Made by a program: the position numbers and the translations under genes
Part shown: in pieces, positions 1 to 30,308 of the stretch
Layout of the letters: the number at the start of each line of letters is the position of its first letter
How positions within the stretch are numbered: the stretch's first letter is position 1
The notes under the pieces: generated by a model
What the model saw: only the letters and a program-made list of their open reading frames with translations
The model's database searches: none
What the model was told of the DNA's origin: nothing
Virus genome (UHGV): UHGV-0218987
Origin: a virus
Reading direction: 5' to 3' (one strand)
Length of the DNA stretch: 30,308 nucleotides

Positions 1-124
1 GCATAACCTGAATCTGAGGCAGCATCTGGCAAGGCTGGGCAGGAAGTCACTGTCGTTCTCAAAATCGGTGGAGCTGCATGACAAAGTCATCGGGCATTAT
101 CTGAACATAAAACACTATCAGTAA

Positions 125-478
125 GTTGGAGTCATTACCGACAACTCCCAAAATAAACGGAACGCACAAGCCTTCGGCGCGCTTATTGGCGCAGTCGCTG
201 GCGGTGTTATCGGCCACAACGTCGGTTCTGGCAGCAATTCCGGAACGACGGCAGGGGCAGTTGGCGGCGGAGCTGTAGGCGCGGCAGCGGGTTCTATGGT
301 GAATGATAAAACCTTAGTGGAAGGTGTTTCTTTAACATATCAGGAAGGCACCAAAGTGTATACCTCCACCCAGGTGGGTAAAGAGTGCCAGTTTACGACA
401 GGTTTAGCCGTTGTTATTACCACGACGTATAACGAAACGCGTATTCAGCCAAATACCAAATGTCCTGAAAAGAGCTAA
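125..478 (+). pseudogene. Glycine-zipper (YMGG/SlyB-like) small membrane or lipoprotein reading frame with no canonical start; possibly interrupted by the in-frame TAA at 122-124
   Basis: Frame 2 encodes a Gly-zipper-like stretch (GALIGAVAGGVIGHNVGSG...GAVGGGAVGAAAGS) continuous with the listed 296..478 ORF. There is no in-frame ATG/GTG/TTG between the TAA at 122-124 and the ATG at 296. The same frame is open from the window start to 124. Confidence 0.3.
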
Positions 479-493
479 TGATCAGGAGGAGTC

Positions 494-1033
494 ATGAAGA
501 AAGTTTTTCTTTGCGCCATCTTAGCCTCCTTAAGCTATCCGGCTATCGCCTCATCATTGCAGGATCAACTCTCTGCTGTCGCAGAAGCGGAACAGCAAGG
601 TAAAAATGAAGAGCAAAGGCAGCATGACGAATGGGTCGCGGAGCGCAACAGGGAAATCCAGCAAGAGAAGCAACGTCGCGCAAACGCCCAGGCCGCCGCT
701 AACAAAAGAGCGGCAACGGCAGCGGCAAATAAGAAAGCTCGTCAGGATAAACTGGACGCCGAAGCCACTGCGGACAAAAAACGCGATCAAAGTTATGAAG
801 ATGAGCTACGCAGCTTAGAGATTCAGAAACAAAAACTGGCGCTGGCGAAAGAAGAAGCCCGCGTTAAGCGCGAAAACGAATTTATCGATCAGGAACTGAA
901 GCACAAAGCTGCGCAAACCGATGTGGTGCAATCTGAAGCTGACGCAAACAGGAATATGACTGAAGGCGGTCGCGATCTGATGAAAAGCGTGGGCAAAGCA
1001 GAAGAGAATAAATCAGATAGCTGGTTTAACTAA
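494..1033 (+). CDS. Secreted charged coiled-coil protein of unknown function (host or cargo gene)
   Basis: AGGAGG RBS at 484-489 before the ATG; N-terminal signal-peptide-like MKKVFLCAILASLSYPAIASS; K/E/Q/A-rich remainder; followed by an intrinsic terminator. Confidence 0.6.
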   Translation: MKKVFLCAILASLSYPAIASSLQDQLSAVAEAEQQGKNEEQRQHDEWVAERNREIQQEKQRRANAQAAANKRAATAAANKKARQDKLDAEATADKKRDQSYEDELRSLEIQKQKLALAKEEARVKRENEFIDQELKHKAAQTDVVQSEADANRNMTEGGRDLMKSVGKAEENKSDSWFN

Positions 1034-1071
1034 ACGATGTTAGTAACTTCAAGTCTATAATTCTTTAGGAT

Positions 1072-1103
1072 AAAAAACCCTCTGTAGTAACAGAGGGTTT
1101 TGT
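1072..1103 (+). terminator. Rho-independent terminator after 494..1033
   Basis: Stem CCCTCTGT / ACAGAGGG with a 4-nt loop, followed by TTTTGTT; A-run upstream makes it potentially bidirectional. Confidence 0.6.
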
Positions 1104-1250
1104 TCATTCATAGTGCAGGGTCAAATCATTCCCACTCAATTATTTACGGCAGCCATAACCAATTGAGTGATAACATTTTTCCAAAAACTAATTTTTTTAG
1201 TACCGTTTTATATACCGTCACCGGAAATCAGTACCATGAAAAATGCCATG

Positions 1251-1733
1251 CTATCTTGTCAGGGTGTCATACTGTTTTTCGCAGACTCTTCCGGCTTCGG
1301 CTGCCCGGTCAGCATACTCTGCCAGTTGTCTGTTTCTCTCGAGAGATTTGCTGAGCACGTCGGCAAGCAAAACTCCGGTATCTGCGGCTGACGCCCCAGC
1401 GCCGACAATGGCGTTATACTGCCTGAGCTGTTCACGGATGGCAACGAGCTGTTGCTGCAACCTGCCAGCGCGAGCGGCAGCATCAAGAGCATCATTGCGC
1501 GCCTGGTCGATCCTCTGCTGCGCTTCACGTTCATTGGTCACTTTCTCCTGTTCGTAGTACTGACGAACTTTTTCTTCTTCGGCTTTGCGGTCTTCTTCCG
1601 CCTGCGCATACCCGGCATCGTACTGACGGCTGCCGTGTATATTCCAGGCAACAACTCCTGATGTGGCAAGAACAGCAAGCATCGCCACGATAAGCAACTG
1701 TTTCCAGTATGCTTTTACGAATATCAGGATCAT
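1251..1733 (-). CDS. Rz: Rz-like i-spanin (inner-membrane spanin)
   Basis: N-terminal TM segment ([18 protein letters not shown]) followed by a coiled-coil periplasmic domain; last gene of the lysis cassette; start overlaps the endolysin stop; contains an embedded lipoprotein ORF in another frame. Confidence 0.75.
1259..1534 (-). CDS. Rz1: Rz1-like o-spanin (outer-membrane lipoprotein) embedded within Rz
   Basis: Fully embedded in the Rz gene in an alternative frame; lipobox LALAGC after a basic n-region; classic Rz/Rz1 embedded architecture. Exact start uncertain. Confidence 0.6.
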   Translation of the reverse strand: MNVKRSRGSTRRAMMLLMLPLALAGCSNSSLPSVNSSGSITPLSALGRQPQIPEFCLPTCSANLSRETDNWQSMLTGQPKPEESAKNSMTP

Positions 1734-2359
1734 ACCGCCAGCACCTTACTGGCAGTTATGTATCGCGCACGCCGGTCGTCGATGCCGTTCCGGCCACCAT
1801 TGATAATCAGAGTTACACGTGCAATATCACCGGTATACTTCATGCAGCCTTTGCTGGCAAAAAACCACGCCGCACTACGAGCCGCATATTCATCCTGCGC
1901 CAGCAGTTCAGGACTCTCCAGCAGGTCAACTTTCAGACCGTTTCCACAGTCACGATAGTTATTCAAACCGGTAATCTGGATAAGCCCGCGCCCACGGTAA
2001 TTCCAGCCATCACCAGGGGCATTGTTACCCATGCGTTTGCTGTACACCAAATTTGCGATCGCTCTCTGGCGCTCAAGTGGCAATGGTGGTTCACCAGCAC
2101 GGCGCCCCAATGCGTTGGCCTGCCCCTGAGTGAGACGCCCAGCCAGAACGAAGTTAGCCAGTCCGGTGACGCTGTAGTTGAAGTTCTCCTGCAGCCGGGT
2201 GAAGCCTCCAGACTCATGCCCGACCTGAGCAATAAACATTGCCTGATCTTCTGGTTTGCTGATACCAAACTCTTTCATCGCAGAAGTTATATGCGAGAAC
2301 CAGCGTGCGGCCAGCGCCTCGCTAATACCAGCAGCTCGCTGGAATTGTTTAATCTCCAT
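1730..2359 (-). CDS. Endolysin, glycoside hydrolase family 19 (chitinase-like lysozyme)
   Basis: GH19-type motifs ([29 protein letters not shown]); GAGGT RBS before the ATG; sits between a membrane protein gene and Rz. Confidence 0.85.
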
Positions 2360-2657
2360 GTTTAGACCTCGTTATTTTGAAAATCTGAACGACGTTACCG
2401 CGAGTTTTAAGAACCGCAGCAAGCATGACAGCATTGATAATGACCTCAGATAAATCCACAGCCATTGGCGTGCGTAACCAGATTGCATAGACGACACGAA
2501 CAGGAATACTGGCCGCAGCAACAATAAGGAAATAAGCAAGCCACCCTCCCCACCTTCGATGTTGTGAACCGTTACGCCGGAATGTGACAACACGAATTGC
2601 TATGCCAGTACAAATAAGTGCATTGGTGATAAGCAAAACAAGCTCATTAGTTACCAT
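2349..2657 (-). CDS. Lysis-associated small membrane protein (second holin or antiholin-like), about 3 TM segments
   Basis: Three hydrophobic segments; start overlaps the holin stop and stop overlaps the endolysin RBS, indicating translational coupling inside the lysis cassette. Confidence 0.6.
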
Positions 2658-3048
2658 CGCCTTTTCTCCCCGGAATTAACTCGCGTGGATTATCGGAACG
2701 GTGATAGAGCCAGATGCCAATTCGAACTGCAACGATTGCTGACACGAATGCACCAGCAGAGAAAACAATCCCTTTCTCGAAAGAGTCCTGCGTGATGGTA
2801 GGGATCAGGCTGGCTACGCCGATAAGGATGGATGCAGTTGGTTTGTAGAAGAGAAGGCCGCAGAGAAAGCTGAGCATCGACAGGAGAACCCGGCGGCGGA
2901 TCGGGTATTCGACAGCCGAGGTAACAAAGATTACCGCGCCTGCCAAAGACCCCAACGCCACTTCTGGCGGGACACCAGCGATTACCGCAGCGAGCGAACC
3001 CATACTAAGCCACTGATTTAAAGACTCACTTGTTAGCCCGGCTGACAT
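2647..3048 (-). CDS. Holin-like membrane protein (first gene of lysis cassette)
   Basis: Multiple TM segments in a protein of about 133 aa directly upstream of the endolysin; start taken as the ATG at 3048 (GGTGG RBS) rather than the GTG at 3057. Confidence 0.65.
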   Translation of the reverse strand: MSAGLTSESLNQWLSMGSLAAVIAGVPPEVALGSLAGAVIFVTSAVEYPIRRRVLLSMLSFLCGLLFYKPTASILIGVASLIPTITQDSFEKGIVFSAGAFVSAIVAVRIGIWLYHRSDNPRELIPGRKGDGN

Positions 3049-3110
3049 AATGACCACCGTTTACTGTGCATAAAGAACCTCCTTAGTTGGTTCTCATATC
3101 ATACACAATA

Positions 3111-3137
3111 AACCATATGTGTTTTAATTTGGTAACA
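3111..3137 (-). promoter_or_regulatory. Copy (i) of conserved regulatory cassette (GTTACCAAATTAAAACACATATGG) upstream of the lysis cassette
   Basis: The minus-strand read TTGTTACCAAATTAAAACACATATGGTT is homologous to the cassettes at 5987-6010 and 24999-25022; it contains a TGT-N12-ACA arrangement and lies about 60 nt upstream of the holin start, just after the tailspike terminator. Confidence 0.45.
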
Positions 3138-3180
3138 AATGAAAAAGCCCTTTAGTGAAAAACATTCATTAAAGGGCTAG
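3135..3180 (-). terminator. Rho-independent terminator after the tailspike gene
   Basis: Stem AGCCCTTTA / TAAAGGGCT followed on the minus strand by a T-run (TTTTTCATTTG). Confidence 0.6.
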
Positions 3181-3188
3181 ATATTTAC

Positions 3189-5933
3189 TTAACCTTTAGA
3201 AAAAACAGACAGTAACGGAAGTGTAAAAGTCGACACACCAGTATTCATCATGCAGGTTTTACCACCTGAGTATCCAGATATGGTTTGCGAAACTGGACTT
3301 CCTGTTGTTGGGAAAATGGTGATTTCATCCCCCCCCTTCAATACTCTAACTTTGCCTGTAACATCAACCGATGAACTTGAAACAGACGTGAGAGATCCGT
3401 TGGTCATTGTATAAAAGTTTATAGTTCCTGTTGCTGTTCTGCTTACACCACATCCTGATTTTTGCTTCTGTTTATAGTTAAACAATACCAGCAGGCCAAC
3501 AGGCATTGACTCAAGCTCAACTGCTGTAGACTGGTAGGTCTTACTGCCGTTTCTCATGTCAGGAGCCTCATCATCTGGATCAGAAAAATTATACCCAAGA
3601 GTTAAATCATTAACCGTGGCATTATTCCCTGTTATTCCTTTGACTTGATTAACACTTAACGGTATGTAATTAAACCCTGCAAAAAGCGGTGTTAACTTTT
3701 CTCTAAATAAAAGGCCTGGTGGGTATACTAACGAAGGTGTACCATCATATGTCACTGAGATAATATTAAGTCCCTTTTTAAGGGTTCCAATGCACGTTGT
3801 TTGTTTGCCTGTAAATGATGTTAGCCCATTGCTGGCAACTTTACCTGATAGATAAGAAGAGTTCCTGATGTCATTGAGAATGACATTGAACTGGTTAACA
3901 CGATCTGATGAAGTATAAGTTGGGTTATATGGCTCAAATAATGTTACAGAGATATCGCTTGTATCACTCCATACAAAATACCGACAAATAACATTTTCAT
4001 TTGAAGGCGTAATCCTTCCCCATCCACCAAGTGCATCAAGATAATCACCTCCACTTAATATCGAAATTGATGGGTAGTATCTGGTATTTGAAGGGTATCC
4101 AATACCAATAAATGAAAGTTGAGTAGTAGGGATTAGGTTCTTATTTTTTACAGCTGTATAAACGCGCTCTTTTAATACCTCTTTTGCAGCATAAGCACCG
4201 ATGTATGCATGTCCTATCGTTGATGGATGGCTCTGGTCAAAGACAGTACCGCCGTCACGTTTGGCAACATCAGATATAGAGTACGCGCCTATATCTGCAT
4301 AAGCGTCAGTCGTGGCAATGGACAAATCCAAAAACTCGACCTTTGGGAAAAGGCGTTCGATACGCTTCTTAATGGCTGACTCCAGGAAAGCCTTTGGCGC
4401 ATCGTTATTGTTTACAGTAACAAAGCATATCGGACAACCATATCCCCATGATTTTCTAATCAACTTTTCAAACTCATGAAAATACGCTTCAAATCCTATT
4501 GTTGGAAGTATTCCATTGTCATTAAAACCAAGGCTTATAAAAAGAACATCAGGAGCTTTTTTTCCATACGCAGCATTCTGGAAAAATCCATAGTCGAAGT
4601 TTTCATAACCCCAACCTGTCGCAAGTGACTTGCCAGACGATCCGCAGTTATATGCTTTAAAAATATTATCCGTGCTGTCGGATAGCATATTGAGGCAATC
4701 AGTAAAAATTCTGAACCATGAATGCTTACCGCCATTTAAATTATGATTGTAGTTGGTAGAGTTAAGATTTCCATCGCTACCAGTCGGGTTCGGGGTCCAT
4801 CCTGAACTATAGGCTCCATCCGTTATAGAATCACCAATGATACCTACATGGCAATCTTCTATAGTTGATTGGTAACTCTGCTTATTTGCAAATTTAGCAA
4901 TTGTTCCAAGAGCAGTAAAATCAGGGCCATTGTTAGATAGCCCAACATCAAAAACATGCTCATTACCCCATTTGTCTCTTGTGAGAATTTTACCTTCTCC
5001 AAGAAATTTAGTCACATCATCTGACGGTAAAAAATTACACCTGATGGTTACATCTTTTGGGATGTAAATCTGACCAGGGAAAGCATAAATTGCACTTCTG
5101 TTGTCAGTTGTCGTGTTAATAACGACATTTGGAACATAAAATATTGACGTTGCGTCAGTTCTATATTGTCCGTTAACAAGCTCAGATCTGAGAACCGCAT
5201 CCCCAACACCTCTCCAAGCGCCAGGACCAACACCACCAGTAGTGGTAGGAGTTGATCCTGGAGGAACTACTTTGGGCAGTGGCCCGTCCCATCTGTAGTA
5301 TTCGCCGTTGCTTTCCCAGAGAAGAACATCGTTAAGATAGATGATGGTATTACCCAACTCAAAAGATTTCTTCGTGTTATAGCCATACAATCCATTTTCT
5401 AAGGTTTCAATAATGGTGCTAAGTATGGTACTAAATTTTGCATAAAGATCATCAGTATATTTTTTTGTAGCAGCATCTTGGGGAAGAGATGGATCACGAA
5501 GATTTCTAATATAATTTGAAAGCGCGTCATAAAAAATTGCTACGTCATTTGGCTTTCTTAAAGCCAACTTATCATTTCTTAATGATTGTTGAATGAGCAT
5601 AGTAAGTTTATCAAACGCATCCTCATGTACCTCAGCGAAGAACTTACCCTGATTACGTAAATCCGTTTCCTGAGTAGCTGGTAGTTCTCGTGATATAGAT
5701 ATCTGATGACCGTTAGCCAACGCCTTCGAGAGAATTACATTACCGCCGTTATATCCTCCAGCCCCGGTAACTGTGTAATCAGTATCAAGAGCCAGCACAG
5801 CGATATTTTCGTCAAGGTCAACCACCTGTACTACCAGATCAGATTTATTGAAAACCCTAAAGGTGTACGGAAATGATGTCGTAACGCCGTTACCTGTGTA
5901 TTCGTTGTGGTCAACTTCGGTTGAGACCGTCAT
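3189..5933 (-). CDS. Tailspike / tail fibre with SGNH (GDSL) esterase domain
   Basis: 914-aa ORF with GGAGA RBS. N-terminal YTGNGVTTSFPYTF virion-attachment-like motif; central blocks GIIGDSITDG (GDSxxDG), ISLGFNDNG (GxND) and DQSHPS that together match SGNH hydrolase blocks I/III/V. Gene is visibly more AT-rich than its neighbours. Confidence 0.75.
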   Translation of the reverse strand: MTVSTEVDHNEYTGNGVTTSFPYTFRVFNKSDLVVQVVDLDENIAVLALDTDYTVTGAGGYNGGNVILSKALANGHQISISRELPATQETDLRNQGKFFAEVHEDAFDKLTMLIQQSLRNDKLALRKPNDVAIFYDALSNYIRNLRDPSLPQDAATKKYTDDLYAKFSTILSTIIETLENGLYGYNTKKSFELGNTIIYLNDVLLWESNGEYYRWDGPLPKVVPPGSTPTTTGGVGPGAWRGVGDAVLRSELVNGQYRTDATSIFYVPNVVINTTTDNRSAIYAFPGQIYIPKDVTIRCNFLPSDDVTKFLGEGKILTRDKWGNEHVFDVGLSNNGPDFTALGTIAKFANKQSYQSTIEDCHVGIIGDSITDGAYSSGWTPNPTGSDGNLNSTNYNHNLNGGKHSWFRIFTDCLNMLSDSTDNIFKAYNCGSSGKSLATGWGYENFDYGFFQNAAYGKKAPDVLFISLGFNDNGILPTIGFEAYFHEFEKLIRKSWGYGCPICFVTVNNNDAPKAFLESAIKKRIERLFPKVEFLDLSIATTDAYADIGAYSISDVAKRDGGTVFDQSHPSTIGHAYIGAYAAKEVLKERVYTAVKNKNLIPTTQLSFIGIGYPSNTRYYPSISILSGGDYLDALGGWGRITPSNENVICRYFVWSDTSDISVTLFEPYNPTYTSSDRVNQFNVILNDIRNSSYLSGKVASNGLTSFTGKQTTCIGTLKKGLNIISVTYDGTPSLVYPPGLLFREKLTPLFAGFNYIPLSVNQVKGITGNNATVNDLTLGYNFSDPDDEAPDMRNGSKTYQSTAVELESMPVGLLVLFNYKQKQKSGCGVSRTATGTINFYTMTNGSLTSVSSSSVDVTGKVRVLKGGDEITIFPTTGSPVSQTISGYSGGKTCMMNTGVSTFTLPLLSVFSKG

Positions 5934-5986
5934 GTTAAATCTCCAGATAGTCGCAGCACCCGTTGCGCCGCATATCCGATCATTCT

Positions 5987-6010
5987 ATTACCTAAAAAAC
6001 CACATATGGA
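5987..6010 (+). promoter_or_regulatory. Copy (ii) of conserved regulatory cassette (ATTACCTAAAAAACCACATATGGA)
   Basis: Homologous to the cassettes at 3111-3137 (minus) and 24999-25022; located in the divergent intergenic region between the tailspike and the 6129 gene. Confidence 0.45.
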
Positions 6011-6036
6011 TAGATAACCCATAAATACGAACAGAT

Positions 6037-6053
6037 ATTACCTTTCAGGTAAT
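6037..6053. promoter_or_regulatory. Perfect inverted repeat ATTACCT-TTC-AGGTAAT (operator-like)
   Basis: 7-bp perfect arms with a 3-nt spacer; same motif family as 25061-25077, 7485-7499 and 6416-6434. Confidence 0.5.
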
Positions 6054-6089
6054 TCGCAAAACGTGCTGGATAGCAAACAAATTATTTGC

Positions 6090-6109
6090 TACTGTATAAA
6101 TATACAGTT
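6090..6109 (+). promoter_or_regulatory. LexA (SOS) box TACTGTATAAATATACAGTT overlapping the promoter of the 6129 gene
   Basis: CTGT-N8-ACAG with an AT-rich spacer, a near-ideal match to the TACTG(TA)5CAGTA consensus; flanked by a -35-like TTGCTA (6086-6091) and TATTAC (6109-6114); 20 nt upstream of the start codon. Confidence 0.75.
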
Positions 6110-6128
6110 ATTACATGGAGAAGATAAG

Positions 6129-6386
6129 ATGCAGCAGTATCACTATCCACTGGAAGACGGATTTACCGAAAGGATTCACACGCCGGGAGGCGTCAGGTCA
6201 CTGGTGGAGGGATCGCACTTGATGAAATTACTCCGGGATCTCGATAAGGATGGATTTAATGTCGATGGCCCACTTGCCGAACTGACTGCACTGATTAACT
6301 ACGTCACCAGCTCACAGATGTCTATGCGGGATCTGCAAACACATCTCGACTATTGTGCCGAACAATTACGAAAACAAACCAGATAA
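6129..6386 (+). CDS. Small SOS-regulated protein, paralog of the C-terminal domain of the Bro-N antirepressor-like protein (candidate antirepressor or modulator)
   Basis: ATG at 6129 with GGAGA RBS (the listed ORF start at 6063 lies upstream of the LexA box and is unlikely). The product aligns with the C-terminus of the 6702..7412 protein (…GV…L-E-S-LM-LL…DG…V-G…AELT…RD-QTH…Y). Confidence 0.6.
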   Translation: MQQYHYPLEDGFTERIHTPGGVRSLVEGSHLMKLLRDLDKDGFNVDGPLAELTALINYVTSSQMSMRDLQTHLDYCAEQLRKQTR

Positions 6387-6400
6387 GATTTGAAATTACC

Positions 6401-6452
6401 AAGAGGAGTGCTTATATTTACCTTTGCGGTAAATTTACATCGCACTCCTCTT
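6401..6452 (+). other. Large nested hairpin (AAGAGGAGTGC … GCACTCCTCTT) enclosing inverted repeat ATTTACC-N5-GGTAAAT
   Basis: 11-bp perfect outer stem with a roughly 30-nt loop that itself contains a TTACC/GGTAA-family inverted repeat (6416-6434); followed by a second hairpin GGCACTGG-CAAAAT-CCAGTGCC at 6468-6489. Confidence 0.5.
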
Positions 6453-6522
6453 GTGCCATAGTAATCGGGCACTGGCAAAATCCAGTGCCGGGATTGGCGT
6501 CCCGAGTTACTAAGTGGCGCAT

Positions 6523-6545
6523 ACCACGCCAGACGTGGTTTTTTT
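6523..6545 (+). terminator. Rho-independent terminator (or attenuator) downstream of the 6129 gene
   Basis: Stem ACCACG / CGTGGT with loop CCAGA followed by seven T. Confidence 0.6.
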
Positions 6546-6701
6546 ATGCGTTAAGCACAGCCATATCCGAATTATGGTGGGCTGGGCAGGGGTCCGAAAG
6601 GACGCCGGTACCACTTAGGCCGGTACGCCAACCTTGTCCAGTTCACCACCAGTAATTGGCGTTGCGGTGGTGATTAAAATCACTAAGTGGAGATAACCAC
6701 C

Positions 6702-7412
6702 ATGGCTAATGCTCAAACTGCCATCTTCAAATTTGAATCTGTTAACCCTATCCGTTCCATCATTATCGATGGCCAACCATGGTTTGTAGCCCAAGACGTT
6801 TGTAGTGCGCTGCGTATCCAAAACGTCACCCAAGCACTTGAAAAACTGGATGATGATGAAAGGTCTATGTTCAACATAGGGCATGAACATCGTGCAATTT
6901 TTGACAGCCGAGTAAAAGAGATCAACATCATCTCCGAGTCAGGCCTCTACACACTGATCCTCCGCTGCCGCGATGCGGTGACACCAGGCACTATCCCCTA
7001 CCGCTTTCGTAAATGGGTTACAGGTGAGGTTCTTCCTCAGATCCGCCGCACCGGAAGTTACATTAAAAACTCGCTCCCGCAGGAAGAACGCATAAAGATG
7101 GTTGCCGACCAGGTAGCCAACGCCACAGCATCAGCAGTGATGCAGGCAATGAAGATAGAGAACAAAACCTACAGTGCCCCACTGAAGCCCGGCTACCGCA
7201 GTCTGATTCATTCTCCGTCTGGTGTTCTCGGCCTGACGGAGAACTCACTGCTGATGAATTTGCTGAACCAGTTGCAGGAAGACGGGCACGATGTATCGGG
7301 CGCGGCGGCGGAGCTGACCACCATGTTTTGCTACATCGTTGGTGTGAGCAAATGCCTGCGTGATATCCAGACTCACGCGGAGTACATCAACGACAAGGCT
7401 GGGTTCTTCTGA
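6702..7412 (+). CDS. Bro-N / KilA-N-type antirepressor-like protein
   Basis: N-terminal Bro-N signature (FKFESVNPIRSIIIDGQPWFVAQDVCSALRIQN … YRFRKWVTGEVLPQIRRTGSY). Start at ATG 6702 with GGAGA RBS (the listed ORF starts at 6687). C-terminal about 70 aa paralogous to the 6129..6386 product. Confidence 0.75.
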   Translation: MANAQTAIFKFESVNPIRSIIIDGQPWFVAQDVCSALRIQNVTQALEKLDDDERSMFNIGHEHRAIFDSRVKEINIISESGLYTLILRCRDAVTPGTIPYRFRKWVTGEVLPQIRRTGSYIKNSLPQEERIKMVADQVANATASAVMQAMKIENKTYSAPLKPGYRSLIHSPSGVLGLTENSLLMNLLNQLQEDGHDVSGAAAELTTMFCYIVGVSKCLRDIQTHAEYINDKAGFF

Positions 7413-7456
7413 CGGGCGGCGGCACAGGGATGTGCCTTTAAATAATTCTGTACAGA

Positions 7457-7499
7457 TTGCAGACTGTGGGTGAATAGCGTACTATTACCTCAAGGGTAA
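7457..7499 (+). promoter_or_regulatory. Sigma70-like promoter (TTGCAG-N17-TACTAT) overlapped by inverted repeat TTACCT-CAA-GGGTAA
   Basis: -35 at 7457-7462 and -10 at 7480-7485 with a 17-nt spacer; the inverted repeat at 7485-7499 (5 of 6 arm positions complementary) overlaps the -10 and +1 region, suggesting repressor control. Confidence 0.5.
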
Positions 7500-7559
7500 A
7501 CGGATTGGTTTCATTTTTATTAATCCGTGTAATGAACTTATGAGATATGAGGTAATGTC

Positions 7560-7739
7560 ATGCGAAACGAAAAATTGCAGATGCGTAGAGCGCAAGCTGC
7601 CGCAAGACGTTCTTTCAATGGAAGCGTAGAGTACGTAAAAGTTACTATGACAAAAGATCACGCAAGTCGCGTATCCCGAGCTTTCTTTGATTCTCGTAAC
7701 AATAAGGAAAATTATGAGTTCGTCTGCGTCGCAGAATGA
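7560..7739 (+). CDS. Small basic ORF (59 aa) overlapping the start of the downstream gene; candidate antitoxin or regulator
   Basis: ATG at 7560 with GAGGT RBS 6 nt upstream; ends at TGA 7737-7739, overlapping the 7714 start by 26 nt in another frame. Below the 60-aa cutoff of the supplied ORF track. No homology claimed. Confidence 0.35.
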   Translation: MRNEKLQMRRAQAAARRSFNGSVEYVKVTMTKDHASRVSRAFFDSRNNKENYEFVCVAE

Positions 7740-8259
7740 TAAAAATCAAATTGTCAGATATAAGGGTCGAGTATTGCATACGCAAAATTTCTCGGCCCTT
7801 TGTGCATCTGATCTTGAGCTGAAGAAAGTATCTGATGCCTTTACCCAGTATTGGAAAACGGGATACCATCCATCTCTTGGTAAAGATGCTGCATTTGCTC
7901 GTCCGACAGAAATGCTTAAACTAAATGTCAGGCATACTCATGTCGATAACCAAGACTATATTCCAGAAGATAGTGATAAAAAACACACTGGTAAAAAATC
8001 ATCTTGGGATGCATGGAAAAATATAGCGTCTGTGCAAGTAAAATGCATACCAACAAGTGATTGCTTTTTAGTTTATTCGGTAAATCACAATCGTGATGCG
8101 CTGGTTATGTTTTTTGTTGACGCAGATGCCCACAACATAACTGAGCAAGAAGAGTTTAAAGAGGAAGCAATCACTATCAGTTATCAATTCTTTGAGAAAA
8201 CAAAAACAGAACCAATGCCTTTAGAAGAAGATCTTTTTTCTGATAAATGGAAGGAATAA
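7714..8259 (+). CDS. AT-rich cargo protein, candidate YafO-like toxin (ribosome-dependent mRNA interferase family)
   Basis: ATG at 7714 with AAGGAA RBS (the listed ORF starts at a TTG at 7687). Motif pattern GKDAAFA … KLNVRHTHV … CFLVYSV … ALVMFFVDADAH resembles, from memory, conserved YafO blocks (GRDA…, RVAHIHL, LVY, AWLLIAIL-PEPH). Followed by a strong terminator. Confidence 0.5.
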   Translation: MSSSASQNDKNQIVRYKGRVLHTQNFSALCASDLELKKVSDAFTQYWKTGYHPSLGKDAAFARPTEMLKLNVRHTHVDNQDYIPEDSDKKHTGKKSSWDAWKNIASVQVKCIPTSDCFLVYSVNHNRDALVMFFVDADAHNITEQEEFKEEAITISYQFFEKTKTEPMPLEEDLFSDKWKE

Positions 8260-8281
8260 GCCCGCGTTGCGGGCTTTTTTG
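8259..8281 (+). terminator. Rho-independent terminator after the 7714..8259 gene
   Basis: GC-rich stem GCCCGC / GCGGGC followed by six T. Confidence 0.7.
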
Positions 8282-8317
8282 TGTCTGCGGATTCCCGCCC
8301 GGGCGGCGGTGGCATTC

Positions 8318-8345
8318 GTTAAAAACAAGGCCGCGAAAGCGGCCT
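8318..8345 (-). terminator. Rho-independent terminator after the 8359..8919 gene (convergent with the 8259-8281 terminator)
   Basis: Stem GGCCGC-GAAA-GCGGCC followed on the minus strand by CTTGTTTTTAACG. Confidence 0.6.
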
Positions 8346-8357
8346 GTGACATGTCAC
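8346..8357. repeat. 12-bp perfect palindrome GTGACATGTCAC (copy 1 of 3)
   Basis: Exact palindrome immediately 3' of the 8359..8919 stop codon; identical copies at 26035-26046 and 28486-28497. Confidence 0.8.
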
Positions 8358-8358
8358 G

Positions 8359-8919
8359 CTACATTGATATATGATTCATAAAGTAGCTTAAAGATTTACT
8401 TCCCAGAAAAGAAATTTCTTTTCCTGGATATGTCGCAATAATTGAGCATGACTTATCCCCGTTAGAGGTAACAAATCCTGAATAACCTACTTGTTCTTTA
8501 CCATTTTGTTGCTTGGCTAAAAAGTAGAGGTAGCTTATCTTTTTGCCCTCTGGGTAAAACTCTGCCAAACCAGTATCGGTGATTGAATATTTTATTCTCC
8601 CGCCTTGAGTAACGTTTTCCATCTCAAGTTTAGCTATGTCTTTTCTGTTGTATTCAGCATTGATTTTCCTTTCGAAATCAATGTTGTTTTCAAATGAGTA
8701 GGAAGCAACAGTCTGAATAGATGGGAACACGTTTATCTGGATGCCTCCACAGTCGGCACAGGTATAAAGGTATGAATCAGATGGAATCCCCATAAAAGAA
8801 AACTGAGTTACCTTAAATTTATCGTTATCTCCAAAGTATTGAAGTTCGCATTTAACATTTTGCCCTGCAAAAGAAAATGCAGACATCAATATTGAAACAA
8901 AAAATATAATTGCCTTCAT
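8359..8919 (-). CDS. Secreted (signal-peptide) protein of unknown function; AT-rich cargo gene appended to the late operon
   Basis: Signal-peptide-like N-terminus MKAIIFFVSILMSAFSFA; start overlaps the stop of the 850-aa gene (TAATG); visibly AT-rich; followed by a terminator. Confidence 0.7.
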   Translation of the reverse strand: MKAIIFFVSILMSAFSFAGQNVKCELQYFGDNDKFKVTQFSFMGIPSDSYLYTCADCGGIQINVFPSIQTVASYSFENNIDFERKINAEYNRKDIAKLEMENVTQGGRIKYSITDTGLAEFYPEGKKISYLYFLAKQQNGKEQVGYSGFVTSNGDKSCSIIATYPGKEISFLGSKSLSYFMNHISM

Positions 8920-8921
8920 TA

Positions 8922-11474
8922 TTATTTACCTAGCATGAACTGCGATGGTGGGATCAGAAAGTCGTTACCCTGCTCACGCTCAACACGGCGCTGATAACGC
9001 TCAAGAGAGCCTGGGTCAAGGGCATCTTGTATCCGGTTCAATATTAAACCATTCATCGCCGTACGAAGCCAGAACACGTTGAGGAATGGCGTATTGTCAA
9101 GTGCCGTGCGATACCAGTCACCCAAATCTGCATCCCCTCTCGTGGTCTGCTGGAGCAGCGTGATAATGCTGTCAGCGTTCGATGCTGCTGGCCCCATTAG
9201 CGACGTAACCGGCCCGGCCCCCATGCGGTTGACCTCGCCAAACATGAAGTCACCCAAGATGCCAAGACCGCCCCCCTGAGATGCGGCTGCGAGAAACGTC
9301 TTGGCATCTGCCGGGCGTGGTGTTTGCCCTTTCAGCATGAGTTTTGACTGCATGGAGATATAACCAAACATAGTCGCCCAGACAAAGAGGTTTGCAGCAC
9401 CAAGGAAAGCCCCCTTCCCGTTACGTAGCAGCGCATTCGTCAGCGATCCGGTTTTCGACTCACCAAGCCCAGCAGGAATATAACCACGCCCGAATACTTC
9501 GCGTCCTAGTACGTTCTGCATGAAGCTTGCAGTGAACGATTTGTACTGACCAGCGAATCGTATTGCTTCCCCAGCCACCGTTCCTGGCACCGTGCCCATC
9601 TTCATAAACGCCTGCGTGCGATCGCCAGGCTCTGACATGGCGATATTCAGGCGGTCAAGGATGTAGCCGCGCAACTGCCCTTCCAATTGATCGCGTGCGT
9701 CAGCGATAGCGCGCTGCGTTGGTTTGATCCCCTTACTCTCTACATAACCGGCAATCACTTCGTCAGGCACGCCGCGGATGCCGCTGGTCGTCATGAACTT
9801 ACGACCTTCGCTATCGGCCATGTCCATGTTGCGAAAAATTTCCCACTCACGTTCGCCAATACCGTGCAGATCCAGCACGCGTCGCAGGTCTTCCGGTAGC
9901 CGCGCATGAGACTGGTCAGCATTCTTTGCAAGCCAGTTGGTTATCATCATGGCGTTGCTGTTGCGACCGCTCTCGGTCCAGAAGTTCATGAGGTTGTACT
10001 TAAAGAAAAGCTGCTGCGCGCGACCAAGCTTTCCATTCAGCGTGTCATCACCAGATATGCGCCGGATGATTTCCTGCGTCATGGAGTCGGAATAAACTCC
10101 GATAGAGGAAAGGATCTCTTTCTGCTCCGCGCTGTTGTAACGCGTGAAGCGGCCTCTCATAGCACCAAGCAACGCCTGCATAAAATTCTGCCCTTGGTAG
10201 CGCATCTCGGTAGCGGCGATAGGCACGTCGTTAAACGATGAGATTACCGCACCACCAAGTTGGCTCATACGCAACCAGCCGCGTACAGCCGCCGACGCAT
10301 TGGCCCAGCCTACGCTGCCAGGAATATTTAGCGAGCCGTCAACCTGCGGCATTACGGTACGGTTAATGCGACGCACCTTCGTCATGTAGTCAGCCAACGC
10401 TGCCGGTCTTCCGGATTTGCTGATATCTTCAGCAATGGCGTCCGTCAGGTACTTAAACATGTTCTGTGGGTTAGTGCCCAGTACGCGCATCATGCCCGTT
10501 GTGCGGGCAGCGCTGTTTAAGCCACCAAACAGCGCTTCTCGCAGGCTGCCGGTGCCGAATTGCTGGTTGTACTCGTGCCACGAGATACCATCTTTGAAGT
10601 GCAAAATTCGCTCTTGGCTGGCGCGTTTAGCTGCGTTCGCCGATCCCTTAAAGCCATTCATCCAATCGGGCTTTTCAGATGTAAGATGCACGCCGGAAGC
10701 CAGCCCGTTATAAATGTTACGCATGAACTGCTCGCGGTCAGCCACGCCGTCAAAAGTGCGCTCATCAAGGCGCGGGAGAATAGCATTTCGCCATGCTTCA
10801 TAACCTGCGGCGCGGATCTTCATGATGTCGTGTGACTGGCGAACTATATAGCCCGGCTCTTTGCGTATCCATGCCCCGGCGCGGTTCTCATCAATGCGCG
10901 CAGTTTCCTGCCATTTCATGATGATTTGTGCAGCGCTTACGGATTGCTTTGTCATACCGTCAGTTGACTGCCCGCGCCCTATGCGCCACATTGCATCGGC
11001 AATTTCCCGGTCATTGCTGCCGCTGGCGATGAATTGCACCAGTCCGGCACGGTCAAAATCGTAGTTGATACCGGAATGATACTTGCCGCGCAGTTGCGCC
11101 ACCTCCGAAGATACCGACCGGCGGGCGCCGGTACGCGCATCGTTGCGGCCAACCAGCATTGCTTCAAGCCCGATATCCGGGCGGTCTTTCCAGATAGTAC
11201 GAAGCTCTCTAAGTCGTTGTGCGGCAATACGGGCGTTGATTGCCTTATTGCGAGCCTCAATCTGTTTTGCCAGCATATCGGCATTGCTCAGTTCTTCCGC
11301 TGCGCGCATCGCGGCCTCTTCCAGAGACAGCGCCTCATTGGTCGCCAGAATTCGCCTAGTGGTGTCGTTCATGTCACGCACCAGCGACTCCATCTCATCG
11401 GAAGAAAGCTCGCGACCAGCGGCAGCATTTACACTGCGCTCGCACTGCGTCAAAAATTCGTTTGCTGCCATCAC
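8922..11474 (-). CDS. Large internal virion / DNA-ejection protein (850 aa)
   Basis: Long ORF in a run of three large, translationally coupled genes downstream of the tail tubular genes; assignment by position and size (podovirus internal-core analogue), not by a recognised motif. Confidence 0.55.
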   Translation of the reverse strand: MMAANEFLTQCERSVNAAAGRELSSDEMESLVRDMNDTTRRILATNEALSLEEAAMRAAEELSNADMLAKQIEARNKAINARIAAQRLRELRTIWKDRPDIGLEAMLVGRNDARTGARRSVSSEVAQLRGKYHSGINYDFDRAGLVQFIASGSNDREIADAMWRIGRGQSTDGMTKQSVSAAQIIMKWQETARIDENRAGAWIRKEPGYIVRQSHDIMKIRAAGYEAWRNAILPRLDERTFDGVADREQFMRNIYNGLASGVHLTSEKPDWMNGFKGSANAAKRASQERILHFKDGISWHEYNQQFGTGSLREALFGGLNSAARTTGMMRVLGTNPQNMFKYLTDAIAEDISKSGRPAALADYMTKVRRINRTVMPQVDGSLNIPGSVGWANASAAVRGWLRMSQLGGAVISSFNDVPIAATEMRYQGQNFMQALLGAMRGRFTRYNSAEQKEILSSIGVYSDSMTQEIIRRISGDDTLNGKLGRAQQLFFKYNLMNFWTESGRNSNAMMITNWLAKNADQSHARLPEDLRRVLDLHGIGEREWEIFRNMDMADSEGRKFMTTSGIRGVPDEVIAGYVESKGIKPTQRAIADARDQLEGQLRGYILDRLNIAMSEPGDRTQAFMKMGTVPGTVAGEAIRFAGQYKSFTASFMQNVLGREVFGRGYIPAGLGESKTGSLTNALLRNGKGAFLGAANLFVWATMFGYISMQSKLMLKGQTPRPADAKTFLAAASQGGGLGILGDFMFGEVNRMGAGPVTSLMGPAASNADSIITLLQQTTRGDADLGDWYRTALDNTPFLNVFWLRTAMNGLILNRIQDALDPGSLERYQRRVEREQGNDFLIPPSQFMLGK

Positions 11475-13168
11475 ATCCCCCGGTTAATCATACAGGCGGC
11501 AAATGCCCGGAAAGCGTTGCTCATGCTATTGTCGCTGGCGTCGGCACGAATATCATTGAGTTTCTGGCGCAACGTGGTCGCAAGATCAGGGTTATCGACA
11601 GCGATATCGTCAAGCAGGGCGTTACTCAGGTTGAGCTCGTTATCAAGGTCTGCAGCGGCAGCGGTAATTTCATGATCTGCCTTTTGCGTTTCTTGATAAA
11701 CCCGATCGGCTGTTTCGCTTGCTGGGCGAGCCGTTTCATCAACCTGCCGTGCCGGGTTCTGTATGCGATGGATGGCGCGTTCACGCAGTGCCGGTTTGTG
11801 CAGTTCATAGAAGGGCTCAACATCTGGGCTACGTCCTTCCATCATGTGTGCCAGCGCAGCGCGATACGCCTGCTGGTTCACGTTCCAGTCAGCATCCCTG
11901 ATGGCGCTTGCGGCAGTGCGAACTGCGCCAGCGACCGGCGACATCTGCATGCCGTCCAGGATCTGCTGCGCACGCTCGGAAATGGTGACTTTCAGATCGT
12001 CGGGGATATCGCCGCGGGAAATCTGAGACTGGCGCCAGCGCGCCTGCTCTGCTGTCGCGTTCTGCTCCAGCGATGTGTTGATCTCCTGATTGCGTGCAGC
12101 GATGGCGTCTTTCTCGGCCTGAATCTCTTTCAGTGCCCTAGAGCGCGCATCCTTAAACTTCATCCGCTGCCCCTGATACTTTTTGGTGCGCTGCTGCAGC
12201 GTCGCATCAAGCGAGTCAGCATGACGTTGATTAGCCGCAAGCTCGGCACGCAGGTCGGCAACGTTACCGATCTGCCCGCTCTGTAACTCCTGCTGGCGCG
12301 CCATATAGTCAGGAACCACGTCGTCATAAGCCCGGCTGTATGCGTAGCTCTCCGCTTCACTGGAAATGGCCGCCGCCAGATCTGCGTTAGCGCCAACCTC
12401 AGGGATATTCACGCCCGCCGGAATGTTGTCAGGCGTTATCACCGGGGTTGGCTGCGCATCGCCAGAAAACGCCGGGGACTCTCCCGTTGCAGCATCGGGA
12501 ACGCGACGCGGTCGCACGATATCGGCGATAAGGCCGCCGCCGGCATGCATTAGACCGCCAGCCATCGTGTTAAAGAAAGTACTTTCCAACGCGTTGCTAT
12601 AGGTGAAGTCGTCACCTTCCGCCGCCGCTGCCAGCCCGGTAAGCGGCACGGTCACCACCGCCTGCGCTGCCCCCATGCGTGCACCAGCAACAAATCGCTC
12701 GCCAAATCGGCCAAGCACAGAAGCCGCCTTTGCTTCTCCAGCGAACGGAACCAGCGCCAGCGCCACGTTACCAGGATCTGCCATTGAACCAGCTAGGCTG
12801 GCTGCGAAATTAAGCGGCGTGGCTACCCACCCGCTCGGTGCCGACATCGCGATCTGCTGGCGTGCCAGAGAATCTTTGCGTTCGGCAATAACATGATCGA
12901 GAAAAGCCTGCGTAACGCCAGAATCTGGCACGTTTATGCTCTTTACGCCGTACTGCTTCAGGAGCTCATCCGCTTCCTGCTTACTGATAACTGTAGAGTT
13001 TGGGTCATTCGCCAGCGAGTCGGCCTGCGCAAAGCGGTAGCCGGACATGACCGGCCCCTCTTCAAATCCCTGCTTAAGGGAAGAAAGCAGCGATTCGCCA
13101 AGCCCTGCTGGCGCGTTGCCAATTGGCTGGTTAATTCCCTGTCCCGGATCATCTGTGTAAATTGGCAT
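11471..13168 (-). CDS. Internal virion / DNA-ejection protein (565 aa)
   Basis: Coupled to flanking genes by 4-nt overlaps; Ala/Gly-rich with a coiled-coil C-terminal half; assignment by position. Confidence 0.55.
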   Translation of the reverse strand: MPIYTDDPGQGINQPIGNAPAGLGESLLSSLKQGFEEGPVMSGYRFAQADSLANDPNSTVISKQEADELLKQYGVKSINVPDSGVTQAFLDHVIAERKDSLARQQIAMSAPSGWVATPLNFAASLAGSMADPGNVALALVPFAGEAKAASVLGRFGERFVAGARMGAAQAVVTVPLTGLAAAAEGDDFTYSNALESTFFNTMAGGLMHAGGGLIADIVRPRRVPDAATGESPAFSGDAQPTPVITPDNIPAGVNIPEVGANADLAAAISSEAESYAYSRAYDDVVPDYMARQQELQSGQIGNVADLRAELAANQRHADSLDATLQQRTKKYQGQRMKFKDARSRALKEIQAEKDAIAARNQEINTSLEQNATAEQARWRQSQISRGDIPDDLKVTISERAQQILDGMQMSPVAGAVRTAASAIRDADWNVNQQAYRAALAHMMEGRSPDVEPFYELHKPALRERAIHRIQNPARQVDETARPASETADRVYQETQKADHEITAAAADLDNELNLSNALLDDIAVDNPDLATTLRQKLNDIRADASDNSMSNAFRAFAACMINRGM

Positions 13169-13169
13169 G

Positions 13170-15791
13170 TTATCGTCCTGATTGCTGGCCGTTCTGGAAA
13201 ATGTTAATCAGGTTGTCGCGCTGACTTTCTGCGCTGTATTCCTTAGACTGTCCGGGAGTATATTTCACCGGAGTATCAATGAACTTGGTAATGCTGTTCC
13301 ATACTGATCGGTTGGTTGTTCCCAGTTTCGCCAGATCGTTGAACGGCACCGTAATCGGGTTGCCGTCGGCACCGTTGACGATCAGCCCGTTGAGCATCAG
13401 GGTAAGTCCTGTTTCGTCGCTGTTGGTAACCCACTGCGCATTATCACGAATGCGGGAGATACTCTGCTCACGGTTGACCTCATCAGGTAGCCTTGGGTCA
13501 CCAATAAGCGGCATAATCTGATCTGCTGACAGGTTTTTCAGATACGCATTGGCACCATCGTTAACGTCACGAATATCTATCCCTGCACGCTTAGGTAGCC
13601 GCCAAGTGCCATTGGTCTGGTACTGCTCGCCGAGGATGTCCTGATACGCCTGTTTTGCTGCATCAGACGCCGACATTCCGCGCTGCATGTTGATGTAAGT
13701 AAGTCGTTTTCCCTGCTCGTTGAAGTTATTCCACACGGCAGTGCCACCAGGCTGAACAACCATCGTGCCAGCAAAATCTTTCGATTGGTCATTCCATGAC
13801 GAGTCGGCGCTATCCGCGTCGGTTTTCTCAAGACTGCCGCGTAAGTCAGCAGTTTTAACGCTACGGTTTTGCCAGAGCGCATTTGCCGCGCGCGGGTTCT
13901 CGGTAGCCATGACAACCTGCAACGCAGGATAAGCGCTCTTCTGAACCTGCTGCATCACCTGATCCGAGTATTTGCCGAACGACTGCGCCACCGACTGAAT
14001 GGCCTTTACGCTAGATTCCTGCGTGTTGTCAATACGCTGCAGTACATCATTGACCATGGACTCCGGTAAAACTTTTTTGCTCATTATCCCCAGGCGGTCT
14101 TTTTCAGACTGTATTCGGGAAACTAGGTATTCACCAGATGAAGGGTCATTCAGGTACTGCTGGAATGCAGCCTGCACAACCGGAGAGTTTTGTTGCAGCC
14201 ATGCCCCCGGATCCGCTTCCCGCGCCTTCAGTACCTGCCCAAGCTTGACCTTTGCCGATGCATAAAGCTCTGCTTTGTATTTAAAGTCAGGGTCGTTTTC
14301 CTGCGGTGCCATTGCCTGCACGGCGGCGGTACCCTGCTGGACGTTGCCCTGCATAATGGTCTGATAAACAGGTTGTAGCGTCATTGCCTGCTGGTATTGC
14401 TGGAAGGTTTTTTCCATCTGCAGGCGCTCGGCAGGCGCTGCCTGAAGCGGCATAACGGCGGCCCATTCGTGCGCTGAAATAGGCGTCACCTGCTTACCGG
14501 CCTCAATTTTGGATAGGTCGTCCTGCATTCGACTCTGTAGCGCAACGCGACCGGCTGAAGCCTGCATGTCGTACATGCCAGCAACCTTGCTCATCATCTG
14601 CGACTTTTTGTCCGGACTCATGGCGTTCCAGAATGGCTGTGCGATGAGGTTTTCCATCGTCGCAGATCCAGGAATAGCTCCAGCACTGCCAGTTACTTTT
14701 GCCACATAATTGCGCGTCTCGTCGTATGGGATAGCTGCGGCAAACTGGGCGTTACTGACTTCGCCTGTGCGCGGGTCGCCAATCTGTTTAATCCAGCCGT
14801 CAACCTTTCCTGGGCCAGCGTTATAGGCAGCTACTGCCAGAACCGGGTTATTGTCGTATTTCTTCATCTGCGCGCCGAAATAAGCTTGCCCCAAGCGGGC
14901 ATTATAGCGCGGGTCATTCAACCATTTATCGCGGTCCCACGGCACGCCAGCAAGGCGGGCAGCTTCGGGGCCAGTATCTTCCGTCACCTGCGCTACGCCA
15001 ACAGCGCCTTTTGGCGACACCAGAGGTGTTCCGTCCTTTCCGTACTGATTTCCGCCACTCTCCTGCCAGATTATTGCAGAGAATAACTGCGCCTCACTCG
15101 GTGTATCGGTTACCTCAATCTTGCCGTTCGGACCCATCATCTGTTGATACATCGGCACATACCACGCCTCCGCCGCACCGTTCGCGGCATTCTCGCGCCA
15201 CGAAACCCAGTTCTGTTCGATCTCTTCCTGACTCTGGCCGTGGGCTTCGCCGTAAGCGATGATGCTATGATATGCCTTCAATCCTGCCTGGTTTGCCATT
15301 GTCGGGTTACGGAACTGCATCGATAGGTTTTTTAGTGTCGCATCCTGCATATCCGCCTCATACTGGCGAACCTGTCCTATTTCGTACCTCCCGGCCTGCG
15401 TAGTGAACTGAATGCGCTGCTGCTGCGCCTGCTGCATGAAAGCATTACGAGCCTGTTCATCCGGCAGCGACATAGCCAGTTGCTCGACCTGGGCATCAAA
15501 CTGCTGCGTATACTCCTGACCTTTTCCAATAGCATTTTTCCCTTTCAGGTTAAGCAATCCTGTTTCAGGATTATTCAGCAGATCGCTGCTTATCTGACTG
15601 AGGTTAAGAGATGCCTCCTGAGCCAGAGCGATATTGGCACGCTGTTTTGCCTGCCCCAAAACATCAATTGCCTCTGTCCCTGCCCGAACAAAAGCATCAC
15701 CAATACCTTGCTGAGAAAACGTCTGCAAGCCTGCTGACTGAACTCCACGACTCTCAACCTGACGTCCGGATACTGTTGGTACGACTGGCAT
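13170..15791 (-). CDS. Internal virion protein with lytic transglycosylase (SLT/GH23) domain
   Basis: SLT motifs IIWQESGGNQYG … GVAQV … AAYNAGPGKV. Start taken at ATG 15791 (MPVVPTVSG…, TAATG overlap with the upstream stop) rather than the listed 15866. Confidence 0.75.
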   Translation of the reverse strand: MPVVPTVSGRQVESRGVQSAGLQTFSQQGIGDAFVRAGTEAIDVLGQAKQRANIALAQEASLNLSQISSDLLNNPETGLLNLKGKNAIGKGQEYTQQFDAQVEQLAMSLPDEQARNAFMQQAQQQRIQFTTQAGRYEIGQVRQYEADMQDATLKNLSMQFRNPTMANQAGLKAYHSIIAYGEAHGQSQEEIEQNWVSWRENAANGAAEAWYVPMYQQMMGPNGKIEVTDTPSEAQLFSAIIWQESGGNQYGKDGTPLVSPKGAVGVAQVTEDTGPEAARLAGVPWDRDKWLNDPRYNARLGQAYFGAQMKKYDNNPVLAVAAYNAGPGKVDGWIKQIGDPRTGEVSNAQFAAAIPYDETRNYVAKVTGSAGAIPGSATMENLIAQPFWNAMSPDKKSQMMSKVAGMYDMQASAGRVALQSRMQDDLSKIEAGKQVTPISAHEWAAVMPLQAAPAERLQMEKTFQQYQQAMTLQPVYQTIMQGNVQQGTAAVQAMAPQENDPDFKYKAELYASAKVKLGQVLKAREADPGAWLQQNSPVVQAAFQQYLNDPSSGEYLVSRIQSEKDRLGIMSKKVLPESMVNDVLQRIDNTQESSVKAIQSVAQSFGKYSDQVMQQVQKSAYPALQVVMATENPRAANALWQNRSVKTADLRGSLEKTDADSADSSWNDQSKDFAGTMVVQPGGTAVWNNFNEQGKRLTYINMQRGMSASDAAKQAYQDILGEQYQTNGTWRLPKRAGIDIRDVNDGANAYLKNLSADQIMPLIGDPRLPDEVNREQSISRIRDNAQWVTNSDETGLTLMLNGLIVNGADGNPITVPFNDLAKLGTTNRSVWNSITKFIDTPVKYTPGQSKEYSAESQRDNLINIFQNGQQSGR

Positions 15792-16336
15792 TATAATCCT
15801 CCGGGTAATCTGGTTCCTGCTGCTGCCCCGATTGGCGCAGGAGTGCTTTGAGTAAACGGACTCCACGTCCCACCAAACATCTGGTACGCACCGTATGCCT
15901 TCAGAGGCGCAGTGAGCAATGTTGTTGCTGCTCCCACATTCCCCTGTTTACGGGCTGAACTGGCTTCTGCTTTATAGTTGGCAGCCTGAACCTGATAACC
16001 GTAAGCCTCGCGTTGCGCGTTATTCACCGTCGTCAGCGAATCAAGAGCGCCAAACTGGGCAGTGTCGCCAAATATATCCAGCGCGTTACCTGTAGATAAA
16101 TCAGAGCCGGTAGCCCCCATTGTCGCCGCCTGTGTACCAAGCCGCTGTCGGGTCTCTCTGCGCCGTTGCTCAGCTTCAGCGTTACCCCTGTTTATTGCAT
16201 CATTTGCCTGAGCTGTGGCTATATCTGCGTTCGCTTCTGCAACCTTCGAGGCATACTTTCCCTGTTGGTACTGGGTGTATGCCTGAATGCCACTCATGGC
16301 GAGCATTGCGCCACCAGCAATAACCGGATCGCACAT
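15791..16336 (-). CDS. Small internal virion protein (T7 gp14-like by position)
   Basis: 181-aa Ala/Gln-rich protein between the tail tubular genes and the large ejection proteins; tightly coupled to its neighbours. Confidence 0.5.
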   Translation of the reverse strand: MCDPVIAGGAMLAMSGIQAYTQYQQGKYASKVAEANADIATAQANDAINRGNAEAEQRRRETRQRLGTQAATMGATGSDLSTGNALDIFGDTAQFGALDSLTTVNNAQREAYGYQVQAANYKAEASSARKQGNVGAATTLLTAPLKAYGAYQMFGGTWSPFTQSTPAPIGAAAGTRLPGGL

Positions 16337-16800
16337 TATTTTCTCTCCATGTGAAATCTGTGGAAATTAAGACCAAGTGCACCATAAGGCGCGGCTTCTT
16401 CAAGCCTGAATCCAAGCCAGTGCAGCCATGCTTTGGCAACATGGTTTCGCTCATCGACATAGTTTTCCAGGCGCGGATAAACTGCCAGCATCTGCTGCAA
16501 TACAGGGCGGCAGTGGCGCAGAAATGTCTTCTGATATTTTTCAATACGGCTGGTCCCGACCAGCCAGGGCGTACCATTGCCACCGATCATTGACGCCGGA
16601 GATACACCAAACATGGTTACCAGTTCTCCGTTTGCGAACCCTGACCAGGCCATAGTCGCAGTGCGAAGACCAACACGCAGCGCATCTTCGGTAGTCATCA
16701 GCGATACCGCATACAGTTCGTCAATATCAGCCTGACGAACATCCGGCAAAATCATCTGAAGATGCTCTTCGGTGGCGGGAATAATTCGAACATCGATCAT
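16336..16800 (-). CDS. Virion-associated hypothetical protein (154 aa; T7 gp13-like by position)
   Basis: Start overlaps the stop of the tail tubular B-like gene; no motif recognised. Confidence 0.45.
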   Translation of the reverse strand: MIDVRIIPATEEHLQMILPDVRQADIDELYAVSLMTTEDALRVGLRTATMAWSGFANGELVTMFGVSPASMIGGNGTPWLVGTSRIEKYQKTFLRHCRPVLQQMLAVYPRLENYVDERNHVAKAWLHWLGFRLEEAAPYGALGLNFHRFHMERK

Positions 16801-19265
16801 CAGAATCCCCCAACAGTAAGACGAGGAGTAACGGCAAGAACAGACAGCGGCAACGGGTCAAGCTGACGGATTCTTACACGTCCGTTTTTGCCCCAGTTAC
16901 TGTCCAGTTTCACTTCTACTTTTCCGGTAGCGTCATCAACAGGATCATCGTAGAACTCGAATTCACGCTGTGGATATTCGTACCATTTACCGCCGGGCGT
17001 AGTCGCCCAGATGCCGCGACTGGCATTCACAACCAGAGTAACGGACGGGATCACCTGTTTTTTGTCCAGCAGCGTTTCCTGTCCGTTAATGTTGATATCC
17101 AGTGTTTCGAATTCAGCAGTTATTGGCAGGCCGATGTGCACTACAGCCCCCGGAGATTCCAGCGTGACGGCACCTCCGGAAACAACTTTCTGTGGTTCCA
17201 CGTTCGCATCAGAGAGAATGTTTACGGTCTGGCCTTCAAGATGAGACAGTCCTCCAAATGTCCGGCGCGCCATCTGCCAGTTCGTGGTGGCCACATTCCT
17301 GAGGGATGATGGGACGTTCCTGTTAGGGCGAACCACTACAGCGGTATTGCTGGTTACAGAAATAATGTCGCAACGTAATTCTTTTGACACTTCATCGCCA
17401 GGATCAGTTCCGGTATAAGGGAACTGTAGTTGAGCACCGACATCACTACTGGTGAAGTACGCACCACCAGAAACACTGATTGTATATTCCGCGCGGTAAT
17501 CCCATTCGCCAGAACCACCAGTGATGATCATCGTTCTGTCAGACGTATTTCTTCCATCATAGCTAAGGCCAGAATCAACAAAGAAAGCATCTTCATCGCT
17601 GGTAAATAAACGGCTGGACAGTCGCTCGATGTATCTCACTGTTTGCCCGTTAACGGTTCGGTTAACGACGAAATACACCGCATCTTCATTGCCTTCGCTG
17701 ATACTGCATGTGCTTTCATATTTTCCGGTACTGGATTGTGGTGCCCATGCAAAAACCTGCTGATCACGCAAATAGGTCATCACCAGTAATTTACCGTCAT
17801 CACGAATGCAGAAGGCGCTGGAGTAAGGGACAATCGAGAAGCACCAGTCAACAATGCTGTGCTTCTGAAAAAGATGATTGGCAAGGATGGTCAGGTCGTT
17901 CCCCTGATAGCCGTCAACATCGAATGAGTAGGCCAGATCACGGACAACGCTGCCTTTCTCCTGGACGAACAAAGCAATATTCGCCACGGCAATTGGCGGG
18001 ACGTTGCTTGAGCCATTTGATCCCTGAGAGCTGAATGCAAATGATGATGGGGTTAACACTTTGTTCTGGTCGCCGGTGATGACGTACTCACCTCCGGAAG
18101 TCAGCGCCACCAGCGAACCAACATCAATCAGGTGACGGATCTCATTAACCTGACGCCCGGCATAGGTGTAGATAATTCTGTCATCATCCTGCGTAGGATT
18201 GCTTTTGCCAAAATCCTTATAATCCCCAGTACGGCTGGCCCAGATAGTCTGAGGGAACGCAGTCGATGCGGCGAAGTAAAGACGTTGTTGATAATAAACA
18301 ACAGTGCCAGGATAACCATTAACACTGTTCCAGGCATATTTAGCCCATTTATAGCTGGCATTATCCTCGCCAACTACCTGCGAAGGGATATAGGAAATCA
18401 CCTCGGCAGTTGCAGTAGTTCCATTTGCAGCAGTGATACGGGCAATGCCAAAACCACTGTGCAGATATTCCCACTCAATGCCAGTATCATCATCACCGGA
18501 TCCGCCCCAGCCATCCCATGATGTGCCTTCTGTATGCGAAGGGCGCAAAGTACCTGTTTTGCCTGCTGTAACGGCGCGATAGTAGTTACTGTCTGCACGG
18601 CGAATATCGCCAATCGACGTACTCTTACTGGTTTCCCATACCGGCACAGAATCCACTGCAGGCTGTTCCAGATAGAACAATTTGCCTACCTGCTCCGCGC
18701 CAAAAATAGAGGCGCTTGCCGTTAACGTAATTGTCCCGGTGCTGGCGCTGGCATAAACCGTCACTGACTCGTCAATATTGATATCTTCAAATGGCCCGTT
18801 CTTCGTTACCACATCAACCAGTTGCCAGTTGTCATGCGCATAGCGGCGCAACTCTTTCGGCGGGTATGCCGGGTGAACCAGCGTAAGCACGTCTGCGCTT
18901 TGCGTGAATTTAATTCGGAACAGATCGGCTTCAGTATATGGCGTGGCAATTTCATAAATAACATTGCTGCTGTTCAGCACCAACGCACCATCTTTGATAA
19001 CGCGCATGTACTGGTGTCCGAACTCCAGAGCATAAGTCTGAACCGTCGAGAATTGGAACGGGATCAGGCGGCATTTCCGATTTGGGTATTTGGCGGCACC
19101 GACAAAACGCGTACCAGGTCGATTCTCAACGCCGCCATACTGCCGCACGATAAAGTTATCGCACTTGCGCAATGCCACCTGGTACTTCGCCATGTCGATA
19201 CGACCGTACAACGACGGTCCAATCTCACCACCGGCAAAGCTGGGCTGGATCCAACTGATAGCCAT
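16800..19265 (-). CDS. Tail tubular protein B-like (T7 gp12-like nozzle protein)
   Basis: 821-aa ORF immediately downstream of the gp11-like gene; size and order match the T7 gp11/gp12 pair. Sequence-level similarity to gp12 was not confirmed. Confidence 0.5.
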   Translation of the reverse strand: MAISWIQPSFAGGEIGPSLYGRIDMAKYQVALRKCDNFIVRQYGGVENRPGTRFVGAAKYPNRKCRLIPFQFSTVQTYALEFGHQYMRVIKDGALVLNSSNVIYEIATPYTEADLFRIKFTQSADVLTLVHPAYPPKELRRYAHDNWQLVDVVTKNGPFEDINIDESVTVYASASTGTITLTASASIFGAEQVGKLFYLEQPAVDSVPVWETSKSTSIGDIRRADSNYYRAVTAGKTGTLRPSHTEGTSWDGWGGSGDDDTGIEWEYLHSGFGIARITAANGTTATAEVISYIPSQVVGEDNASYKWAKYAWNSVNGYPGTVVYYQQRLYFAASTAFPQTIWASRTGDYKDFGKSNPTQDDDRIIYTYAGRQVNEIRHLIDVGSLVALTSGGEYVITGDQNKVLTPSSFAFSSQGSNGSSNVPPIAVANIALFVQEKGSVVRDLAYSFDVDGYQGNDLTILANHLFQKHSIVDWCFSIVPYSSAFCIRDDGKLLVMTYLRDQQVFAWAPQSSTGKYESTCSISEGNEDAVYFVVNRTVNGQTVRYIERLSSRLFTSDEDAFFVDSGLSYDGRNTSDRTMIITGGSGEWDYRAEYTISVSGGAYFTSSDVGAQLQFPYTGTDPGDEVSKELRCDIISVTSNTAVVVRPNRNVPSSLRNVATTNWQMARRTFGGLSHLEGQTVNILSDANVEPQKVVSGGAVTLESPGAVVHIGLPITAEFETLDININGQETLLDKKQVIPSVTLVVNASRGIWATTPGGKWYEYPQREFEFYDDPVDDATGKVEVKLDSNWGKNGRVRIRQLDPLPLSVLAVTPRLTVGGF

Positions 19266-19870
19266 CAGGACAACCTCGCAATGGTAAACTCGTCAACCGG
19301 TGGCTGTGGTTCCTGTGATTCATTCTGGCTATGCGAGCCAGCACTAAGAATCACGCGATTGTACATATTGAGGGCAAACGTACCGAGGTCTGCATTCCCA
19401 GTCAGCGCCATGTTAATAGCTGCCGCAAGACGCCAGGCTAACGCCTCCATAAAAATGGCATCAAACATGTTCACATCTGTAACGCGAGAGACATACTTGA
19501 GCCATGCCTGAGGCTGGTCTGTGTAGATCAACTTTCCTGTTCCGTTGGTGTCTGCACCAACTTCGTACTGAACGCGCATTGGTGCTGCTGGATTGCGTAC
19601 ACCAGGAAGCATAATTTCAGTAATGCGCAGACAATCGGACGGGTACTGGTACGCATATTCCCAGTCAGGCGGTGGATTGCTCGTATCTGCAAGCGCCACG
19701 CGTTTGGTAGCAAAGTTCCAGTCAAAATCAGAAAGCACAGCATCACGGCAGGCCTCAAAGTGCAGCGAACATTCCCCCGCTTCCTTGCTGGCTTCCGTCA
19801 GGCTGTTAATGCTGCGGCTATTGCCAATATTGGACAGCGCGCGATTGCAGATCTCTACTACAGAGGCCAT
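19265..19870 (-). CDS. Tail tubular protein A-like (T7 gp11-like adaptor or gatekeeper)
   Basis: 201 aa; N-terminal pattern NRALSNIGNSRSINSLTEA … FDWNF resembles T7 gp11 (ILASIGEPPVSTLEGD … GWTFN) as recalled from memory. Confidence 0.55.
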   Translation of the reverse strand: MASVVEICNRALSNIGNSRSINSLTEASKEAGECSLHFEACRDAVLSDFDWNFATKRVALADTSNPPPDWEYAYQYPSDCLRITEIMLPGVRNPAAPMRVQYEVGADTNGTGKLIYTDQPQAWLKYVSRVTDVNMFDAIFMEALAWRLAAAINMALTGNADLGTFALNMYNRVILSAGSHSQNESQEPQPPVDEFTIARLS

Positions 19871-20193
19871 TACTCCCCCCCATTGCCGTACAGAGTTTCA
19901 GCCGCTGATTTTCCTACATCACCGGAAACAGGAGCGATAGCCATATCAGTGATCTGCAGATCGGCGCTGCGATTAACACCATCGTCAGTTTCTCTGGCAG
20001 ACAGGCCTCGAATAACAGCCTTTGCAGTTATCATCACTTCTGTTCCGACGCCCTGAGGTTGCGCCTTCAGCTTATTCAATGTGTCGTTATTCAGCGTGAT
20101 GCACAGCCCCCACGGGTATTCATCGCGAGTTCTGGTTTCTCCGCTCTCATCCTGGTAGCTGTCAGTGCCTGTTTTGAGGTTTACGAGTTCCAT
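19870..20193 (-). CDS. Hypothetical structural-module protein
   Basis: ORF with AGGAG RBS 5 nt before the ATG at 20193; stop overlaps the start of the gp11-like gene. Confidence 0.5.
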   Translation of the reverse strand: MELVNLKTGTDSYQDESGETRTRDEYPWGLCITLNNDTLNKLKAQPQGVGTEVMITAKAVIRGLSARETDDGVNRSADLQITDMAIAPVSGDVGKSAAETLYGNGGE

Positions 20194-20204
20194 ATACACT
20201 CCTG

Positions 20205-20232
20205 CAATAAAGGGGCCGAAGCCCCTTGTCTG
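20205..20232 (-). terminator. Hairpin / weak terminator downstream of 20244..20588
   Basis: Stem AGGGGC-CGAA-GCCCCT; weak T-tract (TATTGC) on the minus strand, so it may be an attenuator or RNA stability element. Confidence 0.4.
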
Positions 20233-20243
20233 ATTCGCGAGGC

Positions 20244-20588
20244 TTACACGCCCAGTTCTTTACGCTTATCTGCGATCTTCTCGCGGAGCGTTTCGGCTTT
20301 GGCGTTATGGTGTGGCTTCTCGTTAAAGAGCAATTCGTACTCTTCACGGAGCTTATCCAGTTCACCATCATCTGACACATCGTTGATGATTTTGGTGCTG
20401 GTTGCTGCCATTGACACCTTTCCTGCAACTTTTGCTTTTGCCTGTCTGGCTGCATCGTTAACAGGTTCCAGTGCGCTACCAGGCTCACCTTCGTATTCGA
20501 TTTCTGCCCCCTCCGGCCACAGAGTGTTATGGATATGAGAGAGGCGCAGAACGCGGTATCTTGGTTTCTCACCTGACATCGATATCAC
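20244..20588 (-). CDS. Hypothetical head-module protein
   Basis: ORF adjacent to the preceding head gene in the head module; charged C-terminus; no motif recognised. Confidence 0.5.
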   Translation of the reverse strand: MISMSGEKPRYRVLRLSHIHNTLWPEGAEIEYEGEPGSALEPVNDAARQAKAKVAGKVSMAATSTKIINDVSDDGELDKLREEYELLFNEKPHHNAKAETLREKIADKRKELGV

Positions 20589-20589
20589 C

Positions 20590-21027
20590 TTAACCAGTTA
20601 CTTTTGAGCGGATCGGATACGGCGTATTGGCATCAACATCAAGACTGATACCAGCAGTGAATTCGCCAGCCGTTAGTGGGCCAGTTGCGACGGAGTAGTT
20701 AACACGCAGATATCGCTGAACACCGGCAGGCACCTTTGCAGAAACAACTCGTTTACCTGCTGTCAGGGCGGTCTTTGCCAGTGCGCCACTATCATAAATA
20801 GTGGTCCATGAGCTGTTATTCTCACTCGTCTGCAACTGGATGTTTACAGTTGCATCACCGCTTGCCGCGGCGGCTGTGTTAACCAGCGCCCAAAACTCAA
20901 GCGGGTAACCCACGCCGATATCACGATGTTTTCCGTCAATTGGACCGAGATCGATTACGTCAGTAGAAGCCGCGGTATTCGTAACCGCCTGAGCTTCGGA
21001 GAACATCAACAGTTTGTCGGTGATCAT
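20590..21027 (-). CDS. Putative capsid decoration / head accessory protein
   Basis: 145-aa ORF directly downstream of the major capsid gene with GGAGA RBS; Thr/Ala/Val-rich, consistent with a beta-rich fold; functional call is positional only. Confidence 0.4.
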   Translation of the reverse strand: MITDKLLMFSEAQAVTNTAASTDVIDLGPIDGKHRDIGVGYPLEFWALVNTAAAASGDATVNIQLQTSENNSSWTTIYDSGALAKTALTAGKRVVSAKVPAGVQRYLRVNYSVATGPLTAGEFTAGISLDVDANTPYPIRSKVTG

Positions 21028-21078
21028 CTTCTTTCTCCATTAGTGGGTCTGTTACGACCCACAGGTTAATAACAGGCG

Positions 21079-22071
21079 TTACACCACGCGGGCTTCTGTT
21101 TCCAGAAGCGCATCAGTCTCACGGATTGGTACACCACGGAATGAAGTCCACCACTCGCCTTCTGTCTCTTTTACGCTGATCGCCAGAGATGTTTTCTCCA
21201 GAGATTGCAGATCAAGAGCCTGGCCTACAGTGCGGTTCATGTAGAACACCGGGCGGCCCATGCCACGGTTTGGAATGCGATGCAGTGCTTTAACCATCAA
21301 CTTCGCAATATTTGCTGCAGAGGAAGGTTCTGAAAGATTGCTGACATCAATGTTTGCAATGCGAACAACATAACGCCAGTCACGCAGAGCAAGCCCGTTG
21401 TCCCATTTGTAATGGGTACGGTAGCCTTCGTACTTGCCGCCATTCGCATCTTCCAGTGTCACCTGGCCTTTATCTTCCATCTGGATGCCAGCCTTCTTCC
21501 CTTTCGGGAAGATGCCATGCACGGTGTTTTCGCCCCACACTACTAACCAGATTGAGGTGTTATCTGTACCCGTACCACCAGCATCAATGATGTTCTGAGC
21601 ATTACCCGCAGACAGGCTGGAATAGCGGGAGGACAGTCCCATAAACTGCTGAGGGTTAACGCTGGAATCACCATAAAACAGTGTCTGCGCCATCTGCTGA
21701 TTCATCGCTTCAATAAATGCGCGGTCTTCAGACAGGCGGAATTCGGCGGTATTACCGTTCAGATCAGCCAGTGACTTATCGACTTCAGCATAGGTTTCCA
21801 GCATGCCAACGGAATCGGTTACCTGCACTGTGGTTGATTTGCTTGGCTGTACGCCATAGTTCAGCAAACGCCAGGTAGCTGAAGGTAAACCAGAACGAAT
21901 GGTGGTTCGGTGTCCGGTAGGAAGGTTCCCTTCGACAAAAGGCATATCCTGAAGGATCGGGTTAGTTTGACCGAGAAGCTCGATAATCTTATCGACTTTC
22001 CCGTTTGGATCGACGCGCTTACCCCAGTCAGCCAGCGTTAGCGCAGTTAAGCCTTTAACAGCCATTGTCAT
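21079..22071 (-). CDS. Major capsid protein (HK97-fold type)
   Basis: 330-aa ORF following a scaffold-like gene and the portal; size and context typical of a podovirus coat protein; RBS present. Confidence 0.75.
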   Translation of the reverse strand: MTMAVKGLTALTLADWGKRVDPNGKVDKIIELLGQTNPILQDMPFVEGNLPTGHRTTIRSGLPSATWRLLNYGVQPSKSTTVQVTDSVGMLETYAEVDKSLADLNGNTAEFRLSEDRAFIEAMNQQMAQTLFYGDSSVNPQQFMGLSSRYSSLSAGNAQNIIDAGGTGTDNTSIWLVVWGENTVHGIFPKGKKAGIQMEDKGQVTLEDANGGKYEGYRTHYKWDNGLALRDWRYVVRIANIDVSNLSEPSSAANIAKLMVKALHRIPNRGMGRPVFYMNRTVGQALDLQSLEKTSLAISVKETEGEWWTSFRGVPIRETDALLETEARVV

Positions 22072-22079
22072 TTCCTCTC

Positions 22080-22781
22080 TTATTTGCCATAGAGCACTTC
22101 GGCCGCACTACGCTGGCCTTCATTACCACCGGTGACCATGCCATCTTCAGACATCGCCTTTCCGATTTTCACGAACGTTTTGACCAGATCAGGGTGATTA
22201 CCCAGCCCGGTGGTGTTCAGATATTCTTTGAGTTCAGGTGTCCCGAACTGGTCAAGCGCACGCTGTGCGGCGCTAAGGTTAGAAATCAACTTGTCGCCAC
22301 CGATTTCTTTATCAGCTTTTACATCCGCAGCCCACTGCTCGGTTGTTTTCTGCCAGGCTTCTGCCTGGCGCTGCTGAACACCTGCCAGAATCTTCGGATA
22401 AGCATCAACCAGCTTTTGCGCTTGCTCGTTGGTCAGGTTTAGTTCTCGCGCCACCGGCTCGAATTCCTTCAACGCTTCTGTATCCAGCTCTACGCCTTCG
22501 GCAGCCTGAAACTCGTACTTCTCCGGCGCACCATCCGGTTTATCGCCGTCCTTTTTTTCACCCTGCTTATCGCTTTCAGGCTTTTTGTCATCAGCAGGTT
22601 TATCGCCATCAGCAACAGGTTGCGGCTTATCACCTTCTTGTTGTGATGGATCACCAACTGGAGCATGGTTATCACCTGCAGGCGCTGATGGTTCTGACGC
22701 AGCCGGAGCTGCTCCACCATCGACTGGTTGCTCATTGCAAAGACGGCGATACAGCAAACGCTCAAATAAATTCATGATCAC
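22080..22781 (-). CDS. Scaffolding protein
   Basis: Low-complexity acidic/lysine/proline-rich N-terminal half and helical C-terminal half, located between portal and capsid genes. Confidence 0.55.
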   Translation of the reverse strand: MIMNLFERLLYRRLCNEQPVDGGAAPAASEPSAPAGDNHAPVGDPSQQEGDKPQPVADGDKPADDKKPESDKQGEKKDGDKPDGAPEKYEFQAAEGVELDTEALKEFEPVARELNLTNEQAQKLVDAYPKILAGVQQRQAEAWQKTTEQWAADVKADKEIGGDKLISNLSAAQRALDQFGTPELKEYLNTTGLGNHPDLVKTFVKIGKAMSEDGMVTGGNEGQRSAAEVLYGK

Positions 22782-23074
22782 TCCTGTTCACTGGCCTCTT
22801 TGGCCATCTTCAAATACTGTTCAGGGCAATGCGCCATAACGCGCTGAAACAGCTCCAGCGCCAGATTGCGTTGCCCCTCATTAAATGCCATTGCCATAGC
22901 ATCCATCGGAGAGATAGCGGAAAACACCCGGCCTTTCTCCAGCACAGACCAGACAACGCGACGCCCCTGTTCACTGCTCATGACAAAGCGAATGTCATCA
23001 ATTTCACGCTGTGCCATGTCACGTTGCTTACGGGCGTTTTCTTCTTTCAGTTGATCGTCTTCGTAATCTGTCAT
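22778..23074 (-). CDS. Hypothetical small head-module protein
   Basis: 98-aa ORF overlapping the portal stop and the scaffold start (4-nt overlaps). Confidence 0.45.
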   Translation of the reverse strand: MTDYEDDQLKEENARKQRDMAQREIDDIRFVMSSEQGRRVVWSVLEKGRVFSAISPMDAMAMAFNEGQRNLALELFQRVMAHCPEQYLKMAKEASEQE

Positions 23075-24750
23075 TGTGATTGCCCACCCTGACCACTAAC
23101 TGCATTCGCCATAGCTGACAAAACACTCGGATCCGAAGTTTTAGCTTCGCTTAGCGTCTTGGCACCCTGTGCCGCCGCCATCCCCATCGCCATCATTTGT
23201 TGCTGCTGTTGTTGCTGTGCCCGTTGCTGGCGAGCCTGCTCAACCTGTTCCTGCGGAACAATGACGGTTGGAGACACTCCAGACATATCAGCGAATGCAT
23301 CGATCGCCTGATCAACGTTGAGTTTGTCGAGAGCTTCTGGTTTCGCTTGCGCAAGTTGACCAATGAAGTTAACCGTGGACGCCAGACTGGACAGGCCGAT
23401 AGACTTCTGCGCCTGAGCCATGACGGAAATGTATTCGACCTTCAGGGGCATGCCTTCCATCGCGTCAGGCGGTGGCGGCAACATGTTTTTACGCACCATC
23501 ATCGAGAAAGCGCGGTCAATGAGAGGATTAAGACATTCGTCGTTCAGACGCTCCAGAACCGGCCCCAACATCAGAAGTTTTTCTTCTTTCATTTCGATCA
23601 CCGCTTCAACAGGCATCGAGCGGGTATTGATGTTCTGCAACATCATGAACAGATCGACAAAGTAGGCGCTGTTAATGATTTGACGAGTGTCCTGAATGTC
23701 TGCCACCAAATCTGCTGTACTGGGGTTAACCAGATAAGCAGGCCTGAAGCCATCCTGACCAGTAATCTGATCGATATACGTGATGTCGCCAGGAAGAAGG
23801 GAGGCGCGCTGATTCTTGAGGGAAGTCGGAGCAACCATCGGAGGATTGGTGGCTTTATCAATCAACTGCGACTTGCGCTTCTGGAGAAGCTGCAATGCCT
23901 TAACAGGTCCAAGCGCCAGCATACCCGGGCATGATGATCCATAAACATCTTCGCCGTTAACTTCCCAGCGCGGAGCCATAATTGGAAACTCATCGAATCC
24001 GGACTCACGCAACAACTTGTCGTTATCGCCACCAACCTCGTAATAAACCGATTTGAATGGCTTGTTCTTGCTATCCAGCTTCGATGTATCGCGGTCAATG
24101 TTCGGATAAACCGAATGCATCACTTCAATCCACTTCTCGTAGGTGCCGCTTTCCCACATGCTTTTTACGGATTCGCTGACGTTATTTAGTCCGAATTCCT
24201 GAACAAGCTGACGAACAGTCATAGAGAACTTGCGAAAACAGGTGTCCACACTGCCACGAGGTGAGTTAGCCAGGTAGTAACTTCCTATCGGGAATGGCAT
24301 TGTACGAATGATGTCCTCGTCATCCTCCAGCACCGCCATTGCACCGGTGCTGTATGTGCCGAGGCTTCCGTATAACTGCGGCAGCGACTGATAGAGATTC
24401 GACTTATTGAACATATCGTTCATGCGGTTCTGCACTGCCTCAAGCCACAACTTAACAGGGCCATAATCCATCATTTCAGGATCTGGCGTAGCCAGGCGAA
24501 ACCACGGACGCACGGGGCTTGTGATGCCTGACATCATGCCGCTGGCGAGAGTGCGCGCCGCCATAGTCCCAGTCGAATCAATAATGCGTGTATTGCGTCG
24601 ATCGTTACGGTTGACCTCAGAAGTCAGAAAGCGGGAACCACGCGGGTTGATGTAATCACTCAACTCGCGCCAGTGCGGCTCGAACGACTGACGCTCGCTT
24701 TCAAGTTGTGCGAACTGTTTGTTCAATCGCTCTTTAGTTGTTTCCGCCAT
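23071..24750 (-). CDS. Portal (head-to-tail connector) protein
   Basis: 559-aa ORF upstream of the scaffold and capsid genes with GGAG RBS; size and position consistent with a podovirus portal; acidic Gln-rich C-terminus. Confidence 0.7.
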   Translation of the reverse strand: MAETTKERLNKQFAQLESERQSFEPHWRELSDYINPRGSRFLTSEVNRNDRRNTRIIDSTGTMAARTLASGMMSGITSPVRPWFRLATPDPEMMDYGPVKLWLEAVQNRMNDMFNKSNLYQSLPQLYGSLGTYSTGAMAVLEDDEDIIRTMPFPIGSYYLANSPRGSVDTCFRKFSMTVRQLVQEFGLNNVSESVKSMWESGTYEKWIEVMHSVYPNIDRDTSKLDSKNKPFKSVYYEVGGDNDKLLRESGFDEFPIMAPRWEVNGEDVYGSSCPGMLALGPVKALQLLQKRKSQLIDKATNPPMVAPTSLKNQRASLLPGDITYIDQITGQDGFRPAYLVNPSTADLVADIQDTRQIINSAYFVDLFMMLQNINTRSMPVEAVIEMKEEKLLMLGPVLERLNDECLNPLIDRAFSMMVRKNMLPPPPDAMEGMPLKVEYISVMAQAQKSIGLSSLASTVNFIGQLAQAKPEALDKLNVDQAIDAFADMSGVSPTVIVPQEQVEQARQQRAQQQQQQQMMAMGMAAAQGAKTLSEAKTSDPSVLSAMANAVSGQGGQSQ

Positions 24751-24764
24751 TTCAATGACTCCGG

Positions 24765-24971
24765 TTACTGGCCAAGCAGCGTTTTACCGCTGGTATTAGC
24801 GGTTGATGTGTCGCCCTGAGAACCGGTAAGCAGCGTAGAACTACGACCAGCAGCAGCGCGACGGCGACGAGTTTCTTCGTCGCGGGCATCAACAACGGCG
24901 GCATCCTGCTCCTGTGGTGCTGCCTGAACTTCTGGTGTTGCAGGCACTGACGGTGAGCTACCCATGCACAT
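24765..24971 (-). CDS. Small low-complexity hypothetical protein upstream of portal
   Basis: 68-aa ORF with GGAG RBS ending 14 nt before the portal RBS; the alternative overlapping frame (24752..24991) was judged less likely. Confidence 0.35.
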   Translation of the reverse strand: MCMGSSPSVPATPEVQAAPQEQDAAVVDARDEETRRRRAAAGRSSTLLTGSQGDTSTANTSGKTLLGQ

Positions 24972-24998
24972 ATCAATGACTCCGTACGCAATTAAATT

Positions 24999-25022
24999 AT
25001 TACCAATTTAACCACATATGAT
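24999..25022 (+). promoter_or_regulatory. Copy (iii) of conserved regulatory cassette (ATTACCAATTTAACCACATATGAT)
   Basis: Homologous to 5987-6010 and 3111-3137; followed by a TTGACA hexamer at 25040-25045 and the inverted repeat at 25061-25077. Confidence 0.45.
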
Positions 25023-25039
25023 TTATTTATCGTAGATAG

Positions 25040-25077
25040 TTGACATTTAACGCATGAATTATTACCTTTAAGGTAAG
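25040..25077 (+). promoter_or_regulatory. Promoter-like region (TTGACA) with inverted repeat ATTACCT-TTA-AGGTAA
   Basis: Consensus -35 hexamer; the operator-like inverted repeat sits where the -10 would be; lies upstream of the tRNA and Gp49-like module. Confidence 0.45.
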
Positions 25078-25398
25078 CAAAGAGTTCATTCCGGTTACTA
25101 ACCTGACTGGCTTGTCGTTAAATTGAACAGGTGGAGTGAGCTTTTATTTTGAGCAGTACGGCGTATGGCACATGCGCCGATAGCGGTCTGGATACGTTTA
25201 AGGGGCACCCTCCCTTGCTCGGGCAAACGAACCAGCTAGCCGGAATGTGCAAGTCGAGCGGTTTTATTCCGCGCACGGGGATTCACCATCCCGGCGATTC
25301 GGTGTGACGCCTCGGAAGAGACGAGGGTACAACGATGAGAGCATTTATGGAGCCGCGACAAAGTGTGGCGCCTTAACAGGCTAAGTGCTCTCAGCGTT

Positions 25399-25475
25399 GT
25401 GGCATTAGCTCAGTTGGACAGAGCAACCGCCTTCTAAGCGGTTGGTCGCAGGTTCGAATCCTGCATGCCGCGCCA
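25399..25475 (+). tRNA. tRNA-Arg (anticodon UCU), argU-like, phage-borne
   Basis: Cloverleaf folded by hand: acceptor stem GTGGCAT / ATGCCGC (one G-U pair), D-arm GCTC…GAGC, anticodon stem ACCGC / GCGGT with loop CTTCTAA (anticodon TCT), T-arm GCAGG-TTCGAAT-CCTGC, discriminator G, encoded CCA. Confidence 0.85.
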
Positions 25476-25518
25476 GAATCACGCCTAAGGACCGTGATGC
25501 CAGAAGTTCCAGGGGCTT

Positions 25519-25561
25519 GGCGGTGATGGTTTCCCTTGAAGGACTATCACCGCCCTTTTTA
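25519..25561 (+). terminator. Rho-independent terminator downstream of the tRNA
   Basis: 9-bp stem GGCGGTGAT / ATCACCGCC followed by CTTTTT. Confidence 0.55.
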
Positions 25562-25673
25562 CAGCAGGACGCCATTGCGATGACTTCATGCTGTAAACCC
25601 GTACAGCCACGGAAGGCATAACTCATTGCTTCCAGTTCGCCCGGTTCGCCGGGCATTTTTTTAAGGTGAGATT

Positions 25674-26030
25674 ATGAGCGACCAGCAAATCGAAAAAGAA
25701 ATCGTTGAGAAAGGCAAAACCGCTCCGCGAGTTACGCCTCAATATATCGAAAGCATCATTCTTGAAGAGCATTTCTTTACTGCTTATGACGGCATTCGTG
25801 CTGCCAATATGGGCGTTGGCGATTCATGGACAGCGCATAAATCTACAGACCTCCTGACTTTCTGCGTATTGGTACTGAAGAATGGCTTCACCGTCACCGG
25901 AGAGAGTGCCTGTGCAAGTCCGGAAAACTTTGATGCGGAAATTGGTCGGAAGATTGCCCGGCAGAATGCTGTAAACAAAATCTGGATGCTCGAAGGTTAC
26001 TTGCTGAAGCAGAAGTTAAGCGAGCAATAA
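25674..26030 (+). CDS. Gp49-like phage protein (N4 gp49 / Sf6 gp66 family), function unknown
   Basis: 118-aa ORF with AGGTGAG RBS; motif block TFCVLVLKNGFTVTGESACASPENFDAEIGRKIA…KIWMLEGYLL matches my recollection of this family. Confidence 0.6.
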   Translation: MSDQQIEKEIVEKGKTAPRVTPQYIESIILEEHFFTAYDGIRAANMGVGDSWTAHKSTDLLTFCVLVLKNGFTVTGESACASPENFDAEIGRKIARQNAVNKIWMLEGYLLKQKLSEQ

Positions 26031-26034
26031 CACC

Positions 26035-26046
26035 GTGACATGTCAC
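26035..26046. repeat. 12-bp perfect palindrome GTGACATGTCAC (copy 2 of 3)
   Basis: 4 nt after the Gp49-like stop codon and about 75 nt from the 3' end of the large terminase gene. Confidence 0.8.
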
Positions 26047-26050
26047 AAAC

Positions 26051-26078
26051 AGCCAGCCTATGAGCTGGCTTTGTTTTA
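26051..26078 (+). terminator. Rho-independent terminator after the Gp49-like gene
   Basis: Stem AGCCAGC-CTATGA-GCTGGCT followed by TTGTTTTA. Confidence 0.65.
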
Positions 26079-26120
26079 TCCTCACCAGAGGATATCAACG
26101 ACATTATCCCCACCAGCGGA

Positions 26121-27596
26121 TTAAGCATAGGGATCGTAATCTGTGATGGCCTTGCCTTGCTGGTTCTGCTGACCGGGAATTCGCAGACGCTTCGACACAG
26201 GGAACGCAAACGTCAGCAGTAGCGCATCGCCTTTACCAGGAGAACGCCCAAGTCGCTCTTTGATATCTTCCTTCGGTTCGATAACGATTTTACCGTCCAC
26301 TCGAACTTTGTACTCTGCTGCCGACAGGTCGTCCGCTGTTTCCTGGTCATCAAGCATGCCGCCCAGCCTCAGCCATGTCTTGCATGAGTTGAACATCTCC
26401 CCACGCTTGTTGAGCATCTGCGGGTCAGTAGACGCGCCACCGAACGGAACAAGTTGCCATGTACGACCCCAGCCGTCACCGATTGACTTCAGACCAGTTC
26501 CGTAACCGAAGTCGATGAACACTGCGTCAGCCTGGTACTGGTCTTCAAAGTCAGCGATACGCTTCGCCATAATCAGATCGTCAGTGGTCTTGTTGCCGGT
26601 CCACAGCACCTTACTATGCAGCCCCTGCCGCAGGTATATCACAGCGTCATCAACACCGGAGTATGCCGGGTCAACGCCGATTATCACCGGAGCATGTGCC
26701 ACCTGCGCAGCGGTTATCACCCGTTTCATTGCCTCGTCAGTAAGTCCGGTAGGGATAAACTGCAATTCAGATGCATCAGGGAATATTCCGCGCACACGGA
26801 TTTTAACGAAGTCACTGTCTTCCCCGTAGTCATCAACCCATTTCTGCAACTGCTGTTTGTTGGTGCCTTCCACCGTCCGGCTGTCAATCTGCGCAGTTTT
26901 CCAGCGGTGTTTATACTTGCGGAAACATTCACGGAATCGCCCGGTATTACGCGTCGGGTTTCCGAACGCCACCCAAATAATCTCAGTGTCTTCGTCCGTA
27001 AGCGCACCCTCGGCAACTTCCCACACCAGATCCGCAATGTTCGACGCTTCATCGAATACCACGATGATGCGTTTGCGCTCGTTGTGTAGTCCTGCGAATG
27101 CCTCAGTGTTGTGCTCAGACCAGGGGATTGCGTCAGCTCGCCACCGCTTGTCGTGTCCAGGATCATTGCTGTACATCGCGGTAGCGGTGCAGGTGAACCA
27201 GTCTTTCGTGATAGCAAGGTTCGACCACTTGATAATTTCAGGCCAGGTCTTCGTTCGTAGCTGGTTGTCGGTGTTGGCGGTCACCACGACCTTACAATCC
27301 TCGCAAGTGGACATGCCCCAGTTGATCAGCATTGAGATGAATGCGGATTTACCAATACCGTGACCCGAAGCACGTGCCAGCATAAGCGGCTGATAGCGCG
27401 TCTCTGGATTCTGCAGGTGATCACGTATCTCTCGGAACGCATCAGCCTGCCACTGACGTGGACCTGTGGCATGTGCTAATTCAGTCCCCTCTTCCCCCCA
27501 CGGGAACGCATAGAGGGCATAGCCAAGCGGATCGTGAGTGAACCCTGCAATATCCTCGATCAACTGCTCTTCAGGAGATAACGCTGTATCTGTCAC
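26121..27596 (-). CDS. Terminase large subunit
   Basis: Walker A-like P-loop GHGIGKS near the N-terminus of a 491-aa ORF; start overlaps the stop of the upstream small-terminase-like gene. Confidence 0.8.
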   Translation of the reverse strand: MTDTALSPEEQLIEDIAGFTHDPLGYALYAFPWGEEGTELAHATGPRQWQADAFREIRDHLQNPETRYQPLMLARASGHGIGKSAFISMLINWGMSTCEDCKVVVTANTDNQLRTKTWPEIIKWSNLAITKDWFTCTATAMYSNDPGHDKRWRADAIPWSEHNTEAFAGLHNERKRIIVVFDEASNIADLVWEVAEGALTDEDTEIIWVAFGNPTRNTGRFRECFRKYKHRWKTAQIDSRTVEGTNKQQLQKWVDDYGEDSDFVKIRVRGIFPDASELQFIPTGLTDEAMKRVITAAQVAHAPVIIGVDPAYSGVDDAVIYLRQGLHSKVLWTGNKTTDDLIMAKRIADFEDQYQADAVFIDFGYGTGLKSIGDGWGRTWQLVPFGGASTDPQMLNKRGEMFNSCKTWLRLGGMLDDQETADDLSAAEYKVRVDGKIVIEPKEDIKERLGRSPGKGDALLLTFAFPVSKRLRIPGQQNQQGKAITDYDPYA

Positions 27597-28192
27597 TGAT
27601 TACCATCCTGACGTTCTTTGAGTCGCTTCCTGGCTGCCGCTATGCGATCAGCAATTGTCACATTCACATTAACATCCAGGCGTTCTTTGAATGCGTTGAC
27701 GTCGACGTGCTTACCAATCAGTTCGAGGTTCTTCACCTTGTCAGGCCATTTAATTTTTTTGAGGATTGTCTCTATCGAATCCTCGTTCATGTTCATGATG
27801 GTCGATGACAGATCAAAGCCACTAAGCGTAGTGCGCCAGATTTTCGGCCACTCACGGATTGGTTTAAGGCTCCCATCGTCGTTGAGGATATCGATCACGT
27901 CCATCTGGTCGATCTCCACTAGGCGCATGAGAACGTAATCAGCACTGACGCGCATTCGTTTGTTGCGCTCCTCCATCAACTCGGCAATCCGTTTTTGAAT
28001 GCGTTCATCGCGCATCATGACACAGGCTTTAACTGCCGCTGTATTTGGGGAGAATCCTGCGTTAATCGCTGCCTGAGTCTGGTTTTCAGGCGTTTTGATG
28101 TATGACTGGCAATAAGCCTCCTGCATTGCTGTTAGTGGCTTAAATTGCGTTGATTTGCGTTTATAGGTTTTAGGTTCAGCAGGCATCATAAC
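27593..28192 (-). CDS. Terminase small subunit (putative)
   Basis: Gene immediately upstream of and overlapping the large terminase; start taken at ATGATG 28192 (MMPAEPK…, GGTGG RBS) rather than the listed 28267. Confidence 0.55.
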   Translation of the reverse strand, partial: VMMPAEPKTYKRKSTQFKPLTAMQEAYCQSYIKTPENQTQAAINAGFSPNTAAVKACVMMRDERIQKRIAELMEERNKRMRVSADYVLMRLVEIDQMDVIDILNDDGSLKPIREWPKIWRTTLSGFDLSSTIMNMNEDSIETILKKIKWPDKVKNLELIGKHVDVNAFKERLDVNVNVTIADRIAAARKRLKERQDGNQ

Positions 28193-28263
28193 CACCGTGG
28201 TAATAGTTACCGTTGTGGTAATAGTACCATGCAAAATAAAGCCGCCATAGTTGGCGGCAGTAT

Positions 28264-28476
28264 TCAAAGTCCATCAAATTCATCGTAAAAACTCTCGTCA
28301 AGATACCCTTCCCATTTACCGCGAATGAAAATTACATCCTCGCCGCAAGGGTGCTGACTGTCGATAACTATATCCCTCCTGGCGCAACCATACTTATGCA
28401 TGAGAAATTTAACCTCTTTCGGAAAATTTGCTGAGTTATCTCTCATATCTTCAAGGTCGTAGCGTATTTTTGGCAT
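28264..28476 (-). CDS. Hypothetical small protein
   Basis: ORF with AAGGTG RBS before the ATG at 28476 (the listed start at 28497 is a GTG inside the palindrome). Confidence 0.4.
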   Translation of the reverse strand: MPKIRYDLEDMRDNSANFPKEVKFLMHKYGCARRDIVIDSQHPCGEDVIFIRGKWEGYLDESFYDEFDGL

Positions 28477-28485
28477 AACACCTTC

Positions 28486-28497
28486 GTGACATGTCAC
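28486..28497. repeat. 12-bp perfect palindrome GTGACATGTCAC (copy 3 of 3)
   Basis: Spans the stop codon of 28494..28832 and the region just upstream of the 28476 start; about 300 bp upstream of the small terminase gene. Confidence 0.8.
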
Positions 28498-28832
28498 ACT
28501 ATTAATTTCGTTTCATGCCAGCCTTTGGTCACCCAGCATTGCGAGTCACCATTACACGGGCATGAATTCACAGGAACTCTCTCGCCGCACTTACCGCAAC
28601 GTTTTCTGCTGATCGATTTTATACGCCCGCGCACGCGTGCATCATCCTGGCGGATCAGTAACGCTATATACTCACCAAATTCGTAAGGCGCGCGCCCGGG
28701 GCGACGCGTGGCACAGTTACGCTCCAGCATTTCAATTTCCTGAGCATCAAGCACAATTTCCAGCTTACGCACACCGGATTCAGCTTGTCTGGCTCTCTGA
28801 GCGGCTTTGCGCTCTGCTGCTGATTTAGCCAT
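28494..28832 (-). CDS. Putative DNA-binding regulator with C-terminal Cys-rich zinc-ribbon motif
   Basis: N-terminal basic helical region (KAAQRARQAESGVRKLEIVLDAQEIEMLE) and C-terminal CGKCG … CPC … C cluster; ATG at 28832 with AAGGTG RBS; translationally coupled to the ASCH-like gene. Confidence 0.45.
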   Translation of the reverse strand: MAKSAAERKAAQRARQAESGVRKLEIVLDAQEIEMLERNCATRRPGRAPYEFGEYIALLIRQDDARVRGRIKSISRKRCGKCGERVPVNSCPCNGDSQCWVTKGWHETKLIV

Positions 28833-29106
28833 CAATATTCACCTTTATCGCGAACACCTTTACCGGTTTATCGCCGAAGTGGGGATGTGTGATTGTCTTG
28901 ATTTCATATCCGTCATACGGAACATCAATTCTGCGGCTGGAATCGTCGCGCTTCGGATATCCCTTTGTGATAATCAGGCGGTCATACTTACGGTTAACGA
29001 GGCGCTTATTCCAGTAGTCATTACACAGGCGATACTCTTCCGTTTTCTCCCCGCGAATCATGGCATCGAAGTATTCACCTTTAACGGCAAGTTGCAGGTT
29101 AGCCAT
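28825..29106 (-). CDS. ASCH-domain protein
   Basis: Contains GEKTEEYR, an exact fit to the ASCH signature GxKxxExR; start at ATG 29106 with GGAGGTGA RBS and TAATG overlap with the upstream stop. Confidence 0.6.
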   Translation of the reverse strand: MANLQLAVKGEYFDAMIRGEKTEEYRLCNDYWNKRLVNRKYDRLIITKGYPKRDDSSRRIDVPYDGYEIKTITHPHFGDKPVKVFAIKVNIDG

Positions 29107-29366
29107 TACCTCACCTCCAGTCTCCATACAGCCTGACCAATCCGGCTGGCATGGGTATCTTTGGATACTGTTCCGTCTTTAGCCAGCTCCATAAGAATTT
29201 TGCGCAAATCTGCCGAACGCCATTCTTCATCAGGAAATTCCTTCTCCATTGCCAACCGCAGATTCCAGGTTGCCATCCTGAATGGATATTTCCCGCCGAG
29301 AGCTTTATCTTGCAGGGCAGCCCGGGAACGCATCACCTGCAAAACCTTCTCTTTTACATCCATCAT
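29106..29366 (-). CDS. Hypothetical protein
   Basis: Start taken at ATGATG 29366 with AGGAGG RBS and an ATGA stop/start overlap with the upstream gene; the listed start at 29423 is less likely. Confidence 0.5.
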   Translation of the reverse strand: MMDVKEKVLQVMRSRAALQDKALGGKYPFRMATWNLRLAMEKEFPDEEWRSADLRKILMELAKDGTVSKDTHASRIGQAVWRLEVR

Positions 29367-29701
29367 TTCGCCTCCTGCGGCGGTTCTGGTAGCAGCATCC
29401 AGTACAAGGCGTTCCCTAACCACGATAAAGTGCCGTCGCTCAACTCCACGTATTCCTCTTGTACCTGTCCTGCCATATACTCACCGTGCTTTGAATAAAT
29501 TAAAATCCAATCATCTTGAGCGGGCATTCGCTCACTACAGCTTATCCAACCACCCGGACTTACCGGAGAGTTGCCAGTCTTACGCATGGCAATCTCCACG
29601 ATTTCAACCATATCTCCTGGCAGAATTTTACAAAGCTGGCCAAAGCGCCTCTGCTGCCTGGCATACTCGAGGATGTGCTTCAGTTTGGTTCGATTAATCA
29701 T
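29363..29701 (-). CDS. Phage protein, DUF551-like C-terminal domain
   Basis: ATGA stop/start overlap with the upstream gene and GGGAGA RBS; C-terminal WISCSERMP…DDWILIY resembles the DUF551 pattern from memory. Confidence 0.4.
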   Translation of the reverse strand: MINRTKLKHILEYARQQRRFGQLCKILPGDMVEIVEIAMRKTGNSPVSPGGWISCSERMPAQDDWILIYSKHGEYMAGQVQEEYVELSDGTLSWLGNALYWMLLPEPPQEAK

Positions 29702-30084
29702 GATTTATCTCCCTTAAGCATGGCTGCACGGCAGGCGTTCCAGCCTCTCACCTCTGCAATAGCTGCAACAGCATCAACTGTGTACATGCTAAGAGGGTTA
29801 GGCATTGGTTTTTCTTCCGGTACTACTGGAACGGGTGGAGCGGCGTAGACCTCAATAATTCCATTATCAACAGGCCATTCTCCATCCTTGAGGTAGTCAC
29901 TTGTGCCGTCAACTTGCTGTTCTGCAATGTGGAATGCACCTATTGGTTTTGCTTCCAGTGATGCCAGCGCAATCCGTGCCAGCTCTTCCGCTTCTTCTGC
30001 TGGCAGTACAACGTTGCTACCAGGTCCGTATGTTTCGCGCCACTCCTTGATTGTCAGCAGTCGCTCTTTGGTAATAGTGATCAT
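29698..30084 (-). CDS. Hypothetical protein
   Basis: 128-aa ORF; start overlaps the stop of the truncated upstream ORF (ATGA) and stop overlaps the start of the DUF551-like gene. Confidence 0.5.
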   Translation of the reverse strand: MITITKERLLTIKEWRETYGPGSNVVLPAEEAEELARIALASLEAKPIGAFHIAEQQVDGTSDYLKDGEWPVDNGIIEVYAAPPVPVVPEEKPMPNPLSMYTVDAVAAIAEVRGWNACRAAMLKGDKS

Positions 30085-30308
30085 GCCGCGTTTCCTTCTT
30101 TCTTATTAACAATTACACCGTCATATATTTCATTAAGGTGCCCTCTCAACTCCATGCGCCTTAATGCAGATAACATGTAATCGCATTCAACCTGCTTATT
30201 CCCAATAAAAGGTTTATCTTCAGGGTTACCCCAACAGCAATTCCCCTTGGGCCATCCATGTACTTTCCGTACTCTTCCGTTAACAACGTGAAGTAATCCC
30301 CAGCCAGG
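30081..30308 (-). CDS. Hypothetical protein, 5'-truncated by the window end
   Basis: Minus-strand frame hand-translated as …GWPKGNCCWGNPEDKPF…LSALRRMELRGHLNEIYDGVIVNKKEGNAA*, open to the window edge and ending in an ATGA overlap with the next gene. Not in the supplied ORF track. Confidence 0.4.
   Translation of the reverse strand, partial: PGWGLLHVVNGRVRKVHGWPKGNCCWGNPEDKPFIGNKQVECDYMLSALRRMELRGHLNEIYDGVIVNKKEGNAA

Follow-up and report, generated by a model that had tools for sequence, protein, structure and literature searches.

A phiV10-type prophage of Escherichia coli with a T7-type tail and ejection module and an exchanged block of large ejection-protein genes

Salmonella phage epsilon15, the type phage of its structural group, is already known from published work (PMC4819975, PMC8954989) to have a T7-like tail and internal virion protein (IVP) homologues; its capsid contains a core stack, and a tail tube forms transiently on infection. 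Its components include the capsid protein gp7, the staple gp10, the tail tubular protein A and B homologues gp11 and gp12 and homologues of IVP-A, IVP-B and IVP-D (gp17). In the epsilon15 group, the temperate Escherichia phage phiV10 (NC_007804; genus Uetakevirus) has as close relatives ZX5, TL-2011b, phiv142-3 and the O157 typing phages 9 and 10; in ZX5, a Bro-type antirepressor promotes the lytic cycle (PMC9782041). The closest solved structures for a tail of the kind described below are those of Carin-1 (PDB 8CK1) and the LME-1 portal–tail complex (PDB 9EFK), which come from different phages of different hosts with roughly 30% identity in the adaptor.

We analysed a 30,308-nt stretch of virus genome UHGV-0218987 (hereafter the window; Table 1). 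The element is very probably a temperate podovirus prophage of the phiV10/epsilon15 type (Uetakevirus-like), integrated in the E. coli chromosome at guaA/yfgI, the attachment site known for this group, and holding a tail and DNA-ejection module. Its gene order is collinear with that of phiV10 from the terminase to the lysis cassette. Positions 15373–28284, comprising 12.9 kb of head and tail genes, are 97% identical to phiV10 at the nucleotide level (blastn), and the adaptor, nozzle, gp13-like, gp14-like, portal, capsid and terminase proteins share 98.5–100% identity with their phiV10 counterparts. The epsilon15-type capsid gp7, staple gp10-like and Bbp16-type cement families were also found (Pfam GP7 and Gp10-like matches). 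Since the att core matches that of ZX5 exactly and the gene order follows phiV10, we place the window in the phiV10/epsilon15 lineage, which is where the suggested comparison with epsilon15-like phages led; the att core also marks the left limit of phiV10 homology in blastn searches. Near-identical E. coli loci contain full prophages with integrase and repressor, in support of the temperate lifestyle that had been proposed, and the architecture shared with phiV10 is present in 572 of 5426 complete E. coli genomes.

Table 1. Features of the window, with proposed roles for the virion proteins
Feature	Coordinates	Strand	Basis and remarks
Host yfgI (DUF5384)	494–1033		beside att core
Prophage att core, junction with host yfgI side	1124–1140	−	exact match to ZX5 att core ATTGAGTGGGAATGATT (PMC9782041)
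Lysis cassette: two holin-family genes, GH19 endolysin, Rz (DUF2514)	1251–3057	−	Pfam Phage_holin_8, Phage_holin_3_7, Glyco_hydro_19, DUF2514
Rz1-position ORF (putative), 91 aa, embedded in Rz	1259–1534		position and length only, like phiV10 p30a
SOS (LexA) box, near-consensus	6090–6109	+	TACTGTATAAATATACAGTT; 20 nt before ATG at 6129
Bro-N protein	6687–7412		antirepressor of the SOS-box operon
Terminator-like hairpin, end of late structural operon	8328–8345	−	stem AGGCCGC..GCGGCCT, then T-run
Last gene of operon, 186-aa protein with signal peptide	8359–8919	−	N-terminal MKAIIFFVSILMSAFSFA; low GC, about 39%
7-kb block: alternative ejection-protein allele plus 186-aa gene	8361–15372		no nucleotide similarity to phiV10
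Large internal protein, 849 aa, putative IVP-D / C-terminal T7 gp16-like	8922–11471	−	phrog_684, common to phiV10 p20
Large internal protein, 565 aa, candidate counterpart of middle T7 gp16	11471–13168	−	phrog_3003, E 5e-282
Large internal protein with SLT lytic transglycosylase domain, 873 aa, putative gp15 position	13170–15791	−	Pfam SLT, E 1.5e-17
Internal virion protein B, 181 aa, T7 gp14 family	15791–16336	−	Pfam PF24072 T7_gp14, 31.7 bits; phrog_418
Small internal virion protein A, 154 aa, T7 gp13-like	16336–16800	−	phrog_308, E 2e-62
Tail nozzle, 821 aa, T7 gp12 / tail tubular protein B type	16800–19265	−	phrog_376, E 0
Tail adaptor, 201 aa, T7 gp11 / tail tubular protein A type	19265–19870	−	phrog_394 'tail protein', E 4e-87
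Portal protein, 559 aa, T7 gp8 family; adaptor docks onto portal	23071–24750	−	Pfam PF12236 Head-tail_con, E 5e-187

The original prediction had listed a holin/GH19/Rz–Rz1 cassette, LexA control and cargo, and each has a counterpart in the window. The cassette is 90% identical in nucleotide sequence to phiV10 p27–p30a, with Rz1 assigned by position and length. The likely LexA site precedes an operon of an 85-aa gene, the Bro-N antirepressor gene and a YafO-like gene; CTGT-N8-ACAG sites number three against 0.35 expected, and the box occupies the same place in strain TUM9975 and in phiV10, there before the p24/Bro operon. Judged by these sequence comparisons, the att core and the lysis cassette are native to the phiV10 lineage, and so is the SOS box together with the antirepressor operon that it precedes. 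As for cargo, low-GC accessory genes are present in the element. Unlike phiV10, the window lacks an oac gene, and the receptor part of its tailspike is of the SGNH esterase type.

The late operon runs on the minus strand from 19870 to 8922 and encodes the adaptor, the nozzle, the gp13-like and gp14-family proteins and then the SLT, 565-aa and 849-aa proteins. It is tightly coupled, with neighbouring genes overlapping by 1–4 nt (window ORFs and RefSeq models of a 99%-identical prophage), and its tail and internal-virion PHROG families match with E values of 1e-62 to 0. The range first singled out, 13170–19870, takes in just one of the three large internal proteins, the SLT protein. That protein has 873 rather than 898 residues: the longer ORF is a GTG extension overlapping the preceding gene, and we adopt the shorter form because the PHROG match begins at residue 26 and the RefSeq start is the ATG at 15791. 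The order tube A, tube B, acetyltransferase-like, IVP-B, lysozyme-bearing protein also occurs in podophages of Pelagibacter, Burkholderia, Alteromonas and Acinetobacter.

The T7-type link is established by the adaptor, nozzle, gp13-like and gp14-family assignments. The portal is 98.9% identical to phiV10 p07. The adaptor is 99% identical to p14, and its sequence matches the 'Connector Protein' of PDB 8CK1_E (E 7e-26). It gave no sequence-level signal against T7 gp11; however, its AF2 model (pLDDT 88) matches not only the Carin-1 connector (TM 0.83) and KP32 tail tubular protein A but also T7 gp11 itself (7BOX_M; E 3.5e-6, TM 0.57, prob 1.0). For the nozzle, 98.5% identical to p15, matches were obtained to the 8CK1_A 'Tail Nozzle' (E 7e-217), LME-1 orf18 of 9EFK (E 1.5e-15), cyanophage A4 'Tail tubular protein B' (E 9e-10, with a profile of nine diverse homologues) and T7 gp12 (hhalign; prob 90%, E 1.4e-6, 386 columns, T7 residues 351–782). 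The predicted gp11/gp12 pair thus stands, by fold for the 201-aa protein and by hhalign and 8CK1 for the 821-aa protein, and neither of the two is a siphovirus or myovirus part.

Downstream of this pair, small and large internal proteins, one with an SLT domain, had been predicted, and this too is borne out by the gp13 PHROG, the T7_gp14 match and the intact SLT domain. The 154-aa protein is 98.7% identical to phiV10 p16, and T7 gp13 falls into the same phrog_308 (E 1e-42). Its syntenic gene in related phages carries an acetyltransferase annotation. The 181-aa protein, 99.4% identical to p17, exceeds the T7_gp14 cut-off of 27 bits, and in the 99%-identical prophage its RefSeq name is 'virion core protein, T7 gp14 family'. 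T7 gp14 is the outer-membrane pore of the ejectosome.

The 873-aa protein matches SLT70 by profile (E 4e-32) and, with its AF2 model (pLDDT 88.6), by Foldseek; the catalytic motifs WQES, GVAQV and AAYNAGPG are all intact. The model also matches T7 gp15 (7K5C_A; E 4e-4, prob 0.99), but with a TM of only 0.15–0.19, and gp15 was found neither by Pfam PF26212 (no match) nor by hhalign (E 0.2). Lower down, the same Foldseek list contains dynein and importins, all-helical proteins drawing spurious matches. The 565-aa protein additionally matches phrog_342, the PHROG of T7 gp16 (E 1.1e-8, profile positions 224–624), has no blastp match to phiV10 p19 and does not align significantly with T7 gp16 in hhalign with shallow profiles (E 0.16). 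The 849-aa protein is 23% identical to phiV10 p20. We tie it to the IVP-D set because it shares phrog_684 with p20, which its own annotation compares to BcepC6B gp17, and BcepC6B gp17 and epsilon15 gp17 are grouped as IVP-D (PMC4819975). Its alignment with T7 gp16 is not significant either (hhalign, shallow profiles, E 0.017), with a weak collinear motif, QYKSFTASF versus QFKSFTIKS. No solved structure matches the 565-aa or the 849-aa protein. The gp15 and gp16 correspondences of the large proteins are thus putative.

Homology with the solved tails of T7-type and epsilon15-group phages suggests that 12 adaptor subunits dock on the T7 gp8-type portal and that 6 nozzle subunits close the channel and carry the tailspikes, with the gp13-like, gp14-family, SLT, 565-aa and 849-aa proteins packed in the head as an internal core. 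On infection these core proteins would leave the head before the DNA does. The gp14-family protein would then form the outer-membrane pore, the SLT protein would cut peptidoglycan and, as the gp15-position protein, build the periplasmic tunnel, and the 565-aa and 849-aa proteins together may fill the role of T7 gp16, though without a hydrolase domain like that of gp16, at the inner-membrane/cytoplasmic end. Virion location, stoichiometry and ejection order in this scheme are those expected from the homologues.

It is unlikely that the three large proteins are instead external tail-hub or fibre components, or the SLT protein a lysis enzyme. PHROG labels such as 'endolysin', 'head protein' and 'virion structural protein' would allow this, as would the fact that, in the portion of PMC4819975 drawn on here, the transient-tail-tube proteins of epsilon15 are not clearly identified, gp17 being no more than a candidate. 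However, the lysis cassette already has a dedicated GH19 endolysin, holins and spanins, and the SLT protein, which has neither a signal nor a transmembrane segment, directly follows the gp14-family gene in the conserved IVP position. Its BFVD neighbours are podovirus proteins of 700–900 aa with a common helical scaffold and varied hydrolase inserts, as fits virion-borne wall-piercing proteins, and the 565-aa protein matches the gp16 PHROG.

With these genes read as ejection genes, the main departure from phiV10 is their exchange, together with the trailing secreted-protein gene, as one 7-kb block. In blastn of the window, similarity to phiV10 ends at 15373 and returns only at 8300–8360, in the terminator region adjoining the hairpin; the three large genes have a GC content of 55–59%, and the phage DNA on either side about 50%. 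Within the SLT-protein gene, the joint between the two alleles falls near residue 140: residues 1–140 are 98–100% identical to phiV10 p18 and the remainder 20–30%. The cell-wall hydrolase domain differs, p18 having no Pfam SLT match and belonging to a different, 'tail injection transglycosylase' PHROG. In place of the 46-aa phiV10 membrane protein p21 stands the 186-aa secreted protein, whose sole family match is phrog_11983 (without functional annotation), with none in Pfam, NCBIfam, PADLOC or the phage collection. Among 5426 complete E. coli genomes, 56 carry the allele, a count exactly equal to that for the 186-aa gene. Among sequenced phages, the nearest ejection-protein trio is that of Stenotrophomonas BUCT708/709 and Pseudomonas Ab31, which have epsilon15-like virions. 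The BUCT708 genes stand in the same order and their products are 36% (SLT protein), 39% (565-aa; Ab31, 31%) and 48–53% (849-aa) identical, but these are phages of distant hosts whose adaptor, nozzle and portal are only 27–32% identical. Enterobacterial prophages, many of which carry the allele, are the more likely true donors on sequence identity (Cronobacter, 90%).

That the block marks a defective, decaying prophage, its ejection genes broken by foreign DNA and its module non-functional, we consider very improbable. The joint does lie inside a gene, the GC content is unlike that of the flanks, and the allele was absent from all enterobacterial phage records searched and from any cultured phage; but no reading frame is broken, the frame continues across the joint, the genes are translationally coupled, and the predicted fold of the chimeric 873-aa protein is confident. 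Moreover, the block is about 99% conserved in the 56 genomes, and prophages of other Enterobacterales widely carry homologues of 72–90% identity (for the 565-aa protein, those of Cronobacter, Pseudescherichia, Klebsiella, Salmonella and Dickeya), which together points to selection for function.

A recent chimera, in which a lambdoid temperate backbone acquired a T7-like tail and ejectosome of the Autographiviridae type, might explain the lambdoid-type replication protein P, RecT, Ea22-like and DUF1064 genes of the lineage's early region and the holin/endolysin/Rz–Rz1 layout, but is extremely unlikely. The 572 E. coli genomes and phiV10 have the entire architecture in common, down to the lysis cassette and the SOS box, and the resemblance to T7 proteins goes far back in time: sequence identity is close to noise, and none of the proteins gives a significant pairwise blastp match. 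All of this speaks for an old established lineage (the Uetakevirus/epsilon15 group; PMC4819975).

The element is therefore not the mosaic in need of classification that the original prediction saw: it is collinear with phiV10 gene for gene, and the T7-like tail of epsilon15 has been described. Its real mosaicism is in the large ejection proteins, mostly outside 13170–19870, and in the receptor-binding part of the tailspike. What is modestly new is an ejection-protein variant so far seen only in prophages; the remainder is an ordinary phiV10-type prophage.

Compared with epsilon15, the window shows about 75% nucleotide identity over the tail genes and differs in host and tailspike; its ejection-protein allele has no nucleotide-level match there, nor the 565-aa protein a tblastn match. 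With T7 (gp8, gp11, gp12 and gp13–gp16) it shares the portal family PF12236, the adaptor fold, nozzle homology over some 390 residues, the gp13 PHROG, the gp14 Pfam family, gene order and a probably virion-borne SLT-type transglycosylase. T7, however, is strictly lytic with its own RNA polymerase, whereas this element is temperate, and T7 has two large internal proteins where the window has three. The SLT domain, on gp16 in T7, is here on the gp15-position protein, an arrangement known from K1E/K1-5 (PMC8954989).

The left 1.1 kb of the window is host DNA carrying yfgI, which encodes a DUF5384 protein, and the prophage/host junction is marked by an exact copy of the att core ATTGAGTGGGAATGATT published for vB_EcoP_ZX5, a temperate Uetakevirus whose integration site is the 3' end of guaA (PMC9782041). 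Since nucleotide similarity to phiV10, a temperate phage of the epsilon15 group (genus Uetakevirus), starts exactly at this core, everything beyond it in the window belongs to one arm of an integrated prophage. Its gene order is that of phiV10: terminase, portal, protease/scaffold, capsid, cement and staple proteins, two tail proteins, two small internal virion proteins, three large proteins, the Bro antirepressor region, tailspike and lysis cassette. Nucleotide identity between the two is 97% over 12.9 kb, and the adaptor (201 aa, T7 gp11 type), nozzle (821 aa, T7 gp12 type), gp13-like and gp14-like proteins, portal, capsid and terminase are 98.5-100% identical to their phiV10 counterparts. 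The head is of the epsilon15 type, with Pfam matches to the GP7 major capsid protein (E 3e-149), the Gp10-like staple (E 5e-51), the Bbp16 cement protein (E 5e-47) and Bbp19. Estimated from blastn segments, and with the window holding only part of the prophage, the similarity to phiV10 (aligned fraction multiplied by identity) is approximately 57%; the ICTV genus level is about 70% genome-wide nucleotide similarity.

The original prediction had read 13170-19870 as a T7-type ejectosome within a lambdoid-style mosaic worth classifying. The whole-prophage comparison, with its collinearity to phiV10, does not uphold a fresh mosaic: judged by sequence, the element is an ordinary and easily classified member of the epsilon15/phiV10 group, and the T7-like tail and ejection proteins of such temperate phages are already in the literature and textbook matter for the group.

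Pairwise comparison (blastp and phmmer) of T7 gp8 and gp11-16 with every protein of the window gave nothing above noise level, and the T7 link was therefore tested by profiles and structures. The portal belongs to the T7 gp8 family (Pfam PF12236, E 5e-187), while Pfam and NCBIfam scans of the adaptor, the nozzle and the 565-, 849- and 186-aa proteins returned no usable match. A structure model of the adaptor built on 39 homologs (pLDDT 88) was matched by Foldseek to the Carin-1 connector 8CK1 (TM 0.83), the LME-1 and PhiM1 adaptors, KP32 tail tubular protein A and T7 gp11 itself (7BOX_M; E 3.5e-6, TM 0.57, probability 1.0), and all matches with E <= 0.001 (24/24) were podovirus tail, adaptor or connector entries. 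By sequence, T7 gp11 was reached neither by an HMM of the 39 homologs searched against PDB sequences nor by hhalign; the link between adaptor and gp11 is one of fold comparison only. The nozzle matches the 8CK1 'Tail Nozzle' directly (E 7e-217; a literature search on this PDB entry found no relevant paper), and a profile of nine diverse nozzle homologs retrieves the cyanophage A4 'Tail tubular protein B' (9K09_U, E 9e-10). With hhalign, the nozzle aligns to T7 gp12 residues 351-782 (90% probability, E 1.4e-6), a stretch that takes in and exceeds the conserved central domain, residues 354-556, delimited by Hardies et al. (PMC4819975). The predicted gp11-like/gp12-like pair is thus borne out, the adaptor by fold and the nozzle by profile and structure-sequence matches, and a check for siphovirus or myovirus tail parts showed both proteins to match podovirus tail components instead. 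Directly after the nozzle gene come the gp13 and gp14 homologs: the 154-aa protein falls into phrog_308, which it shares with T7 gp13, and the 181-aa protein matches Pfam T7_gp14 (31.7 against a curated cut-off of 27). Assignment to the T7 type stands for four proteins: adaptor, nozzle, the gp13-like protein and the gp14-family protein.

Between 30084 and 8359 every long reading frame is on the minus strand, and the predicted tail and ejection genes are present there as a translationally coupled series in which neighbours overlap by 1-4 nt (see the table of features). The range originally delimited stops at 13170, and therefore takes in only one of the three large proteins. The 898-aa reading frame predicted for that protein is a GTG (15866) extension overlapping the gp14-family gene by 76 nt; in RefSeq the 873-aa protein starts at the ATG at 15791, which shares one base with the stop codon of the preceding gene, and the PHROG match begins at residue 26 of the longer frame.

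Features of the prophage arm and its junction with the host chromosome
Feature	Position	Strand	Remarks
yfgI (host)	494-1033		
att core	1124-1140	-	17 nt; adjoins yfgI
Lysis cassette	1251-3057		
Tailspike	3189-5933	-	914 aa
SOS box	6090-6109	+	near-consensus TACTGTATAAATATACAGTT, 20 nt upstream of ATG 6129
SOS box counterpart on comparison sequence L001 (coordinates of that sequence)	20822-20837		
SOS box counterpart on comparison sequence L002 (coordinates of that sequence)	14366-14381		
Bro-N gene	6687-7412	+	
YafO-like toxin gene	7687-8259	+	
Segment with the plus-strand terminator that faces the late-operon terminator	8258-8345	+	
Terminator-like hairpin	8345-8328	-	ends late structural operon
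Secreted protein	8359-8919	-	186 aa; role unassigned
Replaced block	8361-15372		
Internal protein	8922-11471	-	849 aa
Internal protein	11471-13168	-	565 aa
SLT-bearing internal protein	13170-15791	-	873 aa
gp14 family	15791-16336	-	181 aa
gp13-like	16336-16800	-	154 aa
Nozzle	16800-19265	-	821 aa
Adaptor	19265-19870	-	201 aa
CTGT-N8-ACAG palindrome	21049-21064		
tRNA-Arg	25399-25475	+	anticodon TCT, codon AGA
CTGT-N8-ACAG palindrome	25591-25606		
gp49/Sf6-gp66 family gene	25674-26030	+	

The real mosaicism of the element lies mainly in its three large ejection proteins, which are exchanged relative to phiV10 with the joint inside the SLT-protein gene. The SLT protein aligns with phiV10 p18 over residues 1-235 only, and in 50-residue windows the identity is 98-100% up to approximately residue 140 and 20-30% beyond it, in agreement with the end of nucleotide similarity at 15373. 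Further downstream, phiV10 p19 does not match the 565-aa protein, and p20 shares 23% identity with the 849-aa protein. Within the replaced block the three large genes have 55-59% GC, compared with about 50% in the flanks. The wall-degrading domain of the phiV10 allele also differs from that of the window allele, p18 having no Pfam SLT match and belonging to another PHROG, 'tail injection transglycosylase'.

When 8300-20300 was compared by megablast with 50,697 phage records, phiV10, ZX5, TL-2011b, phiv142-3 and the O157 typing phages 9 and 10 matched at ~98%, these matches spanning 15376-20300 only, and epsilon15, Tyrion and Salmonella relatives matched at 75-80%. The same region is matched in 572 of 5426 complete E. 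coli genomes, 56 of which have the whole 12 kb at ~99%; in the 99%-identical prophage of strain TUM9975, the part past the window includes replication genes, a repressor, recombination genes and an integrase. Among sequenced phages, Stenotrophomonas BUCT708/709 and Pseudomonas Ab31 come closest in this allele, with only 31-53% identity, whereas prophage homologs of the 565-aa protein reach 90% in Cronobacter sakazakii, 83% in Pseudescherichia and 72-76% in Klebsiella, Citrobacter, Salmonella, Kosakonia and Dickeya. Among enterobacterial prophages, then, the allele is common, while the enterobacterial phage records searched lack it. Direct import of the block from a Stenotrophomonas- or Pseudomonas-type phage was rejected because the identity of 36-53% is no higher than that of the capsid protein (46%) and because the homologs in prophages of Cronobacter and other Enterobacterales are much closer.

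Three modules make up the SLT protein: its N-terminus is helical, the SLT domain spans ~231-380, and the helical C-terminal part includes a small beta region. The predicted SLT domain is confirmed by Pfam and by the catalytic E-S, GVAQV and AYNAG motifs, and the domain profile retrieves SLT70 (E 4e-32); it also matches the SLT domain of T7 gp16, though weakly. A confident model of the full protein (pLDDT 88.6) retrieves SLT70 in Foldseek together with T7 gp15 of the ejectosome tunnel (7K5C_A, E 4e-4, probability 0.99; 6YT5_A, E 7e-3), at a TM of only 0.15-0.19. We do not claim membership of the gp15 family, all three sequence tests being negative: the gp15 Pfam PF26212 has no match in the SLT protein, and hhalign against T7 gp15 alone and against a 15-sequence gp15 alignment from a database search gave E 0.2, with only a short C-terminal WVTN...L.L motif aligning. 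On the strength of position and the fold hint, the protein is likely, if unproven, a gp15-like scaffold with an inserted SLT domain; IVP-C of the epsilon15 family was likewise left unconfirmed by Hardies et al. (PMC4819975). Its neighbours in a viral structure library are podovirus proteins of 700-900 aa that share the scaffold and carry varied inserts (tail lysozyme, GH108, SLT, NlpC/P60 and M23).

For the other two large proteins the evidence points towards T7 gp16. The 565-aa protein matches phrog_342, the PHROG of gp16 (E 1e-8, profile positions 224-624), and in the 849-aa protein a QYKSFT motif aligns weakly, in collinear position, with gp16 residues 1089-1125. The 849-aa protein shares phrog_684 with phiV10 p20, which is likened in the phiV10 annotation to BcepC6B gp17; BcepC6B gp17 and epsilon15 gp17 are listed as IVP-D in PMC4819975. 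Comparison with gp16 by hhalign was not significant (E 0.16 for the 565-aa and 0.017 for the 849-aa protein), with alignments that were shallow because the homolog search yielded only relatives of at least 72% identity, and neither protein matched a solved structure by sequence. It is a reasonable inference that the two together may correspond to T7 gp16 minus its hydrolase domain.

The late structural operon ends, ahead of the terminator, with a gene of ~39% GC whose 186-aa product bears a clear signal peptide at its N-terminus, MKAIIFFVSILMSAFSFA. It has no Pfam, NCBIfam or PADLOC match and belongs to no recognisable family; tblastn against the 50,697 phage records found no homolog. The gene is carried by 56 of the 5426 E. 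coli genomes, a number equal to that for the ejection block. Its product could be a lysogenic-conversion factor, an exclusion factor or a virion accessory protein.

Two further features that had been taken as signs of a lambdoid mosaic are present and typical of the lineage. The lysis cassette (two holin-family genes, a GH19 endolysin, a DUF2514 Rz and an embedded 91-aa ORF in the Rz1 position) is 90% identical to phiV10's own and does not mark a mosaic. Similarly, the LexA induction circuitry stands as a predicted box and an antirepressor gene, but not as an unusual trait, since phiV10 and TUM9975 have a box at the same position. The plus-strand group behind the box comprises an 85-aa gene (similar to phiV10 p24 and epsilon15 p19), the Bro-N gene and the YafO-like gene. 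In ZX5, overexpression of its own Bro-type antirepressor, which is only 39% identical to that of phiV10, favours lytic growth, and the prophage can be induced with mitomycin C (PMC9782041); LexA control of Uetakevirus induction is not mentioned in the literature consulted. Given these findings and the predicted box, LexA-controlled induction through the antirepressor is plausible. Two more CTGT-N8-ACAG palindromes bring the count in the window to three, against 0.35 expected, and coordinate mapping places similar ones at apparently corresponding positions in phiV10 and TUM9975. One lies 68 nt upstream of the gp49/Sf6-gp66 family gene and the other between the capsid and Bbp16-type cement genes; both have spacers less AT-rich than a typical LexA box.

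The accessory genes gave no defence-system match in PADLOC. The YafO-like toxin gene, just above the Pfam cut-off, lies in a segment without nucleotide match to phiV10 and ends at a plus-strand terminator facing that of the late operon; a cognate antitoxin was not found. The tailspike has a phiV10 p25-like N-terminus (63% identity over ~230 aa) followed by G7C gp63.1-type domains and an SGNH/GDSL esterase domain, the GDSL matches scoring below Pfam cut-offs. This composition suggests a spike that deacetylates O-antigen, not one that acts as a glycosidase; no counterpart of oac, the O-acetyltransferase gene of phiV10, is present in the window. Between the portal-side genes and the terminase lies a tRNA-Arg gene, annotated in the TUM9975 prophage too, that reads AGA, a rare codon in E. 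coli.

The T7-like tail as originally put matters little, and the sole, modest novelty is the variant itself, an alternative ejection cassette that is joined within a gene and linked to a secreted protein. In it the three large ejection proteins are exchanged as one block, with 99% identity kept in the tail and small core proteins, and the two alleles provide a near-isogenic phage pair for asking which ejection-protein contacts are essential. A tentative and rather doubtful extension is that the 7-kb block is a self-contained, exchangeable 'distal ejectosome cassette', in which a scaffold in the gp15 position whose wall-hydrolase insert can be swapped, two proteins jointly equivalent to gp16 without hydrolase and the secreted 186-aa partner could recombine behind an unchanged tail/gp13/gp14 set; the SLT protein would in that case dock to the invariant parts through its conserved first ~140 residues. 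If this were so, pairs of prophages with the phiV10 allele and the window allele would be a natural swap experiment, defining the contacts that hold the podovirus core together and showing whether compatibility with host or envelope is set by the ejection cassette. The cassette also draws attention to the uncharacterised secreted protein that always travels with it. As for known systems, packaging in the capsid and ejection into a trans-envelope channel have been described only for T7 and, at low resolution, epsilon15 (PMC8954989). T7 has its hydrolase on gp16, whereas the SLT domain here is on the gp15-position protein, a placement already known from K1E and K1-5 (PMC8954989).

Follow-up and report, generated by a model that had tools for sequence, protein, structure and literature searches.

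The window analysed here, the whole 30,308-nt stretch of the viral genome UHGV-0218987, raises the question of what a short plus-strand module is doing between TerL and the gp3-like and portal genes, which lie on the minus strand, and in particular what is encoded in the GC-rich leader of about 300 nt that precedes its tRNA. The preliminary description took the module for an insert between normally adjacent terminase and portal genes, and its opposite-strand promoter-like region, tRNA and Gp49-like gene were all recovered at or near the places given for them. The module is not an insert, however, as the same divergent unit occupies the equal position in phiV10, SPN1S and Tyrion, with a decayed version in epsilon15, making it a conserved feature of the phage genus; apart from the module, a small gp3-like ORF also separates terminase from portal. 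The tRNA/Gp49 layout is typical of Uetakevirus (phiV10/epsilon15) and not a new insertion, and the tRNA-Arg and the Gp49-family gene are real but ordinary.

Table 1. Features of the plus-strand unit and its flanks (window coordinates).
Feature	Position	Strand	Basis or remark
Portal/head-tail connector gene	23071-24750	-	flank
gp3-like 68-aa ORF	24765-24971	-	flank, between module and portal gene
Sigma-70-like early promoter, TTGACA (25040-45), 17 bases, TACCTT (25063-68)	25040-25068	+	read from sequence
Perfect palindrome TTACCTTTAAGGTAA, operator-like, overlaps -10 hexamer	25062-25076	.	palindrome copies in window
Conserved RNA core (P1-P5)	25155-25329	+	model R1 match, covariation
P1, loop GGCAC	25159-66/25172-79	+	core helix
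PK1	25168-71 with 25247-50	+	proposed pseudoknot
P2'	25184-86/25240-42	+	core helix
P2, variable hairpins enclosed	25187-91/25232-36	+	core helix
Private G-to-C substitution	25236	+	U.G pair closing P2, motif GGUAGCC, almost invariant position
P3	25258-61/25269-72	+	core helix
P4	25278-82/25288-92	+	core helix
PK2	25284-87 with 25301-04	+	proposed pseudoknot
P5, loop GAAGAGA	25310-14/25322-26	+	core helix
P6, long hairpin, variable tip	25330-25399	+	last base doubles as tRNA base 1
tRNA-Arg(UCU), CCA encoded, in cargo slot after RNA	25399-25475	+	ARAGORN; Rfam RF00005
Intrinsic terminator-like hairpin 1, 14 pairs then CTTTTT	25519-25554	+	
Intrinsic terminator-like hairpin 2, GCCCGG-TTCG-CCGGGC then ATTTTTTT	25639-25654	+	20 bases before Gp49 ORF
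Phage_gp49_66 (N4 Gp49/Sf6 gene 66) family gene, 118 aa	25674-26030	+	PF13876, phrog_322
Terminator-like hairpin 3	26051-26070	+	closes unit facing convergent terminase gene
Large terminase subunit TerL	26121-27596	-	ORF list; phiV10 and epsilon15 annotation

The stretch 25040-26070 (+) is best explained as a single early transcription unit under repressor control, belonging to a phiV10-like (Uetakevirus) prophage and running from promoter and operator through a structured RNA, tRNA-Arg(UCU), two terminators and the Gp49-family gene to a last terminator. Transcription is predicted to start near 25075. The -10 hexamer is weak and a stricter promoter scan of the window does not pick it up; the TTGACA-17-TACCTT arrangement was found again in four independent upstream classes. 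Within the window the palindrome has 13 matches with up to three mismatches, where 0.44 are expected. The isrK/C4/Ant immunity module is flanked by near-perfect ones, at 6038, 6418 and 7485, and the epsilon15 record labels the homologous site as one where a repressor binds. Since the palindrome is common to the early promoter and the immunity module, the promoter is viewed as repressor-controlled. The module is short and converges on the terminase gene, so that processive read-through would yield RNA antisense to a late gene.

The tRNA was called as a cloverleaf by ARAGORN and matched Rfam RF00005 at 69.4 bits (E 2e-13, gathering score 29). Its anticodon tct is placed at position 35, with C35 present, and its D-loop GUUGGACA carries A20; A20 and C35 are the arginine identity elements of tRNA. 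It is identical at 65/77 bases to Escherichia coli K-12 argU and has the cloverleaf, UCU anticodon, A20 and encoded CCA in common with it, whereas the acceptor and anticodon stems differ and the phage tRNA is joined to the 3' end of the structured RNA behind an operator-bearing promoter. Judged by these features it is a genuine argU-like tRNA-Arg(UCU), as had been proposed. The accompanying expectation of AGA/AGG enrichment in AT-rich cargo was borne out, the tail-fibre ORF 3189-5933 (GC 0.40) containing 16 of the 50 AGA codons of the window (its 29 Arg codons being 16 AGA, 4 AGG and others) and the head, portal and terminase genes containing none. Because AGA is concentrated in this gene, the released tRNA could plausibly supply its AGA decoding. 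Nothing was found in support of a further suggestion, that the tRNA serves as an integration target, and phages of this group have the 3' end of guaA as their integration site (PMC9782041). The position 3' of the RNA is a slot for exchangeable, acceptor-stem-closed, CCA-tailed RNAs, of which the tRNA-Arg is one; elsewhere this cargo slot is filled by non-canonical tRNA-like RNAs, some of them resembling the tRNA-Lys anticodon arm or a segment of 16S rRNA.

Between the tRNA and the Gp49-family ORF, where one terminator had been described, a terminator is indeed present, but there are two. Co-oriented terminators are enriched downstream of the RNA, at least two being found in 44% of 52 classes as against 8% of controls, and in phage cdtI two terminator-like hairpins stand ahead of the first pL gene, which is neither Arg-rich nor N-like. 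The Gp49-like assignment of the ORF was upheld, its product matching positions 1-82 of the 82 in profile PF13876 (E 1.6e-34, 118.6 bits, cut-off 27), and the RefSeq name of its homologue is 'Gp49 family protein'.

The leader itself, first placed at 25100-25398, is real, but its limits are 25155-25399 (+), a 245-nt element which gave the only match in the window to covariance model R1 (142.7 bits, E 2e-40). Six helices and two proposed pseudoknots were mapped in it. The R1 family is defined by P1 with its GGCAC loop, P2'/P2, the GGUAGCCGGAAUGUGCAAG junction, P4 with a pseudoknot and P5 with its GAAGAGA loop, and the window copy has every helix, with one substitution (C25236). In an alignment of 27 diverse sequences 93.2% of cells were paired, compared with 26-42% when partners were slid, and 13 pairs changed on both sides; none of 500 shuffles attained the observed score. 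Among 78 distinct model-aligned sequences 94.4% were paired and 12 of 26 pairs were compensatory. U.G pairs are conserved on the plus strand only. P6 also covaries over 39 distinct hairpins, with compensatory variants such as GAGAGCA/UGCUCUC, AAGAGCA/UGCUCUU and GAUGGCU/AGUCAUC, and blocks of at least 19 invariant bases occur in the RNA, the junctions and loops being invariant. This covariation across alignments identifies the leader as a conserved structured RNA, far from chance, which the preliminary description had raised as a possibility. A long-range RNAalifold model of the 5' domain was dropped in favour of the local P1 hairpin, as the pair 25163:25175 covaries (G-C in 81 sequences, A-U in 29). 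At 25236 the closest E. coli relatives have G, the sole difference within the RNA, and the pair closing P2 is U.G in 26/27 and 75/78 sequences of the two alignments; the window's copy, substituted at this position, may be impaired.

In Rfam 15 no match was obtained for 25100-25398 at E values up to 10, nor, with E values allowed to 0.5, in eight related loci, and at gathering thresholds the tRNA alone was matched in the region. No description of the RNA was found in open-access literature on the phiV10/epsilon15 tRNA, prophage structured RNAs, tRNA-like RNAs, put/HK639 and processive antitermination, outside which an earlier description is possible. The idea of a minimal RNase P-like RNA or a CCA sensor, using the GGU of GGUAGCC, was set aside as speculation with no support from Rfam models. 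Of 5426 complete E. coli genomes 889 carry the RNA, which is also present in 88 phage records and more than 120 IMG/VR contigs, and model R1 confirmed it in many genera of Enterobacterales. It is a large, previously unannotated RNA family of Enterobacterales temperate phages, and its carriers belong to three unrelated groups (lambdoid, P1-like and Uetakevirus), Stx2c-converting and cdt-converting phages among them. Each phage has one copy; tandem copies with one RNA per cargo were considered and rejected, as the second copy at locus L024 is degenerate and has a reverse-oriented ORF after it. A 17-mer search over 596 Gb, in which about 70 chance matches are expected, gave matches in non-enteric phyla as well, Bacteroidota and Planctomycetota among them; the model confirmed none of these, though it did match a single 1.7-kb contig assigned to Bacillota by binning.

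In lambdoid phages the RNA occupies the nutL/putL slot after pL. In 68 of 127 loci the gene directly upstream, on the same strand, encodes a cI-type repressor, and three different repressor families are represented. In cdtI the cI stop and the cI terminator are followed by TTGACA-16-CATAAT (11/12 matches), overlapped by operators resembling those of the cI-cro region, and then by the RNA, which begins 53 nt past the -10 hexamer and about 45 nt past the predicted start. A lysogen-expressed 3' extension of cI, in a rexAB-like position, was discarded because this terminator and the operator-bearing pL-type promoter intervene. Promoter matches of at least 9.5/12 were found 7-120 nt upstream of the RNA in 18 of 34 upstream classes, and 10/12 was reached by six of the 34 as against none of 500 control windows. 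P1 and P7 both carry the RNA in the ban operon, which is C1-controlled in P7; here it lies about 2.4 kb from the promoter, past a terminator and directly before ban, with a tRNA-Ile on its 5' side and no terminator downstream. The family is always in repressor-controlled early operons, usually 7-120 nt past the promoter, and as a rule a cargo RNA and then terminators come after it.

A precedent for a structured RNA at such a place is HK022 put, an RNA antiterminator (PMC9378689). The put RNAs are cis-acting and factor-independent and bind the beta' zinc-binding domain of RNA polymerase, and rpoC mutations in that domain abolish their activity. This activity is reported to be independent of the RNA staying tethered to the transcript (PMC9378689). 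On position alone, the leader RNA might be a cis-acting antitermination RNA analogous to put, the favoured reading, though one that falls somewhat short of probable. The evidence for it consists of the nutL/putL slot, the repressor-type promoters, the downstream terminators and the put precedent itself. Both RNAs stand just past a repressor-controlled pL and before terminators, in lambdoid phages in which that position holds no N gene; the HK639 annotation places a putL-like antiterminator RNA in the very slot which the leader RNA takes in lambdoid phages, and the put-type location, with a promoter upstream and terminators downstream, recurs except in P1/P7. Both are restricted to phages of Enterobacterales, and both have invariant loops and junctions. 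The hairpin motif ACGGCG...CAUGCGUCG is common to P1 and the put RNAs, and a match of these 15 bases has a chance of 0.2% in shuffles, in a comparison made post hoc. A lambda-type nut site, with boxA, boxB and N, was rejected, as boxA is not conserved and cdtI has no N-like first pL gene; in some members the 3' strand of P6 has, in place of the boxA-like string, an unrelated sequence which still pairs.

Under the antitermination reading the RNA would fold during transcription and act in cis on its own RNA polymerase, which, so modified, would resist downstream terminators as with the HK022 and HK639 put RNAs. In lambdoid phages whose pL operon does not open with an N gene, it would permit transcription of the early-left operon; in the window, read-through would let transcription get to the Gp49-family gene, and an RNase P cut at base 25399 would free the tRNA. 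A fuller proposal, which we regard as less likely than not, is that the leader represents, as its first member, a new and common class of polymerase-modifying, processive antitermination RNAs, perhaps a distant expanded relative of put, which heads lambdoid, P1-like and Uetakevirus early operons in about one-sixth of E. coli genomes and delivers tRNA or tRNA-like cargo released by RNase P. Antitermination by RNA alone is known for essentially a single small family, put, which was found here in 21 phage records compared with the 88 of the leader RNA. If antitermination is true, RNA-mediated early control would be common in temperate phages of enteric bacteria, including those encoding Shiga toxin 2c and cytolethal distending toxin, in which early-operon read-through precedes toxin release.

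Several observations speak against antitermination. The leader RNA is much larger than put (175-245 nt and six helices, as against about 70 nt and two stem-loops, or 126 nt in the HK639 annotation) and has no detectable homology to it, model R1 giving no match in HK639 or HK022 and none of the 21 records found by BLAST with putL containing the leader RNA, which occurs moreover in P1-like and Uetakevirus phages and with tRNA-like cargo. In P1/P7 the RNA cannot explain read-through because it lies so far past the promoter and a terminator, directly before ban, and since each phage has a single copy it is unable to serve both early operons. The unit in the window is short and runs towards the convergent terminase gene, epsilon15 retains its Gp49-family gene although most of the RNA is lost there, and the window copy is substituted at a nearly invariant base. 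The order of promoter, RNA and terminator would also suit a stand-alone non-coding RNA gene. The main rival to antitermination is a stable trans-acting RNA, made early after induction or infection, trimmed by RNase P and binding a conserved host machine or defence factor, with a role in host take-over, counter-defence or lysis-lysogeny regulation and with the cargo RNAs as co-expressed decoys or antisense RNAs. Such an RNA, in our estimate on the unlikely side, would account for the tRNA or acceptor-stem-closed CCA-tailed RNA at the 3' end and the tRNA-Ile 5' of the P1/P7 copy, which are typical of processed stable RNAs, for invariant junctions and loops as a binding surface, for the likeness of some cargo to host RNAs and for the travel of the RNA as a module among three unrelated phage groups, and the P1/P7 and Uetakevirus contexts fit it better than antitermination. 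It does not, however, explain why the RNA is so tightly tied to the first 7-120 nt of early transcripts, nor why lambdoid early-left genes lie behind terminators with no other promoter. If it is right, few unannotated phage RNAs in E. coli would be more widespread, and the slot for tRNA-like RNAs could be relevant to tRNA-targeting defence.

The remaining readings fare less well. The pseudoknotted conserved core followed by a variable P6 is reminiscent of an aptamer with its expression platform, and its place in a 5' leader with terminators downstream would allow P1-P5 to sense a ligand or protein and to gate early-gene read-through through P6 and the terminators, like a riboswitch or attenuator. 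This is improbable: a cargo RNA of 77-130 nt intervenes before the terminators, so that no evident alternative pairing could involve a terminator, P6 is no terminator in its own right, the P1/P7 RNA has none after it, and no known riboswitch class in Rfam 15 was matched. That the leader has no specific function, being a passive structured 5' leader of the tRNA precursor which perhaps shields it from Rho or nucleases, is very improbable; it does lie directly upstream of the tRNA in an untranslated stretch of 600 nt, but about 80% of copies elsewhere have no canonical tRNA alongside, which also removes the earlier notion of a tRNA appendage, and the long invariant blocks, two pseudoknots and covariation over three phage groups would be unexpected for a spacer. 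ORFs of 45-52 codons overlap the RNA, 'hypothetical proteins' are annotated over it in some phage records, and terminase genes adjoin it in the window, and yet a small protein gene, or a site acting at the DNA level (pac, origin or attachment site), is scarcely credible. The protein-coding reading was rejected since indel lengths are not divisible by three and substitutions keep base pairs and not codons; the annotated ORFs moreover lie on different strands in different records, the one-strand conservation of U.G pairs speaks against protein and DNA site alike, and in lambdoid and P1-like phages the element is far from the packaging genes. Whether antitermination or a trans-acting role is correct, current annotation leaves this element blank or overlain with spurious ORFs, and the covariance model and helix map make the RNA directly testable.

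Two other kinds of phage RNA invite comparison. GOLLD and ROOL are large structured phage and prophage RNAs often found by tRNA genes (bioRxiv 10.1101/2024.12.08.627333), and the leader RNA is likewise a structured phage RNA adjoining a tRNA; it is, however, much smaller, has Enterobacterales as hosts and keeps a fixed place behind early promoters, and in Rfam it matched neither. C4 RNA (RF01695, P1/P7 immI) is also encoded in repressor-controlled operons of temperate phages, and its acceptor-like stem and ACCA-type tail are of the same design as the cargo RNAs behind the leader. C4 RNA is matured by RNase P. C4 is an antisense RNA acting on the ant leader. The leader RNA is itself without similarity to C4 in the Rfam search; a genuine C4 copy lies elsewhere in the window, at 6570-6653.

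The window belongs to a prophage of the phiV10/epsilon15 type (Uetakevirus); its positions 24700-26200 share 92-98% identity with phiV10, ZX5 and E. coli O157 typing phages 9 and 10. A + strand unit was located between TerL and the gp3-like ORF, and the tRNA-Arg(UCU), Gp49-like gene, terminators and promoter-like region that the preliminary description had placed between terminase and portal were all present. Neither the tRNA nor the Gp49-family gene is new: RefSeq annotates both in near-identical prophages (the gene as 'Gp49 family protein'), where the leader carries no annotation. Comparison with phiV10, SPN1S, Tyrion and epsilon15 showed that the module, earlier regarded as an insertion, is instead a genus-typical unit. 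A matching unit with both RNA and tRNA occurs in phiV10 and SPN1S, while Tyrion has the RNA without a canonical tRNA, and epsilon15 keeps the promoter/operator region and the Gp49-family gene, together with a 36-bit remnant of the RNA and no tRNA. A repressor site and an IHF site are annotated in the epsilon15 record at the spot homologous to the palindrome of the window. The idea that the tRNA serves as an integration target found no support, because the integration site of the phages in this group is the 3' end of guaA (PMC9782041).

Features of the terminase-portal region and of the immI-like module in the window
Feature	Position	Strand	Remarks
TerS	27593-28267	-	ORF list / phage annotation
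TerL	26121-27596	-	ORF list / phage annotation
gp3-like ORF	24765-24971	-	68 aa
Portal gene	23071-24750	-	
Promoter-like element	TTGACA (25040), TACCTT (25063)	+	17 bases between hexamers
Perfect palindrome TTACCTTTAAGGTAA	25062-76		overlaps promoter-like element
GC-rich non-coding stretch		+	between promoter-like element and tRNA-Arg
tRNA-Arg(UCU)	25399-25475	+	ARAGORN; Rfam 69.4 bits
Two terminator-like hairpins	25519-54, 25639-54	+	
118-aa ORF	25674-26030	+	PF13876 Phage_gp49_66, E 1.6e-34
Third terminator	26051-70	+	
phrog_450 ORF	6063-6386		immI module
isrK	6469-6545		immI module
C4 antisense RNA	6570-6653		immI module
Anti-repressor Ant	6687-7412		immI module

We conclude that the leader is a real, widespread and unannotated structured RNA family with a defined early-operon position and cargo slot. 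A BLAST search of 24972-25400 against phage genomes returned 88 phage records; the region of approximately 25158-25400 was 78-83% identical in phages outside Uetakevirus (lambdoid cdtI and Stx2c-converting phages, P1, P7, D6 and SJ46), and weaker or shorter matches of 67-76% were found in a Stenotrophomonas phage and in Klebsiella and Enterobacter phages. Compensatory changes, for example CCUCGGAAGAGACGAGG, CCUGGGAAGAGACCAGG and GCCGGGAAGAGUCCGGC, were visible in this first alignment. An exact 18-mer of an invariant block occurred in more than 120 IMG/VR contigs; the invariance of the block in this larger set is circular, since the set was retrieved with that 18-mer, and the block is also invariant in the BLAST-derived alignment except for C25236 of the window. 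A structure was derived by hand from 44 representatives. Its first hairpin, P1, has a GGCAC loop that is invariant, and P2' and P2 enclose variable hairpins. An invariant junction (GGUAGCCGGAAUGUGCAAG) and another variable hairpin, P3, come next. The CACC loop of P4 forms a pseudoknot with a downstream GGUG, for which a single compensatory variant (AACC/GGUU) is seen. P5 is a hairpin whose loop reads GAAGAGA, and P6 a long hairpin whose tip varies. A possible second pseudoknot, between GCAC of the P1 loop and GUGC of the junction, is invariant and thus outside the reach of a covariation test.

The preliminary description had proposed that the leader may be a structured RNA, and pair counts, covariation and a covariance model (R1) built in this analysis bear this out. 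Among 27 diverse sequences, 93.2% of paired cells were complementary, as against 26-42% with partners slid by 1-3 columns; both sides had changed in 13 pairs (67 cells), and the covariation score was reached by none of 500 shuffles. R1 detected a single copy in the window (25155-25329, 142.7 bits, E 2e-40) and gave 101 matches when the first 100 sources were searched; in the alignment fitted with it, pairing holds in 94.4% of cells, with compensatory changes in 12 of 26 pairs. P6 also covaries (GAGAGCA/UGCUCUC, AAGAGCA/UGCUCUU, GAUGGCU/AGUCAUC). Searching Rfam 15 with the leader gave no match, even at E = 10, and no description of the RNA was found in Rfam 15 or in the open-access literature searched. 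The only difference inside the RNA between the window and its closest relatives is C25236, a position that is G in nearly all other members. This position lies in the motif GGUAGCC and belongs to the U.G pair that closes P2; the C may reflect either a sequencing error or a mutation that disables the RNA.

The RNA was present in 889 of 5426 complete E. coli genomes, with the Uetakevirus type in about 500 of them and the cdtI/Stx2c type in about 390. A survey of one genome per species, with copies confirmed by the model, extended it to Escherichia, Citrobacter, Klebsiella, Enterobacter, Kosakonia, Phytobacter, Kluyvera, Buttiauxella, Pseudescherichia, Pseudocitrobacter, Superficieibacter and Candidatus Erwinia. 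Matches to a 17-mer in other phyla were as numerous as expected by chance, and none was model-confirmed except one 1.7-kb contig binned as Bacillota.

Of 127 loci, 68 have a cI-type repressor gene (three protein families) directly upstream and in the same orientation; 29 loci have the Uetakevirus TerL/portal context and at least 11 the P1 ban context. In cdtI the cI stop is followed by an intrinsic terminator, a promoter (TTGACA-16-CATAAT, 11/12 matches) and then the RNA, which starts 53 nt past the -10 hexamer and approximately 45 nt past the predicted start; the promoter is overlapped by TGTACC...TACA operators resembling the cI-cro intergenic ones. This promoter is pL, which places the RNA in the slot that nutL fills in lambda and putL in HK022. 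Promoter matches of at least 9.5/12 were found 7-120 nt upstream in 18 of 34 distinct upstream classes, and six of the 34 reached 10/12, a value attained in no control window out of 500. The palindrome that covers the -10 hexamer of the leader promoter has 13 matches in the window where 0.44 were expected; it recurs at 6038, 6418 and 7485, and these copies (TTACC-N5-GGTAA) match the operator at the leader promoter and bracket an immI-like module (isrK, C4 RNA, Ant). The P7 copy is located in the C1-controlled ban operon, with tRNA-Ile on one side and ban on the other. From the cI/pL, palindrome and P7 ban contexts it follows that the RNA is part of a repressor-controlled early regulon in all three phage groups. 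Two further observations were made at these loci: a P1-type immI module resides inside a Uetakevirus prophage (window 6038-7499), and P7 (locus L003) has a strong intrinsic terminator at 758-780, approximately 170 nt downstream of the C1-controlled ban operator/promoter and ahead of the tRNA genes.

The conserved leader end, ...CGUU, is followed by an exchangeable RNA, which is a canonical tRNA-Arg(UCU) in 28 loci. Other cargo is a non-canonical RNA, recognised by neither ARAGORN nor Rfam, with an acceptor-like stem (GUGGUG...CACCAC) and a tail of A-(A)CCA or ACA, often with a D-arm-like hairpin (GCGC-AGGCUGAU-GCGC, covarying with GCAC/GUGC and GCCC/GGGC), a T-arm-like hairpin and a middle part that varies. 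In one case this middle resembles a tRNA-Lys anticodon arm (CUUUUAA loop), and in another it matches 16S rRNA 237-283 (Rfam SSU 31.5 bits, E 2e-5). The cargo RNAs of loci L013, L070/L097, L004, L041 and L162 form a modular, non-canonical tRNA-like family. From the processing of C4 RNA and tRNAs, we take the cargo RNAs to be RNase P-type substrates by design. A hairpin, AAUCACG...CGUGAU, stands directly 3' of the CCA end of the tRNA in the window (25477-25500) and takes the corresponding place, directly behind a tRNA or a cargo RNA, at many loci of unrelated context. Locus L086 has an exact rrn-type boxA (TGCTCTTTAACAA) at 3361-3373, approximately 40 nt past P5; a bidirectional terminator hairpin stands immediately before this boxA, and an ORF in reverse orientation, encoding a 152-aa protein, comes after it. 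Locus L024 (- strand) carries two copies of the RNA in one prophage (3997-4156 and 4804-4961), the second degenerate at invariant bases, with a reverse-oriented ORF after each; this layout suggests recombination or moron insertion at the leader element.

As to function, we tentatively infer cis antitermination, the best-supported reading, by which the leader RNA, by analogy with put, would act in cis on the transcribing polymerase and suppress termination. At least one co-oriented terminator-like site lay downstream in 71% of 52 classes (35% of controls) and at least two in 44% (8% of controls); in cdtI, two terminator-like hairpins lie ahead of the first gene of the pL operon, and this gene is not N-like. 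Against antitermination, the RNA of P1 and P7 is separated from the promoter by a long distance and by a terminator and has no terminator behind it, the short Uetakevirus unit faces the terminase gene, and in epsilon15 the RNA has decayed while the gene was kept. The layout also fits a processed, stand-alone RNA acting in trans, which we consider somewhat less likely. That the leader is a sensor or riboswitch-like element seems improbable, and that it is merely passive more improbable still. A peptide gene or a double-stranded DNA site was rejected and is hardly conceivable: ORFs are annotated over the leader, but on strands that differ between records, its indels are not multiples of three and conserved U.G pairs occur on the + strand only, and it is therefore RNA.

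Antitermination in cis is known from the put RNAs, which are approximately 70 nt long and located immediately downstream of pL and pR. They bind the zinc-binding domain of beta', work in the absence of phage proteins, and their action does not require continued tethering to the transcript (PMC9378689). A putL-like RNA is annotated in HK639, in the slot matching that of the leader RNA. The put RNAs of HK022 and HK639 were undetected by R1, and put is much rarer (21 phage records, compared with 88). The P1 hairpin of the leader and the put RNAs have ACGGCG...CAUGCGUCG in common, a match reached by chance in 0.2% of shuffles in a post hoc comparison; the link to put through this motif is suggestive only.

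The tRNA-Arg, whose CCA end is encoded, is identical to E. coli argU at 65 of 77 bases and differs in the acceptor and anticodon stems. It had been proposed that it could support expression of AT-rich cargo such as the tailspike, and AGA/AGG counts over 35 non-overlapping ORFs of the window agreed with this. The tail fibre/tailspike ORF (3189-5933, - strand; 914 aa) holds 16 of the 50 AGA codons and four AGG, together 69% of its Arg codons, and in the AT-rich ORFs 7687-8259 and 8359-8919 AGA/AGG make up 50-100% of the few Arg codons, whereas the major structural, portal and terminase genes have no AGA. Given this concentration in AT-rich ORFs, a role of the tRNA in codon supply is therefore plausible from codon usage. 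The GC content of the tail fibre/tailspike ORF is 0.40, compared with about 0.5 in its neighbours, and this AT-rich, AGA-rich gene is consistent with a recently exchanged receptor-binding module.

Follow-up and report, generated by a model that had tools for sequence, protein, structure and literature searches.

The string of small genes upstream of the terminase genes at the right end of the window (the whole analysed stretch, 30,308 nucleotides of the virus genome UHGV-0218987) raises the question of what these genes encode and whether one of them, encoding a cysteine-rich protein, regulates the transcription of its surroundings. The region is the accessory-gene tail of the early-right operon of a Uetakevirus-like E. 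coli prophage of the epsilon15/phiV10/TL-2011b type, and the same operon also bears the replication genes. Its DNA is 93–98% identical to that of TL-2011b, ZX5, PAS61 and E. coli prophages. Near-identical DNA has already been annotated publicly; phiV10, epsilon15 and TL-2011b carry annotations of the same genes, as do E. coli prophages in their thousands. In the region and in its relatives, the replication genes are followed by accessory genes, then by the gene designated here as E, and then by terS and terL.

Gene content and boundaries of the region

The small genes pointed out upstream of the terminase by the first-pass annotation do exist and are all read on the minus strand, with predicted starts that match the PGAP starts in two E. 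coli genomes. In the direction of transcription, gene Z (30081–30308) is represented by its 3′ 75 codons, the rest lying beyond the window end, and belongs to PHROG 9263. Gene A (29698–30084, 128 aa) is an Ea22/EaA-like mosaic accessory gene, for which the Pfam scan returned no family; it covers positions 116–183 of the long PHROG 60 profile, and gene B (29363–29701, 112 aa) covers the segment that comes after it, positions 203–282. Residues 51–109 of B match DUF551 (PF04448) over profile positions 1–68 of 68 with an E-value of 2.1e-9 and 38.5 bits, above the Pfam gathering cut-off of 22, which bears out the earlier description of a DUF551-like protein. Gene C (29106–29366, 86 aa) belongs to PHROG 2814 and is named “eaa protein” or hypothetical by PGAP. 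It is followed by gene D (28825–29106, 93 aa), gene E (28494–28832, 112 aa) and gene F (28264–28476, 70 aa, PHROG 1541). The last is dispensable, being deleted in TL-2011b with a 9-codon remnant left. Most of these genes, namely those of the Ea22/EaA-like, DUF551, “eaa” and ASCH types together with F, are exchangeable accessory ORFs of a mosaic kind. The lambda nin region and the P22/lambda ea and exo-xis genes likewise form strings of early genes that are small, overlapping, mosaic and mostly dispensable; those strings (Ea22, EaA/DUF551, eaa) lie between essential early genes and late genes. In Uetakeviruses a terminator immediately ahead of terS closes the string, whereas the lambdoid string ends at Q and the lysis genes.

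As noted previously, stop and start codons overlap in this tight array of genes. The Z/A, A/B and B/C junctions, as read from the sequence, are ATGA (the TGA of Z overlapping the ATG of A), and the C/D junction is TAATG. At the D/E junction, however, there is an 8-nt overlap, ATGGCTAA, and genes E and F are separated by a 17-nt gap with a Shine–Dalgarno-like GAAGGTG, which would become a GTGA junction only with a less likely GTG start. Thus, four of the six junctions are of the ATGA or TAATG kind, and not the “six or more” genes so joined that had been proposed. The string has the structure of a translationally coupled operon, with all genes on the same strand, overlapping or abutting codons and no internal terminator, its sole strong terminator lying downstream of F. 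Such overlaps are not special to the region and are found throughout this phage type; in the annotation of TL-2011b, 14 pairs of neighbouring CDSs on the same strand overlap by 1 or 4 nt, and these are spread genome-wide.

The operon is closed by an intrinsic-terminator-like hairpin on the minus strand, GCCGCCAACTATGGCGGC followed by TTTATTTTGC (28231–28258, with the hairpin at 28258–28241), located 50 nt before terS and conserved in TL-2011b. The predicted folding energy is −17 kcal/mol (z = −3.8; equalled in none of 200 shuffles). Downstream of the hairpin, two tandem operator-like sites, ATAACCACCGTGGTAAT and GTTACCGTTGTGGTAAT (28188–28222), each differ by one mismatch from ATTACC-N5-GGTAAT, which is annotated in the epsilon15 record as a prophage-repressor site upstream of terS. 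The terS gene (27593–28189, minus strand) starts with the ATG at 28189 and encodes 198 aa, the same length as in epsilon15. The TTG start assigned by PGAP is over-long, giving 224 aa, and would place the terminator and the operators inside the coding sequence. The interval from the terminator to terS yielded no sigma-70-like promoter. The cysteine-rich protein had been placed directly upstream of the terminase; E is indeed cysteine-rich, but the 70-aa gene F, the terminator-like hairpin and the two operator-like repeats lie between it and the ATG of terS.

Proteins D and E

The assignment of D to the ASCH-domain proteins was based on an exact GxKxxExR signature. The signature is present (G19-x-K21-x-x-E24-x-R26), and its four residues are invariant in 32 homologues. 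Against the Pfam ASCH family (PF04266, PUA-like clan) D scores 14.6–14.9 bits, below the gathering threshold of 21.2; 13 of the 32 homologues match ASCH at E ≤ 1, the best at 0.021, and a sequence search against PDB chains gave nothing usable. The AlphaFold model of D (pLDDT 89.8, pTM 0.79) has as its top Foldseek PDB matches 2z0t, 3iuw, 1xne, 5gus/5guq and 9kyh/9kyf, all of them ASCH/PUA-like, with probabilities of up to 0.97 and TM-scores of 0.48–0.58 at E-values of merely 0.03–0.4. The predicted fold and the motif therefore speak for the assignment and the Pfam score does not, and modelling supports D as an ASCH-fold protein with a PUA-like beta-barrel. In both the barrel and GxKxxExR, D resembles the ASCH proteins YqfB of E. 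coli, ZmASCH of Zymomonas, PH0355 and the EF protein 3iuw. It differs from known ASCH proteins in its sub-threshold Pfam score, in an identity of just 12–19% over a protein of 93 aa, and in invariant motifs of its own, T-H-x-H-F-G and G-Y-P.

Protein E matches PHROG 536 (“transcriptional regulator”) with an E-value of 1.6e-54; the Pfam scan returned no family. It has a basic N-terminal helix and a putative YbfE/CopG-like ribbon-helix-helix (RHH) region followed by the pattern CxxC-x(4-12)-C-x(5-10)-C, and its invariant cysteines are C40, C79, C82, C91 and C93. The NCBIfam model NF008671 (“LexA regulated protein”, YbfE), which we take to represent the CopG/ribbon-helix-helix family, is matched by E with 13.5 bits (E = 0.071) and by 22 of 58 diverse family members, the best at 5.6e-5 and all below the curated cut-off of 62 bits. 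A few members match Pfam RHH_5, RepB-RCR_reg and RHH_1, sporadically and below threshold. The AlphaFold monomer, a poor model built from a shallow alignment (pLDDT 57.9), places helices 30–43 and 52–75 where an RHH fold would have them but shows no beta-strand; searching PDB chains with the sequence of E yielded nothing usable. Taken from sequence comparison, E is a plausible nucleic-acid-binding regulator, and DNA binding, if real, is more likely to proceed via the RHH-like N-terminal half. The basic helix, G-x-[RK]-[KR]-[LV]-E-x-x-L and the two helices liken E to YbfE and to plasmid replication regulators of the CopB/RepA2 type, and a few family members match the plasmid replication-regulator models RepB-RCR_reg or PRK13702. 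The C-terminal four-cysteine module of E is absent from these proteins.

The family comprises epsilon15 gp49, phiV10 and TL-2011b gp20, N15 gp46 and phiKO2 gp45 (35–99% identity; PHROG 536, “transcriptional regulator” in RefSeq). The searched literature holds no experimental characterisation of any member, and “transcriptional regulator” is an annotation name. At 50% identity the family forms about 150 clusters; besides phages of Enterobacterales, it occurs in phages and prophages of vibrios, Aeromonas and marine gammaproteobacteria. E is the only small gene of the string present in every Uetakevirus-type record listed. Its homologues lie at the extreme right end of the epsilon15, phiV10, SPN1S, SPC32H and Tyrion genomes, which on the circular map is just before terS, and they are likewise the last early gene ahead of terS; the window differs by the additional gene F between E and the terminator. 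NinX was also considered for D and E (P22 NinX has the length of E, and a “NinX” is annotated in ZX5) and proved unrelated to both.

Inverted repeat at the stop codon of gene E

The TGA stop of gene E lies within a perfect 12-bp palindrome, GTGACATGTCAC (28486–28497), of the form GTGAC-NN-GTCAC. A second copy (26035–26046) is located between the terL stop and a convergent plus-strand gene, abutting the hairpin AGCCAGC...GCTGGCT, and a third (8346–8357) between the stop of the minus-strand gene 8359–8919 and the terminator hairpin AGGCCGCTTTCGCGGCCT with its T-run. The window thus contains three exact copies of GTGAC-NN-GTCAC against 0.029 expected. Epsilon15 also has three, at equivalent places: at the E stop, after terL, and where the last structural gene stops ahead of a terminator. 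P22, which has no E, has no copy.

At 77 of 80 loci of close E homologues, the motif overlaps the stop, as in the Uetakevirus relatives, or lies 7 nt past it. The occurrence of GTGAC-NN-GTCAC overlapping or abutting the E-family stop across unrelated phages is a new observation, which extends to Escherichia, Salmonella, Pectobacterium, Pantoea, Yersinia, N15-like and marine phages at 31–100% protein identity; distant single-query searches returned few loci. The register is shared, in that the last sense codon ends in G and is followed by TGA and then by C-NN-GTCAC. This arrangement is found in epsilon15, in N15, phiKO2 and Kpn74 (centre TG), in Pantoea AH07 (CT), in Yersinia 201.16 (GC) and in a Paraglaciecola/marine clade (AG). 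In ZF40, Chlobot, Tolumonas and two other contigs the motif lies 2 to 7 nt past the stop. In four lineages it falls inside the coding sequence near the 3′ end, encoding VTGH in one of them; a second E-family member likewise has VTGH at this point. The homologue loci of Yersinia 42.18, Aeromonas 13AhydR10PP, Photobacterium and one metagenome contig have no motif, and in Vibrio K303 the closest copy is 226 nt downstream of the gene. Invariant arms with a free centre are what two 5-bp half-sites would give. When folded as RNA, the palindrome formed no consistent hairpin, which favours a site at the DNA level.

The palindrome at the gene E stop is the candidate binding site of E and probably serves as such. 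The reading that we prefer, with a probability of roughly one half, sees E as a small regulator that would bind DNA site-specifically as a dimer and act at operon ends. The alternative that survives best, and which we consider rather unlikely, is that the function of E is unrelated to the repeat and that the latter is a generic element of enterobacterial temperate phages, marking boundaries or accompanying terminators, for example a recombination hot spot at module joints or a site of another host or phage protein. Among 82 sampled IMG/VR occurrences of the 14-mer TGTGACATGTCACG, 19 are at an E gene and 63 have none within 600 nt; E is found within about 9.5 kb of the occurrence in 22 of 79 contigs. 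Many copies abut terminator hairpins, and the sequence on the far side is unrelated. In many pairs of contigs homology stops exactly at the motif, and what lies downstream of E varies widely. In N15, one of the three copies is inside repA, and the gp46 copy has no terminator after it. Since most sampled sites are away from E and many are at terminators, the motif may be a general module-boundary element with E as a mere neighbour.

Several features are nevertheless difficult to reconcile with a generic element. The link between E and the motif persists at 31–57% protein identity, at which the flanking DNA is unrelated, and in marine, Pantoea, Yersinia and N15-like phages; the codon register is kept, and the motif survives even where it falls in coding sequence. 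Within a genome, the copies have the same centre dinucleotide, as do the three of N15 (TG/CA). The combined terminator-plus-motif unit was found in 16 phage records, all of them Uetakevirus-like E. coli phages, of which at least ten are among the listed E homologues and three more are fragments of isolates with an E-family match on a separate record; one unit-bearing record, YDC107_2 (18.6 kb), is absent from the E homologues listed. Two other genomic contexts of the palindrome were absent from the phage collection searched. Literature searches gave no match to the exact palindrome and nothing specific on boundary sequences.

Possible roles of E in transcription

The first-pass annotation regarded the cysteine-rich E as a possible late-gene activator of three cassette-bearing promoters (3111–3137, 5987–6010 and 24999–25022). 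Such a protein would be comparable to Ogr/Delta or Q. E is indeed the last gene conserved across the Uetakevirus-type records ahead of the packaging genes, and a scan of eight proteins found no Q- or Ogr-like gene. The cassette CATATGTGGTT has exactly two copies upstream of late genes, and TL-2011b conserves it. However, E and its neighbours have no Pfam or PHROG match to the Ogr_Delta or Q families, and the E-linked GTGAC-NN-GTCAC is absent from the cassette promoters. Two of the three cassettes lie 27–39 bp from ATTACC-N5-GGTAAT, annotated in epsilon15 as repressor sites at equivalent positions, so the late units may be directly controlled by the repressor; none was found near the third cassette (about 3111–3137). 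A terminator separates the operon of E from terS. The homologues of E occur in phages with late regulators of their own, among them N15, where the gene adjoins that of the late activator gp40, and P2-like Yersinia phages; they are also present in non-late contexts such as a lambdoid exo-xis region. A late activator of the cassette promoters is consequently very unlikely. Nothing specific on late regulation in Uetakevirus was found in the literature, the ZX5 paper covering the repressor, antirepressor and integrase only.

The cysteine module suggests a different comparison. The description of E as a zinc-ribbon protein could not be sustained: 57 of 58 family members bear the four-cysteine pattern, but no zinc-ribbon family is matched, and the C-terminal part is poorly modelled (pLDDT below 55). 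A Pfam scan of the C-terminal halves of ten members found neither zf-dskA_traR (PF01258) nor another zinc-finger family. With F-plasmid TraR, lambda Orf73 and the DksA/TraR proteins, E shares CxxCG-x-x-[LI]-P ... G-[DE]-x-x-C after a long helix, and, as with TraR and Orf73, it is a small protein of an early accessory region, where TraR homologues are frequent in phages (PMC9239242). A profile search of PDB with the E family reached TraR and YbiI at E = 0.03, and there are six member-level matches to NCBIfam TraR/DksA models, the best at 3.2e-4; all TraR matches are below threshold. In hhalign, the family aligned with TraR, represented by a shallow alignment of close relatives only, at a probability of 70% and a score of 30.5 (10.4 ± 1.9 for column shuffles); the reversed-alignment control already reached 20.7, so a large share of the signal comes from the cysteine pattern. 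E may have a TraR-like metal-knuckle fold, although its knuckle resembles the DksA/TraR zinc finger only weakly. On the other hand, the features described as critical for TraR-type function, among them DxxDxA at the tip of the N-terminal helix (PMC9239242), are missing from E; DxxDxA and CxxC-x(14-20)-CxxC each occur in 0 of 58 members, and the fourth cysteine is displaced. The roughly 10–13 residues after the last conserved cysteine leave no C-terminal RNA polymerase-contacting helix, and the helix aligned to TraR is internal in E, behind an additional 46-residue N-terminal domain. [quoted passage not shown]

In the preferred reading, that of a DNA-binding regulator at operon ends, the basic N-terminal helix and the RHH region of E would read GTGAC-NN-GTCAC, and the C-terminal four-cysteine metal knuckle would stabilise the dimer or contact a partner. 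One site holds the stop codon of E itself, and the others lie between the last stop of a transcription unit and its intrinsic terminator; from this position we infer that bound E would modulate RNA polymerase at operon ends. It might form a roadblock that reinforces termination, or might allow read-through from the early operon into terS–terL, and a roadblock at its own 3′ end may serve for autoregulation. An analogy, and purely that, is offered by lacI, whose auxiliary operator O3 reportedly lies at the 3′ end of the gene, a regulator site overlapping its own coding end; LacI bound there is said to stall RNA polymerase and to yield non-stop transcripts, resulting in autoregulation.

A bolder version, which we regard as improbable, is that the epsilon15 gp49/N15 gp46 family represents a new class of regulators that load on DNA between the last stop and the terminator, touch RNA polymerase with a TraR-like knuckle and decide between termination and run-on into the packaging genes. 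If true, this would be a minimal site-tethered terminator/antiterminator switch; the stop codon of its own gene, lying within one site, would serve autoregulation.

As first stated, the operon finding is routine, the genes being already annotated in relatives. Two annotation habits are corrected, namely the guess of a zinc ribbon or late activator and the over-long PGAP start of terS. Of possible interest is the conserved pairing of a family of small proteins with a precise 12-bp site, which lies at the family's own stop codon and beside terminators. As a member is present in every Uetakevirus-type record listed, the family may be relevant to the hand-over from early transcription to the packaging genes in Uetakevirus.

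Gene layout and the small proteins

The DNA of the window is 93–98% identical to parts of phages TL-2011b, ZX5 and PAS61 and of O157 typing phages 9 and 10, and to the same degree to parts of many E. coli prophages. Genes for a repressor and a cro-like protein are followed by replication genes, a variable string of small genes, gene E, terS-terL and the portal gene. As epsilon15 shows the same layout, the window is a Uetakevirus-like prophage, and the small genes form the tail of its early-right operon.

All of these genes lie on the minus strand. In the 5′ to 3′ direction they are the partial gene Z (30308–30081), A (30084–29698, 128 aa), B (29701–29363, 112 aa), C (29366–29106, 86 aa), D (29106–28825, 93 aa), the Cys-rich protein gene E (28832–28494, 112 aa) and F (28476–28264, 70 aa). 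A terminator-like hairpin followed by a T-run (28258–28241), two operator-like repeats (28222–28188), terS with its ATG at 28189, and terL complete the order. PGAP places the gene starts at the same positions in two E. coli chromosomes whose corresponding DNA is 96–97.5% identical. Stop/start overlaps of the ATGA type join Z/A, A/B and B/C, and C/D is joined by TAATG, so that four of the “six or more” couplings claimed in the first-pass annotation stand; D and E overlap by 8 nt, and E and F are separated by 17 nt containing a Shine–Dalgarno-like GAAGGTG. Such overlaps are a habit of the whole genome in this phage type: 14 were counted in TL-2011b, across early, packaging, structural and lysis genes. 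PGAP starts terS at a TTG at 28267 (224 aa, 27593–28267), from which translation would run across both the terminator hairpin and the operator-like sequences. A start at the ATG at 28189, giving 198 aa as in epsilon15, is more likely.

The small-gene string is a mosaic, and the best single phage record covers at most 62% of it in one place. In TL-2011b, F is deleted except for a 9-codon remnant, although the hairpin is kept. Genes A and B (29363–30084), joined by ATGA, align with successive segments (116–183 and 203–282) of a single long EaA-type PHROG profile. The pair resembles an EaA/DUF551 gene that has been split or recombined; in relatives, DUF551 genes are single and longer (561–606 nt). 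The DUF551 assignment made at first reading is borne out for B (Pfam, E = 2.1 × 10−9). Genes A, C, F and Z belong only to PHROG families, none with an assigned function.

Gene D had been read as an ASCH-domain protein with a GxKxxExR signature. These residues are invariant in 32 homologues, which carry the NCBI name “ASCH domain-containing protein”, while the Pfam ASCH score (14.6 bits) falls below the threshold of 21.2. AlphaFold models D with confidence (pLDDT 89.8), and each of the best PDB matches to this model is an ASCH/PUA-like protein (PH0355, EF 3iuw, PF0470, ZmASCH and YqfB), with probabilities of up to 0.97, TM scores of about 0.5–0.58 and weak E-values (0.03–0.4). On this evidence, we accept an ASCH fold for D. 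Further invariant residues of the family (28825–29106) are G49-Y50-P51, D55, R59 and T73-H74-x-H76-F77-G78, which may point to an active or ligand site unlike that of YqfB and ZmASCH.

The E protein family

No Pfam family was found for E in a Pfam scan, and no PDB relative by sequence search; its AlphaFold model is poor (pLDDT 57.9). The protein belongs to PHROG 536, named “transcriptional regulator”, whose members, each 105–135 aa long, fall into some 150 clusters at 50% identity, and the family is present in every Uetakevirus-type record among those listed. An alignment of 58 diverse members displays, in the N-terminal half, a conserved basic helix with nearly invariant R8 and R13, a strand-like segment and two helices that include an almost invariant glutamate, E54 in the protein of the window, within the conserved PY-x3-EY-x3-LI. 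The model of YbfE, a “LexA regulated protein”, is matched by 22 of the 58 members (best E = 5.6 × 10−5), and a few match RHH_5, RepB-RCR_reg, RHH_1 or a plasmid RepA2/CopB model, all of these matches being sub-threshold. Of the 58 members, 57 have CxxC-x(4-12)-C-x(5-10)-C in the C-terminal part.

A family profile run against PDB matched TraR and YbiI weakly (E = 0.03). Alignment to the TraR family with hhalign gave a probability of 70% and a score of 30.5, compared with 10.4 ± 1.9 for column-shuffled and 20.7 for reversed controls, and TraR/DksA NCBIfam models gave six member-level matches. TraR function is defined by an N-terminal DxxDxA, CxxC-x17-CxxC and a C-terminal helix (PMC9239242). None of these was found in any of the 58 members, so identification of E as a TraR was rejected. 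From these comparisons, E is best described as a YbfE/CopG-like domain with a four-cysteine knuckle that is perhaps a distant relative of the TraR finger. The zinc ribbon proposed at first reading comes down to a pattern of four cysteines, and E is not a demonstrated zinc ribbon.

An inverted repeat linked to E-family genes

The TGA stop of E is included in a perfect 12-bp palindrome, GTGACATGTCAC (28486–28497), a form of the inverted repeat GTGAC-NN-GTCAC. Two exact copies, at 26035–26046 and 8346–8357, each have the end of a gene on one side and an intrinsic-terminator hairpin on the other; 0.029 occurrences of the looser motif GTGAC-NN-GTCAC are expected in a shuffled window. Epsilon15 also has three copies (2142, 19517 and 39612), which together fill the same relative places as in the window: the gp49 stop, the region after terL, and the gp18 stop ahead of a terminator. 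TL-2011b has copies at 11500 and 32282, the second of which comes after ant and has the terminator seen at window position 8346. A tRNA-Arg gene (anticodon TCT, 25399–25475, plus strand) between terL and the portal unit adjoins a plus-strand moron-like gene (25674–26030) that ends in its own palindrome and terminator.

At 77 of 80 close E-homologue loci, the motif, with centre AT, overlaps the stop or lies 7 nt after it. The register of a last sense codon ending in G, TGA and C-NN-GTCAC recurs with centre TG in N15, phiKO2 and Kpn74, CT in Pantoea AH07, GC in Yersinia 201.16 and AG in a Paraglaciecola/marine clade. The motif follows the stop by 2 to 7 nt in ZF40, Chlobot, Tolumonas and two other contigs, and falls within the 3′ coding part of the gene in four lineages, one of which reads VTGH. 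Vibrio K303 has two copies with centre AC, 226 nt downstream of the E-family gene and 31 nt before terS. No copy was found at four E-family loci (Yersinia 42.18, Aeromonas 13AhydR10PP, Photobacterium and one metagenome contig), nor in P22, which is without the E family; a literature search found no paper containing the motif. The motif travels with the E family over unrelated backbones; its arms never vary and its centre does, the three N15 copies having one common centre. Besides the copy at the E-family gene, these N15 copies, GTGAC(TG/CA)GTCAC, lie inside repA (33237) and in the intergenic region after gene 33 (28550). LexA-box-like elements (CTGT-N8-ACA, e.g., tactgtttaaatataca) follow the E palindrome in several contigs (L092, L093, L109 and L120), a curious feature given the family's resemblance to YbfE.

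Invariant arms around a variable centre look like the half-sites of a dimeric protein, which makes E the obvious candidate binder. An E dimer would bind GTGAC-NN-GTCAC and, where such a site immediately precedes a terminator or includes the stop codon of E itself, could modulate termination or read-through into terS-terL. Binding there may also autoregulate E, on the model of the LacI operator O3 at the end of lacI. To the reading of E as a DNA-binding regulator as a whole, we assign a probability of about 0.5.

The motif could instead be a generic module-boundary or terminator-associated element, since the reverse test, from motif to E, is weaker than the linkage from E to motif. Only 19 of 82 sampled IMG/VR occurrences of the 14-mer TGTGACATGTCACG lie at an E gene; many others adjoin terminators, past which the sequences are unrelated. 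In comparisons between contigs (loci L091–L169), similarity often stops precisely at TGTGACATGTCACG, so that in enterobacterial temperate phages the palindrome has the look of a mosaic joint. At these joints, one side holds the 3′ end of E or a GGCCGC...GCGGCC terminator, and the other many unrelated sequences. The terminator-plus-motif unit occurs in 16 phage records, complete or partial, every one of them from an E. coli phage of the present type. At least 10 of the records are also among the listed E homologues, and the 16 count as one lineage rather than as independent evidence. A stronger form of the regulator reading, in which E acts as a site-tethered termination switch, is improbable.

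Operator-like sites and late-gene control

The first-pass annotation placed the Cys-rich protein directly upstream of the terminase, as a late activator of three promoter cassettes (3111–3137, 5987–6010 and 24999–25022). This role finds little support. In the window, F and the strong terminator-like hairpin (−17 kcal/mol, z = −3.8) separate E from terS, and two of the cassettes lie near operator-like sites. Members of the E family are found together with other late regulators, as with N15 gp40 and in P2-like Yersinia phages, and also occur in non-late contexts such as a lambdoid exo-xis region.

The cassette sequence CATATGTGGTT precedes an extended −10-like GGTAATA(A/G) at exactly two places (25010–25020 and 5998–6008, minus strand), with a weaker copy at 3114–3124, and is conserved at equivalent places in TL-2011b (14875 and 35641). 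Matches to ATTACC-N5-GGTAAT number five (6037–6053, 7484–7500, 25061–25077, 28188–28204 and 28206–28222) against 0.03 expected. The last two are the tandem pair before the terS ATG, each one mismatch off. The sites at 6037–6053 and 25061–25077 lie 27–39 bp from two of the cassettes; none was found near the third (about 3111–3137). The epsilon15 record labels exactly this motif as “repressor” binding sites, which lie in the immunity region and ahead of terS, gp3 with portal, and the tail fibre; the window sites that precede terS, the portal unit and the tailspike correspond to these. This correspondence suggests direct control of at least these late units by the repressor.

As an accessory region, the small-gene string is ordinary and has been annotated before; it is of value because it leads to an uncharacterised family of regulators with a testable candidate cognate site.
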